Below are positions 1 to 64,000 of a stretch of DNA of 64,000 nt, in pieces. Numbering within the stretch: position 1 is the first letter of the stretch; each line of letters opens with the position of its first letter. The stretch is from an uncultured Candidatus Saccharibacteria bacterium (GTDB taxonomy: Bacteria; Patescibacteriota; Minisyncoccia; Phycocordibacterales; CAIZLB01). The notes beneath the pieces are model-generated. The model was not told where the DNA came from and did no database searches. It saw only the letters and a list, made by a program, of their open reading frames with translations. Position numbers and translations under genes: made by a program. The stretch covers positions 106,849 through 170,848 of the forward strand of contig CAYJDM010000001.1 in the NCBI GenBank assembly GCA_964368945.1, read 5' to 3'.

Positions 1-126
1 GCGGTCAAAAGGCCTTCAGCAGCGAGAAGGGCTCTCGGCGCCATCGGATCTTTTCTATCATCGCCGTTCAAGAAGGCGGCTGGCGCACTGGGCGCTGGAT
101 ATGAGCGCAGAATCCTTATCGCGGAT

Positions 127-1239
127 ATGAAAGAGGCGAATGGTTCGGTACAGGACAATCTTGTGCGAGTCGAGAAAGCAAAGGCTCAATACGGCCAGGC
201 CGATGCGAGCGTAAAGGCTTTGGAAAGCCAATTGGCAACATTGAATGGTTTGGCGGCACCTGCCACTCCAAAAGAAGCAGTGGCGCGACAGAAGAGCAAG
301 AATCAGCTCGAATCACAGCTTTCAAAAGCGCAGATGGATAAGGAGAAAAGGCTTCTCATCGTCAATACTGCCGAAGCACGAACGATCAATCATGAGAATA
401 AGCGCGCTGAAATCGCTCGACAATATGCCGAGGTGGTTGATCGACGCCTTGCTCCGACGGTCGGTGCTAGGGATTCTCTCAATCTCGAAAAGCAGGCGCA
501 TGAGAATGAGCTTGCCACATGGCAGTCTGCCGTGAGCGGATACAGAATGCAGATCGACCAGCTTCTGCTTTCGGCACGAGACAATCCTGCTCTTCATTCC
601 ACATTCCGCCTGCAGATCAAGGAGGCACAGAGGCTTCTCGGAAAATCTGAGAACGAAGTCAAGGAGCGAATTGCTGGCTTGAGCAGGATCGATGCAAGGC
701 TGACGCGAACGAATGCCATTATCTCTAAATGGGATCTCAAGAAGAAGGGCTATCAGGATATGGCGGACAAGAGAATGTTCCGCTCTCATCTCGATCCGAA
801 TACGCCGCTTGATACGGTATCGGCGGCCGGTTTCCGCGATCCGGTCAATCGTCCTGAAGGCGATCCGATCGCTGAGGAAGCTGAGGCTACAGAAGAGGCG
901 GGCGCGGCTTTTGAGCGACGCGAAGCATTGTCTACGCAATTCGGCTTCAAGGAATGGGTCAAGGGATGGAATGATATGCATGGCTCTAAGCTCGAATTGG
1001 ATTTTGATAAAATGATGGATGCCATGCAGGATCAGGATGTGGCGAATAATTATAGAAACAATCCGCCGGCTCTGACCGCAGCTCTGTTCTCGAAGGCGGT
1101 GAAGGGGTATCTTGTTGATCATAAGAACAGGACTGGAACTGCGCTTAGCGGCGATATGTCGCAGAAAAAGATTATCGACCTGAATAAGCTGACCCTCACT
1201 CAATTGCAGAAAGAAGAGGCTGCCCGGTCTTCTTTATAG
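127..1239 (+). CDS. hypothetical coiled-coil protein; probably 5'-partial, because the frame stays open back to window position 1
   Basis: 370-aa ORF in the track; the same frame has no stop between nt 1 and 127; composition is Q/E/K/A/L-rich and heptad-like; no catalytic motif recognised. Confidence 0.5.
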   Translation: MKEANGSVQDNLVRVEKAKAQYGQADASVKALESQLATLNGLAAPATPKEAVARQKSKNQLESQLSKAQMDKEKRLLIVNTAEARTINHENKRAEIARQYAEVVDRRLAPTVGARDSLNLEKQAHENELATWQSAVSGYRMQIDQLLLSARDNPALHSTFRLQIKEAQRLLGKSENEVKERIAGLSRIDARLTRTNAIISKWDLKKKGYQDMADKRMFRSHLDPNTPLDTVSAAGFRDPVNRPEGDPIAEEAEATEEAGAAFERREALSTQFGFKEWVKGWNDMHGSKLELDFDKMMDAMQDQDVANNYRNNPPALTAALFSKAVKGYLVDHKNRTGTALSGDMSQKKIIDLNKLTLTQLQKEEAARSSL

Positions 1240-1279
1240 CTTCTTTACACTTTATACATAGCATAATCAAATAATCCTC

Positions 1280-1546
1280 ATGAACCAATCACAACAATCT
1301 CAGTCGGATGCAGAATTGGAAGAAAAGCAGAAGGCTCAGGCCAAGCTGATGGAAGCGGAGATCGAGGCCCTCATTGCTGAGATGGGCTCGAAGCTGCCTC
1401 CGATGGAAAAAAACGCCGCGGATAGTGAGCGGGTACTGGAACGCTCTGCGGACGATTTGCAGCGAGGGGCGGATGCCGCAGATCATGAGCTTACAGAAGC
1501 TGAAGCGGATGCTCAGAAGCATATGGAGATAGTAGACGAGGAATAA
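1280..1546 (+). CDS. small acidic coiled-coil protein, hypothetical
   Basis: 88-aa ORF, E/A/D-rich, co-oriented directly downstream of the previous gene. Confidence 0.35.
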   Translation: MNQSQQSQSDAELEEKQKAQAKLMEAEIEALIAEMGSKLPPMEKNAADSERVLERSADDLQRGADAADHELTEAEADAQKHMEIVDEE

Positions 1547-1582
1547 TTTTTTTCAAAAAAAAACAAATCAAAAAGAAAAGCC

Positions 1583-1918
1583 ATGAATCCTGAAAATCAA
1601 AAGAATCAAAACAATGCCACTATCCGGTCAGAGCTCGATGCCCAGCATTCCGATCTTCGGTATGTCGAAAAAGAGCTGGCTGAGATCAAGGATATGATGA
1701 AGGAAAATCAGCGCATGCTGAAGAAGATCTATCGAAGCAATCGAATCTCGTTCTCGGTTTCGGTTCTCAAATGGGTCGTCATCATCGGCATCACCCTTGG
1801 GGCCTTCTACTATGTCCAGCCGGTCTTTGAAGCCGTCATGAGGACATATTCTGGCGTAGGAGGGCTTGGTTCTGGTCCTAATGGGGAAAGCGTTCTGCAG
1901 CTCTGGAAGGGTCTTTAG
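1583..1918 (+). CDS. small protein with C-terminal transmembrane helix, hypothetical
   Basis: 111-aa ORF; hydrophobic stretch ISFSVSVLKWVVIIGITLGAFYYV near the C-terminus; A-rich region upstream. Confidence 0.4.
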   Translation: MNPENQKNQNNATIRSELDAQHSDLRYVEKELAEIKDMMKENQRMLKKIYRSNRISFSVSVLKWVVIIGITLGAFYYVQPVFEAVMRTYSGVGGLGSGPNGESVLQLWKGL

Positions 1919-2054
1919 GCATTGATAAAAGGCCTTAAATCGGGTAATATGGGTCTCACGAAGACATGCCTAGAGCTGCCAAGATAAGCAAGAAGCTTCT
2001 CTCGGCGGCGCTCAGGCATAATGTGAAAACAAGTTTTCCCATTAGCCTTCGCTT

Positions 2055-2130
2055 GCCGAGATAGCTCAGTTGGTAGAGCATATCCCTGAAGAGGATGGGG
2101 TCGCCGGTTCGAATCCGGCTCTCGGCACCA
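2055..2130 (+). tRNA. tRNA-Phe (anticodon GAA)
   Basis: Cloverleaf read by eye: acceptor gccgaga/tctcggc, D-arm agctcagttggtagagc, anticodon loop ctGAAga, T-loop ggttcgaatcc, 3' CCA encoded. Confidence 0.9.
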
Positions 2131-2297
2131 TGAAATAAGCTAAAAAGAATTCCAAGAGGATTGAAATCGAAAAGACCGATACTGCAATGTGTCGGTCTTT
2201 TCGCGTTTTGACCTTGGTCGCAAAATATGGCAGTCTAGAAGCCGGTCTCAAAGTTCACAAACAACCCGCCTGAAAAGGCATCAACCATTCGAATATC

Positions 2298-2873
2298 ATG
2301 AGTCTTGATAAGCACATACCTCAGTTTCAGCATGTCCCGGTAAGCTGCATTAGCACGGGCGGCTCCTTAGAGAAAGACTATCCATCCGGAAAAGGCGTTG
2401 AAGGATTTGAATTCCCATCCGTCTCAGCGCTTCCCGGCATCATCGAGCGCGCCGGCATTATTGGTTGCAGAAGCCAGCGCTTCAAGCAGATCGATAGCCT
2501 GAAAATGGACGATACGTATCGCGAGGGGCTGATGCTCTATGCCTTGGGAGCAGGAAATTTCGAGCAGAGGATCGTGATCGTGCATGGCACTGATGCCATG
2601 ATCGAAACGGCTGAATACTTTGCTGCCAAGGCAGGCGATCGGCTGGACGATAGGGTGATTGTCTTTACAGGCTCCCTCAGGCCTGCTTATATGCGGGAAA
2701 CGGATGCAGATGCCAATATCGGATCCGCAATCATTGCAGCGAGAATGCTGCCGCAAGGCATTTATATCGCTATGCATGGGCAGATCTTCGGATATGATCA
2801 ATGCTCCAAGTCTGACAGCGGGACTTTCCACTTCAAGGAAGGTTGTCAGCCATTCAGGCTTCAATTGCAGTAA
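2298..2873 (+). CDS. asparaginase/glutaminase-family protein, N-terminal domain only (191 aa)
   Basis: Motifs ISTGGS (the TGGT threonine loop) and VHGTDAMIETAEYF (the HGTDTM motif); only about 190 aa, so the C-terminal domain of canonical asparaginases is absent. Confidence 0.5.
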   Translation: MSLDKHIPQFQHVPVSCISTGGSLEKDYPSGKGVEGFEFPSVSALPGIIERAGIIGCRSQRFKQIDSLKMDDTYREGLMLYALGAGNFEQRIVIVHGTDAMIETAEYFAAKAGDRLDDRVIVFTGSLRPAYMRETDADANIGSAIIAARMLPQGIYIAMHGQIFGYDQCSKSDSGTFHFKEGCQPFRLQLQ

Positions 2874-2967
2874 GAATGTTCAAAAAAAAAGGATCTCTAG
2901 GAAAAAACCGCCAGCGAATCCGGGCCCATTTGCCCCGATACGCTGCGCGGTTTTCTTTTCCTCGACC

Positions 2968-3198
2968 TTATTGTATCGCCCTCCTCAGATCGCTGTGGTC
3001 TAAGGCATTCTGGGTAATGTGATCTTCGATCCTGGATTCCTGATTCACTATCTTCCCATTAAGCATATTGGCCACATCTACAATGACTGAGCGCAGGTCT
3101 AACGCTATGCGTCGCACGGCTTTGTCCAGTTCATCATGAAGATATTCCTTGGTTACAAATTTTTCAAACAATTCCTCCCGCGTGATTGTCGTATTCAT
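2968..3198 (-). CDS. hypothetical small protein
   Basis: 76-aa ORF in an intergenic gap; no motif recognised. Confidence 0.3.
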   Translation of the reverse strand: MNTTITREELFEKFVTKEYLHDELDKAVRRIALDLRSVIVDVANMLNGKIVNQESRIEDHITQNALDHSDLRRAIQ

Positions 3199-3470
3199 CT
3201 GTGGTTTTTTTTATTCAAATTAATAATGGGCTAAGTATAAGCTCGCGGCCATGAAGCCGTGATCAATTTCTCATAAAAATTGTGAAGAACTCAGTGCAAA
3301 ACCTGTGGACTGAAAGGGGATTAAGCAGGCAAAACACAAGCCAGAGAATTAGCGATATTTTAAGCGTCATAATCTAAAATCACATAATGAAAAAGCCGAG
3401 TCGCATAGTGCGTTCTCAGCTTTTTCCTTGTCTTTTATCCACATTTCGACCCGCTTTCCTAAGCTTGATC

Positions 3471-4001
3471 TTAGATTGATCGAATCTTCAGCTTCGACTG
3501 TCGGCCCTTGTCTACGCGAGGCAGGGTGAGGGTGAGCATGCCGTCCTTTTCGGATGCTTCGGCTCGGTCGATATCGACTTCATGAGGCAAGGTGAGGGTT
3601 CGGATGAAAGATCCCCAATACAATTCTCGGCAATGATAATCCTGATCCGCGACTCGGTTCTCTTCGACGCGCTTGCCCTTGAGAGTGAGATTGTCCCGAG
3701 AGATGGCGATATCGATATCTTCCTTTTTGACGCCGGGAATCATGGTTCGAACGACGATGGCATCCGGAGTCGTATACATGTCTACCGAGAGCTCGCCTTC
3801 ATCGCCCTGTTCTTCCATCCAGCTTGAGCGATTATTGTTCTCGATGGCTCCTTTGCCAAGCGCGCTCTTGCTTATCGATCGAGTGCGATCGAGGGACGGT
3901 GCTTCGGCTTCGGTCTCTTCGTCAAAGAGCTCATCCTGCTCCTCGTCATCGTATCCTGTGCCTGTTATTCTCTGAAAGAAAGATCGTTTTTTTGGGAACA
4001 T
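3471..4001 (-). CDS. small heat-shock protein, Hsp20/alpha-crystallin family
   Basis: Alpha-crystallin-domain pattern (VDMYTTPDAIVVRTMIPGVKKEDIDIAI ... GMLTLTLPR); acidic N-terminal extension. Confidence 0.8.
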   Translation of the reverse strand: MFPKKRSFFQRITGTGYDDEEQDELFDEETEAEAPSLDRTRSISKSALGKGAIENNNRSSWMEEQGDEGELSVDMYTTPDAIVVRTMIPGVKKEDIDIAISRDNLTLKGKRVEENRVADQDYHCRELYWGSFIRTLTLPHEVDIDRAEASEKDGMLTLTLPRVDKGRQSKLKIRSI

Positions 4002-4060
4002 GTTTTTGGTAAGGTTTATTTTTATTAAAAAGAAAGCCGAAGATCAGAAAAATCGCATTG

Positions 4061-4798
4061 TCAGAATTTCTTGATGGCCTTAACTTTTTCGAGAGCCGCG
4101 ATCAGGATGATCGTTGTCAGCCAGACGAATGAAAAGATAAGGTATGAGCTATCCTCTGTCGTGATAATTATAAAATAGTTGAAAAGCGTATGCAATACCG
4201 TCGCAGCTAATAACCCGACGATGATATATGCTCGCTTCATCCATTTTGACTTATAAAATGCATAGGAAATGAAGATGGACAATGCTCCTGATGCGACTAC
4301 ATGCAAGAGGCTGGCTCCCATAAAGCGCGAATTGCCCGTGACGATGGATCCCATGGTGTCGCCCTGCAGCAGAGGGGCGAGCAGATAAAAGGTATTTTCC
4401 ATGGCCGTAAAGCCCAAAGCGGCTGTCATCAGATAGATGAAGGCATCCGAAGGCTCGTCGAAGGCTGCCTTTACCTTGAAAGCGCAGATATATGCCGCAG
4501 CGAATTTGAATAATTCCTCAAGCGCAGCCCAGATCACCAATGTCCCTCCGCTCGAATCATCCAGATGGAAGATATATCGCGGAATCAATTGCTGGAAGGG
4601 GTATACGAGAAAGACGCATGCCATTCCGCCGAGAAATGTCAGGGCTATGATGTTTTTAGGCTCATTATGAGAATAGCTCTCATGCATCCAGAACCACATC
4701 CATATCAATGCCGGCAATAATCCGCCGAGCAAGGCATAGAAAAAAGCTTCGATAACGAAAAAAGGAGAATTTGTTAAACCTAAGAGTGCAGCGGCCAT
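4061..4798 (-). CDS. PrsW-family intramembrane metalloprotease
   Basis: Polytopic membrane protein carrying the EELFK (EExxK), FTAMEN (FxxxE) and HTLFN (HxxxN) motifs characteristic of PrsW. Confidence 0.6.
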   Translation of the reverse strand: MAAALLGLTNSPFFVIEAFFYALLGGLLPALIWMWFWMHESYSHNEPKNIIALTFLGGMACVFLVYPFQQLIPRYIFHLDDSSGGTLVIWAALEELFKFAAAYICAFKVKAAFDEPSDAFIYLMTAALGFTAMENTFYLLAPLLQGDTMGSIVTGNSRFMGASLLHVVASGALSIFISYAFYKSKWMKRAYIIVGLLAATVLHTLFNYFIIITTEDSSYLIFSFVWLTTIILIAALEKVKAIKKF

Positions 4799-7422
4799 CG
4801 TTCGACACTAATCATATCATGATTTGTGTCGTTGGCGTTCGAATTTTCGCGCATTTCTTGTGGAACAATTGTCCAGATTTCCTGCGTGATATGCGGCATG
4901 AATGGATGCGTCGCTAGCAATACTTCCCGAAGGATGGTGAGAAGCGTCTGCGCCATTGCGATCATATTCTGCTTGCGCTCATTCGTATCTGCAGAATCCT
5001 GCTGGTCAGCGAGAATGATTTTTTCCGCCTCGGTTTCGCCCTCGGCTTTCTCGCTTTCGGTCAGAACATCTTCAGGGGCATTCTTGAGAAAATCAGGCTT
5101 GAGGATAAGCTTGCTTTCTTCGAGGATCTTGTCGGCAAATGTATGCCAGATATAGTGATAGAGCTCCTCGGCTGCGAGATGGATTCGATAATTGTCTATA
5201 TGGCCCGAGATGCTTGCGAGAGCGGTCTTCCATTCCTGCCAGATTCGGATATGTCGAGGCGTCATAGGATCGTCATCTGCCGGAGTCATGGGCTGGCCTG
5301 CAAAGAAGTCTTTATCAAATTTTAATGTGGCAGTTGTCGGGTTCTCTTCGATCGCTGAAAGAATAAATCGAGTAATATTCCAGATCTTATTTCCGAAATG
5401 CTTGAAGCCCTTGATCTTGTCCTCGAGAATTCGAGAGTCGGTTCCTGGCGTGCTGGCCATGGCATAGAACATGCGCAAAGCATCCGCACCATATTTCTCA
5501 GAGATGACGATTGGGTCGCCGCCATTGCCGAGAGATTTGGACATCTTCTGACCCTTGGCATCGCGAACCATGCCGTTGAGGTATACGGTCTTGAAAGGAA
5601 TTGTGCCGAGCCCGTATCCCGTCATGAGGATCATGCGCGCAACCCAAAAGAAAAGGATATCGTGCCCTGTGACCAGGACATCGGTAGGGTGGAATGCAGC
5701 GAGGTCTGAGCCCGGCTTCGCAGAATGAGTCGTCTCATCCCAGGCATTCGGCCAGCCCATGGTCGAGAATGACCAGAGGCCTGATGAGAACCATGTATCG
5801 AGCGTATCTTCGTCCTGGATCCAGGCAGCAGAAGCGTCTGCAGGAGCTTCGACACCACAATGGATTTCGAGGTCCGGATCAGCGGGATGAAGGTCGATAG
5901 TTTTTTCCAAAACCTTTCCAGACTTGCTGCGATACCAAACGGGAATCCGATGGCCATACCAGATCTGTCGCGAGATGCACCAGTCATTGAGATTGTCGAT
6001 CCAATGATAATAGGTCTTGTCAAAATGTTCGGGCAGGATCTTTATCGCTTCAGCTTCGCCTGTCTGCGGATTAATGCGACCAGATTCGACGGCTTTGCGC
6101 ATGATTTCCTTGAGCGTCGTTTCTGATCCGCTAGGGATCGCGGCAAATTCAGAGTGGGGAAGAACGAATGGCTTATTCACGGCAACGAACCATTGATTCA
6201 TGACCTGAGGCTCTATTGTTCCGCCCGTTCGCTCTGCTGTCGCGATATTGTGGACATAATTCTCCTCGATCTTTTCGACGAGGCCTTTCGATGCGAGCTT
6301 TTCGACGATCTTTTCGCGGGCTTCGCTGATCTTCATGCCGGCGAATTCTCCGGCAACAGGAAGAAGCTTGCCGACCTTGTCGATGATCTGTTCCTTGTCG
6401 AGCTTGTATTTTTCAGCCAAAGCGAAATCCACAGCAGAATGCCATGGCGTGATCGTCATGACGCCGGTACCGAATTCCATATCGATGCTATCGTCCTTGA
6501 TGATGGTCGCTTCGATCGGCCCATTGATCCATTCGACCGTGAGCTTGTCGCCATGGCTGTACTGGGAATATCGCGCATCATCAGGATGCATGACGACGTA
6601 CTTGTCGCCGAATTTAGTTTCTGGTCGAGCCGTTCCGATCACGAATGGGCCATATTTGAAATAATAGAGCTTGGTTTTTTCTTCCTTATAAACAAGCTCG
6701 TCATCGGCGATCGTCGTCTGTCCCTTCGGATCCCAGTTCACGATTCTGAAGCCTCGATAGATGAGACCATCGTCAAACATCTTTTTGAACATCGTTCGCA
6801 CGGCAAAATTGCGATCGTCATCGAGCGTAAAAGCTTCGCGCGTCCAATCGAGAGATGCGCCGAGCCGTTTGACCTGCGAGACGATGGTGTCATGGCTGGT
6901 CATTGCGAAATCATTGATGCGCTCAAGCATATTCTCGCGCCCGATATCGTATCGAGATTTGCCTTCCTTCTTTGAGATTTCTTTTTCTACCACTGACTGC
7001 GTGGCGATTGCAGCATGATCAGTACCGGGAATCCAAAGCGTTTTGCGGCCATCCATGCGCGCCTTGCGAATGAGAATGTCGCTGATAGATACCATCAGGC
7101 TATGTCCGAGATGGAGCGTGCCTGTTACGTTTGGAGGAGGGAGGATTATGGAAAAACTTTTCTTGCTTTCGTCGACAAGCCCGAGCTTTGCTGAGACGTC
7201 CGGATTATAGGCGCATATTTCAGGTGTGGCGCGCTCAAAGGCCTGGATGCGAGGCTCGGTCTCGACCGGGTCATATGGCTTGAGGAGCTTCTCGTTTATA
7301 TTGGCCGGCACATAAGCTGATGATGCGGCGTTTTTGGGCATTCGGTCTGGGGTTGATCCGTCCGCATGTAGCTGGCCCTGCCCATTATCTGGGGCCGCGG
7401 AGGGTGTATTTGGTTGTGTCAT
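4780..7422 (-). CDS. valS: valyl-tRNA synthetase
   Basis: 880 aa; HIGH region PPPNVTGTLHLGH; KMSKSLGN motif; class I editing-type architecture. Confidence 0.9.
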   Translation of the reverse strand: MTQPNTPSAAPDNGQGQLHADGSTPDRMPKNAASSAYVPANINEKLLKPYDPVETEPRIQAFERATPEICAYNPDVSAKLGLVDESKKSFSIILPPPNVTGTLHLGHSLMVSISDILIRKARMDGRKTLWIPGTDHAAIATQSVVEKEISKKEGKSRYDIGRENMLERINDFAMTSHDTIVSQVKRLGASLDWTREAFTLDDDRNFAVRTMFKKMFDDGLIYRGFRIVNWDPKGQTTIADDELVYKEEKTKLYYFKYGPFVIGTARPETKFGDKYVVMHPDDARYSQYSHGDKLTVEWINGPIEATIIKDDSIDMEFGTGVMTITPWHSAVDFALAEKYKLDKEQIIDKVGKLLPVAGEFAGMKISEAREKIVEKLASKGLVEKIEENYVHNIATAERTGGTIEPQVMNQWFVAVNKPFVLPHSEFAAIPSGSETTLKEIMRKAVESGRINPQTGEAEAIKILPEHFDKTYYHWIDNLNDWCISRQIWYGHRIPVWYRSKSGKVLEKTIDLHPADPDLEIHCGVEAPADASAAWIQDEDTLDTWFSSGLWSFSTMGWPNAWDETTHSAKPGSDLAAFHPTDVLVTGHDILFFWVARMILMTGYGLGTIPFKTVYLNGMVRDAKGQKMSKSLGNGGDPIVISEKYGADALRMFYAMASTPGTDSRILEDKIKGFKHFGNKIWNITRFILSAIEENPTTATLKFDKDFFAGQPMTPADDDPMTPRHIRIWQEWKTALASISGHIDNYRIHLAAEELYHYIWHTFADKILEESKLILKPDFLKNAPEDVLTESEKAEGETEAEKIILADQQDSADTNERKQNMIAMAQTLLTILREVLLATHPFMPHITQEIWTIVPQEMRENSNANDTNHDMISVERWPLHS

Positions 7423-7528
7423 AAGGGACAGTGTAGCAGTTTCGGTTGATTTTTTAAAGCTTTCTGATCAATGTGGATTCTTTGAATATTTGATCAAAAC
7501 TTAATGACTGTAGGGGCATTCTGTTCGA

Positions 7529-7963
7529 ATGGATATTAATCTGAGGCGCATAATGCATGAATTAGCTGGCTTTTCGAAGAAAGAACTGTTGCCAGATCCA
7601 GACAAGAAAGTGTTTTTCAATGCAAGATTGCCGATTGCGGTAATGGAACGGATGAGATCTCGTTCGCGAACAGTATTTTTTACCAAGAAATCATTAAAAC
7701 ACATAGTCGAAAAGGGTCAGGAGGGCGAAAGATTGATTTTTTTAGCAAAGCTAATAATCGAGAATCCTGACATGTTGCTCAAGGCAAAAGGAAAAGACAG
7801 GTACTTGTTGGTTAAGGCACTTAGGCATCCTCAATACAGACGTCCTCATGTCGTAGGCTTGGAAATATTGGGCCGTCGTGGAAACATTATCGTCACGCTC
7901 TTTCAGAGCGATTCTTCGTATCTTTCGAACTTTGAGCTTCTTTGGAGAACGGGGAGCTTGTAG
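7529..7963 (+). CDS. hypothetical protein
   Basis: 144-aa ORF; its 3' end is partly duplicated downstream (see repeat 7921-8211). Confidence 0.4.
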   Translation: MDINLRRIMHELAGFSKKELLPDPDKKVFFNARLPIAVMERMRSRSRTVFFTKKSLKHIVEKGQEGERLIFLAKLIIENPDMLLKAKGKDRYLLVKALRHPQYRRPHVVGLEILGRRGNIIVTLFQSDSSYLSNFELLWRTGSL

Positions 7964-8211
7964 GATACAAGGTGGTTTCTCCATCTGGCCTTGAAGACAA
8001 GGCTGCCAGGACCCGAATTTTCTGGTCGTAAAGAAGCTCGAAATCAAAAAGATTCAGCTAGCGATGATTTTAATCTGCGATCAATTCGAAGTCAATGGGT
8101 TCGGGAGGTAAAAAAGCAAAATCCCTTTGCAAGGCACGGACATCTTTCAAACTTTGAGCTTCTGCAGAGCGGCAAGGCCGTTCCAGAAGAAGCTCAAAAT
8201 CAAAAAGATAT
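7921..8211. repeat. degenerate direct duplication of the 3' end of the 7529-7963 gene
   Basis: tctttcgaactttgagcttct ... gaagctcgaaatcaaaaagat at 7921-8055 recurs as catctttcaaactttgagcttct ... gaagctcaaaatcaaaaagat at 8143-8211; the peptide fragment SNFELL is encoded twice. Confidence 0.5.
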
Positions 8212-8364
8212 CTTTTTTGCTTTCGGTTCACGCGATATGCCGCGAGCGTTTTCGCCGCGGCGTATGCAATGTCTGCTCTTGCAAATAATTTTTTTATAAA
8301 AAACGATTCGTAAGAGCGGAAAAATGTGCAGTCCGCTTTTGATTTTAATGCGAATAGCGTTATT

Positions 8365-9690
8365 TTACAAGCCTAAATTTCCACTCGCTCTCAATTCCGC
8401 GAACTCTGGGCTATTCGGATCGAGCCCCGCCTTGCCATCGCGCATCTGGAAATAGGCGACAAGCCCGATCATCGTGGCATTGTCTGTGGACAAATCCTTT
8501 TCGGGCACGAGAAGCTTGATATCGAGCGATTCGCACAATGCTGCGAAGTTTTTCCTGATAAAAGAATTCGCTATCACGCCGCCTCCGATGATGAGGGTCT
8601 TTGCGGCATATTCCTCGATGGCTCGCTTCGTCTTATGCAAAAGGGTATCGACGACGGCCTGCTCGAATTCCGCGGCGAGTGATTCTTTCTGGACGTCGTC
8701 GAGGGGTTCGTTATTTTGTGCGGGCTCAGAGAGCTTGTCGCGTACGGCATAGAGCGCGGCGGTTTTTAATCCTGAAAAAGAGAAATTATAATCCTTCGTA
8801 TGAATCATGGGGCGAGGCAATGCGAATAGCTTGTCGCGCTCAGCTGATGCCGGATCTGAGTGCTCGGTTCGCCATTTTTCTGCAAGCTTGGAAATATGCG
8901 GTCCTCCAGGATATGGCAGGCTCATCAGGCGCGCCACTTTGTCATATGCCTCGCCGACTGCATCATCGACAGTCTGGCCGATCTTCTGGTATGAATGCCA
9001 AGAATCAATGGCTATGAGCTCGGTATGGCCGCCGGAAATGAGGAGGGCGAGGGCTGGGAAAAGTATCTGTGGCGAGCCGTCCAGAGCCTCAAGGGTGCCT
9101 TCAGGGCCGGCCTCATTATGTGTATTTTGCGCGAGGACGGATGCGATATGGCCTTCCATATGATTAATGGGGTAAAGAGGCTTGCCGAGGGCTGTAGCGA
9201 GTGCTTTCGCGCCTGATATGCCTACCCATAGCGCCGGCTCGAGGCCGGGGCCATAGGTGACGGCGATGGCGTCTATGGCAGACTGATTATCGGCGCCAGT
9301 CTTTATCTTGATGAAATCTTCATGCGGTATGTTTTGAAAAAAAGAAATCAGATCATCTCCGAGGTTGTCTTCGCGAGTGAGAAATGCGCGCATCTTTGCT
9401 GCTGTTTCTTCACCGAGGTTTTTATTGACATCATCGCTTGTATCGCCGGCGTTTTTGGCCTCAATGCCAAATGCTTCCTTAAGAGTTGCGGCAAGGAGCG
9501 GTGTGAAATTTTTATCGTGCTCGCGCTTGGCAAGGGCAGGGAAGACGCCGCCGAATTCTGCGTGTACATCGATCTGGGAATGCACTTTATGGCTGAGGGT
9601 TTTGCCATCGCGCAAGATCGAAAAAGCCGTCTCGTCGCAGCTGGTTTCGATCGCTAGTATTGTCGCTGATGTTTTTACTTGCTCGCTCAT
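8365..9690 (-). CDS. tsaD: tRNA N6-adenosine threonylcarbamoyltransferase TsaD (Kae1/Gcp family)
   Basis: ILAIETSCDETAF N-terminus; HAEFGGVFPALAKREH metal-binding region; 441 aa with an approximately 90-aa internal insertion relative to typical TsaD. Confidence 0.85.
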   Translation of the reverse strand: MSEQVKTSATILAIETSCDETAFSILRDGKTLSHKVHSQIDVHAEFGGVFPALAKREHDKNFTPLLAATLKEAFGIEAKNAGDTSDDVNKNLGEETAAKMRAFLTREDNLGDDLISFFQNIPHEDFIKIKTGADNQSAIDAIAVTYGPGLEPALWVGISGAKALATALGKPLYPINHMEGHIASVLAQNTHNEAGPEGTLEALDGSPQILFPALALLISGGHTELIAIDSWHSYQKIGQTVDDAVGEAYDKVARLMSLPYPGGPHISKLAEKWRTEHSDPASAERDKLFALPRPMIHTKDYNFSFSGLKTAALYAVRDKLSEPAQNNEPLDDVQKESLAAEFEQAVVDTLLHKTKRAIEEYAAKTLIIGGGVIANSFIRKNFAALCESLDIKLLVPEKDLSTDNATMIGLVAYFQMRDGKAGLDPNSPEFAELRASGNLGL

Positions 9691-9698
9691 ATTATTTG

Positions 9699-9962
9699 TT
9701 ATGTGCGGTTAGGGTTCAATTTTTCAGCTTTTTGTTTCGTATATTGATAAAAGATAAGTGGAAATTCGAATAAGGCCAAAAATAAGACAGCCCAAAATCC
9801 CAAAATTGGCAAGATTGCACCCCAATCATATGTGCGTTGATCTGGATAGCCGAATTCTCCGTTATTGTTCGTGAGCATCATATCTCTCCAGATCACTGAT
9901 ACCAAAAAGGCTATTATTCCCAAAACCAAGACGTGAGGAAGTATGGTCTTGAAGAGTTTCAT
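9699..9962 (-). CDS. small membrane protein, hypothetical
   Basis: 87 aa with two hydrophobic helices. Confidence 0.4.
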   Translation of the reverse strand: MKLFKTILPHVLVLGIIAFLVSVIWRDMMLTNNNGEFGYPDQRTYDWGAILPILGFWAVLFLALFEFPLIFYQYTKQKAEKLNPNRT

Positions 9963-9964
9963 CT

Positions 9965-10038
9965 GGTGACCCTACCGGGAGTCGAACCCGGCTTCTCGCC
10001 TTGAAAAGGCGATGTCCTAACCGATAGACGATAGGGCC
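9965..10038 (-). tRNA. tRNA-Glu (anticodon TTC)
   Basis: Reverse complement gives ggccctatcgtctatcggttaggacatcgccttTTCaaggcgag...ggttcgactcccggtagggtcacca, with CCA encoded. Confidence 0.85.
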
Positions 10039-10174
10039 AATTTCCTGGCCAATCCTGGGAGGGATTGACGGAATAGAGCCTATTATATGTATTTTTTAAT
10101 AAAAGAAAAGAGGCCGCCACATTGGTATGGGCGGCCTCGATATTGTTGGGTTTGCGTGATGGCAGCGAATTTGC

Positions 10175-10375
10175 CTAAGTCCGCTTCTTGCTTTTCCTTG
10201 GCCGTTTGGGGTTTTTTGGATTTTCAATGCCATCCTCTCCTTCCAGTTTTTGGGTCAGGGAAGGAAGGAGTCCGAGGCCGATGATCTCATAGAGAGAGGC
10301 CGAAGGCAGCCTTTTGGGTTTCGTATTGCGTGAGGCCATGGCGAATGAACGGGGTTGGGTGTTGGTTTGATACAA
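10175..10375 (-). CDS. small basic protein, hypothetical
   Basis: 66-aa ORF followed on the minus strand by a 9-bp perfect hairpin (gaggccgcc/ggcggcctc at 10120-10148) and a T-run. Confidence 0.3.
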   Translation of the reverse strand: MYQTNTQPRSFAMASRNTKPKRLPSASLYEIIGLGLLPSLTQKLEGEDGIENPKNPKRPRKSKKRT

Positions 10376-10488
10376 TGCTGTATTGCGTATATACTATAAC
10401 ATAACTTATAGATAATTGCAAGTATCAGAATACATATTCGAGGTTTTTGCTAGTGATGCGCAATCGTGAAGTCAATTAAAATGCAGAT

Positions 10489-11184
10489 GTGAAATCCAAA
10501 TTTGCGCATCTGAAAGATGAGGTGATTGCATTGCGTAAGCAAGGTTTTTCTATTACTGCGATAGAGAAGCAGTTTGGAATTGCCAGGTCGACTCTAAGCG
10601 GTTGGTTTCGCAAGGTTGAGCTAACAGATGAGCAAAAGGCTGCATTGGCGCCAAAAGGAAAAAATCGATGGTCCGCAGCGAGCAGGGAAAAAGCAACAGA
10701 GTGGCACAATGCTCAAAAACAAAAACGTTTGAAAGAAGCAAGGGATTCCGCTCATGAGCGGATCATGGATATGGGTTATGTTGATAAAAACATGGTGGAG
10801 ATTGCTGTTGCGATGCTTTATCTTGGCGAAGGATCAAAAGATGAAAAGACTTCTCTCGGAAACTCAAATCCTGCAATTCTTCAATTTTTCGTGATCTCGT
10901 TGATAAAGATTTACAATGTGCCCATATCAGATATAAAATGCGAACTTCATTTGCGATATGACCAAGACGAATACGCTGAGAAAAGGTATTGGTCTGGGGT
11001 ATTGAAAATTCCAATGTCTAATTTTTTGACCGCTTCGTTTGATAAAAGGACCATTGGAAGACCGACAAGGGAAGGGTACCACGGGGTGTGTATCGTTCGC
11101 TGCGGGCGCATTGCCATCATGCGCAAATTGGTATATCTTAGTAACATGTTTTGTGGCATGGCCATGGAATTATTGGGCGATTAG
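10489..11184 (+). CDS. HTH-domain protein with LAGLIDADG-like homing-endonuclease core
   Basis: N-terminal helix-turn-helix (SITAIEKQFGIARSTLSGWF); central MLYLGEGSKDEK resembles the LAGLIDADG dodecapeptide and is followed by a roughly 100-aa core; the stop codon overlaps the first 10 nt of tRNA-Val. Confidence 0.45.
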   Translation: MKSKFAHLKDEVIALRKQGFSITAIEKQFGIARSTLSGWFRKVELTDEQKAALAPKGKNRWSAASREKATEWHNAQKQKRLKEARDSAHERIMDMGYVDKNMVEIAVAMLYLGEGSKDEKTSLGNSNPAILQFFVISLIKIYNVPISDIKCELHLRYDQDEYAEKRYWSGVLKIPMSNFLTASFDKRTIGRPTREGYHGVCIVRCGRIAIMRKLVYLSNMFCGMAMELLGD

Positions 11185-11247
11185 CTCATTTGGTAGAGCG
11201 CGCCGTTGACGTCGGCGAGGTGACAGGGTCAGAACCTGTATTGCCCA
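11175..11247 (+). tRNA. tRNA-Val (anticodon GAC)
   Basis: gggcgattagctcatttggtagagcgcgccgttGACgtcggcgaggtgacagggtcagaacctgtattgccca; T-stem acagg/cctgt; no encoded CCA. Confidence 0.85.
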
Positions 11248-11325
11248 CAAATAAATATACAAAAAAGAAGGGCCGCGGCACTGATGCCGTGGCCCTTCTT
11301 TTTTTATCCAAAATCCTTAGCTGGA

Positions 11326-12297
11326 CTACCTCTTGCTCACATACACATAGATATCCTCCAATGCCTTCACCGCATCTCCAGCCGCGATATTGTTCTGATG
11401 ATAGAGGCCATCGGTGCAATCGCCGGCAGACCAGATTCCGGGCTGCGATGTTGATTGCGTCCGGTGGTCTACCTTGATCTTATTGTATTCGTCTCGCTCG
11501 ACGAGATTGCCGATGAAATCAGTGTTTGGCAAGAGGCCGATTTCCACGAACACTCCCGTTGTCGGCAATTCTTTGACTTCGCCCGTGACGGTATTTTTGA
11601 CCCTGATGCCAGATACGAATGTATCGCCCGTAACTTCCTCGATGATGGTGTCGGTGAGGGAATTGACGTTTTCTTTTGCCAAAATCTTCTCCACGGTCAC
11701 GGGATCGGCTCGGTATGATCCGCTTCGATTGATGATGGTGACAGATTTGCAATATGCCGCGAGCTGCGCTGCGCTTTCGAATGCGGCATTTCCGCCGCCC
11801 ACAACGAATACGTCCTGATCAGAGAACATCGGACCATCGCATGTCGCGCAATACGTTACGCCCTTATGCTCGAACTTGTCAGCGCCGATAGCCTCGAGCT
11901 TTCTGCGCTTGCTGCCCGTTGCGATGAGGATTGCATGAGAAAGGAATGTCTCGGGTTCGGTCGCGCCTTTCTTGGCTGCGAGGCTGACCTTGAAGACATG
12001 TCCATCGACTTCGCCTGCTGCATTTTCTACAGGAAGCTTCTCTACAGACTGTACCCATGATCCGGTCTTGATATCCACAATATCGGCAGCGTACGCTCGG
12101 AGATGCGCTTCGAGGCTTTTTGCGAGATCGTTGCCTGAAATCTTGATCGTGCCGATCCAGTTCTCGATGCCTTCGGATACGATGCTCTGTCCGCCGAAAG
12201 ATTCAGTAAGGAAAAGCGTTTTCAATTTTTTTCGGCTGGCATAGACTCCGGCGGCGACTCCGGCCGGTCCTCCTCCAATGATGATCAAATCGTACAT
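11326..12297 (-). CDS. trxB: thioredoxin-disulfide reductase
   Basis: N-terminal FAD motif IIGGGPAGVAAGVY; redox-active CATCDG; 323 aa. Confidence 0.85.
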   Translation of the reverse strand: MYDLIIIGGGPAGVAAGVYASRKKLKTLFLTESFGGQSIVSEGIENWIGTIKISGNDLAKSLEAHLRAYAADIVDIKTGSWVQSVEKLPVENAAGEVDGHVFKVSLAAKKGATEPETFLSHAILIATGSKRRKLEAIGADKFEHKGVTYCATCDGPMFSDQDVFVVGGGNAAFESAAQLAAYCKSVTIINRSGSYRADPVTVEKILAKENVNSLTDTIIEEVTGDTFVSGIRVKNTVTGEVKELPTTGVFVEIGLLPNTDFIGNLVERDEYNKIKVDHRTQSTSQPGIWSAGDCTDGLYHQNNIAAGDAVKALEDIYVYVSKR

Positions 12298-12473
12298 AAT
12301 TTACTCGATTCGCTGATACATTTCTCTCCATCTAGCAGACGACGATGCATATATTGATCGGGGTATGCCGGCTGCTGAGGCTGGAGAGTAAATGTACAGC
12401 GAATCTCAAAAGGTTAAAATTCACACTGGCTAATAGGATATAAGTATACCAAGCCTGTCAAACATAGACACCG

Positions 12474-13076
12474 TTGACTCATCCGGCTTATACTTGTCTA
12501 TATATGAAAAACAAGCCGGCTCAGAAAGCGCGATCAGGTAAGGAGGCAAAGAATGTCAAAAAGGCCATAAAAACAGTCAGGGTCAATGACCAGTATCAGA
12601 CTGGCTATTCCTATACGCTCGTTGAGCCAATGGGCAAAAATTTCGATCCTGAATTCAAGCCCCAGCTGACTCCGAAGCAGATGCTCGCTTTGGGGATATT
12701 CGGCGGTCTGTATTTTTCAGATCGCACGAAAGAGCTTCCGGCCGACTGGTATGCGAAAGCAAAGCTTCAGCATTTGGGCATGAAGGCTGATCCGAAGCTG
12801 AATTTGTTCAAGATCAATGCAAGCCAGCCGCTCTCTGTATGGAAGAAAAATGGCTGGATCTACAAGGATGATCCTCGAGGCTGGTTCCAATGGTATTGCC
12901 GGTATTATATGGGTCGGCGGATTCCTGCAGAAGACGCGCGGCAGATCAAGCGCTGGAAGGCCATCAATCGGCATATTGCTCAGGTTTCTTATGCTTGCCA
13001 GCCGGGAGATATGTTCTGCAGGCCGAAACAGAAGCAGGCCATCCTTCATTGGGCATACGACGCGAGAAGGCTCTGA
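12474..13076 (+). CDS. conserved hypothetical protein
   Basis: 200-aa ORF with a W/Y/R-rich segment (GWFQWYCRYYMGRR); no family assigned by eye. Confidence 0.45.
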   Translation: MTHPAYTCLYMKNKPAQKARSGKEAKNVKKAIKTVRVNDQYQTGYSYTLVEPMGKNFDPEFKPQLTPKQMLALGIFGGLYFSDRTKELPADWYAKAKLQHLGMKADPKLNLFKINASQPLSVWKKNGWIYKDDPRGWFQWYCRYYMGRRIPAEDARQIKRWKAINRHIAQVSYACQPGDMFCRPKQKQAILHWAYDARRL

Positions 13077-13095
13077 TCCTCATTTATCGCAAATG

Positions 13096-13136
13096 CAAAA
13101 ATACCGCCGGCTCTGAGTCGGCGGTATTTTTTTTTG
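13096..13136. terminator. bidirectional intrinsic terminator between the 12474 gene and ftsZ
   Basis: Perfect 9-bp stem ataccgccg/cggcggtat flanked by an A-run and a T-run. Confidence 0.6.
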
Positions 13137-13243
13137 TATTTGTAATTTCTTATCATTCACTTATCCTCCAGCCTCAGCAGGCACGATTATATGACTCTCA
13201 CGCAACGTTGTCTGCTAGATGGAGGAAAGTGAAGGGTGAGAAA

Positions 13244-14593
13244 TTACTTCAACTTAGACCGTCGCAAAAACGCTGGAACCGCGCTCCAATCATCATTGTC
13301 CTGAGATTCGATAGGTGTTGTCTGGCCCTGAGATTGCTGTCCCTGATCCTGCTTCTTTTCATCAGACTTGCCAGCGAACTGCATTGTATTGAAGATCTTG
13401 CCCTGATTGTCTCTCTTCGAATCGTCCTGGCCCTGATTGTTTTGTGCAGACTGACCGAATTGCTGAGGCTGTGACTGCTGCTGGTATCCCTGGTTCTGGC
13501 CCTGATTCTGCTGAGCGCCATAGCCCTGGCCCTGATCGATGCTTCGAGGCTGCGCTTCGATTCGGCTGCCTCCTTCCTGTCGAGGGGCAAGCGCAGGCTG
13601 ATTGTCTCCAAAGATAGTCTTTCGGAGGAATTCGCCCTGAGGGAAGTTCGCAGCGATGACCGTGATTCGGATTTCATTCTTCTTGAGATGCTCGTCTCGA
13701 ACCGTACCGAAGATGATCTTGGCATTAGGATCGACAGAGTCCGTAATGACTTTGGCAGCCTCCTGGATTTCCCACATAGTGAGATCGTCGCCGCCGGCGA
13801 TAGAGAAGAGAACTCCCTTCGCTCCATGGATCGAAACGTCGATGAGAGGGGAGCTGATAGCGGCCTTTGCTGCTTCCTGCGCTCGGTTTTCTCCTGATGC
13901 AACTCCGACGCCCATCAATGCTGATCCGGCATTCTCGAGAACTGCTCGGATATCGGCGAAGTCGATGTTTCCAATGATACCTGGAGTGGTGATAAGGTCG
14001 GAGATTCCTTCGACAGCCTGCTTCAAGACCTCATCGCACATAGCGAAGGCATTCTTGGCCAATGTGTCTTTGGAAACAGCCGCGAGGATTTTATCATTTG
14101 GAATGACGACAAGGGCATCAACTGCTTTGCTCAATTCCTCAAGACCCTGCTCGGCCAGTCTCATTCGCTGCGGCCCTTCGAATGCGAATGGCTTTGTGAC
14201 GACAGCGACAGTCAATGCGCCCATTTCCTTTGCGATTCGTGCAACCACCGGTCCGGCACCTGTGCATGTTCCGCCTCCGAATCCTCCGGCGATGAAGACC
14301 ATATCTGAATTCTTCATCGCTTCCTGGATTTCTTCTTTAGTTTCTTCTGCGGCCCGCTTTCCGACCTCAGGGTTCATGCCCGCTCCGAGACCTCGTGTGA
14401 GATTTTTTCCAATATGAATCTTTCGCTTTGCGAGAGAGTGGTGAAGATCCTGCGCATCGGTATTGATAGAAATAAAGTCGATGCCCTTAACTTTGGCATT
14501 GACCATATGATTAATCGCATTCTTACCAGAACCACCGACTCCGATGGCTTTGATTCGCGCGAATGTTTCTACTTCTGTTTTTACCTGTGGCAT
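13244..14593 (-). CDS. ftsZ: cell division GTPase FtsZ
   Basis: IKAIGVGGSGKNAINHM; GGGTCTGAGPVVA (tubulin signature variant); Q/N-rich linker; C-terminal peptide DDWSAVPAFLRR. Confidence 0.9.
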   Translation of the reverse strand: MPQVKTEVETFARIKAIGVGGSGKNAINHMVNAKVKGIDFISINTDAQDLHHSLAKRKIHIGKNLTRGLGAGMNPEVGKRAAEETKEEIQEAMKNSDMVFIAGGFGGGTCTGAGPVVARIAKEMGALTVAVVTKPFAFEGPQRMRLAEQGLEELSKAVDALVVIPNDKILAAVSKDTLAKNAFAMCDEVLKQAVEGISDLITTPGIIGNIDFADIRAVLENAGSALMGVGVASGENRAQEAAKAAISSPLIDVSIHGAKGVLFSIAGGDDLTMWEIQEAAKVITDSVDPNAKIIFGTVRDEHLKKNEIRITVIAANFPQGEFLRKTIFGDNQPALAPRQEGGSRIEAQPRSIDQGQGYGAQQNQGQNQGYQQQSQPQQFGQSAQNNQGQDDSKRDNQGKIFNTMQFAGKSDEKKQDQGQQSQGQTTPIESQDNDDWSAVPAFLRRSKLK

Positions 14594-15049
14594 GTTGGTT
14601 TTCTTTGGAAAGGGTTAGTTGCGGATTAGATTGCGTATTGAGAGATGCGCTCTGAAAATTGCGATGACACAAGCGAAACCCATGGACTGCAAAATAGAGT
14701 CCATAAGTTTGGCAAGGAGCAACGCGACAGGTGGATCTCGTCGAGTACGGATGCAATTATATCATGTATTGCCTGCCTGGAAATAGGTTTTGGCGTTGAC
14801 ATTACGGTGGGTTTGTAGCTCTCTAGGGATAAAAGGGGAGGCAGGATTGCGTATGACGGCCCTATTAAGCCTTCGCAAAGTATTGGTAAAAAAACGCCGA
14901 TTCTTCATGGTCTCTTCATCGATTTGCGAGGATCGGAAGGTGTTTTAGGCAAAAAACCCTCCGAATTTCTTGAATATGCCTTGGATATATGCTGGAAATG
15001 CGCATTATTTATGCCTATTCTTTATCAATATTTAATGTAGAATTATCGT

Positions 15050-16054
15050 ATGAAAAAAAGCAGCACTCTTGCGAATTCTCGGGGATTTATCAGCCTCATT
15101 GGCCTGATGGTTCTCGTAGCGGTGATCGCGCTAGGAACGAGCGTCTATTTTTATAAAAAGAGCGCCCATGAAACCGACAAGGCGATATTCTCTGACAACT
15201 ATATCGAAAATGCATCTTCGACTCAGGGCAATGGCAATGCGACCGGGACTTCTGATACTTCCAACCCGGCGAAGCTCGCTCAGAAATGCGGATTGAAAAT
15301 CCTCAACCCAGCGATAGGAGCAACGGTCTCTTTCCCGCTTCAGGTCAAGGGCATTGTGGATAATAGGAATTACAAAGCGATCGGCTGCAGCTGGGGTCTA
15401 TTCGAGGGTCAGGCAGGTGCCGTCGAAGTCTTTGCAAATATAAACAACGCTGGATGGAAATCAGTCTCATATTGGGCAAGCAATTCGAATGGCCCTTCTG
15501 CCGGTTTCGTGCCTCTTATGTCTGAAGGGAACTGGATGACATCCGGCCCTGTCGATGTCAGAGCGAGCATCATGCTTGATCCAAAGGCAGGAAAAATTCC
15601 AGCAGGCACACCGATGAAGCTCGTTATCGAAGAGGAAGATCCGTCTGGAAAGGGCAGTGAAAGATTCGAAATCCCATTCACCTATAGCGGCGAGAATATG
15701 GAAACCACAATCCTCACTATTTTTAAGCCGTTCATGGACAGCCCGACTGATTGCGGTGAAGTATATCCTGCTGTTCGCATTATTCCAAAAACAATAGCGG
15801 TCGCTGATGCTTCAATGCGAATCCTCCTGGAAGAAAACGTTCCTGACATCAAAGCGTATTACAATGGCGTGACTATCAAGAACGGCGTGGCAATCGTCGA
15901 TTTCGACAAAGCGGCTCTTGGTCGTCTCAATTCTGCCGCATGCATGCAGGCATCAATAAAATCCCCAATCGAAAAGACCCTGAAGCAATTCCCGACAATC
16001 AAGAGCGTTGAGTATTCGATCGATGGCAAATTGTTCGATCAGTGGGATGCATAG
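15050..16054 (+). CDS. membrane-anchored Gmad2/GerMN-domain protein
   Basis: N-terminal TM anchor; C-terminal GerMN-like segment (NGVAIVDFDKAALGRLNSAACMQASIKSPIEKTLKQFPTIKSVEYSIDGKLF); opposite strand to the flanking ftsA and ftsZ. Confidence 0.6.
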   Translation: MKKSSTLANSRGFISLIGLMVLVAVIALGTSVYFYKKSAHETDKAIFSDNYIENASSTQGNGNATGTSDTSNPAKLAQKCGLKILNPAIGATVSFPLQVKGIVDNRNYKAIGCSWGLFEGQAGAVEVFANINNAGWKSVSYWASNSNGPSAGFVPLMSEGNWMTSGPVDVRASIMLDPKAGKIPAGTPMKLVIEEEDPSGKGSERFEIPFTYSGENMETTILTIFKPFMDSPTDCGEVYPAVRIIPKTIAVADASMRILLEENVPDIKAYYNGVTIKNGVAIVDFDKAALGRLNSAACMQASIKSPIEKTLKQFPTIKSVEYSIDGKLFDQWDA

Positions 16055-16087
16055 TCAGAATAGAGTGTGACCGCGCCTCCCATAGGA

Positions 16088-16131
16088 TAAAAAACTTACT
16101 GATGCGATTCCGCAGGCAGTAAGTTTTTTTC
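16088..16131. terminator. bidirectional terminator for the GerMN gene (+) and ftsA (-)
   Basis: Stem cttactg/cagtaag with an A-run upstream and T7 downstream. Confidence 0.6.
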
Positions 16132-16176
16132 TGTTTGATTCGCTGCCGAGGACTTAGCAGCAGAAGTTTCTTTATT

Positions 16177-17478
16177 CTATGGGAGGAACTGCTTGAGCCA
16201 ATTCCACAATCTCTTGAATAATTTGCCTATGATTCCGACAGTAGAGCCGGACTGCACGATGCCGCCTTCGTCTGCGCCGAGACCAACCATGGCGAGGCCA
16301 TATGCGACTGCCCATTCCGTATCCTGCTGGATGACTTTGAGATTGCCCTGAAGCTCGAGATTCGATTTCTTTGATGGGAGGTGGAGGGCGATCTTGGCAA
16401 ACTCTTCTATATTGGTAAGGGCAGCGCCTCCTCCCGTGAGGATTACGCCGGCAGGCAAGAGGCCGCTGCGATCGATTCGCTTGAGATGGTCATTGATGAG
16501 GTCAAAGATATCCGCGAGTCGGGCGATGATGATTTCGTCGAGCTTCTTTTTTGAATATGAAAAATCCGCAGCTTTGCCATTCGCGCCCATCTTGATCTGC
16601 TCCGCATCCTCGAGGCTGACCTTGAGGCCGAGCGCGATATCGTTGGTGATGTCATTCGAGCCGAAAGGGAAGACCTCAAGCGATATAGGGATATTGTTTT
16701 CAAAAACGATGATGGACGTCGTCTCGCAGCCGATATTGGCGAGAAGGCAGCCAGCGATCTTTTGCGTCTTATTGAGGGTGACGAAGCTTGATGCCATAGG
16801 GCCTGCGATGACATCGGTGATTTCGATATCAGCCTCCTCGCAGGCGAGAAGGATATCATTGAGATGATGCGCGAGGCATGTCATATATAAAACCCTCGCT
16901 TCGAGTCGCAATCCCTTCAGGCCTTGAGGCTTGCCCAGGACTTTTTTGCCATCGATCTTATATTCGAGCGGGATGGTATGAACGATCTTGCGATTCTGAA
17001 TATACTGATTCGGCAATTCCTTCTCGCTTTCCTCGATCGCGCGCTTCACATCGAGATCCGTGATCTCCGCATCGGCCTTCGTGGTATTGACGCTTGCGGT
17101 AGAAATGATGGCGCCAAGGCCGACTCCGCTGATCGATACATATGCGCGCTTGATGGAAACTCCGGCGCTTTTTTCCGCCTGAGCCACTGCCGTCTTTATG
17201 CTTTTGACCGTCTCCTTTAAATTCGTGATATAGCCATGTCGCATTCCGCGAGTCTCTGCTACGCCTCCGCCGATGACGCGAGGAAGGTTATCCGAAGGGC
17301 GAGAGCGCCGATCCTGCGATGACGTTTCAGCATTCCTATCAACAGCCATGGATCCTCCTGCGCGGCTCTGCTGCTCATTCTTTCGGGCAGTCCATGATTC
17401 TGCCGATTCAGCAACAATAACCTTCACCTGATTGGTTCCGATATCGATGCCGACAGAAAATGAGCGTCCCATTGCCAT
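16177..17478 (-). CDS. ftsA: cell division protein FtsA (actin-like ATPase)
   Basis: N-terminus SFSVGIDIGTNQVKVIVAE; Hsp70/actin-fold phosphate motifs; 433 aa. Confidence 0.85.
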   Translation of the reverse strand: MAMGRSFSVGIDIGTNQVKVIVAESAESWTARKNEQQSRAGGSMAVDRNAETSSQDRRSRPSDNLPRVIGGGVAETRGMRHGYITNLKETVKSIKTAVAQAEKSAGVSIKRAYVSISGVGLGAIISTASVNTTKADAEITDLDVKRAIEESEKELPNQYIQNRKIVHTIPLEYKIDGKKVLGKPQGLKGLRLEARVLYMTCLAHHLNDILLACEEADIEITDVIAGPMASSFVTLNKTQKIAGCLLANIGCETTSIIVFENNIPISLEVFPFGSNDITNDIALGLKVSLEDAEQIKMGANGKAADFSYSKKKLDEIIIARLADIFDLINDHLKRIDRSGLLPAGVILTGGGAALTNIEEFAKIALHLPSKKSNLELQGNLKVIQQDTEWAVAYGLAMVGLGADEGGIVQSGSTVGIIGKLFKRLWNWLKQFLP

Positions 17479-17632
17479 GATTAGATTTTTGTTGAAGCGG
17501 AAATGAAAAGTAGCGCTTTATGTATCGCTATTTTTCGTTTATTGTACCATTTTTTCCCTGACTATCAATAAATTGCCTGCGTGGATAAGTAATATATGCG
17601 CTGGTGATGCGTCATCATATAAACTTTCAAAC

Positions 17633-17667
17633 AAAAAACCCGCCCAAACAGGGAACCGGACGGGTTT
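17633..17667 (-). terminator. intrinsic terminator after the 17697-18437 gene
   Basis: Minus-strand hairpin acccg...cgggt followed by a U-run. Confidence 0.5.
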
Positions 17668-17696
17668 CTTGTCGTGGCGAGTGAACGCTTTGGTGG

Positions 17697-18437
17697 TTAT
17701 TCGTTGAATGCGAAGGGGCTTCTTGAGATGGCCGTGATGTCTGAAATTCTTGTGCGGCGCACGAGCGCAGCCTCGACATCCGTGATCCAACGCGCGGTCT
17801 GACCAGTGCCGTCTTCTGCATCGTATTGAATCGCGACTTGCACATACCTTCGGACTTGGACCAGATCAATCCATGCTGATCCCGTACCAGATAATGCCGC
17901 GCTGACCCAATCAGCCATGGCAAAGGCGGCATCAGGCATATCGATGTGTAATGTAGGCGTTATCTTGCACAATACGGTCGAATCTTCGAAGCTCAGATCG
18001 AATTCCTTCGGCGCGTCACTCGAACCACGGAGGGCCTCGAGCGCTGATCCGACGCCGGTATTCAGACTTGAGATACTCCGACTTTGTGCGGCATGCAAAC
18101 CCGCCGCCAAGGAAATTTCCAAGACGTGATGTCTGCATGTCGTGATTCTTCGGAGCACCACCTTCGTGACGAAGACGGTTTGATTTATCGGCGTTTTGAA
18201 TTTGGTGGCGAAAAGCGTACGGCCTCCGGAGTGGGGTTCCCATATTGCGATCGTGAGAAGGCGGCTCGGAGGTTTGGTTTGAGGGGCGAGGGGAGGGGCG
18301 GCTGGCGCAGGTAATGTTTGGCTCATATGAAGACAGGGTGGTCGGTTGGTGTTTGAGGGCGGCATCTGACATTCGGAACAGCCGAATGAAGCGATGTTTT
18401 CCGAAAATAAATTAACACGGATTGTTTCGTATGTCAA
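17697..18437 (-). CDS. hypothetical protein on a GC-rich segment
   Basis: 246-aa ORF immediately downstream of ybeY on the same strand, with its own terminator; no recognisable motif; local GC is higher than in neighbouring genes. Confidence 0.35.
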   Translation of the reverse strand: MTYETIRVNLFSENIASFGCSECQMPPSNTNRPPCLHMSQTLPAPAAPPLAPQTKPPSRLLTIAIWEPHSGGRTLFATKFKTPINQTVFVTKVVLRRITTCRHHVLEISLAAGLHAAQSRSISSLNTGVGSALEALRGSSDAPKEFDLSFEDSTVLCKITPTLHIDMPDAAFAMADWVSAALSGTGSAWIDLVQVRRYVQVAIQYDAEDGTGQTARWITDVEAALVRRTRISDITAISRSPFAFNE

Positions 18438-18439
18438 AA

Positions 18440-18967
18440 CTAAATGCCGAACTTTTTTCGCACTGAAATCTCAGCCTTCTCCATCTTTTCAGCGCTTTCA
18501 TTATCCTCATGGTCATGTCCCTTGAGGTGGAACAGACCGTGTATAAAAAGAAACTTCACATAATTATCGAATGTTCGTCCAAACTCCTTGGCCTTGATTC
18601 GCGCCTTCTCTGGATTGATAAAAATTTCACCTGAGCCATATTGGAGTTCGCTGGCATTTTTTTCTCCATGGCCGTGCCCATCATGCCCGTCATGATCGCA
18701 GTGATCATCATGCTCGTGATCATCGGCAGAATCGTCGATATGATCGTCGAGATCGAAGCTCAAAATATCCGTCGCATAATCCTTATTGCGATGCTGCTTA
18801 TTGAGGGCGCGCATGCGATCGGCGCCGACGAAGACGAGGCTGAGCTCATATCCTTTGCCCAAGACCTTCTCCTTGATATCACGAAAAAACACGCCATGTA
18901 TTTTAGGCGTGCCTTTTCGAAGCGTCGTGACTATCGATATCGAATCTGATTCAAACAAGATTTTCAT
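18440..18967 (-). CDS. ybeY: rRNA maturation endoribonuclease YbeY
   Basis: Metal-binding HGLFHLKGHDHE motif near the C-terminus; contains an unusual His/Asp-rich insertion (DDHIDDSADDHEHDDHCDHDGHDGHGHGE). Confidence 0.8.
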   Translation of the reverse strand: MKILFESDSISIVTTLRKGTPKIHGVFFRDIKEKVLGKGYELSLVFVGADRMRALNKQHRNKDYATDILSFDLDDHIDDSADDHEHDDHCDHDGHDGHGHGEKNASELQYGSGEIFINPEKARIKAKEFGRTFDNYVKFLFIHGLFHLKGHDHEDNESAEKMEKAEISVRKKFGI

Positions 18968-19005
18968 TTAAATAAAATTCAAAACGAATGGCGCTTTTGA
19001 GGATC

Positions 19006-19254
19006 TTATCGACCTCCTCCCTTTCGAGTCTTTCGGACGAGCTTGCCGAGCTTGGCTAGCTTTTCCATATTGTTCTTTCGCTCGAGCATCTCGAGGGTAT
19101 TCATCTTCGTCTTGTAATGAGAAAGCACTCGCTTCGCATCTCGAAGTGATCGTACTCGCTGCGTAACGCCAGAATCCTGCATTCGCTTGGTGAATCGGCG
19201 AAGAAGGGAAGAGGCGCTCTCGTTTGGGTTCTTTTCTACTGCTACGTTTATCAT
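19006..19254 (-). CDS. rpsU: 30S ribosomal protein S21 (probable)
   Basis: 82 aa, basic; N-terminal pattern INVAVEKNPNES..LLRRFTKRMQDSGV resembles the S21 V.V..NE....ALRRFKR...GV signature. Confidence 0.5.
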   Translation of the reverse strand: MINVAVEKNPNESASSLLRRFTKRMQDSGVTQRVRSLRDAKRVLSHYKTKMNTLEMLERKNNMEKLAKLGKLVRKTRKGGGR

Positions 19255-19267
19255 GCGGAGTACTTTA

Positions 19268-20779
19268 TCACAGTTTCTTTAGATATTCAATAAGGGAGTC
19301 GATATGGATGGTTTCCTGGACCCGGGTCTCCACATGGCGGACCGTAACGCTATTTTCGATGGCTTCCTTCTGGCCTACGAGGAGGATATACGGAACGCCT
19401 AGCTTTTCAGCCCCTTGGAGCTGGGCGGTGATCTTGTCCTTGCTCAGGGCCTGATGGACCGGGATCCTGGCAGTTCGGAGCATTTCGAGGATGGTGAGGC
19501 TCTTGAGCTTAGCCTCATATCCGAGGTGGATGAAATAGAATCGGATATCTTCCTCGACGATTATAGTGCCGCCTTTGCCATTGCCTGAGGCCTTCGCGTC
19601 CTTATCGTCCACGAGAATATGAGCGCCGATGGCAGGGATTTCCTTTTTGCCAAAAGCCTTCCGCGCAATGCTATTGTATCGCTCGCCGATGCATAGGAGG
19701 CTTCTCTTTTCCGCACCCGTATCCTTTTTGCCCTCCTTTGCGATGCCGATGATCTGAAAGACCGTTCCAGTCGAGCAGTTTCGAGATCCCGTCAAAGCCT
19801 CATTGATCATATATGGAAGGCCGAGAGATTCGAGGAATTCCAAGACTTCTCGGAAATGGGTTCGGCTTTCTTCCGAAAGATAGTTCACCGTCTTCGGCGC
19901 CTCATCGCTCCATGGCTGGAGTCGGTCGTCCTGCGATACTGCGAGAAGAAGCGGATCTTTTTTATACATCTGTCGCAAATCCGCTGGCAATTCGCCCAGA
20001 TGCTTCTTATAATATGCGGCGAATTCCTTGGCGAATCGGGCAAATGAATCCTTGTCTCCGACAGAGTTGATTTCAACCATCAATTCCATATCGGGATTAT
20101 GCTCCTTGAGAATGACATATGCGGTTTCGATGACGACGGCATCAGCGATGCTCTTTGAATTGCCGATGATATCCACATTGAAGATATGGCCGGTCTTTTT
20201 CGCTTTTTCGGCGAATGTATTTCCCTTGAGCGGACCGCTGAAGCAGATCGATGGCGGCTGATTGAGATCCTGCATCTTTTTATCAATGTAATTGCGCAAG
20301 ATAGCAACCTTCTCCTCGAGAAAGGCATCGAATGTAAGCGTCTCGGCAGAATCGCCCTTCTGGCTCTTGTCCTTGAGCGACTTTACCTTTGTGATATCTG
20401 ATTTTTCAACCTCTGATTCGAATGGCACAAAGCCGAAATGCCGCGCTGTCTTGAGGCAGTTCAGATGGCCCTTGTATATATGCGCAGGGACCTGGAATTC
20501 ATGCTTGGTATGCTTGCCGGCCTTTGTGGGCTTGAATGATCGGGCAGGGACGGCATGCTGGTTCTCGGCATGGTGGTTGCTCTTGGAAGTCTTTGAGGCA
20601 TTCTTTCCAGCTGGCTTTGCGGCGATAGCAGGCTTGGGTTTTGCCTTGCTTGCGGGCTTTTTAGGGTGGGCAGAGGCGGCTTTAGAAGTCGTCTTTTTCG
20701 CCGTTTTAGGCGCTTTTTTGCTCATTTTGGTATGGGCTTTTGAGGTAAAAATTGCTAAGAAATCGTGTAAATCCCGCAT
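19268..20779 (-). CDS. hisS: histidyl-tRNA synthetase-like class II aaRS with Lys/Ala-rich N-terminal tail
   Basis: INSVGDKDSFARFAKEFAAYYKKH resembles the HisRS INSLG region; CIGERYNS resembles a degenerate GGGRYD motif 3; C-terminal anticodon-binding-domain pattern LGVPYILLVGQKE; roughly 100-aa K/A/P-rich histone-like N-terminus. Confidence 0.5.
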   Translation of the reverse strand: MRDLHDFLAIFTSKAHTKMSKKAPKTAKKTTSKAASAHPKKPASKAKPKPAIAAKPAGKNASKTSKSNHHAENQHAVPARSFKPTKAGKHTKHEFQVPAHIYKGHLNCLKTARHFGFVPFESEVEKSDITKVKSLKDKSQKGDSAETLTFDAFLEEKVAILRNYIDKKMQDLNQPPSICFSGPLKGNTFAEKAKKTGHIFNVDIIGNSKSIADAVVIETAYVILKEHNPDMELMVEINSVGDKDSFARFAKEFAAYYKKHLGELPADLRQMYKKDPLLLAVSQDDRLQPWSDEAPKTVNYLSEESRTHFREVLEFLESLGLPYMINEALTGSRNCSTGTVFQIIGIAKEGKKDTGAEKRSLLCIGERYNSIARKAFGKKEIPAIGAHILVDDKDAKASGNGKGGTIIVEEDIRFYFIHLGYEAKLKSLTILEMLRTARIPVHQALSKDKITAQLQGAEKLGVPYILLVGQKEAIENSVTVRHVETRVQETIHIDSLIEYLKKL

Positions 20780-20928
20780 ACATTACCATATATGGGGGTA
20801 TGGCACAATTATTTGGGTGTTTTAGGGGCTTTTTCACAGAAAAAACGAAAAGCGCATGCTATCATGTCCCCAGATTGCGGCACTATAAAGTTCCTGCATT
20901 CCTACCGAAATCCAGACAATCCATACCA

Positions 20929-22098
20929 ATGAAATCGATCTTTGCAAAAAAAGCGGGCTCCGTGCCCGCATTCTCTCTCTGTCTCTTTGGGCTGCTCGGC
21001 AATGCGCATGCTCAAGCCTCGAGTATCGTTATCTCCGAAGCTCCTGAAAGGATGGTATCGCAGAACTTTCGCGTCGATTCCGGAGGTTTTCCTCTGGTTC
21101 CTGTCGCTGCATTCACTGTCACATCATCAGGCGATGAAAATATCATGGCAAATTTCGATGTCGACATTGTCGGCTCGGCTTCCGTCAGGGTCATCTATCT
21201 CTTCGAAGGCGGCAATCAGATCACTGCCGGCGGCGCATCTGATCAGCATAGCGACAATCTCTTCATGGGGGTCAGAATGATGAATGGCGATAAGCGCACA
21301 TTCACCGTCATGGTGCAGTTCTTCAACGATGTGGCGACCGTTAGTCCGCTGGCTCAGGCTCGTGTGACGAATTTCATGTATTATAATTCGAATTTTCATC
21401 TCACGAGCGCTTCGGGCACGATAGTCGGACCCACGATGCATCTTTTCGACAAATGCGCGCAATGGTCTGTCGCGATGCCTACATCGATAGCGATCGATAC
21501 GTCCGCATCGAAGGTTACTGCATCATTTCCGCTCAATGCCAAAGCCTTGGCGGGAGCTGTCGTCATGCCGATCGCATCCGACTTCAGCGTCAAATTCGTC
21601 GATATCGAAACAGGAGAACTGCATGCGGCGACTGAAGTCTTGGTCGCTGTCAGTCCGCCTGGCCAGATTGCCGATGGATCTGTCAAACCGGTAACCGTAA
21701 CCGCTTCATTGTCGGCGCCAAGCATCAAGCCCGATGGCTTGTATCATGCGCGGATCGAAGCTATCAAATGGACGATTGCACAAAAGCAGACGATCCAGAC
21801 ATGGGGACTTGACCGCATGGTCACAGGCATAACGAATGCTGTTCCCTCGGAAAAAAACAGCATTGGGATTATCGGCTCAAGGCTCAGGCCCGTGGATCAG
21901 ACTCTTGTAATGGCATTCACCGCTCCGCATCAGAATTTCTTCGTCGAATCTTCCGCCGATCTTTCTGGTTGGACGGAGTTCAGTCCGCCGATTGCGGTCA
22001 GCGAGATCGCCGGCTTGCCCAATGATGCGAAAGCATACCGAATGGTATTGCCATTGCAGCAGGAGCGTCGATTCTATCGGGCCACGCTGCGGCCTTAG
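20929..22098 (+). CDS. secreted hypothetical protein, paralogous to the 49040 gene
   Basis: Signal peptide MKSIFAKKAGSVPAFSLCLFGLLGNAHA; beta-rich S/T/V/A composition; C-terminus DLSGWTEF...RFYRATLRP; the track ORF begins upstream at 20752 but the Met at 20929 gives a canonical signal peptide. Confidence 0.55.
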   Translation: MKSIFAKKAGSVPAFSLCLFGLLGNAHAQASSIVISEAPERMVSQNFRVDSGGFPLVPVAAFTVTSSGDENIMANFDVDIVGSASVRVIYLFEGGNQITAGGASDQHSDNLFMGVRMMNGDKRTFTVMVQFFNDVATVSPLAQARVTNFMYYNSNFHLTSASGTIVGPTMHLFDKCAQWSVAMPTSIAIDTSASKVTASFPLNAKALAGAVVMPIASDFSVKFVDIETGELHAATEVLVAVSPPGQIADGSVKPVTVTASLSAPSIKPDGLYHARIEAIKWTIAQKQTIQTWGLDRMVTGITNAVPSEKNSIGIIGSRLRPVDQTLVMAFTAPHQNFFVESSADLSGWTEFSPPIAVSEIAGLPNDAKAYRMVLPLQQERRFYRATLRP

Positions 22099-22158
22099 CG
22101 CGAAAATCAGAAGCCGGTCCTCCTTGCGGGGACCGGCTCTTCTACTTTCCAAAAAAAA

Positions 22159-22914
22159 CTATTGCGGCAAATTTACACCCTGAAACTCATCTGTCGATCC
22201 GGGCGTCAGGCCGAAATGCTTGAAGGGAAGAAGGCGGACAAGGGCGCGTCCTTCAATGGCCGTTCGGTGCAGGGCTCCCCAGATTCGTGAATCTGAGCTG
22301 ACCTCTCGATTGTCTCCCATGACGAAATACTCATCGGATGCGAGAGTTCGGTCCGCCTTGCGGCTGCTGGTGAATTTGACATATGGCTCGGTCGATTTGA
22401 AGCCATTGGGATTTTCTTTATTAAAAATGGTAACCGAAGTGCCATCAACGACGACGCGCTCGCCAGGAAGTCCGATGATTCTTTTTATAAAATACCTGCC
22501 ATCATTCGTTGGCGCATCAAAGACGATCACTTCGCCTCGCTCAGGTGCGCGGACCTGATATGAAAGCTTGTCGACAATCACATAATCGCCATCCTCGAAT
22601 GTCGGCTCCATGGAGCTGCCGTTCACGAGGAAGGGGTCGATGACGAAAAGCCGCAATAGGATGATTGCCACCATAAAGACGATGATCTTCGTCCAGAAAT
22701 GGTCTTTCTTAGGCTTTTTATTGCGAGCATTGACCGCGGCCGGCGTCTCGGATGCCATCTCAGCATCGATGTCTATATCGATGGGCTGGCCATTTATTTT
22801 CTCAAGCGGCTCGCCTCCATTTGGGTTAAAGGATTCACTCATATTTTTGCCAAGTATACCATATGGACACCGCATGGATACCGCGATAACCGCAATATCT
22901 GCATGGTTTTCCAA
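22159..22914 (-). CDS. lepB: signal peptidase I
   Basis: Ser box GSSMEPTF; Lys box and VMGDNREVSSDSR; N-terminal TM. Confidence 0.85.
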   Translation of the reverse strand: MENHADIAVIAVSMRCPYGILGKNMSESFNPNGGEPLEKINGQPIDIDIDAEMASETPAAVNARNKKPKKDHFWTKIIVFMVAIILLRLFVIDPFLVNGSSMEPTFEDGDYVIVDKLSYQVRAPERGEVIVFDAPTNDGRYFIKRIIGLPGERVVVDGTSVTIFNKENPNGFKSTEPYVKFTSSRKADRTLASDEYFVMGDNREVSSDSRIWGALHRTAIEGRALVRLLPFKHFGLTPGSTDEFQGVNLPQ

Positions 22915-22932
22915 TTATGATAAACTACCTTC

Positions 22933-23583
22933 ATGCATTACATTGTAGGACTCGGGAATCCCGGAACAGAATATGAAAATACGCGTCACAATGTCGGACG
23001 CATGGCAGTTCAATTATTGGCAAAAGAATATGCCGCGGATGGCGTAGCCGGATTCAAGGCGGATAAGGTTCTCAAATCCCTGAAGACGAAAGCGGATATC
23101 GATGGGGAATCAGCCACTCTGATTCTGCCGGAGACATTTATGAATAAAAGCGGCCAGGCCGTCGCGCCTCTCATCGTTGGCGATACCAAGATCGTCGGCA
23201 AGCTCAATGAGGCCCAGAAAAAAGCCCTCGATAAGAAAGCCAAAAAGCTCGTCGTCATCCATGATGATCTCGACCTGCCATTCGGCCATATCAAGATCGT
23301 CTTTAATCGCGGTCCTGGCGGAAATAATGGCGTCGATTCGATCATCAAATCGATCAAGACCGAGGCTTTCACGCGCATCAAGATCGGCATCTCTCCGACC
23401 ACTCCGACGGGCAAGCTTCGCAAGCCGGTAGGCGAGGACAAGGTCGTCAAATTCATCCTCGGCCAATTCCAGACAAGCGAAGCCAGCGAGCTCAAAAAAG
23501 TCCTCAAACGCATCCCGGAAATTGTCTCAGTCATCGTCAAAGAAGGCGAGCAGAGCGCGATGAATCAGTTCAATGCTCGATAG
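22933..23583 (+). CDS. pth: peptidyl-tRNA hydrolase
   Basis: N-terminus MHYIVGLGNPGTEYENTRHNVG matches the Pth signature. Confidence 0.9.
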   Translation: MHYIVGLGNPGTEYENTRHNVGRMAVQLLAKEYAADGVAGFKADKVLKSLKTKADIDGESATLILPETFMNKSGQAVAPLIVGDTKIVGKLNEAQKKALDKKAKKLVVIHDDLDLPFGHIKIVFNRGPGGNNGVDSIIKSIKTEAFTRIKIGISPTTPTGKLRKPVGEDKVVKFILGQFQTSEASELKKVLKRIPEIVSVIVKEGEQSAMNQFNAR

Positions 23584-23691
23584 CATTGACATGCGTTGAA
23601 TCGCAGTGCATGATTTATCCAGATTGGAACATAAGTGCCCTCGGGCTCGTTTCGGTTCAGAAATTCACTCCAACCCATCCCATCCTGCTGA

Positions 23692-24207
23692 ATGAAAATT
23701 AAAAAAAGAAAACCACAAACGAGAAGGCAACGGATCGCTGCCCTTCGCCTCACTGCTTCAATCTTGCGCCGCACTACAGCTCGGACTCGACAGATCAGGG
23801 ACCTGCTTGACGATTTTCAAGTCCAAACAGGATTCATGATGCACCGGCCCTGTAGGGAGTATGACGATTCTGACGCGGCGAAAGCGCTTGTCAGGCTCGG
23901 CAGGATTGCAATGCCTGCAATTGCCGATACCATCGATACTGTGTTTGGTTCCGATGACTATGGCTATACTGGAACCGTACTGTCTCATGAATGGTATTGG
24001 CGAACCTTCCTGGTTTGGACATTTCTTGTCGGCGATTCGCTCCGGGGTGTCGGCAGGCATGCTCCATATTCGAACCAGACGCCGTATGGCTACCAGGATA
24101 TGCGTGTGTACGCTGCGGCTTGTCGCCAATGCGCAATGGGCGTTCCGCAGACTCCGCAAATTCACAAGGTATGGGCTGAAGCCACATACTGCAAGCAAGC
24201 TGCTTAA
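23692..24207 (+). CDS. hypothetical protein on a GC-rich segment
   Basis: 171-aa ORF, basic N-terminus; followed by a strong terminator; strand choice rests on terminator position. Confidence 0.3.
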   Translation: MKIKKRKPQTRRQRIAALRLTASILRRTTARTRQIRDLLDDFQVQTGFMMHRPCREYDDSDAAKALVRLGRIAMPAIADTIDTVFGSDDYGYTGTVLSHEWYWRTFLVWTFLVGDSLRGVGRHAPYSNQTPYGYQDMRVYAAACRQCAMGVPQTPQIHKVWAEATYCKQAA

Positions 24208-24230
24208 GTGCGTATTGATACGCAAAACGA

Positions 24231-24258
24231 AACGCCGGCCCCGCAAGGGGCCGGCGTT
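24231..24258. terminator. bidirectional intrinsic terminator serving rpsA (-) and the 23692 gene (+)
   Basis: Perfect 12-bp stem aacgccggcccc/ggggccggcgtt with a gcaa loop. Confidence 0.6.
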
Positions 24259-24285
24259 ATCTCGTCTTAAGCTTTCGCTTTTTTT

Positions 24286-25449
24286 TTACTTCTTAGCCTT
24301 GTCGATGAATGACAATGCCATCTTCTGCTCCTTTACATCGAAGAGAGTGATCTTGAACTGGTATGTCTTGCCGAGCTCGAGCTTTTCTCGAAGCTTAACA
24401 TCGCTGCCGAATTCAGATACGTGTACAAGTCCGGCAACTCCTTCCTCGATAGAGGCGAGAGCTCCGTGCTTATTGAACTTGATGATGATGCCTGTGACGA
24501 CATCATCCTTCTTGTACTTCTTCTCGGCTTCCTTCCAAGGGTTAGGCTTGAGAGCCTTGATTGAAAGAGAGATCTTGCCATCCTTGATTTCGATGACCTT
24601 GACCTTTACCTTTTCTCCAACCTTGAACATAGATCGAGGGTCCTCGACGAGAGACCAGTCGATCTCAGAGATATGAACGAGTCCTTCGAGATTGTCCTCA
24701 AGCTTGACGAAGATTCCAAAGTCGACGGCACCTGTGACAGTTCCTTCGAGCTCCTCACCGATCGCATACTTGCTGACGATCTTTTCCTTGTCTCGAGATT
24801 CAGGAGACTTTTCAGAGAAGATAAGTTTTCCTTCCTTTGGAGACGCTGCGATGATGCAGACAGAAAGCTTTTCTCCTACGAATTTCTTCAATTCCTCAAG
24901 GATCTTATCCTTATCGCCATCCTCTACTCGAGGGTAGTGATCAGCCTTGAGCTGAGATGCGGGAAGGAATCCCTGGATACCCTGCCAAGACATGAGAAGT
25001 CCGCCCTTATTCGCTTCGAGAACAGGGATGTCGTAGACGGTCTTTGATCGGATAGCTGCATCAGCCTCGCCCCAGATGAGCGCCTGCTTAGCTTCCTTGA
25101 GGGAGAGCTCGATGTATCCGTCCTCATTCGCGATATCGACGACCTTGGCCGCGATCTTGTCGCCAATGTTTACCTTTCGGATGATATCTCGTGCGGCAAT
25201 GTATTCTCGGCCGTAGATGATACCTGTTCCGTATGGCTGAAGGTCTACGAAGACGCCCTTCTTATCGATCGCGATAACCGGTCCTTCGACCAAGTCTCCG
25301 ACTGATGGGGGATTCTCCGTATTTGCTAATAGCTGGCCCATCATTGAATCGTCGACGAGAACTTCTTTTTTGTTCTTCGCTGCTACTTCTTTGGCGGCTG
25401 CATGTTCTGCTTCAGTCATTTCGACTTCCGCGGTAGTTGTTTTTGTCAT
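24286..25449 (-). CDS. rpsA: 30S ribosomal protein S1
   Basis: Multiple S1 OB-fold repeats (GDKIAAKVVDIANEDGYIELSLKEA; VHISEIDWS...VGEKVKVKVIEIKDGKISLSIK); start chosen at MTKTTTAEV at 25449, since the longer track ORF extends into the promoter region. Confidence 0.85.
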   Translation of the reverse strand: MTKTTTAEVEMTEAEHAAAKEVAAKNKKEVLVDDSMMGQLLANTENPPSVGDLVEGPVIAIDKKGVFVDLQPYGTGIIYGREYIAARDIIRKVNIGDKIAAKVVDIANEDGYIELSLKEAKQALIWGEADAAIRSKTVYDIPVLEANKGGLLMSWQGIQGFLPASQLKADHYPRVEDGDKDKILEELKKFVGEKLSVCIIAASPKEGKLIFSEKSPESRDKEKIVSKYAIGEELEGTVTGAVDFGIFVKLEDNLEGLVHISEIDWSLVEDPRSMFKVGEKVKVKVIEIKDGKISLSIKALKPNPWKEAEKKYKKDDVVTGIIIKFNKHGALASIEEGVAGLVHVSEFGSDVKLREKLELGKTYQFKITLFDVKEQKMALSFIDKAKK

Positions 25450-25549
25450 ATTTGTGGCGCCTATGCTTCTGCTTGGATATCTGAGGCCGATTAAGGCATG
25501 CACAGCAGGGATTACGTAGTCGCGGTTTGCTAATAAATATGTAGGGGAA

Positions 25550-25577
25550 AGTATACCTATTTTGAGGGGTTTTGCAA
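25550..25577 (-). promoter_or_regulatory. putative sigma70-type promoter of rpsA
   Basis: On the minus strand: TTGCAA, a 16-nt spacer, then TATACT; roughly 100-nt leader before the start codon. Confidence 0.4.
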
Positions 25578-25581
25578 TATA

Positions 25582-25943
25582 AATAAAATGCACTCGCAGA
25601 ATCCGGAGATTCGTACGAGTGCGGGTTTTATGGTGTCGAACAAGCCGGCCTTCGCCCGTATTATCCAGGTATCAGCACTATGGAAGTGCTAGGAACCCTT
25701 CAACGATGACGGTCTAGTTACCTTGTCTTCATATACCGACCTTTATTCTTGATCGGAGCTTGTCAGTTTTGCCACCATTTAACCGCTGTCCAACCGTTAG
25801 GTTGGTTTCAGGACCTATGAATGATCCTGTGGTTCAGCGCCTCAGTCAGGTTTCCCTGTTGAGGCTACCGGAAGTAGGGGCAGGATACGAGTACCTTAAA
25901 CTCGCCCCGCCGTACTTCGGCTATGTAGGGTACTTTCATTAAC
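25582..25943 (-). ncRNA. candidate structured ncRNA of about 360 nt, class unresolved (RNase P RNA is one possibility)
   Basis: GC-rich, ORF-free block between an AT-rich sigma70-like promoter (TTGACA-17-TATCAT) and an intrinsic terminator (gcactcg...cgagtgc plus a U-run); several clean hairpins (ccaaccgttaggttgg, agcactatggaagtgct, cgagtaccttaaactcg); weak resemblance to the RNase P P4/CR-V element (gaaggccggcuug). Confidence 0.4.
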
Positions 25944-25950
25944 TATGTAT

Positions 25951-25979
25951 ATGATATCACATATACATATATATGTCAA
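25951..25979 (-). promoter_or_regulatory. putative sigma70-type promoter driving the candidate ncRNA
   Basis: Minus strand: TTGACA (25979-25974), a 17-nt spacer, TATCAT (25956-25951). Confidence 0.4.
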
Positions 25980-26024
25980 GTACATAAAAAGCCTTATTTT
26001 GGCCATGACATATAAAAAGCAAAC

Positions 26025-26050
26025 GGCGCTGTCCCGTGAGGGACAGCGCC
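26025..26050 (-). terminator. intrinsic terminator of the 26083-26535 gene
   Basis: Stem ggcgctgtcc/ggacagcgcc followed on the minus strand by a T-rich tract. Confidence 0.55.
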
Positions 26051-26082
26051 TGAAGTGTCTGTTGGTTGTGTTGGTTTTGCGG

Positions 26083-26535
26083 CTAAGCTGCTGGGCGCCG
26101 CTTGCGCGTCGCTTTCGCATTGCCATAGGATCCGCCTCCAGTCGGCGGATTGCCGAAGTCGACGTAGGCTATGCTGTCACCGCGTCGGGCATGGGTAGGC
26201 ATCGTGAAATCCCGAGGAACGGGGTTCTTTGGCGCTTCGCGGATATTTTTCCAGCGAACATAATAGGCAAGCGGCACGATGAACGGGGCGATTCGGACGA
26301 AATAATGAGCCACCGCTGAGGAGTACCATTCTTTCTGCTGATAGAGGCCCCATGCGCAGCAGGCATAGAGGCCTGCCAGCATGATGATCGTCAGTATCGG
26401 AGCCGCGATGTCATCGGAGCCGCCGCGCTTCTGCGAAATGGCTGTCACCTCGTAAGGTTTAAGGCCGATATGCGCGAGAACGAACGTGAGAACTATGAAT
26501 AATATGGGTAGTACGATTGTCGGGTTGAGGTTCAC
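26083..26535 (-). CDS. hypothetical membrane protein
   Basis: 150 aa with 3-4 predicted TM helices and a basic C-terminus. Confidence 0.45.
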   Translation of the reverse strand: MNLNPTIVLPILFIVLTFVLAHIGLKPYEVTAISQKRGGSDDIAAPILTIIMLAGLYACCAWGLYQQKEWYSSAVAHYFVRIAPFIVPLAYYVRWKNIREAPKNPVPRDFTMPTHARRGDSIAYVDFGNPPTGGGSYGNAKATRKRRPAA

Positions 26536-26688
26536 TTGTTGGGTGTCAGGAGTGACTAGTGCGCTGTGTTGGTGGACAAGCCTATGCGGTCTGTATGGCC
26601 GTATTTACTTATCTGGGATAAAATGATACCACTCATATCATTGGGCGTCAATTTCTGCTTTTGGATAAAATATCGTAGAATAGACGGC

Positions 26689-27345
26689 ATGATTATCACA
26701 AATCTCGGACATGAGTTTTTCAAAGTGCAATTAGGCGACCTCACGATCGCTTTCAATCCTCCTTCAAAGGAATCCACATTCAAATCATCGAAGTTCGGCG
26801 CGGATATCGTGCTCGAGACATTGTCGCATGAGGATATGTCGGGCGGCGCCGACCTCGCATATGGCGATCGCGCTCCATTCATCATCTCCGGTCCTGGAGA
26901 ATATGAGAGAAAAGGAATCTTTATCAAGGGAGTCGCTGGCGCATCTCGATATGACCTCGATGATAAGGATGAAGATCTGATCAATACGATCTATTCTTTG
27001 TCGGTCGACAATATCAATCTATTGTTCCTCGGCGCGCAGAGCAGGGAATTACCCGCGCAGCTTTCTGATGTAGTCGATGAAGTGGATATCGTATTTATCC
27101 CGATCGGCAGTGCTGACGGCAAGGGAAGTGGGGTTTTTTCTCCAAAAGAAGCGTATAAAATCGCAATGAATCTCGAAGCCAAGCTCATAATCCCAATGAA
27201 TTTTTCATCAACCAAAGACGAATGCCTCAAGCAATTCATCAAGGAATCGGGAGGCGAGGCGACAACTGTGGATAAGCTCACGATCAAGCGCAAGGATATC
27301 GAAGGAAAGGAAGGCGAGATCATGATCCTCGAGCCGCAGGTCTAG
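26689..27345 (+). CDS. MBL-fold metal-dependent hydrolase (UPF0173-like)
   Basis: N-terminus MIITNLGHEFFKV...GDLTIAFNP plus an H.D motif (LETLSHED); start taken at the internal Met at 26689. Confidence 0.6.
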   Translation: MIITNLGHEFFKVQLGDLTIAFNPPSKESTFKSSKFGADIVLETLSHEDMSGGADLAYGDRAPFIISGPGEYERKGIFIKGVAGASRYDLDDKDEDLINTIYSLSVDNINLLFLGAQSRELPAQLSDVVDEVDIVFIPIGSADGKGSGVFSPKEAYKIAMNLEAKLIIPMNFSSTKDECLKQFIKESGGEATTVDKLTIKRKDIEGKEGEIMILEPQV

Positions 27346-27371
27346 CCTATGGCCGCCAGCGACAGGGCGAT

Positions 27372-27746
27372 TTGCATTTATATATGTCAAAATTCATTCA
27401 AAACCTAAAAGAAAAGCCGGTCGCGCAAAGAAAGAGGTTCGCGATCATATGCAGCGTCATTGTTGCCGGCCTGACTTTCATCGTCTGCGTCCTGGTTTTT
27501 CTCAGCGAGGTGAATGCATATTCGAAGAGCGCCGAGAAGAAAGCCAAGGAAGAAGGCACGCTCTCGAAGGTTTCCAAATCATATAATGCATATAAGAAGA
27601 ATTTCGACGATAGCGAGCTGGCGCAGCGATTCGATGGCGTCGGATTCGTTCAGGAGGATCCAGCTTCTACTACCGCGCCTACTACTGCGACCTCGACAGC
27701 CACATCGACCGCCACAAGCAGCGCTTCGGTCAATGTGCAGCGATAG
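27372..27746 (+). CDS. small membrane-anchored protein with S/T/A-rich tail, hypothetical
   Basis: 124 aa; one TM helix; C-terminal TAPTTATSTATSTATSSAS low-complexity region. Confidence 0.4.
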   Translation: MHLYMSKFIQNLKEKPVAQRKRFAIICSVIVAGLTFIVCVLVFLSEVNAYSKSAEKKAKEEGTLSKVSKSYNAYKKNFDDSELAQRFDGVGFVQEDPASTTAPTTATSTATSTATSSASVNVQR

Positions 27747-27843
27747 CGAATTAGGCAATGCCTCGAGGATACGGGCCACTACCGCATAAGTCGGATACTT
27801 GATATAATGCGCATCACCACAAACCCATTCATTTTTTATATAT

Positions 27844-30381
27844 ATGGCAAAAACAAACGGCAAAGGCAGCGATAAGGAAAAATCAGAAAACTCAAAGGAG
27901 CCGATACAGCATACTGATGGCTCGACGACGAATGAAGCGGGCAATGACCGAATGGTCACGCGAAGCCTCGTCACAGAAATGCGAGAATCGTTCATCGACT
28001 ATGCCATGTCGGTTATTACGGATCGAGCATTGCCGGATATTCGAGATGGAATGAAGCCCGTGCATCGACGAATCATGTATTCGATGTATCAGAAGCGGCT
28101 TTTTTCTTCTGCCAAATTCGTAAAGTGCGCCACGGTTGTCGGAGACGTGATGGGTAATTACCATCCTCATGGAGACTCATCTATCTATCAGGCCCTCGTG
28201 AATATGGGGCAGGATTTCTCGACGCGATATCCGCTCGTTTTCGGACAGGGTAACTTCGGTAATATCGATGGAGATCCAGCTGCCGCGATGCGATATACCG
28301 AATGTAAGATGGCGCGAATCTCTACGGAATTGCTCCGCGATATCGAGAAGCAGACGGTAAATATGCTTCCTAACTACGATGGTTCAAAGAAAGAGCCATC
28401 TGTCTTGCCGGCCGCTGTTCCTAACTTGCTCCTCAATGGAGTATTGGGAATCGCCGTGGGTATGGCGACGAACATCCCTCCTCACAATCTTGGGGAGGTT
28501 CTCGATGCCACTATTCATCTCATTGATAATGAGGATGCGACATCGACTGATCTTTTGCAATTCGTAAAGGGTCCGGATTTCCCGACGGGAGGCATCGCAT
28601 ATGGAGGCGCAGAGCTCGGTCAGGCATATAGCCATGGACGAGGAGGCGTCGTCGTTCGAGGCGAGGCAGAAATCATCGAGGAAAAGGCTGGACAGGCAAA
28701 GATCGTCATCACTTCTATCCCATATAAGGTAAATAAATCTTCTCTCATCGAGAATATCGCTCAGCTCGTTCAGGATAAAAAGCTCGAAGGCATCCGAGAT
28801 CTCCGGGACGAATCTACCAAGGATATCCGTGTCGTCGTAGAGCTCAAGAATGGCGCATACCCTCAGAATGTTTTGAACTATTTGTATAAGCATACGCAGC
28901 TCGAGACCACATTCAATTACAATATGGTCGCGCTTGTAGACGGTACGCCGATGACCGTTTCTCTCAAGACCATTCTCGAGGAATTCATCAAGCACCGAAA
29001 GGAAATCATCCGACGACGAACTGAATTCGATCTTGCCAAGGCAAAGGATCGAGAGCATATCTTGCTCGGCCTCAAGAAGGCGCTCGATCATATCGATGCC
29101 ATCATCAAGCTCATCAAGGCTTCAAAGGATACTCCTACGGCGCATATGAATTTGATGAAGGAATTCAAATTCTCTGATCGACAGGCGACTGCGATCTTGG
29201 AAATGAAGCTCCAGAAGCTTGCCGGCCTCGAGCGAAAGAAGATCGAAGACGAATTGAAGGCGGTCCAGGCTTTCATCAAGGAATGCGAAGACATTCTCAA
29301 GAGCCCGAAGCGAGTTCTCGGCATCATCAAGACCGAGCTCGATGAGATCCGAACGAAGTATGCTGACCCTCGAAAGACGCGCATGATCAAGGGCGCCGTC
29401 AAGAATCTCTCCATCGAAGACGTGATCCCAGATGAGGAAAGCGTTCTCGTCCTCACATCAGGCGGATATATCAAGCGAACCGATCCTGAGGAATACCGCA
29501 AGCAGAAGCGAGGCGGTGTAGGCGTCGTCGATTTGGATACAAAGGAAGAGGATTTCATCACGCATCTCATCACTGCCACTACGCATAGCGATCTATTGTT
29601 CTTTACCGATAAGGGCAAGGCATATCAGATCAAGATGTATGAAATCCCAGAAGGAAAGCGAGCCACGAAGGGCAAGGCCATCATCAATTTCCTTTCACTC
29701 GCTCCAGATGAAAAGGTGACTTCCGTTTTGCCTATGCCAAAGGAAATCAAGAAGGCGCGATCAGGCGATGAAAGCCCGCTTTCATTATTCCTCGTCACAA
29801 AGCAGGGAACTGGAAAGAAGGTCGCAGCAGAAAGCTTCCATGATGTGCGAAGGAGCGGAATCATCGCGATCCGACTCGAAGCGAAGGATGAGCTCGTATC
29901 AGCATCATTCGTCGAGCGAGGCGATAGCGTCATGGTTGTCTCATCAGATGGCCAGTCTATCCGATTCGATGAAGGCGATGTTCGAGAAATGGGCCGAGCT
30001 GCCGGAGGCGTACGAGTCATGAAGCTCGATCCTAAGGTTGCAGTAGTAGGCGCCGATACCATCAAGAAGGGCGGAACGAAAGCAGAAGTCCTCATCGTAT
30101 CCGCGAATGGATATGGAAAGAAGACTCCTATGTCCGAATACAAGATCCAGGGCCGAGGCGGCTCAGGAATCAAGACTGTCAAAGTCACTGACAAGACCGG
30201 AGATCTCATCTCTGCCAAAGTCGTCACCGAAGAAACGGAAGAAGTCGTAGCGATCTCAAAGCGAAGCCAGGTAATCCGATGCGGAGTCAGCGAAATTCCA
30301 TCACTCGGCCGAGATACTCAGGGCGTGCGCGTCATGAAATTGCGAGAAGGCGATTCGATTGCGTCGCTGATCTGTTTGTGA
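27844..30381 (+). CDS. gyrA: DNA gyrase subunit A
   Basis: [21 protein letters not shown] active-site region with the catalytic Tyr; C-terminal beta-pinwheel repeats; 845 aa. Confidence 0.95.
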
Positions 30382-30611
30382 TTTTTAAAAAAATAGGCCA
30401 AAGAGACAAAACAACCCTGTGAATAAGGGTTGTTTTGTTGCATGCTAAAACTCATCTAATAATTGACTTATATAATATATATGGTATACTTATATACGTA
30501 CAAGAACCTTGAATATGTTCCGTTTGCTCGCATCTTTCAGCGCTTAATCGAGCCTTGAAAGATGCGGGCAATATTGCAACCGCAGAAAACACCAACACCG
30601 ATACATAGAAA

Positions 30612-31019
30612 ATGAATATCATTTACGCCGAAGGCAATGACCGCCATGAATGGGCTTGCGCAGAGCTGGGAAGTGCATACCGACGCGTCCGCGGCATAAT
30701 CCAGAAAGTGGTCCGTGAATTCGAATCCGTTGGAGATGAAAGGACTCTCGTGATCGTCAACGGATGCCCTTGTTGTGATGAGAGCTCGCAAATTGCGCGC
30801 GCCCAACATCGTCTGCCGAACACCGTGCTGGTATCGCCGCTCTGCGGCATTGATCCCAGTGGGATGAAACGGATAGTGAGGATGGACAAATATCCTCCGT
30901 TTCGGGATGCCGGTGTGGACAGAGAATGTGCTACCGATGCGGAATATGAAACGGAGTGGAGGAATACGCTCACGAAAGCACTCTCCGTCGTCGAAGTTCC
31001 AGCAGATGCGGCAGCATGA
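30612..31019 (+). CDS. hypothetical Cys-rich protein on a GC-rich segment
   Basis: 135-aa ORF with NGCPCCDE; followed by a strong plus-strand terminator, which favours it over the overlapping minus-strand ORF 30537-31097. Confidence 0.35.
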   Translation: MNIIYAEGNDRHEWACAELGSAYRRVRGIIQKVVREFESVGDERTLVIVNGCPCCDESSQIARAQHRLPNTVLVSPLCGIDPSGMKRIVRMDKYPPFRDAGVDRECATDAEYETEWRNTLTKALSVVEVPADAAA

Positions 31020-31046
31020 CGTTTCTATCGAGTATCGTCTCGAACC

Positions 31047-31078
31047 GCCGACCCGTGACAGGGGTCGGCTTTTTTTTA
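31047..31078 (+). terminator. intrinsic terminator
   Basis: Stem gccgaccc/ggggtcggc with a gtgaca loop, followed by T8. Confidence 0.65.
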
Positions 31079-31136
31079 TATAAAAATTCACAAACAAATA
31101 AACATCGGACGGAAAATACGCTATACTTAAAATCTC

Positions 31137-32981
31137 ATGAGCTCCTCAGCAATACAAACAGAGACTGGCGCATCGAAGACAGATGCAAAGAAGCCAGCAA
31201 GTCCTCTAAAAAATCTAATACGATCGATCCGTCTCATCAATCAGCATGATAAGCGGTATTTGATCGTTGAAATGAGCCTGCGCCTTGTCACCGGCGTTCT
31301 GCCTTTCGTACTCGTCTGGTATTCCGCATTGTTCATCAATAAAGTCACGACTGGGACTTTCACCAGCGTATTCGATCCGGCCCTCTTATCGGTGGTCATC
31401 ATATATATAACCTTGCCATTCTTCAGCGAGACTGCGCGAGTGATACAGCAGACATTCCGTCAGAAGTTCTATATATTCTTTCGGCAATGGTTCGATATTT
31501 CTTTGATGGAAAAAAAGACCCTCGTCGATATCCAAACATATGAAAACCCCGCATTCAGGGACAGGATGGCAAAAGTGGGCGAAAATTCATATAAGCTGAA
31601 CAATACTGTCGATTGGTTTTTCGATATTTGGGAATATGGAATCAAGGCGATTATCGCTATTTCCATCGTCGTCGCATACAAATGGTGGGTCGCTCTCATC
31701 CTGCTCGCGGCATTGCTGCCGGATATGTATGTGGAAAGAAAATACGGCCATCGCATATGGGGAATTTGGGATGCAAAGGCATCGATCAAGCGTCGATACT
31801 ATGAAGCGTCATCGCATTTCGAAAAGGCATCTGATCTGATCGAGATGAAAGTGTCTGGGACGAAGAATTTTCTCATAAGGACCCTACAATCCCTCGCTTC
31901 TCAGTTCAATAATGAGAGCAGAAAGAATGAGAATAAGCGAATGTATCTCAAGATCGGCACGACGGTTGTGATTTCTGCTGCAATGGCAGCCATCGTGCTC
32001 ATCATTATGAGCGATTTGATCAGCGGCTTGCTTGCCATCGGTACATTCGTCTTCATCCTGAGCAGTATGGGCGGATTGCGGGCGGATCTCAGCGAAATGC
32101 TACGCGGCGTCAGCACATTGAGCGCGGACAATCTTTTCGTCAATGATATCCATGAATTCCTCGCCACTGAAAATGTCCTCAAGAACGGAACGATCGCTCT
32201 CGATAGTCATACGCCCGGCATAGAATTCGAGGATGTCGCGTTTGCATATCCTGGCTCTGAGACAAGTACCGGCAAGAGCATCTTCGAAAAGATCAATTTC
32301 ATGATCAAGCCAGGCGAAAAGATCGCCATCGTAGGCGTAAATGGAGCAGGGAAGACGACGCTGACGAAATTGCTCATGCGTTTCTATGATCCTACGGGCG
32401 GAAGCGTGCGAATCGGTGGTCATGATGCTCGCACTATAGAGATTTCTTCATATTATAAAAAAATCGGCTATCTCTCACAGGAATATGACAAGTTCAAGAT
32501 GATTACCAAGGACGCTATTGGAATTGGCGATACATCAGGTCCGACTGATCTACCTCGAGTCATCGAAGCGGCAAAACGCGCCGGCGCCCATGAATTCATT
32601 CAGGAATGGCCGCATGCCTACGATACCCAGCTCGGAAATGAATTCGAAGGCGGCATACAGCCTTCTATCGGCCAGTGGCAAAAGCTGGCACTCGCGCGGC
32701 TCTTCTATCGCGATCCGCAGATCTGGATTCTCGATGAGCCAACCGCATCGATCGATTCTGTCGCGGAAATGGAGATATTCTCGGAGCTCGAGAATCTGCC
32801 TGATGACAAGACCGTCATATTGATTTCGCATCGCTTCAATACCGTAAAAAATGCCGACAAAATCATGGTCGTCGAGGACGGCCAGATCAAGGAATTCGGC
32901 AATCATGCGCATTTGATGGCAAAGGAGAATGGCGTATATCGCAAATTGTTCACATCGCAGAAGGATTCGTTTGCTGATTAG
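31137..32981 (+). CDS. ABC transporter, fused permease/ATP-binding protein (exporter type)
   Basis: N-terminal 6-TM domain; Walker A GVNGAGKTT; degenerate signature SIGQWQKLALAR; Walker B/D-loop ILDEPTASID. Confidence 0.85.
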   Translation: MSSSAIQTETGASKTDAKKPASPLKNLIRSIRLINQHDKRYLIVEMSLRLVTGVLPFVLVWYSALFINKVTTGTFTSVFDPALLSVVIIYITLPFFSETARVIQQTFRQKFYIFFRQWFDISLMEKKTLVDIQTYENPAFRDRMAKVGENSYKLNNTVDWFFDIWEYGIKAIIAISIVVAYKWWVALILLAALLPDMYVERKYGHRIWGIWDAKASIKRRYYEASSHFEKASDLIEMKVSGTKNFLIRTLQSLASQFNNESRKNENKRMYLKIGTTVVISAAMAAIVLIIMSDLISGLLAIGTFVFILSSMGGLRADLSEMLRGVSTLSADNLFVNDIHEFLATENVLKNGTIALDSHTPGIEFEDVAFAYPGSETSTGKSIFEKINFMIKPGEKIAIVGVNGAGKTTLTKLLMRFYDPTGGSVRIGGHDARTIEISSYYKKIGYLSQEYDKFKMITKDAIGIGDTSGPTDLPRVIEAAKRAGAHEFIQEWPHAYDTQLGNEFEGGIQPSIGQWQKLALARLFYRDPQIWILDEPTASIDSVAEMEIFSELENLPDDKTVILISHRFNTVKNADKIMVVEDGQIKEFGNHAHLMAKENGVYRKLFTSQKDSFAD

Positions 32982-33021
32982 TGGTACAATACAAAACACA
33001 ACTTCGCTCTCATTCATATAT

Positions 33022-34329
33022 ATGAAATCAACTTTCAGCACATTTCAACTCGTAGTACTCATCTTCTTTATCTTCATCGGAATCGCCGGCGTCGTAGTAT
33101 TCGCTGGATTCGGCGGCACGAGCAAAGATCATGTTCCGGAAGCCGTTATTTGGGGTACGGTGCCGAATGCAACAGTCAATGAAGTGGTGCGCTTGATCAA
33201 TATTGAGAAAACAGTCATCAAGGTGACATATCAGCAGATCGCTCCCGAAAGCTTTCGCTCTACATTCGTGAATGCGCTAGCTGAAGGCAAGGGTCCTGAT
33301 ATCGTTCTCCTTTCCGATGATCTACTGTATGCAGAAGGCAATAAGCTCAGCCCTGTGCCGTATACCGTTTTTACCCAGAGAGATTATGCGGATACATATA
33401 TAAATGCGGCTGATCAGTTCATGGTCTCAAATGGAGTTCTCGGCGTGCCATTCAGCGTCGATCCTATCGCCATGTATTGGAATCGCAGCATATTTGCTAC
33501 GGAAGGAATCGCGAGCCCTCCTCGAACCTGGGATGAATTGCAGAAATTGGTGCCGAAGCTCACGCGACTCAATGATAGCAAGGGGATAGTGCGAAGCGGC
33601 GTGGCTCTCGGAGAAGTTCGAAATATTTCCGATGCAAAGGAAATCCTCGCTTCAATGCTCATGCAGAAGGGCAATACGATAACCGCTATCGATCCTCAGA
33701 CTAATGCAATCGTTTCGACGCTCGATAGGGCCGGTGCTGACAATTCATTCACTGCCGCTCAGGTTATCAGCCTCTATACATCATTCGCTGATCCTACCAG
33801 CCCTAATTATTCTTGGAGCCGATCGATGCCTGATTCTCGCAAGGCATTTCTGTCTGGCGATGTAGGCATGTATTTCGGCTATGTCAGCGATTTCGAGGCT
33901 CTTCGCCGAGAGAACCCGAACCTCGACTTCGATGTCGCGCCCATACCGCAATTCGATGATCGATTCAGCGCCACATATGGAAGGATTACGGCTTTCTCTG
34001 TCACGCGCAGGGTTACGAATGCCATGGACGCATATAATGTAATAGCAAAAATGACATCGGCCGCAGCTCAGAAGAATTGGGTGGAGCTGACAAAGATGCC
34101 GCCCGTGCGCAAGGATTTGCTCCAGGAAACGCCTAGCGACAAATATCTATCGACATTCTATCGAGCTGCCATCCAGACCCAGACTTGGTTCGATCCGGAT
34201 CCTGCATATTCGTCTACGATCTTCCGCGACATGGTAGAATCTATTACATCAGGCAAGACGCAGCCGTCGGATGCCATCAGCAATGCCAAGCAGCGACTCG
34301 ATATGCTCCTGCAAGGCATAAAATCATAA
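33022..34329 (+). CDS. extracellular solute-binding protein (family 1-like), membrane anchored
   Basis: N-terminal TM/signal anchor (start at the Met at 33022), then a roughly 400-aa alpha/beta domain with periplasmic-binding-protein-like pattern; weak call. Confidence 0.45.
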   Translation: MKSTFSTFQLVVLIFFIFIGIAGVVVFAGFGGTSKDHVPEAVIWGTVPNATVNEVVRLINIEKTVIKVTYQQIAPESFRSTFVNALAEGKGPDIVLLSDDLLYAEGNKLSPVPYTVFTQRDYADTYINAADQFMVSNGVLGVPFSVDPIAMYWNRSIFATEGIASPPRTWDELQKLVPKLTRLNDSKGIVRSGVALGEVRNISDAKEILASMLMQKGNTITAIDPQTNAIVSTLDRAGADNSFTAAQVISLYTSFADPTSPNYSWSRSMPDSRKAFLSGDVGMYFGYVSDFEALRRENPNLDFDVAPIPQFDDRFSATYGRITAFSVTRRVTNAMDAYNVIAKMTSAAAQKNWVELTKMPPVRKDLLQETPSDKYLSTFYRAAIQTQTWFDPDPAYSSTIFRDMVESITSGKTQPSDAISNAKQRLDMLLQGIKS

Positions 34330-34346
34330 TCAATAATCCGAAATAC

Positions 34347-34787
34347 ATGAAATTCGCAATCAAATTCAGACTAACATCAGCCGCGGCACGATTAGGGATG
34401 CTCGCGATCGTATTCGGATTCGCACTCTCGCTATTCGTACCGCACCATGATGCATTGGCTCAGTCAGGAGTTCTCAAGACCAAATTCACCATTCCTGCAT
34501 ATTGCAATCAGCCCCAGACTGAATGCGGGTGGGTGCAGCTGGTGCAGCTCGGAACAGAAATCCTTTCATTCGGCGTATATATCGCCATTCTCGGAGCGAC
34601 AGCGGTTATCGTCCTTGCTGGATGGAAAATCCTGACAGCTGGCGGCGATGAAGGGGCGGTCAAGACGGGCAAGAAAATGCTTTGGGCATCTATCGTCGGA
34701 ATCATCGTGACCATGTCGGCATATATGCTCGTTCAATTCGTTCTGACGAAGCTCGGCGTGATATCCGGAATTCGTTTGTTCATTTAG
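34347..34787 (+). CDS. VirB2/TrbC-like T4SS-pilin-domain protein, paralog A
   Basis: Signal peptide, a short Cys-containing segment, then a two-helix module (LAGWKILTAGGDEGAVKTGKKMLWASIVGIIVTMSAYMLVQFVL) shared with the next five genes. Confidence 0.55.
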   Translation: MKFAIKFRLTSAAARLGMLAIVFGFALSLFVPHHDALAQSGVLKTKFTIPAYCNQPQTECGWVQLVQLGTEILSFGVYIAILGATAVIVLAGWKILTAGGDEGAVKTGKKMLWASIVGIIVTMSAYMLVQFVLTKLGVISGIRLFI

Positions 34788-34825
34788 TTTGCAGTTTGAT
34801 ATACTTATTAAAAAAGCGCACAATC

Positions 34826-35827
34826 ATGGCCAATATAACCAAAACAAAACAGGAGAGGGTACCAATCTTATTCGCGCTCGGTCTTGTTCTGGTCTTGGCA
34901 TTGATTGCGATCACGCTTGTCGCTCCGAACGCAAAGCTGGCATTCAGAGGCGTCATTCTGGATGGAAAAGCACAAGTTCCTGATGCATGGAAAGTTGGCG
35001 CTACGGCCGATGCTCCGTTGGGCTCAATCGATAATCCGCTGCCTTACGACGGTGACAATAGTTTTTTTGACGAATCTGTATATGTGATCAATCCGGATGC
35101 CGATCAATTCAGCTCTGTAAACCTGGGCGATTATTTCAGCAATGAAGGCTATGTCGATGGGCCATTGTCAAATTCTTCCGTGTCATTATCTTCCTCCAGG
35201 AATACCTATTATGATCCTTTCAATACGTATTTTTCTGGCGGCAATTCGTCAATGAGCTCAACGGAGAACTTTTACGCTGGATCAGCCGTCACCACTCCTT
35301 CTACTGCTTCTCAGGCGCAATCAGCGGCAAATTCCGTGGGCAATGCGGTCAATTCGGCTTTTGGCTCGGTATTCGGCAATGGCACTGGCGGCGGGGCGGC
35401 TGGATCTGCTGGCACGGCGGGCACTCAGTCAACTGCCGGATCGGCTGTTTTGGCAGGAAATACTTCGGGCAATTTCTCGGCGCCAACGTCTGCAGCTGGA
35501 AAAAATACCGGCGTTAATAAAGCAGCGGCAACTGCGGTGAATTGTACCGGAACGGCATGCCAGTTCCAGAATCCTCTAGGAACGAAAAACAGCTCGCTGG
35601 ATATTTTTCTCAATAGCATCCTCGATGTCATCATCCTCATCGGAGGAATAGTCGTGGTAATCATGATCATCCTTGCTGGCCTCAAATATGTCACGGCTCA
35701 AGGAGATGAAAGCAAGATCGAATCTGCGCATAAGCAGCTTACATGGACGGTTGTCGGCGCAGGAATCCTCCTTGGAGCGAAAGTGATCGCTCTGGTCATC
35801 CAAAATACAGTCAAGGCTTTAACATAA
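34826..35827 (+). CDS. VirB2/TrbC-like pilin-domain protein with long low-complexity ectodomain, paralog B
   Basis: N-terminal signal anchor; roughly 230-aa S/G/A/T/N-rich region; C-terminal pilin module LAGLKYVTAQGDESKIESAHKQLTWTVVGAGILLGAKVIALVIQNTV. Confidence 0.55.
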   Translation: MANITKTKQERVPILFALGLVLVLALIAITLVAPNAKLAFRGVILDGKAQVPDAWKVGATADAPLGSIDNPLPYDGDNSFFDESVYVINPDADQFSSVNLGDYFSNEGYVDGPLSNSSVSLSSSRNTYYDPFNTYFSGGNSSMSSTENFYAGSAVTTPSTASQAQSAANSVGNAVNSAFGSVFGNGTGGGAAGSAGTAGTQSTAGSAVLAGNTSGNFSAPTSAAGKNTGVNKAAATAVNCTGTACQFQNPLGTKNSSLDIFLNSILDVIILIGGIVVVIMIILAGLKYVTAQGDESKIESAHKQLTWTVVGAGILLGAKVIALVIQNTVKALT

Positions 35828-35850
35828 AATAACCCCTTAACCACAAACCC

Positions 35851-36126
35851 ATGTCATCAAATAGCTTCGAAGGATTGGTAGGAAAGATCTATAGCATGCT
35901 GTCGAGCCTCGTGCCGCTCATTATCGGGCTTACCGTCGTCGTCTTCCTCTGGGGCATCTTTCAGCTCGTGCGAAGCAATAGCGAGGATACACGCGCTGAT
36001 GCCATCAAGGTCATCACATTCGGCGTAGTGGCGCTTTTCATCATGGTATCGGTATGGGGCTTCGTCGCCTTGCTCAATAGCACTATTTTCGGAGGGAGCC
36101 AGATCTATATCCCACAGCTCCGATAG
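35851..36126 (+). CDS. VirB2/TrbC-like pilin-domain protein, paralog C
   Basis: 91 aa; two TM helices around the loop RSNSEDTRADAIK; motif FLWGIF ... FGVVALFIMVSVWG. Confidence 0.55.
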   Translation: MSSNSFEGLVGKIYSMLSSLVPLIIGLTVVVFLWGIFQLVRSNSEDTRADAIKVITFGVVALFIMVSVWGFVALLNSTIFGGSQIYIPQLR

Positions 36127-36141
36127 TTTTAATAAAAAAAC

Positions 36142-36426
36142 ATGAATACGCTCCAATCGCTCATCCTCCAGTTCGCGAATTTTCTCAATAGGCTGGTGCC
36201 ATTCATCATCGCGCTTACTCTGCTCGTCTTCCTATGGAGCATATTCAAGCTCGTTTTGACCAGCAATGAGGATGCGCGCAAGGAAGCGATCAAGCTGATC
36301 ACATTCGGAGTCGTAGCCTTATTCGTGATGGTCTCGGTATGGGGCTTGGTCAATATCCTTGTATCCACATTGAAGCTGCAGAACAATGCGAATATTCAAC
36401 AAGGCCCTGGCGTTCCTCGTTTTTAG
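36142..36426 (+). CDS. VirB2/TrbC-like pilin-domain protein, paralog D
   Basis: 94 aa; very similar to paralog C (FLWSIFKLVLTSNEDARKEAIKLITFGVVALFVMVSVWG). Confidence 0.55.
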   Translation: MNTLQSLILQFANFLNRLVPFIIALTLLVFLWSIFKLVLTSNEDARKEAIKLITFGVVALFVMVSVWGLVNILVSTLKLQNNANIQQGPGVPRF

Positions 36427-36513
36427 TGTATAATTATCTGGTGACTTGTTTAGAGTCTATTCAAGACTCAGTGGTCGCTTATCAATTTAAATAAACAACA
36501 ACTACTTTCATTT

Positions 36514-36909
36514 ATGAAAAAAGCGTCATCAAAGGCCGGATTGCTTGGCCTGACTCTCGCCTTGGTACTTCTTCCGAATTTCGTATCGGCACAGAGCGTC
36601 GGACTAGGAGGCTTGCTCGGACTTCTCGCGCAGGCGAATGATTTGATCAACCGATTGATTCCGTTCATCATCGCCCTTACCATCCTTATCTTCCTTTGGG
36701 GAGTCTTCAAATTCGTCTTCTCAGGAGGAGATGGAGAGCAGCGAAAGGAGGCTCAGGGGTATATGATCTGGGGTATCATCGCTTTATTCGTCATGGTTTC
36801 AGTATGGGGCTTGGTAAACATCCTCGTTCGAAGCTTCAACCTCGACAATACGGCGCCCGCAGCGCCAGCGCTTCCTTCTCCGGCTGGAACATTCGTTCCG
36901 ACTCGATAG
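36514..36909 (+). CDS. VirB2/TrbC-like pilin-domain protein with cleavable signal peptide, paralog E
   Basis: 131 aa; signal peptide MKKASSKAGLLGLTLALVLLPNFVSAQS; pilin module FLWGVFKFVFSGGDGEQRKEAQGYMIWGIIALFVMVSVWG; proline-rich tail. Confidence 0.55.
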   Translation: MKKASSKAGLLGLTLALVLLPNFVSAQSVGLGGLLGLLAQANDLINRLIPFIIALTILIFLWGVFKFVFSGGDGEQRKEAQGYMIWGIIALFVMVSVWGLVNILVRSFNLDNTAPAAPALPSPAGTFVPTR

Positions 36910-36923
36910 TTCAAACTTAGAAT

Positions 36924-37220
36924 ATGCAAACCAATAGCACTGCCATCGATTTCATCCATAAGGTGAATTCGGTCATCGTCAATCCGCTCATACGCCTCGT
37001 ATTTCTCGTAGCACTCGTTTACTTCCTCTGGGGAGTATTCGGATATGTGCGCAATAGCGACAGCGAGGAGGCGCGCGCTACCGGACGAAGGCATATGCTT
37101 TGGGGCATCGTGGGAATGTTCGTCATGATCTCGGTATTCGCAATCATGGCATTCATCCTCAATACCGTCGGTGTTTCTCCTACGACGGGACAGATCAATA
37201 CGGTCATTCCGCTGCAGTAG
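36924..37220 (+). CDS. VirB2/TrbC-like pilin-domain protein, paralog F
   Basis: 98 aa; FLWGVFGYVRNSDSEEARATGRRHMLWGIVGMFVMISVFA. Confidence 0.5.
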   Translation: MQTNSTAIDFIHKVNSVIVNPLIRLVFLVALVYFLWGVFGYVRNSDSEEARATGRRHMLWGIVGMFVMISVFAIMAFILNTVGVSPTTGQINTVIPLQ

Positions 37221-37354
37221 GGCGGGAAGGGGCCTTAGGCGGCCGCCCAGGGCAATACAGCGCCATATCGGGCTCTCTACGGACGATAGCAAGCAAAAGA
37301 AAAGGCATTCCGCGAGGGGTGCTTTTTCTCTTTATTTGATATACTGAATACACT

Positions 37355-38212
37355 ATGAGCAAAGAAATCCTGTCCATGAATCTAGGAATTGAAGAAAATC
37401 CAGCAGATTCAGCTGAAGCTTCTGCTAATGCAGATATCGATGCTTTGCCAAGCATGCCGGTTTTTGAGCATGGCAGCGTAGGAGTTGATGATACCGAAGG
37501 CCTTCCTGACGATCTCCTTTCTTCTAAAGAAAAAAGAGCAAGAGAGATCCATCATATTAGAGAGGCCCTCGAAAAGGCATCCAGCCATGAACCGATCGAT
37601 GAGGAAAAAAAGGCTGCGATAAAGGCGAATGTGAATATGATCATGCCCAAGCTCGGCCTTCCACCCATGAAAACGCTCAAGGTACCAGATGAGCAGTTCG
37701 GCGAGACGGAACCGCTTAGAATGAATGGTCCGGTGAATATCCTCATGGTAGATAATGAGCCTCTTACCATAATAGACTTGATCACGCCGCTGAGCGTCGT
37801 AAGCGAGGGTCATCTGGATGTTTTTATCCAGACAAGGGAAAGCGCGCGAGAAGTTGCCGAGAAGATAGCAGGCATGGACCCGCAGCCGGATATCATCGTG
37901 ATGGATTATGATCTCGCCGGCATAATGGGGGATGAGGTTATCGCCGAGCTCAAGGGCCTTGGCGTGAAATCTCATATTGTCGGAAGATCGGGCAATGAGG
38001 CAGCGATCCTCGACTTCTTGAAATACAATGTGCCGATTGCATTCTATAAGCCTCGAGATTGCGATATCGATGAGGAGATGGCCTTTCTCGCTGAATTGTA
38101 TGATGATAGAAATGCGAAGTTTCTTGATCCGAAAATCGCAGAAGGCCTTGTATATGATGAGCCTATCGAAGGCCGTCCTAAGGAAGGGGACGAAGAGAAG
38201 GTTGGGGAATAA
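37355..38212 (+). CDS. orphan response-regulator receiver-domain protein with acidic N-terminal extension
   Basis: C-terminal CheY-like REC pattern (ILMVDNEP ... DIIVMDYDLAGIMGDEVIAELK ... PIAFYKP); no output domain seen. Confidence 0.5.
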   Translation: MSKEILSMNLGIEENPADSAEASANADIDALPSMPVFEHGSVGVDDTEGLPDDLLSSKEKRAREIHHIREALEKASSHEPIDEEKKAAIKANVNMIMPKLGLPPMKTLKVPDEQFGETEPLRMNGPVNILMVDNEPLTIIDLITPLSVVSEGHLDVFIQTRESAREVAEKIAGMDPQPDIIVMDYDLAGIMGDEVIAELKGLGVKSHIVGRSGNEAAILDFLKYNVPIAFYKPRDCDIDEEMAFLAELYDDRNAKFLDPKIAEGLVYDEPIEGRPKEGDEEKVGE

Positions 38213-38233
38213 AAAGAATGTCCTTGCCCACAA

Positions 38234-38270
38234 AATAAAAAGGCCTCCGTTCTGGAGGCCTTTTTATTTT
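38234..38270. terminator. bidirectional terminator between the receiver gene and tRNA-Leu
   Basis: Stem aggcctcc/ggaggcct flanked by A-run and T-run. Confidence 0.6.
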
Positions 38271-38271
38271 G

Positions 38272-38353
38272 TGGGCAAGGAGGGACTCGAACCCTCAACC
38301 CTTACGGGACCAGTTCCTAAGACTGGCGCGTATACCAATTCCGCCACTTGCCC
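38272..38353 (-). tRNA. tRNA-Leu (anticodon TAG), class II with long variable arm
   Basis: Reverse complement gggcaagtggcggaattggtatacgcgccagtctTAGgaactgg + variable arm tcccgtaagggttga + gggttcgagtccctccttgccca. Confidence 0.85.
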
Positions 38354-38489
38354 AATATGTCTCGAACTTCACTATAATACACGAAATTAAGGCTTTTTCC
38401 AGTGTCTCCAACACCCTTCCGAAAGGGCTTTGAAAATCTTCATTTATTTGCTAGGATGGTCTCTGTGCTTTCAAACGGCATTTAAAAAA

Positions 38490-38566
38490 TGCGCTTATAG
38501 CTCAGTTGGTAGAGCAGTCGCCTCTTAAGCGAACGGTCGTAGGTTCGAATCCTACTAGGCGCACCA
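38490..38566 (+). tRNA. tRNA-Lys (anticodon CTT)
   Basis: gcgcttatagctcagttggtagagcagtcgcctCTTaagcgaa...ggttcgaatcctactaggcgcacca, with CCA encoded. Confidence 0.85.
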
Positions 38567-38702
38567 GCGAGCAAATCCAAACTGCTTTGGATTTGCGAAG
38601 ACTTGTGCGAGGCGGAGCGTTATCGAGCCAGCAGGCGAGATCGCGAGCCAAGGTCATGGAAATTTGCGAGTGTCGACGAGCAAATTATCCGGGACCACAA
38701 AA

Positions 38703-38735
38703 GAAAGCACCTCTGATCGGAGGTGCTTTCTTTTT
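38703..38735 (+). terminator. intrinsic terminator downstream of tRNA-Lys
   Basis: Stem gaaagcacctc/gaggtgctttc followed by a T-run. Confidence 0.6.
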
Positions 38736-38762
38736 GCTTAAACGATCTCGTGACCCGTTGGT

Positions 38763-39488
38763 CTACTGAGCATTCCTCGCCGAAGCGATTTTCGAGCAGA
38801 AAGAGGCCAGAGAGCTATCGCTGATCCCCTTATTGAACTCAAAGACGGAAGTTTTTTCATTCCAGACATATACGTCGAGCGTACATTCGATAGCGTCCGG
38901 ATTGGCTCTATCGAGGCTCCAGCCGCCTGAATAAACGGCCTTTGTGGCAGGGACCAATTCTACTGTCTCGCCATTGGAGACAGATGCTCCGGCCGCGAAC
39001 ATGAGAGGTCCTACAGCGCCGTCTCGCTGCTTGAACTGCGCGAGGACAGGCTTGGAATTCTTTGTAAGGGAACCATCCTTATTGGCATAATTGATTCGCA
39101 TGAGCGTGAGGAATTCAGAGTATGCGCCGCCGCTGCCGAGATCGATCAGGGCTTCATCTGTCTTGTCGCCAGTCAATTCCGCAGTCTTTGAAATCGTCAT
39201 TGGTCCAGACTGTTTGGTCTTTACATCCATGAATTCATCGCCAATTGTCTTCTCGACGGTCTTGATATTTTCAGACCAATTATATGATGGCAAAGGAGTC
39301 GATGTCGTTATCGAGCCGCTTGTCGTTGCTGCAGTAGTCGGCTGTTTTTTATTCCCTATATCTGAGATGGCGAAAAGCAAGAAGGCGAGTATGACTCCTC
39401 CCAAGACATAGCAAGCCGCCTTCAGGATTTCGGGCTTATTTATCTTTCTCGGATGCTTGATGCCGTCGATATTCTTGTTTTCGTCCAT
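38763..39488 (-). CDS. membrane-anchored hypothetical protein
   Basis: 241 aa; N-terminal TM anchor after a K-rich cytoplasmic stub; extracytoplasmic T/S-rich segment then a globular domain. Confidence 0.45.
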   Translation of the reverse strand: MDENKNIDGIKHPRKINKPEILKAACYVLGGVILAFLLFAISDIGNKKQPTTAATTSGSITTSTPLPSYNWSENIKTVEKTIGDEFMDVKTKQSGPMTISKTAELTGDKTDEALIDLGSGGAYSEFLTLMRINYANKDGSLTKNSKPVLAQFKQRDGAVGPLMFAAGASVSNGETVELVPATKAVYSGGWSLDRANPDAIECTLDVYVWNEKTSVFEFNKGISDSSLASFCSKIASARNAQ

Positions 39489-39610
39489 TGTATTAAATGA
39501 TATGGGTAATTTGATATAAGTGTATCATCGGCCGCGAATAAAAGTAATTTTCGTGGCGCTTTTTCTTAATGAAAAATTAATATTGCCATCAAACGCTTCT
39601 TGCGCACTTG

Positions 39611-39693
39611 TGCCCGGGGTGGGACTCGAACCCACAAAGCATTGCTGCTACGACATTTTAAGTGTCGCGAGTTTACCATTTCTCCACCTGGGC
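39611..39693 (-). tRNA. tRNA-Leu (anticodon TAA), class II
   Basis: Reverse complement gcccaggtggagaaatggtaaactcgcgacactTAAaatgtcg + long variable arm + gtgggttcgagtcccaccccgggca; one A-C mismatch in the acceptor stem. Confidence 0.8.
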
Positions 39694-40169
39694 ATGATAT
39701 TTCTCCCTCTATGGGTCGATTTCAGGCTATGACAATTGGGACATAATATCCTGAGATTGGACAGGCGATTGTCATTTCTGTCGCCATTTATATGATCCAA
39801 TTCAACTGGGATTCTACCATCTTCAGATGCCTTTGCCCAGCCGCACTCCTCGCATCTTTTTTCTTTCAATCCGGCGTCGAATAGCTTGTTTTTAAGCTTA
39901 TGGCTTTGGTATGTCGAATTTTGCACTAAAACATCCTCGAGAGAATATTTCATGCCTCCCTTACGATTCGGCCCACAATTGGCTGCTCGGCCCAGAAAAT
40001 GACTTATATCGAGCCCGTGTTCAGCGATTAGTCTTTTTATGTGTGCGTAATTCCCACCGGCTGGAATTAAGCCGAGCGTCTCGATTACTTGGCGGTAACT
40101 GTGTGAATTTTTTACAGCATCCCACAGTTGCTCGATCTTCCATTTGTATACGCCGCGTTTTTTCTTCAT
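39648..40169 (-). CDS. HNH endonuclease
   Basis: CEECGW ... ELDHINGDRNDNRLSNLRILCPNCHS (HNH/zinc-finger motif); start taken at MKKKRGVYKW; the last roughly 15 codons run through the 5' half of tRNA-Leu(TAA). Confidence 0.65.
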   Translation of the reverse strand: MKKKRGVYKWKIEQLWDAVKNSHSYRQVIETLGLIPAGGNYAHIKRLIAEHGLDISHFLGRAANCGPNRKGGMKYSLEDVLVQNSTYQSHKLKNKLFDAGLKEKRCEECGWAKASEDGRIPVELDHINGDRNDNRLSNLRILCPNCHSLKSTHRGRNIMPRWRNGKLATLKMS

Positions 40170-40215
40170 TAACCGAATTATAATCCAACCAGTATGAAGA
40201 AAAAATGAATTTTTG

Positions 40216-40288
40216 AGGTGTAGGCCGGGGTCGAACCGGCGCATAACAGTTTTGCAAACTGCCGCGTTAACCACTTCGCCACTACACC
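40216..40288 (-). tRNA. tRNA-Cys (anticodon GCA)
   Basis: Reverse complement ggtgtagtggcgaagtggttaacgcggcagtttGCAaaactgttatgcgccggttcgaccccggcctacacct; discriminator U as expected for Cys. Confidence 0.85.
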
Positions 40289-40355
40289 ATTGAGGCCCTG
40301 CCTGCCGCTTCTGATTCTAGCTTAAAAACACATAAAGTTCCAGCCTTCATGCAGC

Positions 40356-40691
40356 CTAGATAAGATCGTCGATCTTCTGGCGGTTCTTTTCCCCGATATC
40401 TAATTGAATGTCGAGGAAGGGGAGAATGGAGAGGCGGCTTTTCTCTTTGATATAGCCTCGTAGCGACGCTCGCTGTCGCTTGGCGAAATCGAGCGCTGCC
40501 TCAGCCTTATGGTCTGGCATGACGGAGATATGGATAGTCGCCTGCTTTGATCTCGAAGAATATTCGACTTTGGTCACCGTAACGAGGGACTGCCGATTCG
40601 ATTCCATGGAAAGGAATTCAGAGGCGAGCTCCTTCAGGATATGGGTGATCTTTTCGTTCTTGAAGGCGATGGGGGTTCTCTTTGCTTTCAT
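40356..40691 (-). CDS. rbfA: ribosome-binding factor A
   Basis: 111 aa immediately downstream of infB; KH-like pattern (ITHILKELASEFL...SLVTVTKVEYS..SKQATIHISV). Confidence 0.65.
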   Translation of the reverse strand: MKAKRTPIAFKNEKITHILKELASEFLSMESNRQSLVTVTKVEYSSRSKQATIHISVMPDHKAEAALDFAKRQRASLRGYIKEKSRLSILPFLDIQLDIGEKNRQKIDDLI

Positions 40692-40705
40692 TTTTTTATA
40701 AAAAA

Positions 40706-42340
40706 TTACTTGAGCACGATTTCAAATGCTACGAGCTTATCGCCAGCAACCATCTCGATCTTTGATTCGACCATGAGTCCGCATTCTTTGCCTTCCTCAA
40801 CTGAGCCGACCTTGTTCTTGGCCTGCTGCAATTCGCGGATATGGCCTTTGCCGATTTCGGCATCTCGTCGCATGATTTTGACTCGGTCATGAATATGCAC
40901 CGTGCCCAATTCGACTCGGCCTCCGATGACCTGCTTGTCTTTGTTTGCGCTAAAGACCTTGAGGATCTTGAGCGTGCCCGTTTCTTCCTCGACATTGCGC
41001 TTAGGAATATTTTCTTCAGCCTTGATGGTGAGCCATTCAGTCAGCTTATAGATAATGTCAAAAGTCTCGATCTGGATGCCCATTCGGAGCGCCAGCTGTC
41101 GCGCTGAATTGTCTACCTTCGTATTGAAGCCGATTACGAGAGTGCCTGCCTTGCCTCCAGCAAGCTTTACATCGTTCTCTGTGATATCTCCGATGCCCGT
41201 CTGAACGATTTTGAGATTTACTCGTTCTACCTTGATCTTTGAAAGCTCGTATTTGACGGCTTCGAGGGTTCCATTCGTATCGCCCTTGATGATGATTGCG
41301 AGCGTCGCGACCTTGTTTGCAGGGTCGGTAGTATCGACTTCTTCGCCATTGGCAGATGCCATATTCGCGAGGATGTCATGGGCTGACAATCGCTGCTGGT
41401 TCGCGACCTTCTTCGTCTCGTCGGCGATTCGCTCTCGCTCAGATTCGATGAATGCTTCGGCGTCTTTTTTAGTCTTGAACGTAAAGCAAAGGCCGCCGAC
41501 TTCTGGCTGCTCGCTCCATCCGACGACGCGGATAGGCTTTGATGGACCAGCTTCCTTGATTGCTTTGCCTGTAAAATCCTCGAGGATTCGCACTGATGAT
41601 GATGCGAGGCCTGAGACGAGGACATCGCCAACCTTTAGGGTTCCGTTCTTGACAATGAGAGTTGCAGAAACTCCTCGGACATTGTCTCGATTTGCTTCGA
41701 TGACGATGCATTCAGCGGGAACCGATACATCTGCCTTGAATCCTTCGACTTCGGCAGTAAGGAGGATCATCTCGAGGAGATCATCAACGCCTTCGCCGGT
41801 TTTTCCAGAAAAAGGAACAAAGGGAATCTCTCCTCCATATCCTTCTACATAGATCTCATTCTCAGCGAGAGAAAGCTTGGCCTTGTCCACAGAAGCATTC
41901 GGCTTATCGATCTTGCTGATGCCGACGATGAAGGGCAGGCGAGCGGACTTGATAGCCCGGTATGCATCGAGAGTCTGGGGCTTGACCGCATCTTCTGCAG
42001 AAACGATGAGAATTGCGATATCGGCTGACAATGCGCCACGTGCTCGCATTGCATTGAACGATTCATGTCCTGGCGTATCGAGGAAAGTGATGTGCTTATT
42101 CACGCCTTCCTGCACATGCGTCACTTCGTATGCGGACATCCGCTGCGTGATGCCGCCGACTTCCTTGTCCACGATATTCGTCTTTCGGATATAGTCGAGC
42201 AAAGTCGATTTGCCGTGGTCGATATGACCCATGACAACGACTACTGGTGGGCGAGTCTGCAAAGCCGCGAGTCGGGCCGCGATATCGCCATAATGGTCAT
42301 CCGAAGTCGTGTGGACGTGTTTTTTTGCGGCAGGGGACAT
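40706..42340 (-). CDS. infB: translation initiation factor IF-2 (short form)
   Basis: G domain VVVMGHIDHGKSTLLDYIRKTN with DTPGHESF and NKID; beta-barrel domains; 544 aa, lacking the long N-terminal region. Confidence 0.9.
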   Translation of the reverse strand: MSPAAKKHVHTTSDDHYGDIAARLAALQTRPPVVVVMGHIDHGKSTLLDYIRKTNIVDKEVGGITQRMSAYEVTHVQEGVNKHITFLDTPGHESFNAMRARGALSADIAILIVSAEDAVKPQTLDAYRAIKSARLPFIVGISKIDKPNASVDKAKLSLAENEIYVEGYGGEIPFVPFSGKTGEGVDDLLEMILLTAEVEGFKADVSVPAECIVIEANRDNVRGVSATLIVKNGTLKVGDVLVSGLASSSVRILEDFTGKAIKEAGPSKPIRVVGWSEQPEVGGLCFTFKTKKDAEAFIESERERIADETKKVANQQRLSAHDILANMASANGEEVDTTDPANKVATLAIIIKGDTNGTLEAVKYELSKIKVERVNLKIVQTGIGDITENDVKLAGGKAGTLVIGFNTKVDNSARQLALRMGIQIETFDIIYKLTEWLTIKAEENIPKRNVEEETGTLKILKVFSANKDKQVIGGRVELGTVHIHDRVKIMRRDAEIGKGHIRELQQAKNKVGSVEEGKECGLMVESKIEMVAGDKLVAFEIVLK

Positions 42341-42510
42341 AAGATCGATAGACTTTACCGTATTTTTTGGGTTTTGGCAAATTGGGTGCTGGGTAAAATA
42401 TGACCAAATTTAGCCGTATTATTGCAATGTTTGATGTTCATCATTGACATTTACTGCATTGGATGGTTATATTTTATTATCAAAAGCCAATCGAAGGCTG
42501 AGATGCGGCA

Positions 42511-43041
42511 TTGGGCCGCGCACATCCAACAAAAAACAATACGCACGGAGGAATAATGATGAGTACCACACCCATATCGAAACGCTTGTCGGCCACCTTG
42601 AAAGCACTTGAAAATATCAATTCCGCGGAGGCGTCAAAGCTGCTTGGCTTGTACTGCAAGGCGGGCGAGGAATTGGACGTCCTGCCTCGGGCGCTAAGTT
42701 ACCCTGTCGTCAGGTATGAAGGCGCGGCGTTCATCGAAGCGGTTGCGAAATATGCAGAAAGTGCTGCCGAAGTGCACGAAGGCGAAGCCCGAAATACCGC
42801 ATTCGATGACGCGATTGCGCGGCTCGAGGGTGGCGTCGATGAAAAAACTGCGGTCGAGATCATCGTGAATTACCTGCCTCAGGCGATAGAGGGGCGCTCT
42901 TCAGACGAACTGAAGCGAACCTCCCTTATTCCCGAAGGATTTCCGGAGCAGTTCGAGAGCCTTGAACAAGGGGTCAGCATGCTCGAAGCATTTCCGACAC
43001 TCCTGACAGGGATCGAGCTCGCGACTTTCGCGCTATCCTGA
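42511..43041 (+). CDS. hypothetical protein on a GC-rich segment
   Basis: 176-aa ORF, A/E-rich; followed by a terminator (stem ccgctg...cagcgg plus a T-run near 43092-43125). Confidence 0.35.
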   Translation: MGRAHPTKNNTHGGIMMSTTPISKRLSATLKALENINSAEASKLLGLYCKAGEELDVLPRALSYPVVRYEGAAFIEAVAKYAESAAEVHEGEARNTAFDDAIARLEGGVDEKTAVEIIVNYLPQAIEGRSSDELKRTSLIPEGFPEQFESLEQGVSMLEAFPTLLTGIELATFALS

Positions 43042-43146
43042 GAATTTCGTTGCGCGGATATATCCCGCACCGATTGACCGCTGGCGCCTGCATAAGGTGA
43101 CAGCGGTTTTTTCTTTTTTAAAAAAAAACACAAAATGATACAAAAA

Positions 43147-43653
43147 CTAATTTCCCTTCATCTTCGCAATTGCCTGCTGCAGCGCCTGGTTTTCTTCCTC
43201 AGTCAATTCATATGAAGAAGCGAATTTGACGAGAGGCTTTGCATAGACGCTGACTCGATCGCTGGAATAGAGGCTCGAGAGAATGACGCCATCGCCATAT
43301 TCATTGAGGATAGCGGTTGCAAAGCTCTGATTGCCCCCAGTGCCATTGCCCTTGAAAGGATTGAATCGAATCGTCTCGACGCTCTGGATCGAATTCGACA
43401 ATTTATTGTTCATGATGGCGATATCGCTGAGGGTCTTGGATTGGAATTGCTCGAAGTTCGAGATATTGCGATAGATCTGCACGAGGACATCGTCGATATC
43501 GCGGGCGGATTTGCCTCGGAGCATCTTTGCGATGCGGCCGCGGGCACCGATCGATGTTATGAGGGCGATAAGGGAAAAGAGGAAAGCGGCGGCAATACAA
43601 CAGATGAGAATGATATTGTACGGGCTCGTAGTGAAGAACATTTCTATATTCAT
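43147..43653 (-). CDS. membrane-anchored protein, DUF4446-like
   Basis: N-terminal TM, then RFNPFKGNGTGGNQSFATAILNEYGDGVILSSLYSSDRVSVYAKPL resembling the DUF4446 core; family assignment from memory. Confidence 0.45.
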   Translation of the reverse strand: MNIEMFFTTSPYNIILICCIAAAFLFSLIALITSIGARGRIAKMLRGKSARDIDDVLVQIYRNISNFEQFQSKTLSDIAIMNNKLSNSIQSVETIRFNPFKGNGTGGNQSFATAILNEYGDGVILSSLYSSDRVSVYAKPLVKFASSYELTEEENQALQQAIAKMKGN

Positions 43654-43682
43654 AGGTCAAAGTATACAGACCGCTGAATTTT

Positions 43683-45347
43683 TTGTATAGTGGCACTCAT
43701 CAATCCGCCAGCCTTATTCAGGGCGAGGGACCACCGAGTTTTGCAATGAAGAATTTTACCCAAAAATACAAGGAAAAATACGAGGAAATCAAGCAAAAGG
43801 CAGGCACGACCATGCGTGGGATTTTTTCTAAAAAAGCAAAGGAGATAAATAGAGAGAAAAAGCCCGCTGAAAGCAATTTCATCCATAAGATTGCGGCCAG
43901 AAATTCCGCGCCAGCATCTGATAAGCTGGCGGACATTCGATCGTCTGATCAGGCCGAGGGCAAGCCGATGACTGCTTCGCAGCATATCTCTCATTCGCAG
44001 ATGGCATCCACTGGCATGGCTGAAAAAAGCGAAAAAACAGACAAGGCGGAAAATAAGCATGATAAAAAAACCGCGCATTCTATCACGCATTCCATATCAT
44101 CAGCTGCGCCCACTGCTCCAAAGCCTGATCGCATCTATCTCGACTATGCATCGCTCACGCCTATCGATCCTCGCGTCAAGAAAGTCATGATCGATGCCAT
44201 GGACGAGCATCCTGCGAATCCCTCATCTCTATACAAGGAAGGCGTCAAGGCAAAGAAGGCATTGCATGATGCGAGAACTTCGATCGCACAATTCTTTTCG
44301 GTGCAGCCGGATGAAATTATTTTCACATCTGGAGGAACGGAATCAAATTCGCTGGCATTTCAAGGAGTGCTCAATGCGCTCAGCGTCGATGATACGCCGC
44401 GTCCGCATTTCATCATTTCTACCATCGAGCATCCATCTATCGTCGAGATCGCCCTCGACCTGACCAGCCGCGGCTACGATGTCTCTTTTGTCCCTGTAAA
44501 TAAGGATGGAATCGTAGATCCAAAGGATATCAAGAAGGCATTGCGACCCGAGACTGTGCTCGTCTCGGTCATGTTTGCAAATAATGAGATCGGCACGATT
44601 CAGCCAATCAAGGATATTGCGCGCGAAGTTCGTCATTATAAAAAGAGCCTGGGTCGCGCTACGGGAGAATATCCATATATGCATACCGATGCTTGCCAAG
44701 CCGTTTTGTTCGAGGATATGCGCATTCCATCATTGGGCGTTGATCTTTTGTCTATTGATGGAGGAAAAATTTACGGGCCCCGCGGCATGGGCGTGCTCAT
44801 GAAGCGCCGACACGTTGATCTCGAGCCTGTCTTCCTCGGAGGCAGTCAGGAATTCGGACTTCGCGCCGGTACGGAAAATTTGCCATCGATCATCGGCCTC
44901 AAGCACGCTCTCGATATCGCTCATTCAGAGCGAGATGAAATGGTGATCAAGATGGGCCGTTTTCAGGAGACCATGCATGATCTTTTGTTTGCGCGCCTCG
45001 CCACATTCATGCCGGGAATGTCGCTGAATGGCCATCCTACGAATCGTTTGCCGAATAATTTGAATATTTGTTTCCCGAAAATGGACGCCGAATTCCTCGT
45101 CCTCCGACTCGATGCGCTCGGCGTCGCGCTTTCATCAGTTACAAGCTGCCGCGCAAGCAATGAGGATTCGAGCTCATATGTGATCGAGGCTCTTGGCAAA
45201 AAAAGCAATACGGAAGGAGATACGACAACCGATGATTGCGCCCAAAGCTCGCTTCGCATCACATTCGGACGATATACGACAGGAGAGGAGGTCGCTATCG
45301 CTATTGAGAAGATCGTACAGGCGGTGAAGGAGCAGATGGAGGCTTAG
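43683..45347 (+). CDS. cysteine desulfurase (class V aminotransferase, NifS/IscS-like) with N-terminal extension
   Basis: IYLDYASLTPIDPRV ... FTSGGTESNSLAF ... SIDGGKIYGPRGMGVL ... active-site loop SSVTSCRAS; the first roughly 150 aa are low-complexity and not part of the fold, so the true start may be downstream. Confidence 0.75.
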   Translation: MYSGTHQSASLIQGEGPPSFAMKNFTQKYKEKYEEIKQKAGTTMRGIFSKKAKEINREKKPAESNFIHKIAARNSAPASDKLADIRSSDQAEGKPMTASQHISHSQMASTGMAEKSEKTDKAENKHDKKTAHSITHSISSAAPTAPKPDRIYLDYASLTPIDPRVKKVMIDAMDEHPANPSSLYKEGVKAKKALHDARTSIAQFFSVQPDEIIFTSGGTESNSLAFQGVLNALSVDDTPRPHFIISTIEHPSIVEIALDLTSRGYDVSFVPVNKDGIVDPKDIKKALRPETVLVSVMFANNEIGTIQPIKDIAREVRHYKKSLGRATGEYPYMHTDACQAVLFEDMRIPSLGVDLLSIDGGKIYGPRGMGVLMKRRHVDLEPVFLGGSQEFGLRAGTENLPSIIGLKHALDIAHSERDEMVIKMGRFQETMHDLLFARLATFMPGMSLNGHPTNRLPNNLNICFPKMDAEFLVLRLDALGVALSSVTSCRASNEDSSSYVIEALGKKSNTEGDTTTDDCAQSSLRITFGRYTTGEEVAIAIEKIVQAVKEQMEA

Positions 45348-45482
45348 GATAAGGCTCGATTTGGGAGACGATATATATTGACATTCCATATATATTATAG
45401 TATAATATATATGGAATAGCGCGTTGCAGTATGCGCATATATTTCCACGTCACATCAGTCCAATCACCAACACAGATAATCC

Positions 45483-45830
45483 ATGAACCAGAACCAAAAT
45501 AAAAACGACGCCTTTGACATTGCGCAACAGCGGGCAAGCGAATACACCAAGGACAAACTTAAGGAGGCCGGCAACAAAACGTTTTCCTTCTATGTATATC
45601 TTTTGCTCGCAGGCTTGCTGACTTTTTGCGGATTCAGTCTGTTCACCGAAAACATGCTGGCTTCGCTGTTTGTTACGGTTGCCGTCCTTTCGGCAATTTC
45701 TGCAATCACCGAATATACAGAAAAAACGACGATGAAGGCGAGCCATGAGATTGTGGACCTGTTGCAGGCCCTGATCTCAGCGAGTCGGTCCGCCGATGGG
45801 CCGTCGAATCAATCACCGACCCAGGCTTGA
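45483..45830 (+). CDS. small two-TM membrane protein, hypothetical
   Basis: 115-aa ORF with two hydrophobic helices. Confidence 0.4.
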   Translation: MNQNQNKNDAFDIAQQRASEYTKDKLKEAGNKTFSFYVYLLLAGLLTFCGFSLFTENMLASLFVTVAVLSAISAITEYTEKTTMKASHEIVDLLQALISASRSADGPSNQSPTQA

Positions 45831-45852
45831 TTTGCCAGCAGCGATGCTAATC

Positions 45853-45885
45853 AGCGCCGCCCCCTCTAGGGGGCGGCGCTTTATC
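45853..45885 (+). terminator. intrinsic terminator
   Basis: Perfect stem agcgccgccccc/gggggcggcgct with a tcta loop, followed by tttat. Confidence 0.6.
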
Positions 45886-46020
45886 ATTTACGGCAATATA
45901 AATTCATCAAAACTTCATATCATATTGATAACATGTTAAGGTTCAATTCCGAGTTGTTTTGGGATAAAAAAATGACCAAAATTATTTCGAAAAAGTTGAC
46001 ACCTCTGCTATAATACGAAT

Positions 46021-48852
46021 ATGCCACCATTTAGCCATTTCACGACAAAAGCCAAAGAAGCCATCAAAAAAGGCCATGAATTAGCCATAGAACGCGGGCA
46101 GAACAATGTGAACCCGTTGCATCTTTTGACTGCCTTGCTCGTCCAGGAGGACAGCCTGGTCCTGTCCGTTCTCGATAAGCTCGAGGTGGACACTATTCTG
46201 CTTGCCGATACCGTGCTTGAGGCCATCGAGACGGGCGAGGGCGGGGATACCCTTTCGCCTTCATATCAGCTCTATCTCACTCCGGAGCTTGCCCAGATCA
46301 TCGAGACCTCTGCTCGAATCGCCGCGACCATGAAGGATGACTTCGTTTCCGTCGAGCATCTTTTCCTCGCATTCTTTGATGTGGCTTCTGCAGCGCGAGA
46401 TCTTTTGCAAAAGAAATTCAAGCTCGAGCGAGGCACTATCGCCGAGACTCTCTCAGAGCTCAAGAGCGCAAAGCCTACCGCTGAGAATACGAACACAAAG
46501 AAGATGAAGGCTATCGTCAAATATACGCGAAACCTCACGACGCTTGCCAAGGAGCATAAGCTCGATCCCGTCATTGGGCGAGATACAGAGATCAATCGCG
46601 TCATTCAGATCTTGTCTCGACGAACGAAAAACAATCCTATCCTCATCGGAGAAGCCGGCGTAGGAAAGACCGCGCTTGCTGAAGGGCTCGCGAATCGAAT
46701 CGCTATGGGTGATGTTCCTGAATCTCTCAAGGATAAGGAGCTTGTTTCTCTTGATCTAGGAATTCTCATCGCTGGTACGAAATATCGAGGCGAATTCGAA
46801 GAGCGACTCAAGAATATCTTGAAGGAAATCGAGAAGGCGGATGGCAAGATCATCCTATTTATTGATGAAATCCATACTATCGTTGGAGCCGGTGCTGCAG
46901 AAGGCTCTCTCGATGCATCGAATATGCTCAAGCCAGCCCTTGCCCGAGGCGAATTGCGAGCTATCGGCGCCACTACTTTGAAGGAATATCAGAAGCATAT
47001 AGAAAAAGATCCAGCGCTTCAGCGACGATTCCAGCCTGTATACGTCAACGAGCCTTCTATCGAAGATGCCGTTGCCATTCTCCGAGGTCTCAAGGAAAAA
47101 TATGAGGTATATCATGGCGTCCGAATCACGGACGATGCACTCGTATCGGCAGTGAATCTATCGAGCCGATATATTACTGATCGTTTTTTGCCAGATAAGG
47201 CAGTAGACCTCATCGATGAAGCCGCATCAACTCTCAAGATCGCTCTCGAGAATAAGCCGCAGGAACTCGAAGACGTGCATCGCAAGATAATGCGACTCGA
47301 AATCGAGCGCGAGGCGATGAAAAAAGAATCAGATTCTACAAAGAGCATCAAGACGAAGGCTCGAATCAAGGAAATCGAAACCGAAATTGCTGATCTCAAA
47401 GACAAGACTTCAGAAGTCGAAGCGAAATGGATCAATGAGAAGGAAACGCATGCCGATATAAAGGCCATCAAGAAGCAGCTCGAGACTTTGCGCATGGAAG
47501 CAGAGCGGGCAGAAGCGCATGCAGACCTATCGAAGGCGGCCGAAATCCGCTATGGCACTTTGCCTATGCTCGAAAAGGATCTCGACCTCAAGACCAAGCG
47601 CCTCAAGAAATTGCAGGTATCTCGACGCATCCTCCGAGAAGAGGTTACGGAAAACGATATCGCCATGGTTGTCGGACGATGGACTGGAATTCCAGTCACG
47701 CGAATGCTCGAAGAAGAAGCGCGCAAGCTCGTTCGCATGGATCAGGAGCTCAAGAAGGTCGTCATCGGCCAGGACGAAGCAGTACAGAAGGTCGCAGACA
47801 CCATCAAGCGATCTCGCGCAGGCATTAATGATCCGCATCGACCTATCGGCTCATTCATTTTCCTCGGACCCACTGGAGTTGGAAAGACTGAGCTTACCAA
47901 GGCTCTTGCGAAATTCATCTTTGATGATGAAAAGGCTTTGATTCGAGTGGACATGTCTGAATATATGGAAAAGCATGCCGTATCAAAGATCATCGGCGCG
48001 CCTCCAGGCTATGTCGGCCATGAGGACAGCGGCTCGCTCACGGAGCAGATCAAGCATCGACCATATTCAGTCGTGCTATTCGACGAGATTGAAAAAGCGC
48101 ATCCTGAGATTTTTAACATTCTATTGCAGGTTCTCGACAATGGACGCCTCACTGATTCAAAGGGACGAACGATCAACTTCAAGAATACGATCATCGTCAT
48201 GACTTCGAATATCGGCGCGCAGTTCATCGACCGCATGCAGTCTATCGGATTCAATGCGGCACTCAGCGATGAGAATGTCGTTGGCGGAAATTCAAACCAG
48301 AACAATACTTCGCGCGATAAGGAGAACTACGAATCGTCAAAGCTGAAAGTCATGGAGGCTCTCAAGGATCATTTCCGACCTGAATTCCTCAACCGAATCG
48401 ATGAAATCGTCCTCTTCGATATCCTCAGCCCAGAAGCTATCAAGAATATCGTCGAAATCGAAGTCGCCAAGGTTCGCGCGCGGCTTGAGGAAAAGGAAAT
48501 CAAGCTCGATCTCTCACCAGAGGCTCTCGAATTCCTTTCTCGCGAAGGGTACAATCCGCATTATGGCGCGCGACCTCTCAAGCGCCTCATTCAGAATAAA
48601 ATCCTCACTCCCGTGGCATCGCTCATCATAGGCGAAGGCGTTCAGCGCGGCGGCATAGTGACTGTAGGCATCAAGGGCCAGGGTCAGAACACGGAATTCA
48701 CTTTCGATGTGAAGAAAGGGAAGAAGGGGAGCATACTCGGCTCATCGCTCGTGAATCATGATGGCGAATCTGAGAATGGCGAAGGGGTCATCGGCGCCGT
48801 TCGAAATGTCTCTCATAAGAAAGCGGAAAAGGCAGGCAAGACAAATGCATAA
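46021..48852 (+). CDS. clpB: chaperone ClpB (two AAA+ modules plus M-domain)
   Basis: N domain ..[10 protein letters not shown]; NBD1 Walker [18 protein letters not shown]; long coiled-coil M-domain; NBD2 [15 protein letters not shown]; sensor GARPLKR; an extended -10 sequence TGCTATAAT sits 9 nt upstream of the ATG. Confidence 0.9.
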
Positions 48853-49039
48853 ATAGCGCTTTAAGCAACGATTAATTGCAAAGTTGGCCATCTGTGGATA
48901 ACTTTGACTTGACATATCTATTGTGGTATAATCCCGTTGCAATTGGAATTGCGAGTTCTTTGCCATAATTTGGTATTAGAATAGTGAAAAATCAATTCAA
49001 ACATCCACCCACCACCAATACTGAAACTCAGATACCGCC

Positions 49040-50803
49040 ATGAACACCAAAAACCTGCTCATCGCCCTCGTGGCCATGATGGGCCTCTTAGGGATCCGGT
49101 CCGTACGGGCTGATCCCTCGCTCTCCGTGAGCGAAACATCAGCGCAACAAGCTGTTGCGCCTCGCAATGTCTGGATTCGCCCGCTCTTCGGTGCGCGCAA
49201 TACAGCGGTCTATCGGTTCGACGCGAAGAGCGCGAACGGCGCCTGCAAGGCGAACGAAGTCAAGCTGAGCATACCGCCAACGGCGCGTATTCCTGAACAG
49301 GTCTACGTATACGATGGCGGCGTTCAACTGGCGTCGGGACTTCCCGATCAAGCGAATCGAACTGTCAGCCTTAACGGGTTCTCACTCGACATTCCGCAAG
49401 GTGCCACAAAGACATTGACCATCCTGGCTGACTATCCGCGGACCGACTATGTCGGCCCCTACGGAGAGTACGCCCAGGTCGAACTCGTTTCTGTCGGTTA
49501 TGTGACGGCAACGAATGTCGCCGCAACGGCAACACCATCTTCAAAAATGGTCAGCGCCCAGCAGCGGCTCTTTCGCCCGATGTCCGCAAACATTGGCGTC
49601 GATGAGACCCCGACTATCATAGAGGAAAGGAACTCAAGCGGAGTCCTGACCTCAATGTACGGACTCTTCGTAGTCACGTTCAAGCCGGAAGGCGGCAGCC
49701 TGAGGTCTCCCCAAGCCGAGGATTTCGTTATTCTCGGTCAGGTCGGTGGCGATGAAGTGCCATGCCAAGTAAGGGTATACGGAAGTGTTTCAGAGGTTCA
49801 GAGTGACTCGACGTACTACGCCTATGTAGGCGGTAGCATTCCGCTGCGCATTGAAGGTGCAAACCATCAGCGCGCCGGCGCAGTCAGCTTCCGAATCGCA
49901 CAGGTTACCTGGGAAAATCATCCCAATTCACCTGCCATATCGACTCAGCAGACCTGGGGTCTGGAGAGTCTGACCACGGCAACGACGGCAGTTCTGCCGA
50001 AGCCGGATTCTGAATCATCGGTAACTGCTGGTCGGGTAGGAAAGGTGAGTACGAAGGTTTGGGATGAAATCACAAGTGCCTTGAAGCCCGTTGACGGTTT
50101 CAAGGGGCAAGTGGTTTCCGAAGGCGGACAGATTCTGATCTGCCCTACGAATCCCAACCAGAAGAAATATCTGGTATTCCCGACGACCCATCCGCTAGGC
50201 GGACAGATCGCTGAGGTTGACGTTGTCGTAACACCGACCACGATGACCCCCTCGGTCCGCGCCCCAGAAGACCTGTCTGTCGACTCGCGCGAGACGCTGG
50301 TGGAATATCCGCTGACCTCTCTCGTTAGGATTCCAACGTCGCAACAGACGATGCTGGCAAATTTCGAGGTTACTCTCGGAGGCCTCCACGTACAAGGGAA
50401 GGCGATCCGCACGGGTCCGCTTACCGCAAGCCTGCAGTTCTATTGGGATTGCGAAAACGGCGTCTCGAACGCTCCCGGTGCAAACCTGGACCGTCTGGAT
50501 CTGGCTCCCGGATATACGACCGGCAATATCGAGTCTCGTCCGATGCGCTTTGATCTCGGGATTGGGCAGGTGTCGAAAGACTCCAGCTCTTTCCGTCTGA
50601 ATGTCAAAGGTGCTCCAGGAGCGTACTCCGTGTACACTTCCAAGGATCTCGCATCAGGCTGGGTTCCTGCAGACTTCGAATACGGCCCGATGCAATCGGC
50701 CGCAGTCGGAGGCGCTACGATGACCGGCGAATTGCGGATTCCGTCCGCATCGCTGACAACGCCCGAAGCGCCGACCCGCTTCTTTCGATTGGAGGTGCGA
50801 TGA
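49040..50803 (+). CDS. secreted hypothetical protein, GC-rich, paralogous to the 20929 gene
   Basis: Signal peptide MNTKNLLIALVAMMGLLGIRSVRA; 587 aa, beta-rich; GC near 58 percent and CGC/CGG arginine codons, unlike the CGA-rich neighbours; C-terminus DLASGWVPADFEY...RFFRLEVR. Confidence 0.55.
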   Translation: MNTKNLLIALVAMMGLLGIRSVRADPSLSVSETSAQQAVAPRNVWIRPLFGARNTAVYRFDAKSANGACKANEVKLSIPPTARIPEQVYVYDGGVQLASGLPDQANRTVSLNGFSLDIPQGATKTLTILADYPRTDYVGPYGEYAQVELVSVGYVTATNVAATATPSSKMVSAQQRLFRPMSANIGVDETPTIIEERNSSGVLTSMYGLFVVTFKPEGGSLRSPQAEDFVILGQVGGDEVPCQVRVYGSVSEVQSDSTYYAYVGGSIPLRIEGANHQRAGAVSFRIAQVTWENHPNSPAISTQQTWGLESLTTATTAVLPKPDSESSVTAGRVGKVSTKVWDEITSALKPVDGFKGQVVSEGGQILICPTNPNQKKYLVFPTTHPLGGQIAEVDVVVTPTTMTPSVRAPEDLSVDSRETLVEYPLTSLVRIPTSQQTMLANFEVTLGGLHVQGKAIRTGPLTASLQFYWDCENGVSNAPGANLDRLDLAPGYTTGNIESRPMRFDLGIGQVSKDSSSFRLNVKGAPGAYSVYTSKDLASGWVPADFEYGPMQSAAVGGATMTGELRIPSASLTTPEAPTRFFRLEVR

Positions 50804-51029
50804 CCTGCCAAGCTCCGACAATCCCAAGTAGTGCTTAAAGCCCATGTGTCCCCGGGAGGGGATGCATGGGCTCTACTATTTTTAATATTTTGAAAAACCC
50901 CGATTCTTTTACTTTCTTATAAAAAATGCTAGGATATTCGTGTTGTCAGACAACACCCGTCCTGACATGGCTTTTCAGCCATGCCGGAGATTTGGGCGCT
51001 GCTCGAAAGCAACATGACCTAAAATAGAT

Positions 51030-51113
51030 GCGCAGATGGCGGAGCGGTCAATCGCAATTGACTGTAAATCAATCGCCCATTGGGCTACGCAGGTTCGAAT
51101 CCTGCTCTGCGCA
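51030..51113 (+). tRNA. tRNA-Tyr (anticodon GTA), class II
   Basis: gcgcagatggcggagcggtcaatcgcaattgactGTAaatcaat + variable arm cgcccattgggcta + cgcaggttcgaatcctgctctgcgca. Confidence 0.85.
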
Positions 51114-51170
51114 CAAAATGAAAAACCCCTTTATGGGGTTTTTCATTTTGTGCGCAGAGCAGGATTCGAA
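51094..51170. repeat. 36-bp perfect inverted repeat incorporating the last 20 nt of tRNA-Tyr
   Basis: ttcgaatcctgctctgcgcacaaaatgaaaaacccc, spacer tttat, then ggggtttttcattttgtgcgcagagcaggattcgaa; this generates the mirror-image ORFs 51028-51459 and 51069-51317 in the track. Confidence 0.8.
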
Positions 51171-51291
51171 AGCCGGACCGCAGCTCCGATGTGAGCGTAG
51201 CGAACCGGAGCAAGGGAGGCGGGGTCGACAGGCTTTTTGCGAAGCAAAAAGAACTGGTGACCGAATCCTGAATCTTTCTTGCTTATGTTGT

Positions 51292-51513
51292 CTACTTATC
51301 CTCCTCTCTCGCATCAAACTCCTTCGTCATCCTTTCATACCATTGCTCCTTAGTCTCAGTCTGCGGATTATTAGGGTCCATGATTTTGTCCATATGCGCC
51401 TGATCTGCTTGCATATGCGCCATGCCTTTCTGGATGATCTCATCGAAAGTCTCGCCTGAGAATTTCTCATCGCAGATTCCGCCCAATTCCTTGCATGTGA
51501 ATGTTTTTGTCAT
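51292..51513 (-). CDS. DUF1059-like small protein
   Basis: MTKTFTCKELGGICDEKFSGETFDEIIQKGMAHMQ matches the DUF1059 N-terminal pattern as I recall it; start at the internal Met (track ORF 51292-51579). Confidence 0.5.
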   Translation of the reverse strand: MTKTFTCKELGGICDEKFSGETFDEIIQKGMAHMQADQAHMDKIMDPNNPQTETKEQWYERMTKEFDAREEDK

Positions 51514-51649
51514 GATAGTAAAAGTATAGCAGATCAAACTGCGAATTCGTTTTTCAAGACAATATGCAGTTCTTTGCACGCATTATTGCCGAACTGGGCG
51601 CTTTCGAACCCTGCTCTCTTTAATGAATATTGACATATGCAAGTTATAA

Positions 51650-52150
51650 TTGTACTCTAAAAAAGAACAACCAGCACAACCCATTCAGATTACGATGAAT
51701 CCAGAACAGAATAAAATCAGCCAGATAATCGAAAGGCTCAAGGCGAGGAGATGCATAGGGCATGTCTTCGAGAGGGGGATGAGATCCATCCGCTCCGTTC
51801 GCGACAATGGCACCGTCCATTGCGTGACCAGAATCAAGGACATTACGGTGCACATATCGAAATTTACAAATGTGAAAAAGCAGCGGAAGGCAATATCGCC
51901 AGAACCTTCCGATTCGGCCAGTGACATCGTGACGACTTGGTTTCAGATGTGTGTGAAAGACCTGGCAGCGACAACTGGAAGAAGGTTTCCCATGAAGGAA
52001 ACCGTAGCGGGTCCGGGAGAGGTTTTGCATGATGAAATGGAAGGCCTTTTCGAGCAGGCATTCAAGAAGGCAAAGCCATTCAATCCTGGTTCTCAGGAGC
52101 GACAGGCAGCATTGTCAGCATTGCAATTCGTTCTCGATACGATTGGCTAA
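51650..52150 (+). CDS. hypothetical protein (possible inserted cassette)
   Basis: 166-aa ORF flanked by degenerate direct repeats and followed by the hairpin aggggcggcgcc/ggcgccgccttt. Confidence 0.3.
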   Translation: MYSKKEQPAQPIQITMNPEQNKISQIIERLKARRCIGHVFERGMRSIRSVRDNGTVHCVTRIKDITVHISKFTNVKKQRKAISPEPSDSASDIVTTWFQMCVKDLAATTGRRFPMKETVAGPGEVLHDEMEGLFEQAFKKAKPFNPGSQERQAALSALQFVLDTIG

Positions 52151-52180
52151 AGGGGCGGCGCCAGCATGGCGCCGCCTTTC

Positions 52181-52495
52181 TCACATCTGATTTTTAACAA
52201 TGATATGCAGTTCTTTGCAAACAGCCTCGATGCTCTTGATCAAAACCTCAGGCCGCTTCGTATACAGGACCAAAAGCTGCACAGCGCTGCCTTCCTTGAT
52301 TTGGAGGGCGATGCCGGCAGAGCAGGGAGAGGCCTTGAGCCTTCGCTCCCCATTGGGCCGCCCACCCGTCTTGATCTCGCCGAACTGGACGCTTTCGAAG
52401 CCGTCAGCCTTCTTGATCTCGTCGACCAGCTTTTCAGCCAGCCCTATGGCCGTCGTATGGCTGCCGCGCCGCTTGTTTCCTTTGAGGCCTTTCAT
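52181..52495 (-). CDS. YhbY/CRM-domain-like RNA-binding protein (possible)
   Basis: LKGNKRRGSHT..IGLAEKLVDEIKKA...ELVQ..VLYTKRP loosely matches the CRS1/YhbY pattern (L.gkqkr...iGk.GlT..v..eId.a....ELvKv......lVq..G...vLYRP); start taken at MKGLKG. Confidence 0.4.
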   Translation of the reverse strand: MKGLKGNKRRGSHTTAIGLAEKLVDEIKKADGFESVQFGEIKTGGRPNGERRLKASPCSAGIALQIKEGSAVQLLVLYTKRPEVLIKSIEAVCKELHIIVKNQM

Positions 52496-52563
52496 ATGAA
52501 TGAAATATAGCACGATTGACGCTGCGCATAATACGGGTACTATGATTCCAACGCTACAGAGCG

Positions 52564-53118
52564 TTGCTTGCCGAGAAGCGATCTCGGCTGTTCTTACCAA
52601 ACTTATTTAATATGCCTACAGACGAAATGCCTCGTGCGCTGCAGACCGCGGCACCAAAGAGAAAGAAGCTCCTCTTCCTGAATATCGATCCGCTCGTATC
52701 CCTCGCGAACGTGCCCGAATCGCTTTTCGAGCTATGCTACACGCCGGTTTGGGTGAGTACCGGAAAACGGTTTGATGGTAAAATTCCTGCCCATGCGAAC
52801 GGACTTCAAGACATGGCTGACTCCGGCGAGGATGTCGATCTGTTCGTGGTCATGCACAAGGTGGCAATTGCTGATGACGGCAGCCACGAAGGGGTGGATA
52901 TTGTCGGCGCTTTGCCGCGATCCCTCAGTCAGAAAGTCCTTATCCTGTTTCCCAGCCAGACGAGCTGTTCAACCCATAAGGGCCTCTACAGCGCTCTCGG
53001 CTGCGAACATTTCGCCACCTGGGACATGCATGTCGACTATATGGCCAGCATGCTCAGGGTATCCAAAGACGCATGGCTGAATGCTGCCTGCGCTTGTCTG
53101 GAACTCGCGGCTGCCTGA
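52564..53118 (+). CDS. hypothetical protein on a GC-rich segment
   Basis: 184-aa ORF; several Cys/His (CSTHKGLYSALGCEHF); no family recognised. Confidence 0.3.
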   Translation: MLAEKRSRLFLPNLFNMPTDEMPRALQTAAPKRKKLLFLNIDPLVSLANVPESLFELCYTPVWVSTGKRFDGKIPAHANGLQDMADSGEDVDLFVVMHKVAIADDGSHEGVDIVGALPRSLSQKVLILFPSQTSCSTHKGLYSALGCEHFATWDMHVDYMASMLRVSKDAWLNAACACLELAAA

Positions 53119-53275
53119 ATCGAATGCGCGATGAGCCCTACGGCAATGCCATGGGGTCCAGGCAGAAATATGTGTAAAACATCCCGGATGGGCCGAATGG
53201 CTCGTCCGGGAATTGCTTTTTCAAGAAAATCTGCTATAGTATCCGGACTACTATTTAGCTGATTAATATCGATTT

Positions 53276-53437
53276 ATGGCCCAGGAACTACTAAGACTCA
53301 AGTGCAGCAAGTGCAAGAATGCGAACTACTACACGTCAAAGAACAAGAAGACTGTCGAGAAAAAGCTCGATTTGAACAAGTTTTGCGCTAACTGCAAGAA
53401 GACTCAGAAGCACAAGGAGACAAAGATCACCGGCTAG
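53276..53437 (+). CDS. rpmG: 50S ribosomal protein L33
   Basis: Translated by hand (below the 60-aa track cutoff): MAQELLRLKCSKCKNANYYTSKNKKTVEKKLDLNKFCANCKKTQKHKETKITG, with a four-Cys zinc ribbon and a KNKK..EKL.L.KF.. pattern; followed by a terminator and tRNA-Trp, as is common. Confidence 0.75.
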   Translation: MAQELLRLKCSKCKNANYYTSKNKKTVEKKLDLNKFCANCKKTQKHKETKITG

Positions 53438-53496
53438 GGCTTGGCTGGAAGGGATTGTGAAGCGATCAGCTGATAACATCTCAAATAAAAAAGAAG

Positions 53497-53529
53497 AGCG
53501 GCGGATCGCAGGATCCGCTGCTTTTTTTC
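53497..53529 (+). terminator. intrinsic terminator after rpmG
   Basis: Stem gcggatc/gatccgc with a gcag loop, then T7. Confidence 0.65.
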
Positions 53530-53647
53530 CATGCAAATGCCAAAAGCGAGCTTTGATTGAATTTTGACCCAAAGTAGATTAAACTGGCCCTACGTCGCTC
53601 CTCGATCCAGCCGATTCAGGAGCGGCAAAACATATACAGGAATATAC

Positions 53648-53722
53648 GGGTCCATAGTTTCAACGGTAAAACATCGCACTCCAAACGCGAGGTTCTAGGT
53701 TCGAGTCCTAGTGGGCCCGCCA
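53648..53722 (+). tRNA. tRNA-Trp (anticodon CCA)
   Basis: gggtccatagtttcaacggtaaaacatcgcactCCAaacgcgaggttctaggttcgagtcctagtgggcccgcca, with CCA encoded. Confidence 0.8.
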
Positions 53723-53818
53723 ATTAGAGCTAGTACGAGAGGGGTAGCCCATTCGGGCGCCCGAGAAGGGTAATGCATATAGTTTGAATATAGTACTGAT
53801 TCACATTGCGATCAGATT

Positions 53819-54250
53819 TTGATAGAATTACCGTATATGCACGCCTCTCTTACTGGTTTGAAAAAAATAGCAAAACTTGCTTTGATCTCGTTTGTGCTTT
53901 GGGTGATGCTCCTTGGGTTTTCTCAGTCTGCAATCGGGGCCGCTACGAATAATCAAATGGATAATTGTCCTTTTTCTGGACACTCCATGTCTATTTGCAA
54001 AACAAATCCCATAGAGCACATCGAAGAATGGCAGAGCATGTTCGCCTCAATTCCAGCAAAAGATGCAATCTCAATTCTGTTTGTACTTCTGGCATGTCTG
54101 GCAATAAGAAATGCAGTATCTCGATATAAATTTTCACTTGTGGAGATAGGGCGTCTCTATGCAAAGCATCTCTTCAGAAACGATTTCAATATATTGAATC
54201 CAACTAAGGAAGCTTTTTCCAGAGGAATTCTCAATCCTAAGCTTTTCTAA
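53819..54250 (+). CDS. hypothetical membrane protein
   Basis: 143 aa, two TM helices, extracytoplasmic Cys pair (CPFSGHSMSIC). Confidence 0.4.
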   Translation: MIELPYMHASLTGLKKIAKLALISFVLWVMLLGFSQSAIGAATNNQMDNCPFSGHSMSICKTNPIEHIEEWQSMFASIPAKDAISILFVLLACLAIRNAVSRYKFSLVEIGRLYAKHLFRNDFNILNPTKEAFSRGILNPKLF

Positions 54251-54323
54251 TCTCCACCCACTTAGCTGAATAATACGCTTATGGCGTATTTGCTTTATAT
54301 TTATTAATTTAAAGATACATACC

Positions 54324-55055
54324 ATGGAACCAAATACACAACCAATTAAAAAAAACACGCTGGCAATGCCAATTGCCATTGTTATCGCAGGGGCACTCAT
54401 TGCTAGCGCGGTGATATACCGTGGCGGCAGTGTGCCTACGGCTGCGGACATGGCAAATCAGCCGCAACAGCGGGCGGCACAGCAAACAGGTGATCTTGAA
54501 CAAATGACACCAGTTACGTCTAAAGACCATATCCGAGGTGATGTGAATGCGCCGGTAAAAATAGTGGAGTATTCAGATACCGAATGTCCATTCTGCAAGG
54601 TGTTCCATACCAATATGAAAGAAATAATGAATACCTATGGCAAAGACGGAAAAGTAGCATGGGTATACCGACACTTTCCGATCGATCAGCGTCATCCTAA
54701 GGCACGAAAAGAGGCTGTCGCTTTTGAATGTGCGAATGAGTTGGGAGGAAACGACAAGTTCTGGGAATATGCCGATCGCCTCTACGAAGTCACTCCGGCA
54801 AACAATGGACTTGACCTCGCAGAGTTACCAAAGATTGCGGAGCATGTCGGCTTAGACAAGGCAAAATTCAACACCTGTCTCTCAAGTACGAAATACGATA
54901 AGCACATCCAGGATGAAGTCGAGAATGCACAGGCAACCGGTGGCAACGGAACGCCATGGAGCATTGTGGTCGGCAAAGACGGGAAGAAGTATCCATTGTC
55001 GGGAGCGCAACCAATATCGGCCATTAAACAGTTGATTGATCTTGCGTCAAAATAA
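54324..55055 (+). CDS. membrane-anchored DsbA-like thiol:disulfide oxidoreductase
   Basis: N-terminal TM; thioredoxin-fold active site VEYSDTECPFCKVFH; second conserved Cys region. Confidence 0.7.
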   Translation: MEPNTQPIKKNTLAMPIAIVIAGALIASAVIYRGGSVPTAADMANQPQQRAAQQTGDLEQMTPVTSKDHIRGDVNAPVKIVEYSDTECPFCKVFHTNMKEIMNTYGKDGKVAWVYRHFPIDQRHPKARKEAVAFECANELGGNDKFWEYADRLYEVTPANNGLDLAELPKIAEHVGLDKAKFNTCLSSTKYDKHIQDEVENAQATGGNGTPWSIVVGKDGKKYPLSGAQPISAIKQLIDLASK

Positions 55056-55057
55056 CT

Positions 55058-55603
55058 ATGATTCCTAATGCCTTACAAAAAGTATTCCGGAAACCAGGCC
55101 TTGTGGTTCTTGCACTTCTCGTAAGTGCGTCGGTGTTTGTGTTTGCCGTCTGGCTTCCAAATATCCGACTGGTTGCGGGCATAGTCAGCTCACCTGATGT
55201 ACCTTTTGTAAGCAAGATTCAATTGCCCCTCAGTCTCCTGGGTTCTATTGGAACAAATTTCACACCACTCTCCGCCACTTACACGATTGTGATCGCCATT
55301 CTCTTTGGAGTGTACATTGCAATGATCACTTACTTCCTGAAGCGTCGGATCAAAGAGGTTGGAAAAAGTGGAGTGGCAACTGGATTCCTGGGTATCGCAA
55401 GCGGAGTGTTGGGGGTTGGATGTGCCGCCTGCGGTTCATTTCTTCTCACAAGCTTAACGCTTGTCGGTGCTGGAGGAGTATTGACGTTTCTGCCACTAGG
55501 AGGCAGTGAGTTCGGAATCATTGGAGCTATCCTGCTTGCCGTGGCAGTCTACATGACTGCAAAAAAGATTGTTGATCCCCAAGTATGCAAAGTCGAAAAT
55601 TAA
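55058..55603 (+). CDS. polytopic membrane protein with intramembrane CxxC
   Basis: 181 aa, about 4 TM helices; GVGCAACGSF lies within a hydrophobic segment. Confidence 0.4.
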   Translation: MIPNALQKVFRKPGLVVLALLVSASVFVFAVWLPNIRLVAGIVSSPDVPFVSKIQLPLSLLGSIGTNFTPLSATYTIVIAILFGVYIAMITYFLKRRIKEVGKSGVATGFLGIASGVLGVGCAACGSFLLTSLTLVGAGGVLTFLPLGGSEFGIIGAILLAVAVYMTAKKIVDPQVCKVEN

Positions 55604-55607
55604 ATTT

Positions 55608-56051
55608 ATGAAAAAATTAATCAATAAAATATCATTCCAAACCCTCCATTATGCGATCCTGCTTCAGGCAGGAATCGCTATGGCGGGAAGTCTGTTCTTC
55701 AGCGAGGTCATGAATCTGCCGCCATGCGTGTTGTGCTGGTATCAGCGCATCGCCATGTACCCGATAGTGATCCTTGCCGCAATCGGCATCATTCGAAACG
55801 ACAGAAAGACATGCGTCTCGGTCCTCGCGCTTGCTCTGCCAGGCCTCGCGATATCGATCTACCACAACCTGCTTTATTGGAAGATACTTCCCGAAAGCAT
55901 TGCGCCCTGCATGCTCGGGGTATCATGCACCACCAAGTTCTTTGAATGGTTCGGCTTCATTACCATCCCACTCATGGCGCTTGTGGCGTTCATTATTATT
56001 AACGTGCTAGCATTTATTAGCTTAAAGAAAAATACATATGAAAAATCTTAA
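55608..56051 (+). CDS. disulfide bond formation protein B (BdbC/DsbB-like)
   Basis: LFFSEVMNLPPCVLCWYQRIAMYP matches the BdbC/DsbB N-terminal Cys pair region; four TM helices; second Cys pair CMLGVSC. Confidence 0.65.
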   Translation: MKKLINKISFQTLHYAILLQAGIAMAGSLFFSEVMNLPPCVLCWYQRIAMYPIVILAAIGIIRNDRKTCVSVLALALPGLAISIYHNLLYWKILPESIAPCMLGVSCTTKFFEWFGFITIPLMALVAFIIINVLAFISLKKNTYEKS

Positions 56052-56694
56052 AATCATTATTGGAATTGTGGTCGCTATCGTAATCGTCTTTCTTCTTGCC
56101 AAGGGAGGGTATAAAAAGACAGAAGAAAAAGTAGAGACTACAAACACCAGTCAGGCTTCAGCACTTGAAATCAAAGCAAACGACTGGGTCTCTGGAACAA
56201 GCACCGCAAAGGTCACTCTCGTTGAATATCTCGACTTCGAATGCGAGGCCTGCGGAGCATTTTATCCGATAACGACAAGGCTCAAGGAAGAATATAAGGA
56301 TGATATGCGACTGGTCATCAGGTATTTCCCATTGTCGGGGCATAAGAATTCTCGAACAGCAGCGCATGCAGTGGAAGCGGCCGGAAAGCAGGGAAAGTTC
56401 TGGGAGATGTACAATATTCTCTTTACGAAACAGTCTGAGTGGAGTGAAAAGCCGGTCGCAAACCAGGATCAGTTTGAAAAGTATGCGGTTGAAGCGGGCG
56501 TTATGGATATCGAGCAGTGGAAAAAGGATGTCGTGAGCGATGAGGTAAAAAAGAGAGTTGATGACAGCTACAAAGAGGCGGTCAGTCTCAATCTCCAAGG
56601 CACTCCGTCATTCTTCCTTGATGGAAAAAAGATAGAAACTCCGAGAGGATACGAATCGTTCAAGCTTCTTATCGAAAAGGCGAAAAATAATTAA
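56038..56694 (+). CDS. membrane-anchored DsbA/BdbD-like thiol:disulfide oxidoreductase
   Basis: N-terminal TM; VEYLDFECEACGAFYP CxxC active site; thioredoxin-fold length. Confidence 0.7.
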   Translation: MKNLKIIIGIVVAIVIVFLLAKGGYKKTEEKVETTNTSQASALEIKANDWVSGTSTAKVTLVEYLDFECEACGAFYPITTRLKEEYKDDMRLVIRYFPLSGHKNSRTAAHAVEAAGKQGKFWEMYNILFTKQSEWSEKPVANQDQFEKYAVEAGVMDIEQWKKDVVSDEVKKRVDDSYKEAVSLNLQGTPSFFLDGKKIETPRGYESFKLLIEKAKNN

Positions 56695-56707
56695 TCAATA
56701 CACATCC

Positions 56708-57334
56708 ATGGAACATACAACATCAGAAAACAAAGAAATCTTAAAATCTAAGAAGCCAAAGCCTCTTGTAATCGCAATTGGAGTTGCAGCAGCCCTCATC
56801 ATCGTGGCCTTATTCTTTGCCAAAGGACTCTTCGTTGCTGCAACGGTAAACGGTAGTTCGATCAGCCGTCTTTCAGTTATCAAAGAGCTGGAGAAACAGG
56901 GTGGGAAACAGGCTCTCGAAGCGATCATCGACCAAAAGCTCATCGAGACTGAACTGAATAAGAAAGGAATAAGCGCATCAAAAGAGGAAGTCGATGTGGA
57001 GATCGAAAAGATAAGGACTCAAGTCGCCGCTCAGGGGGGAACTCTTGAAATGGCACTCGCACAACAAGGACTTACAGAAGAGAAGCTAAGAGAGCAAATC
57101 ACCACTCAGAAGAAGCTTGAGAAGCTTCTGGCAGACAAAGTTACAGTCAGTGAGGCAGAAATAGATGCGTATATCAAAGATTCAAAGGCCGCTCTGCCAA
57201 AAAGTGTAAAGATGGAGGATGTTAGAATGCAGGTCGGTGCGCAGCTTAGGCAGCAGAAATTCCAATCCGAAGCGCAGCAGTGGGTTTCTGAACTGACGGC
57301 AAATGCTAAGATAAAGTACTATGTCAACTACTAG
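56708..57334 (+). CDS. membrane-anchored SurA-N/PrsA-like chaperone-domain protein
   Basis: N-terminal TM then a helical domain resembling the SurA N-terminal chaperone module (ATVNGSSISRLSVIKELEKQ...); no PPIase domain. Confidence 0.4.
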   Translation: MEHTTSENKEILKSKKPKPLVIAIGVAAALIIVALFFAKGLFVAATVNGSSISRLSVIKELEKQGGKQALEAIIDQKLIETELNKKGISASKEEVDVEIEKIRTQVAAQGGTLEMALAQQGLTEEKLREQITTQKKLEKLLADKVTVSEAEIDAYIKDSKAALPKSVKMEDVRMQVGAQLRQQKFQSEAQQWVSELTANAKIKYYVNY

Positions 57335-57389
57335 AAACAAAAGAATTCTCATCCAATGGATAGATAAAGAACTTGCTGAATAAAGGCCC

Positions 57390-57863
57390 ATGCCCACATC
57401 AATCATCGTCTTCTGTGCACAATACCTTCCGTTTGTCATCCTTGCAGCAGCGGCAGTGTTCTTCGTAAGGCTCGATATTGTGAGGAAAAAATCCATGTTT
57501 GCGTTGTCATTGGTCTCATCTGTATTGGCTTTGGCAATGGATAAAACTCTGAATCTCCTGATCATCAGCCCTCGGCCCTTTGTGGTCAAGGGGGTAGATC
57601 CGCTTATCGCCCATGCGGCTGATAATGGATTTCCTTCTGAACACGCTCTCTTTGTATTCCTTATCGCAGGTGCTGTTTTCGCATATGACAAGAAGCTTGG
57701 AATTATCTTGGGAATAATAGGTGCCTTTGTCGGCACTGCGCGGGTAGTCGCAGACGTGCATCATCCGATCGATATAATCGGCGGATTTCTGATCGCCGCC
57801 ATTGCCCTTTTGATAGGGGAGTCCGTTCTCAAATGTCGAAAAGCAAAAGAGATTAATGTATAA
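57390..57863 (+). CDS. PAP2-superfamily phosphatase
   Basis: The three PAP2 motifs: ISPRPF (KX6RP-like), PSEHA (PSGH), ARVVADVHHPID (SRX5HX3D). Confidence 0.65.
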   Translation: MPTSIIVFCAQYLPFVILAAAAVFFVRLDIVRKKSMFALSLVSSVLALAMDKTLNLLIISPRPFVVKGVDPLIAHAADNGFPSEHALFVFLIAGAVFAYDKKLGIILGIIGAFVGTARVVADVHHPIDIIGGFLIAAIALLIGESVLKCRKAKEINV

Positions 57864-57914
57864 TAAAATCAAAAGGAGTTTGTGGATTTTCTTGGTATAA
57901 TGTGATATGTATAA

Positions 57915-58466
57915 ATGAAAATCAATCCGCTAACAATTTCCATCGCTCTTGTCTTCACCATCCTTGTCCCTTCAATAGGGTATGTCTCGTTCGGACCGTG
58001 GCCAGCTCTCCTGTTTCTGATAGGGTACTTGGGCGGATTCATATTATTGCTGATACTGCCAACAAGAGCACCTTTCTCAACGATCAGATCCGTGTATTGG
58101 ATCACGTTTGGATTGTTCATCCTGCATCGGGTTGAGGAAAAGGTATCGGGATTCTTTGCCACATTGTCGGAGATGACCGGAGTTCCGATTCCTGATGTAG
58201 CCTCTATACCGGTAATCCTACTCCTTATGCTATCTGTGGGCGCATGGATTTTAGGTCCTGTGTTGTATTCCAAAGGAAATGCTTTTGGTCATTACCTAGT
58301 CTGGACATTCTTTGCCTCAATGGGAATAACGGAGCTTGCGCACTTTGTCCTGCCACTATTTACTGGAGCGTCATACGGGTATTTCCCAGGGATGCTTAGT
58401 GTATTTGTCCTCGCGCCTGTGGCGTGGTGGGGTATGAGAAGAATTGTAAGTAAGCACTCTTTGTAG
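57915..58466 (+). CDS. HXXEE-domain membrane protein
   Basis: Polytopic membrane protein with HRVEE at the start of a helix. Confidence 0.45.
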   Translation: MKINPLTISIALVFTILVPSIGYVSFGPWPALLFLIGYLGGFILLLILPTRAPFSTIRSVYWITFGLFILHRVEEKVSGFFATLSEMTGVPIPDVASIPVILLLMLSVGAWILGPVLYSKGNAFGHYLVWTFFASMGITELAHFVLPLFTGASYGYFPGMLSVFVLAPVAWWGMRRIVSKHSL

Positions 58467-58482
58467 GATAATTATATAATCT

Positions 58483-58818
58483 ATGGAACCTCTTATAATT
58501 GCATTTACAATATCTTGCCTGATACAGGTATTGCATTCTGTGGAAGAAATATCAACTCGCTTTGAAAAGAGGTGGCCGCTCTGGAGAATGAGAAGATCTA
58601 CGTTTGTGATTTTCGAAATCGCTTTCACTGCCTTGTTTCTTTCCGCACTGTTCTTCAGCCCCTCGTTTGAGGTTATGTTCGCCAAGGCTTTTATCGCACT
58701 CATGTTTGCAAACGGTATCTGGCATATCTTCTGGGCAGGAAGCGAAAAGAGATATGTTCCAGGACTCATTACTGCCCCTCTGCATGTATTAAACTTTATT
58801 ATATATTTTCTCAACTAA
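58483..58818 (+). CDS. HXXEE-domain membrane protein (short paralog)
   Basis: 111 aa with HSVEE motif and three TM helices. Confidence 0.4.
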   Translation: MEPLIIAFTISCLIQVLHSVEEISTRFEKRWPLWRMRRSTFVIFEIAFTALFLSALFFSPSFEVMFAKAFIALMFANGIWHIFWAGSEKRYVPGLITAPLHVLNFIIYFLN

Positions 58819-58822
58819 ATCT

Positions 58823-59698
58823 ATGCACGATCACAACCATCCGTCAGGAGAAAAGAATATTAAGACTGCTCTTGCTTTGAATATCTGTTTTACAGTGATC
58901 GAGTTTGTCGGCGGGTTTTTCACGAATAGCTTGGCTATTCTGTCCGATGCGCTTCACGATTTGGGAGACAGCTTGGTGCTGGGGCTCGCTCTGTTTGCCG
59001 AAAAGAAATCTAAGAAAGGTGCCGACTCCAAAAGAACATTCGGATACGCCAGGTTGTCGGTATTGTCTGCGACAGTGTCCGGGGCGGTATTGATCGGGGG
59101 ATCGTTATTCATTCTCTCTGAGGCCATTCCTCGATTATTGCACCCAGAGAGTGTTAATGCAGGAGGAATGATGATTCTTGCGGTCGTAGGCATCATTTTC
59201 AATGCAATAGGCGCATGGAGATTGAAGAAAGGGGAGAGCGTCAACGAGAAGGTTTTGTCGTGGCACTTGATTGAAGACGTGTTGGGGTGGATAGCCGTAT
59301 TGATAGGCGGGGCCTTGATTTACCTATTTGATTTGCCTATCCTGGATCCCATAATTACTATCTGCTTTACGCTTTTCATACTTTGGGGAGTGATCAGATC
59401 TATGAAGGAGGTGGTGAATCTGCTCCTGCAAGGCGTGCCTCCAAAGACTGACCTTGATGCGCTCAAAGCTGATATCAAAAGTATTGACGGTGTTCTGGGC
59501 CTGCATGATCTGCATGTATGGTCTCTTGATGGAAAATCGAATGTTTTGACTGCTCACGTTGTGGTTCTTCCGCAGGGGATCGATGCCGCCCACGATATAC
59601 AACGACAAATAAAGCAAAAACTTCATGATGATCATGAGATTGAGCATTCCACTATTGAGCTTGAAACCGAAAAAACTTGTACCGGAAATGATTGTTAG
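58823..59698 (+). CDS. cation diffusion facilitator family transporter
   Basis: N-terminal His-rich MHDHNHP; CDF signature SLAILSDALHDLGDS; six TM helices plus a cytoplasmic C-terminal domain. Confidence 0.85.
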   Translation: MHDHNHPSGEKNIKTALALNICFTVIEFVGGFFTNSLAILSDALHDLGDSLVLGLALFAEKKSKKGADSKRTFGYARLSVLSATVSGAVLIGGSLFILSEAIPRLLHPESVNAGGMMILAVVGIIFNAIGAWRLKKGESVNEKVLSWHLIEDVLGWIAVLIGGALIYLFDLPILDPIITICFTLFILWGVIRSMKEVVNLLLQGVPPKTDLDALKADIKSIDGVLGLHDLHVWSLDGKSNVLTAHVVVLPQGIDAAHDIQRQIKQKLHDDHEIEHSTIELETEKTCTGNDC

Positions 59699-59703
59699 GT
59701 TTG

Positions 59704-61026
59704 CTAATTGACGAAGATCTCCTTTCCTTTGATCGTCACCTTGTTTTTCAGGCAGCCTAGCAATTCTCTTTTCTCTATATCCGTACCAGATTTAAAGATG
59801 TACTTAGTGTAGTTCCGTATATCAATATCCTTAACCTCTACCGAATCTTTGATATCCAATAGCGCATGGTTGAATTTCTTCATTCTCTCGACTTCTAATT
59901 TTATCTTTTGATTAATGGATGTCTCGTCAAGATTGATTTTGTCCATAAGCTTTATAAATTGCTGTATCAAGTCAGGCTCGTTTATATACTCCCGCTTACA
60001 TTCTGGGTTGCGTGATCTGCTGCAGGCATAGTACACGTGGCGGTTAATTGATCCATCTTTCTGTTTCTTGAATTTTTCTTCCGCGGATATTCCAGAACCG
60101 CATAATCCGCAGTTCATGAGCTTGGTGAATGCGAATTCTTTGGGTTCTCCTGTGCGAAGGATCTGGCTTTTGATCTGAGCTTGAACCAATTCAAAAAGTT
60201 CTTTTGAAATCAATGGTTCGTGCTTTCCCGTATACCAGTTTCCGCTTTTTGCGGGATATTCAAATACTCCGTAATAAAAATGATTTTCCAGTAATGTATA
60301 GATATTCCCCAAACTCATATGCTTGTGTCCGCAAACAGTTCTGAAATTAAGATCAAATTTGAGCCAGTGAAAAATCTTTCTACCTGTCCATTTCTCGTAC
60401 GCAACCTTTTCAAATATGCTCTTAATGATATGTCCTCGCTCAGGATCAACGTATACCTGGCATTTCCTATCGATCCTTTTTTCGCTTAGATATCCGGTCG
60501 GCGCTCTACCTGGCCACAGCCCCATCTCGCATCTTGTGCGCATGCCTCGTTTTACGTTTATGCTCTTGTTGTCGTTCTCTAGCTTGGCTTGTGAACAGAG
60601 AATCATCAATAAGAACTTTTCATTCGGTGAATTTCTAAATTGTTGTCCGTATGTTCGTATTTCTGATAGCAGCCCTTGATCCATCAAATCTACGACAGAT
60701 CCAAGATCACCTGCATTTCTAGAAAGTCTGTCTGGCGCCCAAGTCAAGATTCCGTTGAATCTTTGTCTTCGTATATCTTCCAATAATTCTTTATAGACTG
60801 GTCTCTGTCCAGAATCCTTTGCAGAATGCGATTCTCTGCGAATATCAATAATCTCTAATCCGTCTCGTTCAGCTATTTGTAGCATTTCTTTTACTTGAGA
60901 CTCAATCGACAAAGCTTGTTTCTCATCTGACTCGGTACTCTTGCGGGCATATAAGCAATACTTAGTTTTTGCTTGTGGCACTATCTCCGCCATCCGTATT
61001 TGGGCATTTGTGCCTAGTTGTTGCAT
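59704..61026 (-). CDS. large serine recombinase (integrase)
   Basis: Resolvase catalytic domain YARKSTESDEKQALSIESQ with the Ser nucleophile; recombinase domain; zinc-ribbon CGLCGS...YYACSRSRNPEC; 440 aa. Confidence 0.8.
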   Translation of the reverse strand: MQQLGTNAQIRMAEIVPQAKTKYCLYARKSTESDEKQALSIESQVKEMLQIAERDGLEIIDIRRESHSAKDSGQRPVYKELLEDIRRQRFNGILTWAPDRLSRNAGDLGSVVDLMDQGLLSEIRTYGQQFRNSPNEKFLLMILCSQAKLENDNKSINVKRGMRTRCEMGLWPGRAPTGYLSEKRIDRKCQVYVDPERGHIIKSIFEKVAYEKWTGRKIFHWLKFDLNFRTVCGHKHMSLGNIYTLLENHFYYGVFEYPAKSGNWYTGKHEPLISKELFELVQAQIKSQILRTGEPKEFAFTKLMNCGLCGSGISAEEKFKKQKDGSINRHVYYACSRSRNPECKREYINEPDLIQQFIKLMDKINLDETSINQKIKLEVERMKKFNHALLDIKDSVEVKDIDIRNYTKYIFKSGTDIEKRELLGCLKNKVTIKGKEIFVN

Positions 61027-61389
61027 ATATTAATTAATGACAGACCACCCAACCTTGCATAGCTATGCAGAACAACCGAAACGTAGTGTGGTCGCGTCAG
61101 CTCTTAGCAAGAAGGTCTTTCAGCGATAGGATATGGATTAATAGCCCAGATTGGGCTATTATGAGCATTAACAACTTAATATTGCTGACCTAACCCTATG
61201 GCCTCAAACCCTAGGCATGGTCAAAATCCGCTAAAGTGTAAAAACCTCCTCGTCAGGAGTCACTTTAGCGGTCGTATCTGGAAACGGGTACGGGTTGAGC
61301 CGAAAGGTTCAATCGCAACTGGCGGGGAGATTTTTGCTATCTCACTTTTGCCATTTATCATAAAAGCAAAACAAAACCGCTAAAGTTTT

Positions 61390-62112
61390 ATGAATAATAC
61401 AAATACTTCTCCGGACGGAGAAGGTAAAAATAGCTTTAAGCAATTCTTTGCAAAGCATCCATTTTGGAGTTGGACAATCGCAGGATTCCTCATCAGTCGG
61501 ATTCCAAAATTAGAATGGGTATTACCAATATTTTTGGTAATAGGTTTATATCAGTTTCTCAAACACAAAGGTAATCGAAAGAAACAAAATGTTTCTGATC
61601 GAAAGGAAGCAGTGACCAAGGGTATGGAGGAATTCGTTGCTCAGATAAAACAACAGAAAGCTCTGACTCCAATCTCATCATCACTTGTTTTAGGGCCAAA
61701 GGAGCAGGCATTCTTAGAAGAAGAGACTGCATTGCAGGAAACAAGATCAGTTCGCCAATTCCGTAGCACGGGAGTTCGGGTTCGATTGATGAAAGGATTA
61801 TCGGTTGGTCAGTCTGGAGGCAGGGCAGAGAGTCATAAAGAATGGAGAATCTTGGATACAGGAAAACTTATCCTTACGAATAAGAAGTTGGTGTTTGACG
61901 GAGGGAAAGAAGATCGAACAATCCCTTTGGATAAGATACTTACGATCTCACCAATGCTCGACGCGATAGAGGTATCCTCATCTTCAAGAAGCGGATCAAT
62001 GGTATTTCCAGTTAAGAATCCGTTCATTTGGGCAACAACCATTCGCATCCTAAGCGCAGTCGAGGATCCTTTGAATTTGGGAGATCTCGATCTGAACGTA
62101 CAGGTCAAATAA
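61390..62112 (+). CDS. membrane protein with bacterial PH-like (bPH/YdbT-like) domain
   Basis: N-terminal TM helices followed by WRILDTGKLILTNKKLVFDGGKEDRTIPLDKILTI, a bPH_2-like pattern; lies between the integrase and terminase genes on the opposite strand. Confidence 0.4.
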   Translation: MNNTNTSPDGEGKNSFKQFFAKHPFWSWTIAGFLISRIPKLEWVLPIFLVIGLYQFLKHKGNRKKQNVSDRKEAVTKGMEEFVAQIKQQKALTPISSSLVLGPKEQAFLEEETALQETRSVRQFRSTGVRVRLMKGLSVGQSGGRAESHKEWRILDTGKLILTNKKLVFDGGKEDRTIPLDKILTISPMLDAIEVSSSSRSGSMVFPVKNPFIWATTIRILSAVEDPLNLGDLDLNVQVK

Positions 62113-63574
62113 AGTAAACCCGAGGAGGATTGGGAGGGTGCTCCGTGGCATCTAACACCAGGTTGGAAAACGCATCAGCGAGGTCATCGTGTTTCTCGAC
62201 CCCGAAGTGTACGATCTGGTTTATCAGCTCTTCACATCCTTCCCGTGGAAATTTCACTCGACCGCTTTTGATGAGATTGGCAGTGAGTACCAGACGGCTT
62301 CGCTTGTCCTGATTTCCTGGCCTTGTCGATCTGACTTTCGGAATGCCTTCGCTTATCAATTGCTGGGGCAATGCTTTCTGGTATGCGACATCTTCTATTA
62401 CGAAGGTTGGATACATTCGATCCGATTCTGCATACGATTTGTTCAGTATCTTGCATGTCTCGACAGTCTCGGGAAAAGTCATCCTCTTGTTGATAATCTT
62501 CGGCAGGATGTAAATATCGTAACTCGATTCGGTCTCAAACAATAGACCGGGAACCATGGCAGTGTAGTCAGCAGTGGCACTCTTGGAAATCGCCAGATCT
62601 ATTCCGATACGAGTTTCCGTATGAGAAACATATCTTCCGTATATGGGTATCTTCGCAGGAATCACATCGTAATATTGGATCCATTCTCGGTGAATGGCCT
62701 GCTCCTCATCCGATACGATGTTGAGCAGATATTCTCTCTGCCAAGCAAACTCATTTCCAGCCTTTTTCTTTTCCTTCTCGACTTCGGCCATGGATGGATA
62801 TTTTCCAAGCCAAAGAATCTGTCCGTTCTCAATCAACGGATATTGCTTGAATATTCCACCTATGCGATCCTTTTCAATATCTTCCTTTATTCGCATGAGT
62901 AAGGAATCTTCGTGCAAAAGGTTTCCAATAACAACGAGGCGGGTGTTTATGTCTCCTGTGGGAATGACTTCGCTTGTCAGCCACTGATAGGTCTTGTTTC
63001 GACCTTCTCTTGTCTTCGTGGAAGCGATATCCTCTACGTCGTCGCAGATGATGAGATCGGGCCGATGCTGATTGTGCCGAAGCCCTCGGATACTTTGTTC
63101 TGAAGATGCCGCAGTGATTCGAGCGTTTGAATTTGAGAACACAAGGGAAGAAGATCCCCATTCATCGGATTCCTCCCTGAACGGCCCGAGATCGTTCTTG
63201 AGCACAGCATTGTCTTCAAGCTCTCTTCGCAGGTTCATCATGTGCTGTTTGGCTTGGCTCTGAGTCTGGCAGAGGATCAGAACGAATTTCTTCTGCGGCT
63301 TCCCAAGAATTGCCCAGATAGGGTAGGAGGTGGTGAGGATTGTGGATTTCCCGCATCCTCGGAATGCCACGATGAAGAAGTTGCCGAGCTCCTCATTCTC
63401 GGTCAAGTTGAATATCTCATTGTGAAAATCCGCTGTTGCATATCTCACATAGTGGGCGAAATACAGATGGAAGAAATACCAATGGCTTTCCTTCGTTATC
63501 GCGGCTCTAATCTTTCGGTCCTGAATCATCTGATCCACCAGTTCCTGTGGAATTATCTTCGGTTTGTTTTCCAT
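62105..63574 (-). CDS. phage terminase large subunit
   Basis: ATPase Walker A AFRGCGKST; Walker B LIICDDVED; C-terminal RNaseH-like nuclease region IGIDLA...D; 489 aa. Confidence 0.7.
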   Translation of the reverse strand: MENKPKIIPQELVDQMIQDRKIRAAITKESHWYFFHLYFAHYVRYATADFHNEIFNLTENEELGNFFIVAFRGCGKSTILTTSYPIWAILGKPQKKFVLILCQTQSQAKQHMMNLRRELEDNAVLKNDLGPFREESDEWGSSSLVFSNSNARITAASSEQSIRGLRHNQHRPDLIICDDVEDIASTKTREGRNKTYQWLTSEVIPTGDINTRLVVIGNLLHEDSLLMRIKEDIEKDRIGGIFKQYPLIENGQILWLGKYPSMAEVEKEKKKAGNEFAWQREYLLNIVSDEEQAIHREWIQYYDVIPAKIPIYGRYVSHTETRIGIDLAISKSATADYTAMVPGLLFETESSYDIYILPKIINKRMTFPETVETCKILNKSYAESDRMYPTFVIEDVAYQKALPQQLISEGIPKVRSTRPGNQDKRSRLVLTANLIKSGRVKFPREGCEELINQIVHFGVEKHDDLADAFSNLVLDATEHPPNPPRVYFI

Positions 63575-63947
63575 GATGTTTTGTAGATGCCAATTTTAAT
63601 GCTTCACGAACAATCGACTCTTGCTCGGGTGATAATGCGTCAGAGACAGTCTTGGTTGTGACTTCGATTCGCTCTCTGAATTTCGGATTTCGATGACGTA
63701 GCCAGAAGCTGACGGCTGACCAGTTCTTTTCCTTGATCATCGTGAGGAGCTGGCTTTCGCTCATATCGTTTACAAGATCCTCGCCCTCCTTTAGTGCGAC
63801 ATCCATTTCTGCTGCGAATGACCCGTCTTCCTTTCTCCATCTGTATACGGAATTTCTCGATAGCCCTGACTTCTCGCAGGCGACCAAGACGATAGGGATC
63901 TTTCTGAGCTGATCAAGAAATTCCTTTTGCAGTTTATTTTTCTTCAT
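63507..63947 (-). CDS. phage terminase small subunit-like HTH protein
   Basis: 146 aa, N-terminal HTH (VACEKSGLSRNSVYRWRK), directly upstream of and overlapping the terminase large-subunit gene. Confidence 0.45.
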   Translation of the reverse strand: MKKNKLQKEFLDQLRKIPIVLVACEKSGLSRNSVYRWRKEDGSFAAEMDVALKEGEDLVNDMSESQLLTMIKEKNWSAVSFWLRHRNPKFRERIEVTTKTVSDALSPEQESIVREALKLASTKHHGKQTEDNSTGTGGSDDSGPKD

Positions 63948-64000
63948 GGCGGATTATTCTCGCTTTTATTCCAGTAATCTTTTCAAATCGTCTTATCGCA

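Follow-up and report, generated by a model that had tools for sequence, protein, structure and literature searches.

A predicted Ig-like domain at the C-terminus of two secreted, distantly paralogous proteins of a Candidatus Saccharibacteria bacterium

Results

Two secreted genes and their surroundings

The stretch of DNA analysed here (64,000 nucleotides from an uncultured Candidatus Saccharibacteria bacterium, hereafter the window) encodes two secreted proteins, A and B, that resemble each other in their C-terminal tails. The two genes, their coordinates and their N-terminal signal peptides, the latter read from the sequence, are as described in the initial annotation. In both proteins, a basic N-terminus is followed by a hydrophobic segment and an AxA-type cleavage site (MKSIFAKK...LLGNAHAQA/SS in A, MNTKN...IRSVRA/D in B). 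The start of gene A is supported by an identical protein and by a 67% identical orthologue (P0002), which begin at the same methionine. The parts of gene A are as follows.

20929..22098, forward strand: gene A (P0001), 389 residues, secreted, three predicted beta-sandwich domains (ORF and start codon)
20929..21018, forward strand: Sec signal peptide, residues 1 to about 30, cleavage region AHA/QA (MKSIFAKKAGSVPAFSLCLFGLLGNAHAQA)
21019..21828, forward strand: family core, residues 31-300 (hhalign to B, DSSP strands)
21796-21810, forward strand: invariant QTWGL, residues 290-294, end of the core (alignment)
21865..22095, forward strand: C-terminal module, residues 313-389, predicted seven-strand beta-sandwich (module HMM, AF2)
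21952-21972, forward strand: module motif S-A-D-L-S-G-W, residues 342-348 (sequence)
22069-22080, forward strand: module motif R-F-Y-R, residues 381-384 (sequence)

Gene A is flanked by a HisRS-like gene on one side and by a convergent signal peptidase I gene (lepB) and pth on the other. Three genomes share this order (HisRS-like, A-like, convergent signal peptidase I, pth), despite identities of only 37-68% between the A-like proteins at these conserved hisS-lepB loci.

Window, 19268-22914: conserved A-type neighbourhood (gene order)
Related contig L001, 8265-12024: same neighbourhood
Related contig L015, 5984-10613: same neighbourhood

The HisRS-like protein itself (window 19268-20779, reverse strand, 503 residues) has an N-terminal extension of about 100 residues that is rich in Lys, Ala and Pro and resembles histone H1. 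Its catalytic part may be divergent, since HGTP_anticodon is the sole Pfam domain listed for the orthologues.

Gene B lies directly downstream of clpB, a synteny also found in the related contig L002. Its orthologues (P0004-P0006) share 51-84% identity.

49040..50803, forward strand: gene B (P0003), 587 residues, secreted paralogue of A (ORF)
49040..49111, forward strand: Sec signal peptide, residues 1-24, cleavage VRA/D (MNTKNLLIALVAMMGLLGIRSVRA)
49115..50017, forward strand: family core, residues 26-326, homologous to A 31-314 (BLASTP, hhalign)
49949-49963, forward strand: QTWGL, residues 304-308 (alignment)
50018..50575, forward strand: middle region, about 185 residues, between core and tail (B-like alignment)
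50440-50575: upstream segment resembling the module, residues about 474-503 (shuffle test)
50576..50800, forward strand: C-terminal module, residues 513-587 (module HMM)
50639-50662, forward strand: module motif S-K-D-L-A-S-G-W, residues 534-541 (sequence)
50777-50788, forward strand: module motif R-F-F-R, residues 580-583 (sequence)

The middle region of about 185 residues is specific to B-like forms: it is conserved across 10 B-like proteins, with the motifs GQVVSEGG, TMTP, FYWDCE and PMRF, and is absent from A-like ones. Within B, the first strands of the module (VKGAPGAYSVYTSKDLASGW) show a weak similarity to the upstream segment VSNAPGAN..LDRLDLAPGY (shuffle p=0.009). It may be what is left of a strand pair that was duplicated, or have arisen by chance.

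With its short IF2, its T4SS pilin and a large number of orphan ORFs, the window has a gene content that fits Patescibacteria. The following features were also recorded, in the window and, for the last one, in a related contig.

34682-35827, forward strand: 381-residue ORF with a C-terminal T4SS_pilin/TrbC-like domain (Pfam)
54324-55055 and 56038-56694: two DsbA-like thioredoxins (Pfam)
55569-56051: DsbB (Pfam)
56708-57334: SurA-N-like chaperone ORF, following the Dsb cluster (54324-56694) (Pfam)
59704-61026, reverse strand: serine recombinase (ORF scan)
61187-61314, forward strand: LOOT RNA (RF03000), 82.8 bits (RNA family match)
61390-62112: orphan ORF (ORF scan)
62105-63574, reverse strand: terminase-like ORF, Terminase_6C (Pfam)
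L002, 27-1068: three tandem small T4SS pilin genes

The Dsb cluster and the SurA-N-like ORF are predicted to form an extracytoplasmic toolkit for disulfide formation and folding. The segment 59704-63574 may mark the border of a prophage or integrated element that includes the LOOT RNA.

A and B belong to one core family

BLASTP aligned residues 89-319 of A with residues 88-333 of B (E 5e-6, 23% identity), and hhalign of the two small orthologue groups aligned A 31-314 with B 26-326 over 274 columns (E 1.8e-5). The latter alignment takes in the post-signal strand, SSIVISEAPE in A and PSLSVSETSA in B; the similar post-signal segments that had been pointed out earlier thus fall within a homology of whole domains. 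In addition, the six closest sequences all keep QTWGL unchanged, near residue 290 in A and 304 in B. By these alignments, A and B are distant paralogues over their whole common length.

In word-indexed protein searches, A had a single orthologue and B had three. An exhaustive profile search over 1.84 billion representatives identified 162 relatives at E<=1e-3, matching profile positions of about 25-318. We define the core "QTWGL" family by this domain of about 290 residues (profile positions 25-318), which ends with Q-x-W-G-[LIF]; the core comprises two beta-sandwich domains and ends in QTWGL(E/D)xxxT. A and B each score above 440 bits against the core-family HMM, and matches to the core in genomic loci reach E values down to 1e-56. 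The identifiable relatives belong to MAGs of Candidatus Saccharibacteria, of Staskawiczbacteria and of further Patescibacteria, and each cluster is rare in databases, with one to three members. The relatives of A and B carry the name "hypothetical protein" or none in their sources, and neither A nor B matched any Pfam or NCBIfam family at E<=1.

Module-bearing members fall into two size classes, A-like (390-406 residues) and B-like (546-680 residues), and all the relatives with the module have a hydrophobic N-terminus. Other members of the core family stop after the core or continue into PG_binding_1, Kre9_KNH, CARDB, a dockerin, a hydrophobic tail or, in the case of P0107, a PEP-CTERM signal (PEPASLGILGAFALCLLRRRR). 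These C-terminal ends mark the family as presumably envelope-associated. The relatives concerned, most of them with PG_binding_1 (PF01471), have the same two-sandwich core as A and B and are secreted or envelope-associated but, unlike A and B, are without the module. PG_binding_1 is in turn absent from A, B and all 31 module-bearing proteins.

Six core-family proteins (P0042, P0071, P0103, P0106, P0115 and P0123) have almost the same hydrophobic sequence at their C-termini, LSASVG(I/V)ALRMVFGS(I/V)VSLFG(Y/F). This conserved tail may in its own right anchor the proteins in the membrane or serve as a sorting signal, and it looks more tag-like than the module of A and B.

The tail homology emerges with relatives of both proteins

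As defined from our alignment A6, the module covers 65-75 residues, contains S-x-D-[LM]-x-x-W and [FY][FY]R, and ends 2-8 residues before the stop. Its pattern consists of a strand pair, P..F.h[EQ].S.D[LM]..W, 35-45 variable residues often with D/N-G, [FY][FY]R, 2-8 residues and the stop. It was found in 31 of the core-family proteins examined, once in each and always with this terminal spacing. In the six-frame scan of the window, no credible ORF other than A and B had F[FY]R at its end, at most 12 residues from the stop.

Comparison of the two sequences is not significant by itself. Smith-Waterman alignment of the last 70-75 residues of A and B scored 28, versus 22.9 +/- 4.2 for shuffles (p=0.13), and hhalign of shallow family profiles of the tails gave non-significant E values of 0.029 and 0.016. 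For this reason, the homology could be demonstrated only with relatives. When modules of 10 A-like and 20 B-like proteins were aligned independently, hhalign matched the two groups over 70 columns with an E value of 8.7e-13 (probability 97.8%), as compared to 0.033 for a reversed-sequence control. The family of the window's A matched the other B-like modules (E 1.9e-6), and that of the window's B the other A-like modules (E 1.7e-10). Moreover, an HMM built from B-like modules alone picks up residues 335-388 of A, and cross-validated module HMMs match the correct C-terminal positions. With the HMM of alignment A6, residues 323-389 of A scored 64.6 bits and residues 513-587 of B 73.9 bits; these scores are partly circular because both proteins are in A6, the independent test being the A-like versus B-like hhalign comparison.

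At the level of sequence profiles, the tail homology between A and B is confirmed as real, and its recognition needed relatives beyond the two proteins. The shared tail noted in the initial annotation is indeed conserved and lies at the extreme C-terminus; at 65-77 residues, it is longer than the 50 or so suggested there. The search of relatives for the same tail, which had been proposed with it, yielded the 31 family proteins that end in the module.

Another explanation would be that the two tails converged by chance on the short motifs S-x-D-L-x-x-W and RF[FY]R, which recur in beta-rich proteins. The non-significant pairwise and shallow-profile values are in keeping with such a convergence, and S-x-D-L-x-x-W is also found in propeller blades of GH32/43/130. 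However, the deep profiles match across the full 70 columns, far beyond the reversed control, intermediate sequences connect the A-like and B-like modules, and the remainder of A and B is homologous anyway. We regard chance convergence as exceedingly improbable; for practical purposes, it appears refuted by the profile match between A-like and B-like modules.

The module is predicted to be a folded beta-sandwich

The last 69 residues of A, submitted alone to AF2 with a 30-sequence module alignment, were modelled as a beta-sandwich with a mean pLDDT of 90.1. The model of full-length A (34-sequence alignment; mean pLDDT 88.3, pTM 0.75) contains two sandwiches in the core, D1 at about residues 31-173 and D2 at about 176-300, the latter ending in QTWGL. 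Residues 1-22 of the signal peptide are disordered (pLDDT <50), and a linker of lower confidence (residues 301-310, pLDDT 64) leads to a seven-strand sandwich, D3, at residues 313-389, which corresponds to the module. Its strands are formed by residues 313-320, 325-332, 337-342, 349-351, 356-362, 368-375 and 382-387. Hence, the module is predicted to be the third Ig-like, folded beta-sandwich domain of A.

In the full-length model, S-x-D-L-x-x-W forms the turn after strand 3 of the seven; in the model of the module alone, the first strand is left out and the motif comes after strand 2. R-F-Y-R ([FY][FY]R) is located in the last strand. Since the two motifs map to a hairpin turn and to the last strand, they are probably determinants of the fold, not a recognition tag, their burial being judged from the strand positions.

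A Foldseek search of the PDB with the full-length model returned integrin alpha legs, Fabs, ClfB and an accessory domain of GH33 (E 2.7e-6 to 1e-4). Thus, A resembles tandem Ig-like stalks (integrin alpha thigh/calf, MSCRAMM ClfB, antibody domains) at the level of the fold, with probabilities up to 1.0, but TM-scores are only 0.14-0.26 and identities 5-14%. This likeness appears generic to the fold, and no family relationship follows from it. For the module alone, the best matches were generic Ig domains with E>=0.05. A search of PDB sequences with the module profile gave no significant relative and only motif matches to GH32/43/130 propeller blades (E>=0.02). The possibility that the module is a duplicate of the core domain D2 was also considered and found unsupported (hhalign E 0.011, probability 3.9%; BLASTP hint at E 0.006).

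Comparison with known sorting signals and domain families

A conserved tail shared by two secreted proteins had been read in the initial annotation as the hallmark of a sorting or anchoring signal, though one matching none of the known tags and followed by neither a TM helix nor a basic tail. The latter observations hold. The tail matches no model of LPXTG, PEP-CTERM, T9SS CTD or GlyGly-CTERM and is without a Pfam or NCBIfam model, and the lack of a TM helix or basic tail after the motif is borne out in the module-bearing proteins. None of these has an LPXTG motif or a C-terminal hydrophobic stretch, and neither NCBIfam nor Pfam gave a match for that signal. The PEP-CTERM/exosortase signal (PF07589) was not matched in A or B, and for GlyGly-CTERM/rhombosortase there was neither an NCBIfam match nor a C-terminal TM helix. 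LPXTG, PEP-CTERM and GlyGly-CTERM signals are, like the module, C-terminal on secreted proteins. However, such tripartite signals have about 25-35 residues, whereas the tail of A and B is a folded domain of 65-77 residues without signature motif, TM helix or basic tail.

The T9SS CTD (Por_Secre_tail) is, like the module, a small beta-sandwich of about this size, and it forms the very end of Sec-exported proteins. In Bacteroidota, many cargo proteins that are otherwise unrelated bear such a tag, which needs PorU/PorV and an outer membrane. In contrast, the module was found on a single family in the 519 kb of related DNA searched, occurs in Patescibacteria relatives and has no partner gene in the contexts seen, where PorU, PorV and SprA were absent as well. 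There is also no sequence match: PF18962/TIGR04183 gave none at E<=1 for A and B, and none at E<=10 for the modules alone.

Six of 30 modules weakly match (E<=10) DUF3999 (PF13163), at positions of about 143-193 of the 424 of this profile. The best of these matches, that of P0024 (E 1.2e-4, 21.8 bits), falls short of the 30-bit gathering threshold; P0021 gave E 0.04, and there was no match for A or B. Between the E-x-S-x-D-L-x-x-W hairpin and the FYRL strand, the DUF3999 segment keeps the register of the module, but it is internal in DUF3999 and C-terminal in the family of A and B. Many secreted proteins in Verrucomicrobia and Planctomycetes may carry terminal modules of the type S-x-D-L-x-x-W ... 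RFYR. A literature search on surface or Ig-like proteins of Patescibacteria, DUF3999 and LOOT RNA found nothing relevant.

In the related DNA searched, the module is confined to one family and has no dedicated partner gene nearby

The window and 35 related loci provided 519 kb and 4,212 ORF segments, in which all the matches to the module (12/12) were on core-bearing ORFs; this test covers DNA flanking family genes, and the profile is weak for divergent modules. The same 519 kb contain 25 core-bearing ORFs without module. No module-only protein was present among the 162 matches to the family profile. A word-indexed protein search with the module profile, in which 89 candidates were scored, gave one fragment of 73 residues at E 0.23, and a profile scan of genome contigs with close members of the B family gave no match. 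With a portability search of this limited reach, the module may also occur on unrelated proteins in other parts of these genomes.

A sortase-like or transporter gene dedicated to the tail had also been envisaged. Neither a sorting enzyme nor a dedicated transporter adjoins the module in seven contexts, which represent five distinct locus types. Likewise, a Pfam scan of about 40 ORFs of the window showed no sortase, exosortase or rhombosortase domain; it showed housekeeping functions, a PrsW protease, the Dsb cluster, a T4SS pilin and similar. The neighbours of module genes are housekeeping genes that differ between loci. Other family members are found between secY and adk or among sugar-metabolism genes. 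The former placement is that of P0157, a B-like, module-bearing protein of 610 residues encoded in the ribosomal-protein (spc) operon in two metagenome assemblies.

L013, 10001-11833: P0157, between secY and adk
L014, 6654-8486: P0157, same placement

For a secreted hypothetical protein, this is an unusual placement, which suggests that the gene is expressed constitutively and at a high level.

Overall, these results do not support the proposed sorting signal: the two proteins are paralogous, the tail is predicted to be a folded Ig-like domain, and in the DNA searched it was found on one family only. A portable sorting-signal reading of the module is not supported.

Discussion

We consider it likely that A and B are Sec-exported paralogues whose common tail is a terminal beta-sandwich domain kept by descent, not a portable sorting signal, and that a role of this domain in non-covalent interaction with the envelope is the most likely one. 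The two proteins would reach the cell surface via the Sec pathway and signal peptidase I. They would share the tail because they are paralogous along their whole common length, the terminal domain being inherited from their common ancestor; B-like forms would add an insert of about 185 residues between the core and this domain. No protein of the family, as far as examined, combines the module (present in 31) with PG_binding_1 (present in 48). On this basis, we propose for the terminal sandwich a role as an interaction domain, which would hold or position the protein on the cell envelope in a non-covalent manner and may stand in for the peptidoglycan-binding domain of other family members. The mutual exclusivity favours a role in surface retention and is the only hint for anchoring; it may also reflect clade structure alone. 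In addition, most modules are acidic, with a median pI of 5.1, unlike many wall-binding domains. Binding of a host or ligand, or self-association, would be equally compatible as a role for the terminal domain.

The extreme C-terminal position of the module in all 31 proteins would also be expected of a sorting domain, which counts against our preferred explanation. The module could then be a dedicated C-terminal sorting or secretion domain, similar to the T9SS CTD, which a specific machinery would recognise and might also remove. Its occurrence once per protein on Sec-exported proteins, its beta-sandwich of about CTD size and its mutual exclusion with another anchoring device, PG_binding_1, are consistent with such a domain, and the PEP-CTERM end of P0107 indicates that C-terminal targeting devices are swapped within the family. 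Nevertheless, the confinement of the module to one protein family in the 519 kb searched, the absence of module-only proteins among the family matches, the lack of a candidate sorting enzyme or transporter next to it in the contexts seen and of any Pfam or NCBIfam match to CTD or sorting models make a dedicated sorting domain rather unlikely. Furthermore, the relatives are found in Patescibacteria, for which neither an outer membrane nor a T9SS is known, and a sorting domain would explain nothing beyond paralogy, since the whole common architecture is shared.

It is similarly unlikely that A and B are the building blocks of an abundant array at the surface, either S-layer-like or fibrous, in which the terminal domain would provide self-association or lattice contacts. 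The tandem Ig-like domains argue for an array of this kind, as do the conserved positions amid highly expressed housekeeping genes (secY/adk, after clpB, hisS/lepB) and the persistence of synteny among orthologues with 37-68% identity. Against it, A and B show no similarity to known S-layer proteins, and each of their clusters is rare in databases. In a further reading, also doubtful in our view, the module would be a lineage-specific envelope-retention or targeting domain of one clade of Patescibacteria that attaches an abundant, possibly S-layer-like surface protein encoded in housekeeping operons to the cell envelope. SLH, PG-binding and T9SS-CTD devices would be its functional counterparts in that case.

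As it stands, the module is an ordinary, though undescribed, terminal beta-sandwich (Ig-like) domain, and our preferred explanation remains its inheritance within a family of exported proteins. The surface proteins of Patescibacteria/CPR are mostly unannotated, although the cells live attached to hosts. Defined here are a core domain of about 290 residues, in at least 162 protein clusters, and a C-terminal Ig-like module in 31 of them. Both are without a Pfam or NCBIfam model and could therefore become family models. If the module is indeed an attachment device that replaces PG_binding_1, it would provide a handle on how proteins are displayed in some CPR lineages.

Follow-up and report, generated by a model that had tools for sequence, protein, structure and literature searches.

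The interval from 25944 to 25581 on the minus strand, just upstream of rpsA in the 64-kb stretch of DNA analysed here (the window), probably contains a free-standing gene for an accessory, trans-acting structured non-coding RNA of about 360 nt that represents a new family and occupies a variable RNA-gene slot; we assign this reading a probability of roughly 0.6. The gene is predicted to be an independent promoter-to-terminator unit, accessory and not universal at this locus, and its RNA, on comparison with a relative, is under purifying selection that is strong over the first 123 nt and the helices. The family, designated type A, is absent from Rfam; new as a family, it is of a known kind, namely the large, ornate orphans among free-standing bacterial ncRNA genes. 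Fold stability, purifying selection, and structure-preserving substitutions in a 90%-identical relative support the original prediction of a structured ncRNA gene bounded by a promoter and a terminator.

The gene lies in a spacer of 633 nt between the rpsA start codon (25449) and the stop of the next ORF (26083), with gyrA, an MBL-fold hydrolase gene, an orphan membrane ORF, rpsA, pth, and a signal peptidase gene in the neighbourhood; the S1 protein encoded in the window groups with those of the CPR/Patescibacteria, class Paceibacteria ('Taylorbacteria'-like MAGs). As originally noted, the spacer (put there at about 630 bp) has no credible ORF; an antisense ORF of 60 aa is frameshifted in the diverged homologue L082 described below, and a 24-codon sense ORF alone survives. 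The RNA was also said to be GC-enriched, which it is not, its GC content being 0.490 compared with 0.484 for the 64-kb window and 0.46 for the whole spacer. We considered whether the locus is a replication origin and rejected the idea, there being neither a skew minimum nor any other origin signal. We note also that a LOOT motif is present in the 64-kb window.

The promoter is of the sigma-70 type (TTGACA, 17 nt, TATCAT, with a TG extension) and, at 11/12, is as close to consensus as had been claimed. There are four sites scoring at least 11/12 on the two strands of the 64-kb window, this one included, and the other three lie directly ahead of ordinary ORFs; two of the four also have the TG, where shuffled sequences give an expectation of 0.07. 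Transcription is predicted to start at about 25944/25943, and an imperfect TA-rich palindrome that covers both this likely start site and the −10 box is a possible operator. A comparable TA-rich palindrome is present around a further strong promoter, at about 45380–45415. At the other end, the terminator stem (GCACTCG...CGAGTGC, 25622–25590) is followed by ATTTTATTT (25589–25581); a simple terminator scan missed it because its loop exceeds 8 nt, and it was recognised from the sequence and by a dedicated scan. An intrinsic terminator ahead of the rpsA −35 box had been described, and one is indeed there, although the gap to that box (TTGCAA, 25577) is 12 nt rather than 13, with the T-tract abutting the box.

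Homologues were sought by look-ups of the neighbouring genes and by a single metagenome scan with a degenerate pattern. Four contigs were recovered, two of which (L081 and L087, from Logan runs ERR4405440 and ERR4405441) are identical to the window, while the other two (L082 and L091, from ENA assemblies ERZ724535 and ERZ724509) carry one diverged version, so the type A sample consists of two distinct sequences, the window version and that of L082/L091. Over 2.9 kb, L082 and the window share 90.5% identity, and within the RNA itself 89%.

The 364-nt transcript has a predicted minimum free energy (MFE) of −140.6 kcal/mol, compared with −100.5 ± 5.5 kcal/mol for dinucleotide shuffles (z = −7.3), and none of 100 shuffles is as stable, in keeping with the multiple hairpins originally seen. 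The consensus fold of the window and L082 sequences has 83 pairs in 11 helices, and runs from an unpaired leader through two hairpins and a three-way junction to a 3′ domain that is closed by long-range helices and encloses a hypervariable sub-domain (Table 1). In the three-way junction of L082 the loops vary freely and the three stem changes are all still paired, and the 3′ domain has conserved internal loops, AA/AA and GCAAAACU/UCG. CsrB-like GGA/AAGG motifs, checked by eye only, are not conserved in L082.

Table 1. Features of the rpsA upstream region, in window coordinates; nt numbers count along the RNA, and L082 is the diverged homologue
Feature	Position	Strand	Remarks
Small membrane ORF, 150 codons	26535-26083	-	fast-evolving; upstream module boundary, with terminator 26050-26025
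Strong terminator of small membrane ORF	26050-26025	-	ORF and terminator together, 26025..26535
−35 hexamer TTGACA of RNA gene promoter	25974..25979	-	whole promoter matches consensus at 11/12; identical in L082
TA-rich palindrome TATGTATA-N10-TATACATA	25944..25969	.	imperfect; read from sequence; covers −10 box and likely start site
Extended −10 element TGaTATCAT	25951..25959	-	TATCAT 25956-25951, TG 25959-25958; identical in L082
5′ single-stranded leader, nt 1-24	25922..25945	-	unpaired in consensus fold; 1/24 differences vs 0.194 neutral
24-codon sense sORF MKVPYIAEVRRGEFKVLVSCPYFR	25864..25938	-	intact in L082 with one Pro->Ser; rival reading, outside the preferred model
H1, 21-bp irregular hairpin, nt 25-79	25867..25921	-	1/55 differences (P = 1e-4); sole change G-C -> G-U
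H2, 10-bp hairpin with internal loop and GAAA tetraloop, nt 81-107	25839..25865	-	1/27 differences, C-G -> U-G
Three-way junction, closing helix H3 and hairpins H4 and H5, nt 108-161	25785..25838	-	consensus fold
3′ domain, closed by long-range helices H6 and H7	25624..25784	-	closing stems 4/50 differences
H6	25784-25773 with 25635-25624	-	consensus fold
H7	25764-25757 with 25646-25639	-	two double compensatory changes, C-G -> U-A and U-G -> G-C
Hypervariable sub-domain of 3′ domain, nt about 211-299	25647..25735	-	32/89 differences including indels
Intrinsic terminator, 33-nt compound hairpin and AUUUUAUUU	25581..25622	-	sequence and dedicated scan; 42/42 identical in L082
rpsA promoter TTGCAA-16-TATACT	25550..25577	-	kept in relatives without the candidate RNA; downstream module boundary
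rpsA 5′ leader, conserved nested-helix motif	25450..25549	-	14 pairs, of which 8 show double compensatory changes across 15 leaders
rpsA (ribosomal protein S1)	25449-24286	-	ORF

Divergence between the two versions was measured against the third-codon positions of three flanking genes, taken as the neutral benchmark (137/707 differences, 0.194). The first 123 nt of the RNA, comprising the leader, H1, and H2, differ at only three positions (0.024, P = 1.5e-8), the closing stems of the 3′ domain also fall below the benchmark (P = 0.024), and the terminator has no difference at all; the sub-domain at 25735–25647, however, has diverged faster than neutral (0.36, P = 2e-4). All ten of the variable pairs in the consensus fold remain paired, eight through one-sided changes and two through double compensatory ones, so the covariation check proposed with the original prediction gave pair-preserving change, although with only two distinct sequences formal covariation statistics are powerless (a shuffle control for covariation on the two sequences gave 132/500). 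Because the consensus structure was fitted to both sequences, we repeated the test on a structure predicted from the window sequence only: the 46 substitutions of L082 break 10 of its pairs, compared with 17.9 expected when substitutions of the same types are placed at random (P = 0.0016), and all ten broken pairs of this MFE structure fall in the variable sub-domain. We take the pattern in L082 as evidence of constraint on the RNA, albeit short of proof for each helix.

The RNA matches none of the families against which it was compared. A search of Rfam at gathering score over the locus found no family, and the covariance models for RNase P (bacterial types A and B, RF00010/RF00011), tmRNA (RF00023), SRP, and 6S RNA, whose use had been proposed as a check, gave no match at E<=10 on either 801 nt or 362 nt, with a floor of about 14 bits. 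A tmRNA, already thought unlikely, is rejected, ARAGORN finding none in the window and Rfam giving no match; likewise 6S and SRP RNA (RF00013, RF00169, RF01854) are rejected, there being no model match and the predicted fold being multi-branched rather than a rod with a central bubble.

RNase P RNA had been proposed on the grounds of size and GC enrichment together with a weak match to the P4/CR-V element, and only the size stands. The RNase P RNAs of CPR bacteria are often diverged and overlooked at default thresholds, such that 10 of 35 circular CPR genomes required the RF00010 threshold to be lowered to 5 bits (Lui et al. 2021, PMC8172020); we therefore examined the idea directly, noting that the floor of our RNase P model search on 362 nt was about 14 bits compared with the 5 bits of that study. 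A type A RNase P RNA (RF00010), including the diverged CPR forms (PMC8172020), would be comparable in its length (about 330–400 nt) and multi-domain fold, and as a stand-alone gene with an intrinsic terminator in a CPR host, and the strings GAAAGU(A)CC and GGCUU provide a superficial resemblance. However, neither CR-I (GAGGAAAGUCC...) nor CR-V (ACAGAAnnnGGCUUA) is matched with three or fewer mismatches within 25582–25945, and near-matches to CR-V at that threshold across the 64-kb window number 52, against 44 by chance. The supposed 3′ strand of P4, GGCUUG, pairs not with the 5′ GAAAGU but with CAAGCU at about nt 182–189, and this helix becomes CAAGUG/CACUUG in L082, which amounts to two double compensatory changes; a P4-like pairing with the 5′ GAAAGU would have five or fewer base pairs in the window, and is broken in L082 by G300->C and G301->A with the leader unchanged. 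There is no P1 pairing of the RNA ends and no P3; the consensus fold leaves the 5′ 24 nt unpaired; the P2/P3 stack that should precede CR-I is missing, with nothing between the start site and GAAAGU; GGUAA is not conserved in L082; and the conserved S-domain motifs are missing. The closest relatives carry an unrelated RNA or nothing at this locus, and the conserved core block matches only once in the metagenome scan. That this is a highly diverged RNase P RNA therefore strikes us as extremely unlikely, even allowing for the capacity of CPR forms to escape standard thresholds.

The distribution of type A is narrow. Both nhmmer and sensitive blastn failed to find it in 80 GTDB species-level rpsA loci whose S1 proteins are 66–86% identical to that of the window; the small membrane ORF is also missing from these 80 relatives, in which only about 200–300 nt separate the MBL hydrolase gene from rpsA. 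Type A is missing as well from L083, L097, L100, L102, and L103, where, as throughout, absence means absence from the rpsA locus and from one degenerate-pattern metagenome scan. That scan, with a purine/pyrimidine-coded 26-mer, gave six chance matches and a single true one, L091, which has the L082 sequence. A covariance model of the 5′ domain (R1) found no homologue over 638 kb, nor in six further loci; three exact conserved blocks had no match among viral contigs; and a 'distant' blastn search of phages and plasmids turned up nothing beyond a chance match with the AT-rich promoter.

Within the sub-clade whose S1 proteins are at least 90% identical, the genomes carry the small membrane ORF, which is itself only 27–85% identical between genomes whose S1 proteins are 93–94% identical. 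Its differences from the L082 version are distributed as 15/9/39 over the three codon positions and it is thus a real gene, although no family match was found in searches that included PADLOC, PHROGs, and NCBIfam. Between the terminator of this ORF and the rpsA promoter is a slot whose content varies among genomes with S1 proteins that are 93–94% identical. In the window and L082 it contains type A; in L096 it contains an unrelated promoter-to-terminator module, type B, with the promoter TTGACA-17-TAATAT and an RNA of about 366 nt (z = −3.5); in L098 there is a second type B module, with TTGACA-16-TATGAT and about 222 nt (z = −4.1); and in L083, L097, and L100/L103 it is empty, the ORF terminator abutting the rpsA promoter. 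Local alignment shows the type B RNAs of L096 and L098 to be homologues (z = 5.5), and neither matches an Rfam family. Homology between the bodies of type A and type B was rejected, as the corresponding alignments reach only z = 2.1 and 1.3, and neither nhmmer nor a covariance model gave a match. The rpsA tree has the form ((L083[-], L098[B]), (L096[B], (window[A], L082[A]))), with L097[-] outside, where the brackets give the slot content. From this arrangement type B was probably ancestral to the clade, and was probably lost in L083 and replaced by type A in the lineage of the window. The type A and type B promoters are alike beyond their hexamers (TAC|TTGACA...ATATGTG.|TAT.AT), a stretch too short for a test that hints that the promoter may have been kept while the transcribed body changed.

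The position of the gene raises the alternative that it is a cis-acting leader or attenuator, in which a strong promoter and regulated read-through of the terminator into rpsA would make the RNA a sensor or expression platform for S1. The RNA is co-oriented with rpsA and immediately 5′ of it, type B modules are arranged in the same way, and the U-tract of the terminator is interrupted (AUUUUAUUU), so that some read-through is plausible. Ribosomal-protein autoregulatory leaders such as the S1/rpsA leader are likewise structured and located 5′ of rpsA. The leader of this clade is nevertheless a different, covarying motif located beyond the rpsA promoter, with the form ...UACAUAUUUAUUAGCAA...GUAAUCCCYGCYGUG...UCCAAGCRGAAGC..., and presumably serves this clade as its S1 autoregulatory element. 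Both it and the TTGCAA-16-TATACT promoter are found past the candidate's terminator in genomes with and without the module, and because rpsA thus has its own conserved promoter and covarying leader downstream, the candidate RNA is a separate upstream unit; the notion that the region is merely the long 5′ leader of rpsA, raised alongside the original prediction, is disfavoured. The candidate's terminator hairpin is moreover very stable and invariant, with no anti-terminator pairing evident in the consensus fold, and the candidate is missing from most relatives, with the slot filled by unrelated RNAs or empty in several close ones, which would be unexpected for the sensor leader of an essential gene. 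A 9-mer common to the RNA and the rpsA leader (CCCTACATA) is not significant, as 24% of shuffles do as well and only TACATA is kept in relatives. An attenuator thus seems to us a rather unlikely explanation. If the RNA encoded the 24-aa peptide MKVPYIAEVRRGEFKVLVSCPYFR, either as an mRNA or as a dual-function RNA, the invariance of the 5′ region would be attributable to coding constraint, and we note that the AUG lies 6–7 nt from the predicted start site, that the reading frame is intact in both sequences, and that the region it occupies, spanning the leader and H1, is almost invariant. It lacks a Shine-Dalgarno sequence, however, and is buried in the 21-bp H1 hairpin; its sole substitution is non-synonymous yet retains the RNA pair, conservation runs well past its stop codon through H2 and the closing stems, and the chance of a 24-codon ORF following the first AUG is about 1 in 3. 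We regard the coding explanation as improbable.

The behaviour of the slot could also be accounted for if the RNA were cargo or a remnant of an exchangeable or mobile cassette, for instance a non-autonomous element, or a conflict or host-interaction RNA tied to the adjacent membrane ORF. The clean pattern of presence and absence with fixed boundaries, the change from type B to an unrelated type A within about 10% rpsA DNA divergence, the hypervariability of the adjacent ORF, the RNA sub-domain that evolves faster than neutral, and the TA-rich palindromes at the promoter are all in accord with this, but the RNA is single-copy within the 64-kb window and has neither terminal repeats nor target duplications, no transposase, integrase, RT, or defence gene is nearby (PADLOC, PHROGs, NCBIfam), viral contigs, phages, and plasmids gave no match, and L083 has the ORF without any RNA; on balance we think a cassette unlikely. 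Particular mobile or defence RNAs (an IS200/605 omega-RNA, a retron msr-msd, or a bridge RNA) were rejected, since no TnpB/IscB, transposase, RT, or recombinase gene is adjacent, the RNA is single-copy, and there is no HEARO match; a DGR template repeat was also rejected, the RNA matching no coding region in the window. A bolder proposal, which we advance tentatively and hold to be unlikely, is that this is, in this Paceibacteria genus, a dedicated exchangeable RNA-gene slot in which structured RNAs with strong promoters, of type A (about 360 nt) and type B (about 220–370 nt), swapped within about 10% DNA divergence, serve as diversifying RNA determinants, a role with which the nearly invariant scaffold of type A and its sub-domain diverging faster than synonymous sites would be consistent; if true, these would form an undescribed class, for example phage/host-conflict RNAs or RNAs of episymbiont-host specificity, rather than ordinary regulatory sRNAs. 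Lastly, the region could be non-functional, with fortuitously structured spacer DNA and a chance promoter, as its narrow distribution and the negative target searches might suggest. This sits poorly with the purifying selection (P = 1.5e-8) and pair-preserving substitutions (P = 0.002), with a fold at z = −7.3, and with the finding that promoters of such quality occur in the window only ahead of real genes, and we consider it very unlikely. Because the genomes of CPR/Patescibacteria are tiny and contain very little non-coding DNA, a 360-nt RNA with a strong promoter, a tight fold, and clear purifying selection is unlikely to be idle.

Under the reading that we prefer, that of an accessory trans-acting RNA gene, the RNA would be transcribed as its own unit and would act in trans in a non-housekeeping capacity. 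Its partner-binding surface, whether for a protein or for another RNA, may comprise the invariant single-stranded leader, H1 and H2, and the conserved internal loops, while the hypervariable sub-domain would either be free of constraint or determine specificity. Since sister genomes have type B or an empty slot, type A would be a recent acquisition or swap, most simply through recombination via the conserved flanks. The 24-nt leader is the most obvious candidate for an interaction surface in the modelled fold, but a search of 61 translation-start regions in the window gave no significant complementarity, since 14% of shuffled leaders do as well, and crude duplex tests with the mRNA of the neighbouring ORF and with the rpsA leader gave no significant pairing; as no target complementarity was found, we infer action in trans from the anatomy of the RNA alone.

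Two further groups of known systems bear comparison with the RNA. Like the ornate orphan ncRNAs discovered through comparative genomics (OLE, ROOL, GOLLD, raiA, and LOOT), it is intergenic, ORF-less, large, and highly structured, with a GNRA tetraloop and with conserved loops and junctions beside variable hairpins. Members of these classes number in the tens to thousands and span genera, while the candidate matches none of their models and consists of two distinct sequences from one genus; to our knowledge, neither a hypervariable sub-domain nor slot-wise replacement has been described for any of them. Trans-encoded sRNAs with rapid turnover in conserved intergenic slots are known from enterobacteria and cyanobacteria, and the candidate is similar to them in having its own promoter, a Rho-independent terminator, and a conserved single-stranded 5′ segment that is a possible seed, as well as in its lineage-restricted presence and absence and the occurrence of unrelated RNA genes in syntenic spacers. 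It differs from typical base-pairing sRNAs in being much larger (about 360 nt) and more tightly folded (z = −7.3), and in that target complementarity was not found; we know of no RNA chaperone for this lineage. In its size, its tight multi-domain fold, its GAAA tetraloop, and its internal loops, the predicted structure would resemble protein-binding or scaffold RNAs more than typical base-pairing sRNAs.

The searchable literature on ncRNAs of the CPR or Paceibacteria and on LOOT yielded nothing directly relevant other than the study of RNase P RNAs noted above (PMC8172020), in which the diverged CPR forms serve as a check of genome completeness. As this case shows, plausible RNase P-like RNAs of CPR genomes are not necessarily rnpB, a caution that bears on such completeness checks. 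The family described here is a new one for a phylum-level group that is still beyond routine culture, and the replacement of one RNA by an unrelated RNA, together with a sub-domain that evolves faster than neutral, points to rapid turnover of RNA genes in these reduced genomes.

The spacer between the terminator of the small membrane ORF and the rpsA promoter, which in the window and in L082 (a relative with 90% identity) holds the candidate RNA gene, type A, is occupied in two other relatives, L096 and L098, by an unrelated RNA gene, type B, at exactly the same position. Local alignment shows homology between the two type B copies (z = 5.5); each runs from its own promoter to its own terminator, and neither matched an Rfam family. 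Gaps of 0.7–2.3 kb lacking ORFs of at least 100 aa also lie upstream of rpsA in several more distant relatives, and in the ten loci concerned (L043, L073, L063, L071, L052, L076, L062, L059, L016 and L017) no Rfam family reached its gathering score.

The small membrane ORF on the other side of this spacer is an orphan, with no match in Pfam, NCBIfam, PADLOC or PHROG and only three clusters in a collection of 5.8 billion proteins. It evolves very fast, with 27–85% amino acid identity in comparisons where ribosomal protein S1, the rpsA product, retains 93–94%; codon-position differences between the window and L082 are 15/9/39, and purifying selection still acts on it despite this rate. Between its terminator and the type A promoter is a 27-bp segment that is missing from L082 and from L091, whose sequence is the same as that of L082. 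The direct repeat GCTTTTTAT lies on either side of the segment, which therefore resembles a small duplication or an indel produced by slippage.

Features of the window and of related loci
Feature	Location	Strand	Remarks
Structured rpsA 5′ UTR leader	window 25450-25549	-	conserved; also upstream of rpsA in L002-L018, L083, L096-L105
Small membrane ORF	window 26083-26535	-	150-185 aa across homologs (L082, L083, L096, L098)
Small membrane ORF, uncalled	L097 2387-2809
Small membrane ORF, uncalled	L100 2213-2710
27-bp segment	window 26009-26035	-
TA-rich imperfect palindrome	window 25944-25975		overlaps -10 region
TA-rich imperfect palindrome	window ~45380-45415		overlaps -10 region
Type B RNA gene	L096 2410-2810		~366 nt; fold z -3.5
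Type B RNA gene	L098 2577-2832		~222 nt; fold z -4.1
Small predicted membrane ORF	window 45483-45830	+	115 aa; strong terminator 3′
LOOT RNA (RF03000) match	window 61187-61314	+	82.8 bits (gathering score 46.4)

The two TA-rich palindromes (arms TATGTATA...TATACATA and TTCCATATATAT...ATATATATGGAA) overlie the -10 regions of two promoters that rank among the strongest in the window, where the only perfect (12/12) promoter is that of the 115-aa ORF. Three relatives (L002, L100 and L101) carry insertions of comparable palindromes in the variable portion of their rpsA leaders. These elements could represent an operator common to the sites or a small repeated sequence element. Elsewhere in the window, the LOOT RNA match falls within a low-GC stretch (0.42–0.44 between ~56 and 62 kb).

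The rpsA leader itself has a recognizable layout, in which ...AUUUAUUAGCAA precedes an outer helix. Next come GUAAUCCCYGCYGUG and UCCAAGCRGAAGC, separated by a variable insert, and then the 3′ strand of the outer helix. Double compensatory changes are present in 8 of the 14 pairs of the structure among 15 sequences, and Rfam yielded no match. This is probably an S1 autoregulatory leader restricted to this Paceibacteria clade.

What the first reader, a model, noticed from the sequence alone, without database searches (positions are those of the whole stretch)
34347..38212. Tandem array of six VirB2/TrbC-like (T4SS-pilin-type) paralogs with no secretion ATPase in sight
Six consecutive co-oriented genes (34347, 34826, 35851, 36142, 36514, 36924) each carry the same roughly 60-aa two-helix module: a hydrophobic helix ending in (A/L)GW or LWG, a short charged loop with G-D/E-E/G, a basic residue, then a second helix ...(I/L)(T/W)(F/W)G(I/V)(I/V)... 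This is the architecture of conjugative pilins of the VirB2/TrbC type and of the so-called T4SS pilin family abundant in Gram-positive and small-genome lineages. The N-termini vary: plain signal anchors, a cleavable signal peptide, and in one member a roughly 230-aa S/G/T/N-rich ectodomain. The window holds no VirB4, VirD4, VirB6 or relaxase gene. The array is instead flanked upstream by a fused ABC exporter and a solute-binding protein, and downstream by an orphan receiver-domain protein. Multiple divergent pilin paralogs with no cognate machinery nearby suggest either a distributed T4SS/competence-like apparatus or a repurposed surface-filament or antigenic-variation system.
Basis: partly seen in the sequence, partly recalled or inferred. 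Interest (0 to 1): 0.8.

Follow-up and report, generated by a model that had tools for sequence, protein, structure and literature searches.

The report
Patescibacterial VirB2-like pilin operon
The six small membrane-protein genes are a real, strongly conserved operon of "type IV secretion pilin" paralogs typical of ultra-small Patescibacteria (here the Paceibacteria/Parcubacteria lineage); arrays of this kind were already described in 2023-2025, so this is a new example of a known feature.

Summary
Six co-oriented genes (34347-37220) each carry a two-helix membrane hairpin. All six match Pfam PF18895 (T4SS_pilin): five above the curated cut-off, gene A 0.5 bit below it. No other copy, VirB4/VirD4 ATPase, VirB6 or relaxase was found in the 64 kb.

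This kind of array is already published. Wang 2023 reported six essential pilins in Southlakia epibionticum. Quinonero-Coronel 2025 found 441 arrays of 2-11 pilins (mean identity 25%, maximum 54%) and found pilins away from virB4 in about 40% of assemblies that have both. The window array has mean identity 27% and maximum 54%.

- The array is a core-genome operon. All 79 related Paceibacteria-type species genomes examined carry it, with subfamily order A-B-(C/D-like)-E-F, usually between gyrA and infB. None has a candidate ATPase within 10 kb.
- Orthologs are under purifying selection, and E is as conserved as GyrA. This argues against antigenic variation.
- The constant partner is a membrane-anchored MalE-like binding protein directly upstream (62-66 of 68 loci). 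The ABC exporter and the receiver-like gene are lineage-specific.

Homology to solved or classical VirB2 pilins could not be shown by my own tests. Function as a VirB4-driven heteromeric pilus is inferred.

The parts
31047..31069 (+). Terminator-like G+C-rich hairpin followed by a T-run. It marks the likely upstream boundary of the transcription unit; a promoter-like site lies at 31099-31127.
   Evidence: Consensus scan, (8 pairs, 7 of them G-C, followed by T8). This is a pattern match only.
31137..32981 (+). Fused TMD-NBD ABC exporter-type protein (614 aa). It is probably co-transcribed here, but it is a lineage-specific insertion between gyrA and the binding-protein gene and not a conserved part of the system.
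   Evidence: ABC_tran 99 bits. It is present only in the window's close relatives and in L031 among 79 loci; elsewhere the position holds a methyltransferase or other genes, or is empty.
33022..34329 (+). Membrane-anchored MalE/sugar-type solute-binding protein (435 aa; the longest ORF starts at 32929). It is the constant upstream partner of the pilin array, ending 17 bp before gene A.
   Evidence: SBP_bac_8 78 bits and SBP_bac_1 72 bits. Best solved relative is maltose-binding protein 1urd, E 4.5e-14. It lies directly upstream on the same strand in 62 of 68 loci, with a median gap of 2.5 bp, and nearby in 4 more. Start coordinate from the gene calls on the identical contig.
34347..34787 (+). 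Pilin paralog A (146 aa). It has a signal peptide with an ALA-QS site, a Cys pair (C-x8-C), then the two-helix hairpin, and no C-terminal tail.
   Evidence: PF18895 at 26.1 bits, 0.5 bit below the cut-off. Own-HMM E 8e-25. Orthologs are 84-89% identical in the core. It is always first in the array.
34826..35827 (+). Pilin paralog B (333 aa). It has an N-terminal membrane anchor, a hypervariable disordered ectodomain (about residues 35-254), an invariant CxGxxCQFxNPLG motif, and then a highly conserved hairpin.
   Evidence: PF18895 37.6 bits; TrbC PF04956 21.6 bits, sub-threshold. AF2 pLDDT below 50 for residues 35-254. In the ortholog alignment the hairpin and the Cys motif are invariant while the linker is unalignable and highly variable in length (orthologs 204-354 aa). 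It is always second in the array.
35851..36126 (+). Pilin paralog C (91 aa). It has no signal peptide here (orthologs in L005 and L009 have one) and a C-terminal tail ending IPQLR.
   Evidence: PF18895 27.6 bits. Orthologs are 81-92% identical in the core. It is 52% identical to D.
36142..36426 (+). Pilin paralog D (94 aa). It has no signal peptide and a C-terminal tail ending GPGVPRF.
   Evidence: PF18895 28.3 bits. Orthologs are 73-79% identical in the core. It is 54% identical to E.
36427..36513 (+). Intergenic leader of gene E. It holds an extended -10-like box TGTATAAT (36427-34) followed by a hairpin (36440-36479). This is a likely internal promoter and 5' leader or operator for E and F.
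   Evidence: Sequence. Hairpin free energy -14.4 kcal/mol, z -2.7. The gap before the E ortholog has a median of 103 bp against 12 bp for other intra-array gaps in 79 loci. A GAC...GTC stem recurs in about 23 relatives, but with only one covarying pair.
36514..36909 (+). Pilin paralog E (131 aa). It has a cleavable signal peptide (VSA-QS), the hairpin, and a Pro-rich tail ending FVPTR. It is the most conserved member and the candidate major subunit.
   Evidence: PF18895 33.5 bits. Orthologs are 94-96% identical in the core and 87-88% overall, equal to GyrA. dN is 0.085 against 0.087 for GyrA. There are 544 homologs at E no worse than 1e-3. AF2 gives a hairpin of helices 31-69 and 74-108 with pLDDT about 87.
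36924..37220 (+). Pilin paralog F (98 aa). It has no signal peptide and a tail ending VIPLQ, and it is always last in the array.
   Evidence: PF18895 29.2 bits. NCBIfam NF045849 32.1 bits, below its cut-off of 40. Orthologs are 70-78% identical in the core. Position.
37298..37329 (+). Terminator-like hairpin (14 pairs) with a T-rich tail. It is the likely end of the operon and separates it from the receiver-like gene at 37355.
   Evidence: Consensus scan. This is a pattern match only.

Best explanation
The six genes are the Paceibacteria (Parcubacteria-type Patescibacteria) version of the 'VirB2-like' T4SS_pilin (PF18895) array. This is a vertically inherited core-genome operon, not a mobile element.

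Shown:
- Each product is a helical-hairpin membrane protein. A and E have cleavable signal peptides, B has an uncleaved anchor plus a disordered variable ectodomain, and C, D and F have none.
- The paralogs fall into old, separately conserved subfamilies in a fixed order A-B-(C/D-like)-E-F.
- All are under purifying selection, and E is as conserved as GyrA.
- A membrane-anchored MalE-like binding protein is almost always encoded immediately upstream.
- No ATPase is linked to the array.

Inferred:
- The hairpins insert into the cytoplasmic membrane with the charged loop facing the cytoplasm.
- A VirB4-dependent, monoderm (MPF-FATA-like) T4SS encoded elsewhere, near dnaA in most Paceibacteria according to the literature, extracts and polymerises them into a heteromeric surface filament or conduit at the contact with the host cell.
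- E is the major subunit. It has its own promoter-like leader.
- A, B, C, D and F are non-redundant minor or specialised subunits. B displays a fast-evolving ectodomain.

By analogy with Southlakia epibionticum, where six such pilins are each essential, the structure probably serves the epibiotic lifestyle (adhesion, or transfer of proteins, DNA or nutrients) rather than conjugation.
For: Family: PF18895 hits on all six genes; exactly six copies in the window; two-TM topology; AF2 hairpin for E.

Known kind: Southlakia genes SEML1_0014-0019 are six PF18895 pilins, all scored essential (PMC10633639). PMC12102498 reports 441 arrays of 2-11 pilins with mean identity 25% and maximum 54%; the window array has mean 27% and maximum 54%.

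Core operon: the same gene order S1-MBL-GyrA-...-SBP-pilins-...-RbfA-IF2-...-ClpB appears in relatives. In 79 species-representative genomes, all Paceibacteria/Parcubacteria-type MAGs, every locus has 3-8 co-oriented pilins, most often 6.

Fixed subfamily order.

Purifying selection: orthologs are 70-96% identical in the core against 15-54% for paralogs. E is 87-88% identical overall, the same as GyrA at 87%. dN/dS is 0.04-0.31.

Binding-protein linkage: 62 of 68 loci have it immediately upstream and 4 more have it nearby. Insertions occur between gyrA and the binding-protein gene in many loci, but only once between that gene and the first pilin.

No linked ATPase: no unannotated ORF of 400 aa or more with a Walker A motif lies within 10 kb in any locus.

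Leader of E.

Expression: T4SS pilins are among the most highly expressed genes of unknown function in Paceibacteria that parasitise methanogens (PMC10936435).

VirB4 prevalence: 2,417 of 3,035 Patescibacteria assemblies.
Against: No VirB4, VirB6 or VirD4 was demonstrated for this genome, because the rest of the contig could not be read.

Homology to experimentally characterised pilins is not established by my tests:
- Profiles of the E and B families match no pilin among the PDB chains (E none at E up to 10; B five spurious low-complexity matches).
- hhalign against eight genuine VirB2/TrbC proteins gives probabilities of 1.8% and 0.4%.
- Pfam TrbC is sub-threshold, and only for B.

No pilus made of these proteins has been seen in any Patescibacterium; the literature speaks only of a 'potential to elaborate conjugative pili' (PMC12857230).

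dS is saturated, so dN/dS is only qualitative. The promoter and terminator assignments are pattern matches.
Confidence: 0.6

Rival explanations
1. The proteins are membrane-embedded structural parts, not an extended pilus. The six hairpins would stay in the cytoplasmic membrane as stoichiometric components of a channel or stalk, belonging to the T4SS or to another envelope complex. The mycoplasma ICE 'pilin-like' proteins of wall-less monoderms would be the parallel.
For: The best curated non-Pfam match for five of the six is NCBIfam NF045849 'Mbov_0395 family pilin-like conjugal transfer protein' of mycoplasma ICEs (E 7e-8 to 4e-5, all below the cut-off). This fits the MPF-FATA ancestry of patescibacterial VirB4. 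Gram-positive T4SSs generally lack pili. Six separately conserved, non-interchangeable subunits suit a fixed-stoichiometry complex as well as a filament.
Against: All NF045849 scores are below the curated cut-off. E has its own leader and is very highly conserved. Pilin genes are very highly expressed in Paceibacteria. Both points fit a bulk polymer subunit better than a channel component. Cleavable signal peptides with an A-x-A-Q site, as in VirB2, also fit a pilin.
Confidence: 0.2
2. The binding protein and the hairpin proteins form an uptake or sensing apparatus that works independently of any T4SS, for example by capturing host-derived sugars. The 'pilin' name would then be misleading.
For: The binding-protein and pilin genes are tightly and almost universally adjacent, with near-zero intergenic gaps. 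The adjacency persists where gyrA synteny is broken (L081). No ATPase is linked in 79 loci. The binding protein is MalE-like, yet no MalFG-type permease genes are seen in the window or next to the array in related loci. Patescibacteria depend on imported nutrients (PMC11665869).
Against: In Saccharimonadia the homologous six-pilin array sits inside the T4SS cluster next to a VirB6-like gene and near VirB4, with no binding protein reported beside it. Adjacency inside a long conserved housekeeping block is weaker evidence than co-occurrence across rearranged contexts, and only a few loci are rearranged. No known transporter uses two-helix hairpins of this type.
Confidence: 0.1
3. The array is an antigenic-variation or host-range cassette. 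On this view the paralogs diversify rapidly so that alternative surface variants can be displayed, as proposed for Bartonella and Anaplasma VirB2 paralogs and suggested for Patescibacteria.
For: Identity between paralogs is low. B carries a hypervariable ectodomain and has the highest dN (0.42-0.60). The idea is raised in PMC12102498.
Against: Every paralog has a conserved positional ortholog (70-96% core identity), and the subfamily order is fixed across 79 species. dN/dS is below 0.32 for all six. There are no near-identical DNA tracts or conversion signatures; the best is 73% over 162 nt. All six Southlakia pilins are individually essential, so they are not interchangeable. Only the B linker varies, and it is disordered.
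Confidence: 0.05
4. The genes are holin-like or other prophage membrane proteins, or small hydrophobic ORFs that resemble each other by chance.
For: The proteins are small, have two TM helices and occur in tandem. A phage-like region exists elsewhere in the window (59.7-63.6 kb).
Against: No holin or functionally annotated PHROG family matches; there are two weak hits (E 0.002-0.004) to families of unknown function. The array lies in a conserved housekeeping block about 22 kb from the phage-like region, with no change in composition. Its GC content equals that of the surrounding genome. Orthologs occur in 79 species genomes in the same chromosomal context. The HMM significance excludes chance.
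Confidence: 0.01

Closest known systems
Essential six-pilin array of the Southlakia epibionticum ML1 T4SS locus (SEML1_0014-0019; Wang et al. 2023, Cell, PMC10633639)
   Same: Both have six tandem, co-oriented PF18895 proteins of about 100-185 aa that diverge in sequence but share structure. In both, one or two members also touch the TrbC/VirB2 model weakly. Both are patescibacterial and chromosomal, and no relaxase was recognised (in the T4SS cluster there; in the 64-kb window here).
   Different: In Southlakia the array is inside the T4SS cluster near dnaA, next to a VirB6-like gene and a few genes from VirB4. Here, and in 79 Paceibacteria-type genomes, it lies between gyrA and infB with no ATPase within 10 kb, and it is preceded by a MalE-like binding protein. 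One member here carries a 220-residue disordered ectodomain. One-to-one orthology between the two sets of six was not tested.
Patescibacteria VirB2-like pilin arrays surveyed by Quinonero-Coronel et al. 2025 (Microb Genom, PMC12102498)
   Same: The survey defines arrays as tandem PF18895 or PF04956 hits, 2-11 genes long, with mean identity 25% and maximum 54%. Pilins are often unlinked to virB4 (813 of the 1,948 assemblies that have both). The window array matches on all of these counts.
   Different: [quoted passage not shown] Its main text contains none of the terms gyrA, ABC, solute or substrate-binding (term search). It proposes antigenic or host-range variation, which the ortholog conservation found here does not favour.
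VirB2/TrbC/TraA conjugative pilins of diderm T4SSs (Pfam PF04956; for example Agrobacterium VirB2)
   Same: Both are small proteins with a long signal peptide, an A-x-A-Q cleavage motif (A and E here; invariant in the VirB2 set) and two hydrophobic helices joined by a short polar or basic loop. B scores 21.6 bits on PF04956.
   Different: There is no significant profile-profile similarity and no match to any solved pilin sequence. The genes are not next to virB1, virB3 or virB4. Three members lack a signal peptide. There are six obligatory paralogs instead of one major pilin. The organism is a monoderm.
Mycoplasma ICE 'Mbov_0395 family pilin-like conjugal transfer protein' (NCBIfam NF045849)
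   Same: This is the best curated non-Pfam match for five of the six (E 7e-8 to 4e-5, aligned over nearly the whole 80-residue model). It is a two-helix protein of an MPF-FATA-class system in a monoderm, the class from which patescibacterial VirB4 derives.
   Different: All scores are below the family cut-off of 40 bits (best 32.1). The genes here are chromosomal core genes, not ICE-borne, and occur as six paralogs rather than one.

Membership tests
Pfam PF18895 T4SS_pilin | Whole-protein HMM score at or above the gathering cut-off of 26.6 bits | tested here: met
   B 37.6, C 27.6, D 28.3, E 33.5 and F 29.2 bits. A scores 26.1 bits, 0.5 bit short, and is accepted as a divergent member because it aligns to the others and its ortholog on contig L010 carries an unmarked (E at most 1e-5) precomputed PF18895 hit; the L005 and L009 orthologs are marked weak.
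Pfam PF18895 T4SS_pilin | Two hydrophobic helices joined by a short charged loop (helical hairpin of about 60-70 residues) | tested here: met
   Hydropathy scan. AF2 model of E has helices 31-69 and 74-108. AF2 model of B has helices 256-293 and 295-332.
Patescibacteria VirB2-like pilin array (PMC12102498; PMC10633639) | Two or more PF18895/PF04956 genes in tandem, or separated by one non-pilin gene, with low identity between members | tested here: met
   Six consecutive genes with mean identity 27% and maximum 54%. Published values are 25% and 54%.
Patescibacteria VirB2-like pilin array (PMC12102498; PMC10633639) | The host genome is a Patescibacterium | tested here: met
   Closest homologs and syntenic loci are Taylorbacteria, Paceibacterota or Parcubacteria MAGs. 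The LOOT RNA family is present in the window (its restriction to this lineage is recalled, not checked here). The gene content is typical of a reduced genome.
Patescibacteria VirB2-like pilin array (PMC12102498; PMC10633639) | A VirB4-based T4SS is encoded in the same genome | not testable with these tools
   Only 64 kb of the source contig is available, and none of the large ORFs is VirB4 or VirD4. The rest of the related long contigs could not be fetched. The literature reports VirB4 in 80% of Patescibacteria assemblies.
Patescibacteria VirB2-like pilin array (PMC12102498; PMC10633639) | Required for epibiotic growth (essential in Tn-seq) | not testable with these tools
   Shown only for S. 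epibionticum. It needs genetics in a cultivated Paceibacterium.
TrbC/VirB2 pilin (Pfam PF04956) | HMM score at or above the gathering cut-off of 27.9 bits | tested here: not met
   Only B hits, at 21.6 bits and E 2.5e-4. Two B orthologs carry precomputed PF04956 hits.
TrbC/VirB2 pilin (Pfam PF04956) | Significant profile-profile or sequence similarity to experimentally characterised or solved pilins | tested here: not met
   hhalign against eight annotated VirB2/TrbC proteins gives probabilities of 1.8% (E family) and 0.4% (B family). No pilin is matched among PDB sequences (E profile none; B profile only spurious low-complexity matches).
TrbC/VirB2 pilin (Pfam PF04956) | Fold match to solved conjugative pilins | tested here: inconclusive
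TrbC/VirB2 pilin (Pfam PF04956) | Encoded beside virB1, virB3 and virB4 (mating-pair-formation operon) | tested here: not met
   The neighbours are gyrA, an ABC exporter, a binding protein and a receiver-like gene. There is no ATPase within 10 kb in 79 related loci. Genuine virB2 genes sit between virB1 and virB3.
NCBIfam NF045849 Mbov_0395 pilin-like conjugal transfer protein (mycoplasma ICE) | Score at or above the curated cut-off of 40 bits | tested here: not met
   The best score is F at 32.1 bits. B to E score 23-26 bits and A scores 10 bits. This indicates a related family, not membership.
Type IV pilins (T4P, class III signal peptide, PF07963 N_methyl) | N-terminal prepilin-peptidase motif (G/FTLIE-type) followed by a single hydrophobic helix | tested here: not met
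   No N_methyl hit. The sequences show Sec-type signal peptides or none, and two helices.
Phage holins | Match to a holin family and a lysis-cassette context | tested here: not met
   No PHROG holin match. The context is a conserved housekeeping block.

The most novel reading that the evidence does not exclude
The conserved unit in Paceibacteria is not a pilin array alone. It is an operon joining a membrane-anchored MalE-like binding protein to five or six fixed-order hairpin subunits, physically unlinked from the T4SS ATPases. The most novel reading still allowed is that the binding protein is a functional part of the filament or conduit, for example a receptor that docks on host glycans or feeds captured host metabolites into it. 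That would be a previously undescribed nutrient-capture or attachment organelle built from VirB2-like subunits, possibly working without a classical T4SS.
Probability: 0.1. Interest if true: 0.8.

Novelty: new member of a known kind. Interest (0 to 1): 0.3.

Why it matters
How Patescibacteria, a large share of bacterial diversity, extract what they need from host cells is an open question. Their T4SS and its unusual pilins are essential in the one species tested, but their function is unknown. This locus does not reveal a new kind of system.

The comparative analysis adds constraints that could guide experiments:
- In Paceibacteria the pilins form an ancient fixed-order set of non-redundant subunits under purifying selection, which argues against antigenic variation.
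- One member, E, looks like the major subunit and has its own leader.
- One member, B, carries a fast-evolving disordered ectodomain.
- A MalE-like binding protein is co-encoded almost without exception.

If the link to the binding protein is functional, it would point to a role in sugar or host-glycan recognition.

Tried and rejected
(1) Sequence search of the E-family and B-family profiles against all PDB chains: no pilin was matched (E none; B five spurious low-complexity matches).

(2) Profile-profile comparison with eight genuine VirB2/TrbC proteins fetched from plasmids: not significant. The only register-consistent similarity is the A-x-A-Q signal-peptidase site.

(4) Holin or prophage origin: no PHROG support.

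(5) Search for VirB4, VirD4 or VirB6 in the window. All large ORFs were annotated by Pfam. The three large unannotated ORFs were inspected and none qualifies: two are signal-peptide proteins and one is a soluble, charged, coiled-coil-like protein with a single chance Walker-A-like match, and none has a polytopic membrane profile.

(6) Search for ATPases near the array in 79 related loci. The nine largest unexplained ORFs look like DnaE, ThrRS, PolA or surface proteins by eye. No ORF of 400 aa or more has a Walker A motif.

(7) Locating VirB4 elsewhere in the source genome or in the long related contigs was not possible.

(8) The ABC exporter as a system component: rejected because it is absent from most related loci.

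(9) The receiver-like gene as a system component: rejected. Its Pfam score is sub-threshold, it is absent from most relatives, and a terminator-like hairpin separates it from gene F.

(10) Recent duplication or gene conversion between paralogs: none found.

(11) Covariation support for the hairpin in the E leader: weak, with one covarying pair. A DNA operator is an equally good reading.

Full report
1. OBSERVATION

- A 34347-34787 (146 aa)
- B 34826-35827 (333 aa)
- C 35851-36126 (91 aa)
- D 36142-36426 (94 aa)
- E 36514-36909 (131 aa)
- F 36924-37220 (98 aa)

A Kyte-Doolittle scan finds two adjacent hydrophobic helices in each protein. A, B and E have an extra N-terminal hydrophobic segment. 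The alignment shows the shared module: helix, then LWG or AGW, a charged loop, and a second helix.

All six match Pfam PF18895 'T4SS_pilin'. B, C, D, E and F score 27.6-37.6 bits, above the gathering cut-off of 26.6. A scores 26.1 bits.

An HMM built from the six cores finds only these six among 868 six-frame ORFs of the window. The six score E 1e-25 to 1e-36 and the next best scores E 0.38. Pairwise core identity is 16-54%, mean 27%. C, D and E form a closer group (37-54%), and A and B a looser one (27%).

2. WHAT ELSE IS IN THE WINDOW

The window looks like a stretch of a reduced Patescibacteria chromosome. It carries ValRS, TsaD, FtsZ, FtsA, S1, GyrA, IF-2, RbfA, ClpB, a class-V aminotransferase, signal peptidase I and nine tRNAs.

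No large ORF has a VirB4, VirD4, VirB6 or relaxase domain. Of the three large unannotated ORFs, two have N-terminal signal peptides and the third is a soluble, charged, coiled-coil-like protein with one chance Walker-A-like match. None has a polytopic membrane profile.

Upstream of the array lie a fused ABC exporter (31137-32981) and a solute-binding protein (33022-34329). Downstream lies a 285-aa protein with only a sub-threshold receiver-domain hit of 20.7 bits against a cut-off of 30.2.

Terminator-like hairpins at 31047-31069 and 37298-37329 bracket the ABC, binding-protein and six pilin genes. This suggests one transcription unit that excludes the receiver-like gene. These are pattern matches only.

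3. THE KIND OF FEATURE IS ALREADY DESCRIBED

A full-text search for the Pfam name led to Quinonero-Coronel et al. 2025 (PMC12102498). Their findings:
- VirB4 is present in 2,417 of 3,035 Patescibacteria assemblies and forms a clade nested in the monoderm MPF-FATA class.
- VirB2-like pilins (PF18895 or PF04956) occur in 1,948 VirB4-positive assemblies, but near virB4 in only 1,135 of them.

The window array has mean identity 27% and maximum 54%, almost the same.

Wang et al. 2023 (PMC10633639) showed by Tn-seq that the T4SS cluster of Southlakia epibionticum is essential for epibiotic growth. [quoted passage not shown] Their supplementary tables list SEML1_0014-0019 as six consecutive PF18895 proteins, all scored essential. 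They lie next to a VirB6-like gene and a few genes from VirB4.

[quoted passage not shown] It notes that the function of the system is unknown (PMC12857230; PMC11665869).

The finding is thus a new member of a known kind.

4. COMPARATIVE ANALYSIS

(a) Lineage. Homologs of E are annotated Taylorbacteria, Parcubacteria, Nomurabacteria or Pacebacteria. A scan of one genome per GTDB species with the E-family alignment gave 399 confirmed relatives. The 79 loci kept are Paceibacterota/Parcubacteria-type MAGs, and the best is a Taylorbacteria MAG at 77%.

(b) Core-genome operon. Every one of the 79 loci has a co-oriented run of pilin genes. Among the 68 loci with a complete upstream flank, 32 have six genes, 21 have five, 11 have four, 3 have seven and 1 has three. 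The usual context is S1 - MBL-fold protein - GyrA - (variable) - binding protein - pilins - (variable) - RbfA - IF-2 - DUF4446 - aminotransferase - ClpB, as in the window.

(c) No linked ATPase. Among 233 otherwise unexplained ORFs in these loci, none of 400 aa or more has a Walker A motif. The nine largest look by eye like DnaE, ThrRS, PolA or surface proteins. In this lineage the array is consistently separate from the T4SS ATPases, at least within 10 kb on either side.

(d) Fixed subfamily order. Each pilin was classified with subfamily HMMs. The result is the pattern A-B-(one to three C/D/E-like)-E-F in nearly all loci. Margins are large for B, the penultimate E and the terminal F.

(e) Purifying selection. 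Positional orthologs in four related contigs share the following core identities, against 15-54% between paralogs:

| Paralog | Core identity to orthologs |
|---|---|
| A | 84-89% |
| B | 74-87% |
| C | 81-92% |
| D | 73-79% |
| E | 94-96% |
| F | 70-78% |

Over the whole protein, E is 87-88% identical where GyrA is 87% and IF-2 is 86-87%. B is only 44-55% identical. Nei-Gojobori dN/dS is 0.04-0.31 for all six. dS is saturated, so this is qualitative. E has the same dN as GyrA, 0.085 against 0.087. At DNA level the best paralog match is 73% over 162 nt, between C and D. There is therefore no recent duplication or gene conversion.

(f) B's ectodomain. In eleven orthologs the N-terminal anchor, a CxGxxCQFxNPLG motif and the hairpin are invariant or nearly so. 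The intervening segment cannot be aligned and varies greatly in length; the eleven proteins range from 204 to 354 aa. AlphaFold gives pLDDT below 50 for residues 35-254. In more distant genomes B is short (112-190 aa), and a long insertion sometimes sits in the third gene instead.

(g) The constant partner. A gene for a MalE/sugar-type binding protein with an N-terminal membrane anchor lies immediately upstream of the first pilin. It is on the same strand in 62 of 68 loci, with a median gap of 2.5 bp. It is close by in 4 more loci, and only two loci lack it. Extra genes occur between gyrA and the binding-protein gene in about a dozen loci (an ABC exporter here and in L031; a methyltransferase in the two loci with Pfam-annotated gene calls; unidentified ORFs elsewhere). 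An insertion between the binding-protein gene and the first pilin occurs only once, in L078. In L081 the pair persists although gyrA synteny is lost. The ABC exporter is therefore a lineage-specific insertion. The receiver-like gene is absent from most relatives.

(h) A separate leader for E. The gap before the E ortholog has a median of 103 bp, against 12 bp for the other intra-array gaps. In the window this gap starts with TGTATAAT (36427-34), followed by a hairpin at 36440-36479 with free energy -14.4 kcal/mol and z -2.7. A GAC...GTC stem just downstream of a TATAAT-like box recurs in about 23 relatives. Its pairs are mostly invariant, with one covarying pair. It may be an mRNA 5' hairpin or a DNA operator.

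Combined with E's conservation, this suggests that E is the abundant major subunit. Independent metatranscriptomes of Paceibacteria that parasitise methanogens list T4SS pilins among the most highly expressed genes of unknown function (PMC10936435).

5. HOW FAR THE 'VirB2' LABEL IS SUPPORTED

Membership of PF18895 is met. Homology to classical or solved pilins is not demonstrated by my own tests:
- The TrbC/VirB2 model PF04956 is hit only by B, and below threshold at 21.6 bits.
- Profiles of the E and B families match no pilin among the PDB chains; E finds nothing and B only five spurious low-complexity matches.
- hhalign against eight annotated VirB2/TrbC proteins retrieved from plasmids gives probabilities of 1.8% and 0.4%.
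- Foldseek finds nothing at E below 0.001.

Some resemblances are suggestive only. A and E have Sec signal peptides ending A-x-A|Q-S, and the A-x-A-Q motif is invariant in the VirB2 set. The predicted topology matches that of VirB2: N-terminus out, loop in, C-terminus out.

The best curated non-Pfam match is the mycoplasma ICE 'Mbov_0395 pilin-like conjugal transfer protein' (NF045849). E-values go down to 7e-8, but all scores are below the cut-off. The match is still interesting because patescibacterial VirB4 descends from the MPF-FATA class, which includes Tenericutes.

Two architectural classes are visible directly in the sequences. A and B have a Cys pair before helix 1 and no C-terminal tail. 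C to F have a tail of about 20 residues ending in a conserved [IV]P-x(1-2)-[RFQ] motif (IPQLR, VPRF, VPTR, IPLQ).

6. MECHANISM

Shown: the family, the topology, the copy number, the fixed order, purifying selection, the linkage to the binding protein and the absence of a linked ATPase.

Inferred, at about 0.6 confidence: the hairpins are inserted by Sec or YidC. A VirB4-type T4SS encoded elsewhere extracts and polymerises them into a heteromeric filament or conduit at the host contact. E is the major subunit and the others are specialised. B displays a fast-evolving disordered ectodomain.

Rivals:
- Membrane-resident channel components rather than a pilus (0.2).
- A T4SS-independent uptake or sensing apparatus coupled to the binding protein (0.1).
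- An antigenic-variation cassette (0.05). Ortholog conservation, fixed order, the lack of conversion tracts and the individual essentiality of the Southlakia paralogs all argue against it.
- Holin or prophage genes (0.01). There is no PHROG support and the context is housekeeping.

7. VERDICT

The arrangement is not unusual for this phylum and has been published, so interest is modest.

Three points may not have been reported and would be worth a focused comparative study: the near-universal binding-protein and pilin operon of Paceibacteria, its fixed subfamily order and position away from virB4, and the separate leader of E. I did not find them in the papers I could search (term search of PMC12102498; library search).

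Whether this genome encodes VirB4 could not be tested with the available tools.

Noticed in passing
window 59704-63574: A phage-like or mobile region sits at the 3' end of the window. It holds a large serine recombinase (59704-61026, minus strand), a LOOT RNA (RF03000, 82.8 bits, 61187-61314, plus strand) and a terminase-large-subunit-like ORF (62105-63574, minus strand). GC content falls from about 0.49 to 0.42-0.46 from roughly 54 kb onward.
   Followed up: partly
window 36427-36513, and the equivalent gap in loci L023-L101: A long intergenic gap is conserved upstream of the E-type pilin only (median 103 bp against 12 bp). It carries a TATAAT-like box followed by a GAC...GTC hairpin or inverted repeat. 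Many relatives also have a TCCACA(G) motif about 30 nt upstream of the box; the window does not. This may be an internal promoter with a 5' stabilising hairpin or an operator. Covariation support is weak.
   Followed up: partly
window 33022-34329, and 62-66 of 68 related loci: A membrane-anchored MalE-like solute-binding protein is encoded immediately upstream of the pilin array almost universally. No MalFG-type permease genes are visible in the window or the flanks. Its role is unknown, and I did not find the linkage mentioned in the papers searched.
   Followed up: partly
window 49040-50803 (+) and 20752-22098 (+): Two large secreted proteins with signal peptides and no Pfam match look like paralogs. 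They share a TWGL(E/D) motif and a C-terminal RF(F/Y)R motif. They may be surface proteins of unknown function.
   Followed up: no
window 39648-40274 (-), with tRNA-Leu 39610-39693 and tRNA-Cys 40215-40288: A 208-aa ORF with an HNH-like Cys/His-rich C-terminus lies between two tRNA genes and overlaps them as the longest ORF. Related loci have homologs of this ORF or LAGLIDADG-like ORFs in the same variable region between the pilin array and rbfA. This points to a hotspot for homing-endonuclease-type insertions.
   Followed up: no
window 37355-38212 (+): A stand-alone receiver-like protein. It has an acidic, probably disordered N-terminal half and a sub-threshold Response_reg match with recognisable MVDN...MDYD...KP motifs. 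It is found only in the closest relatives (for example L043), and a terminator-like hairpin separates it from the pilin operon.
   Followed up: partly
window 54324-57334 (+): A cluster of envelope-folding genes: two DsbA-like thioredoxins (54324-55055 and 56038-56694) and a SurA_N-like chaperone (56708-57334). They may be relevant to the conserved Cys pairs in pilins A and B.
   Followed up: no
loci L057, L062, L066, L067, L080 (third gene of the array): In several more distant Paceibacteria the long insertion (242-364 aa) sits in the third, E-like pilin rather than in B, and B is short there. The variable ectodomain appears to have been acquired independently by different paralogs.
   Followed up: no
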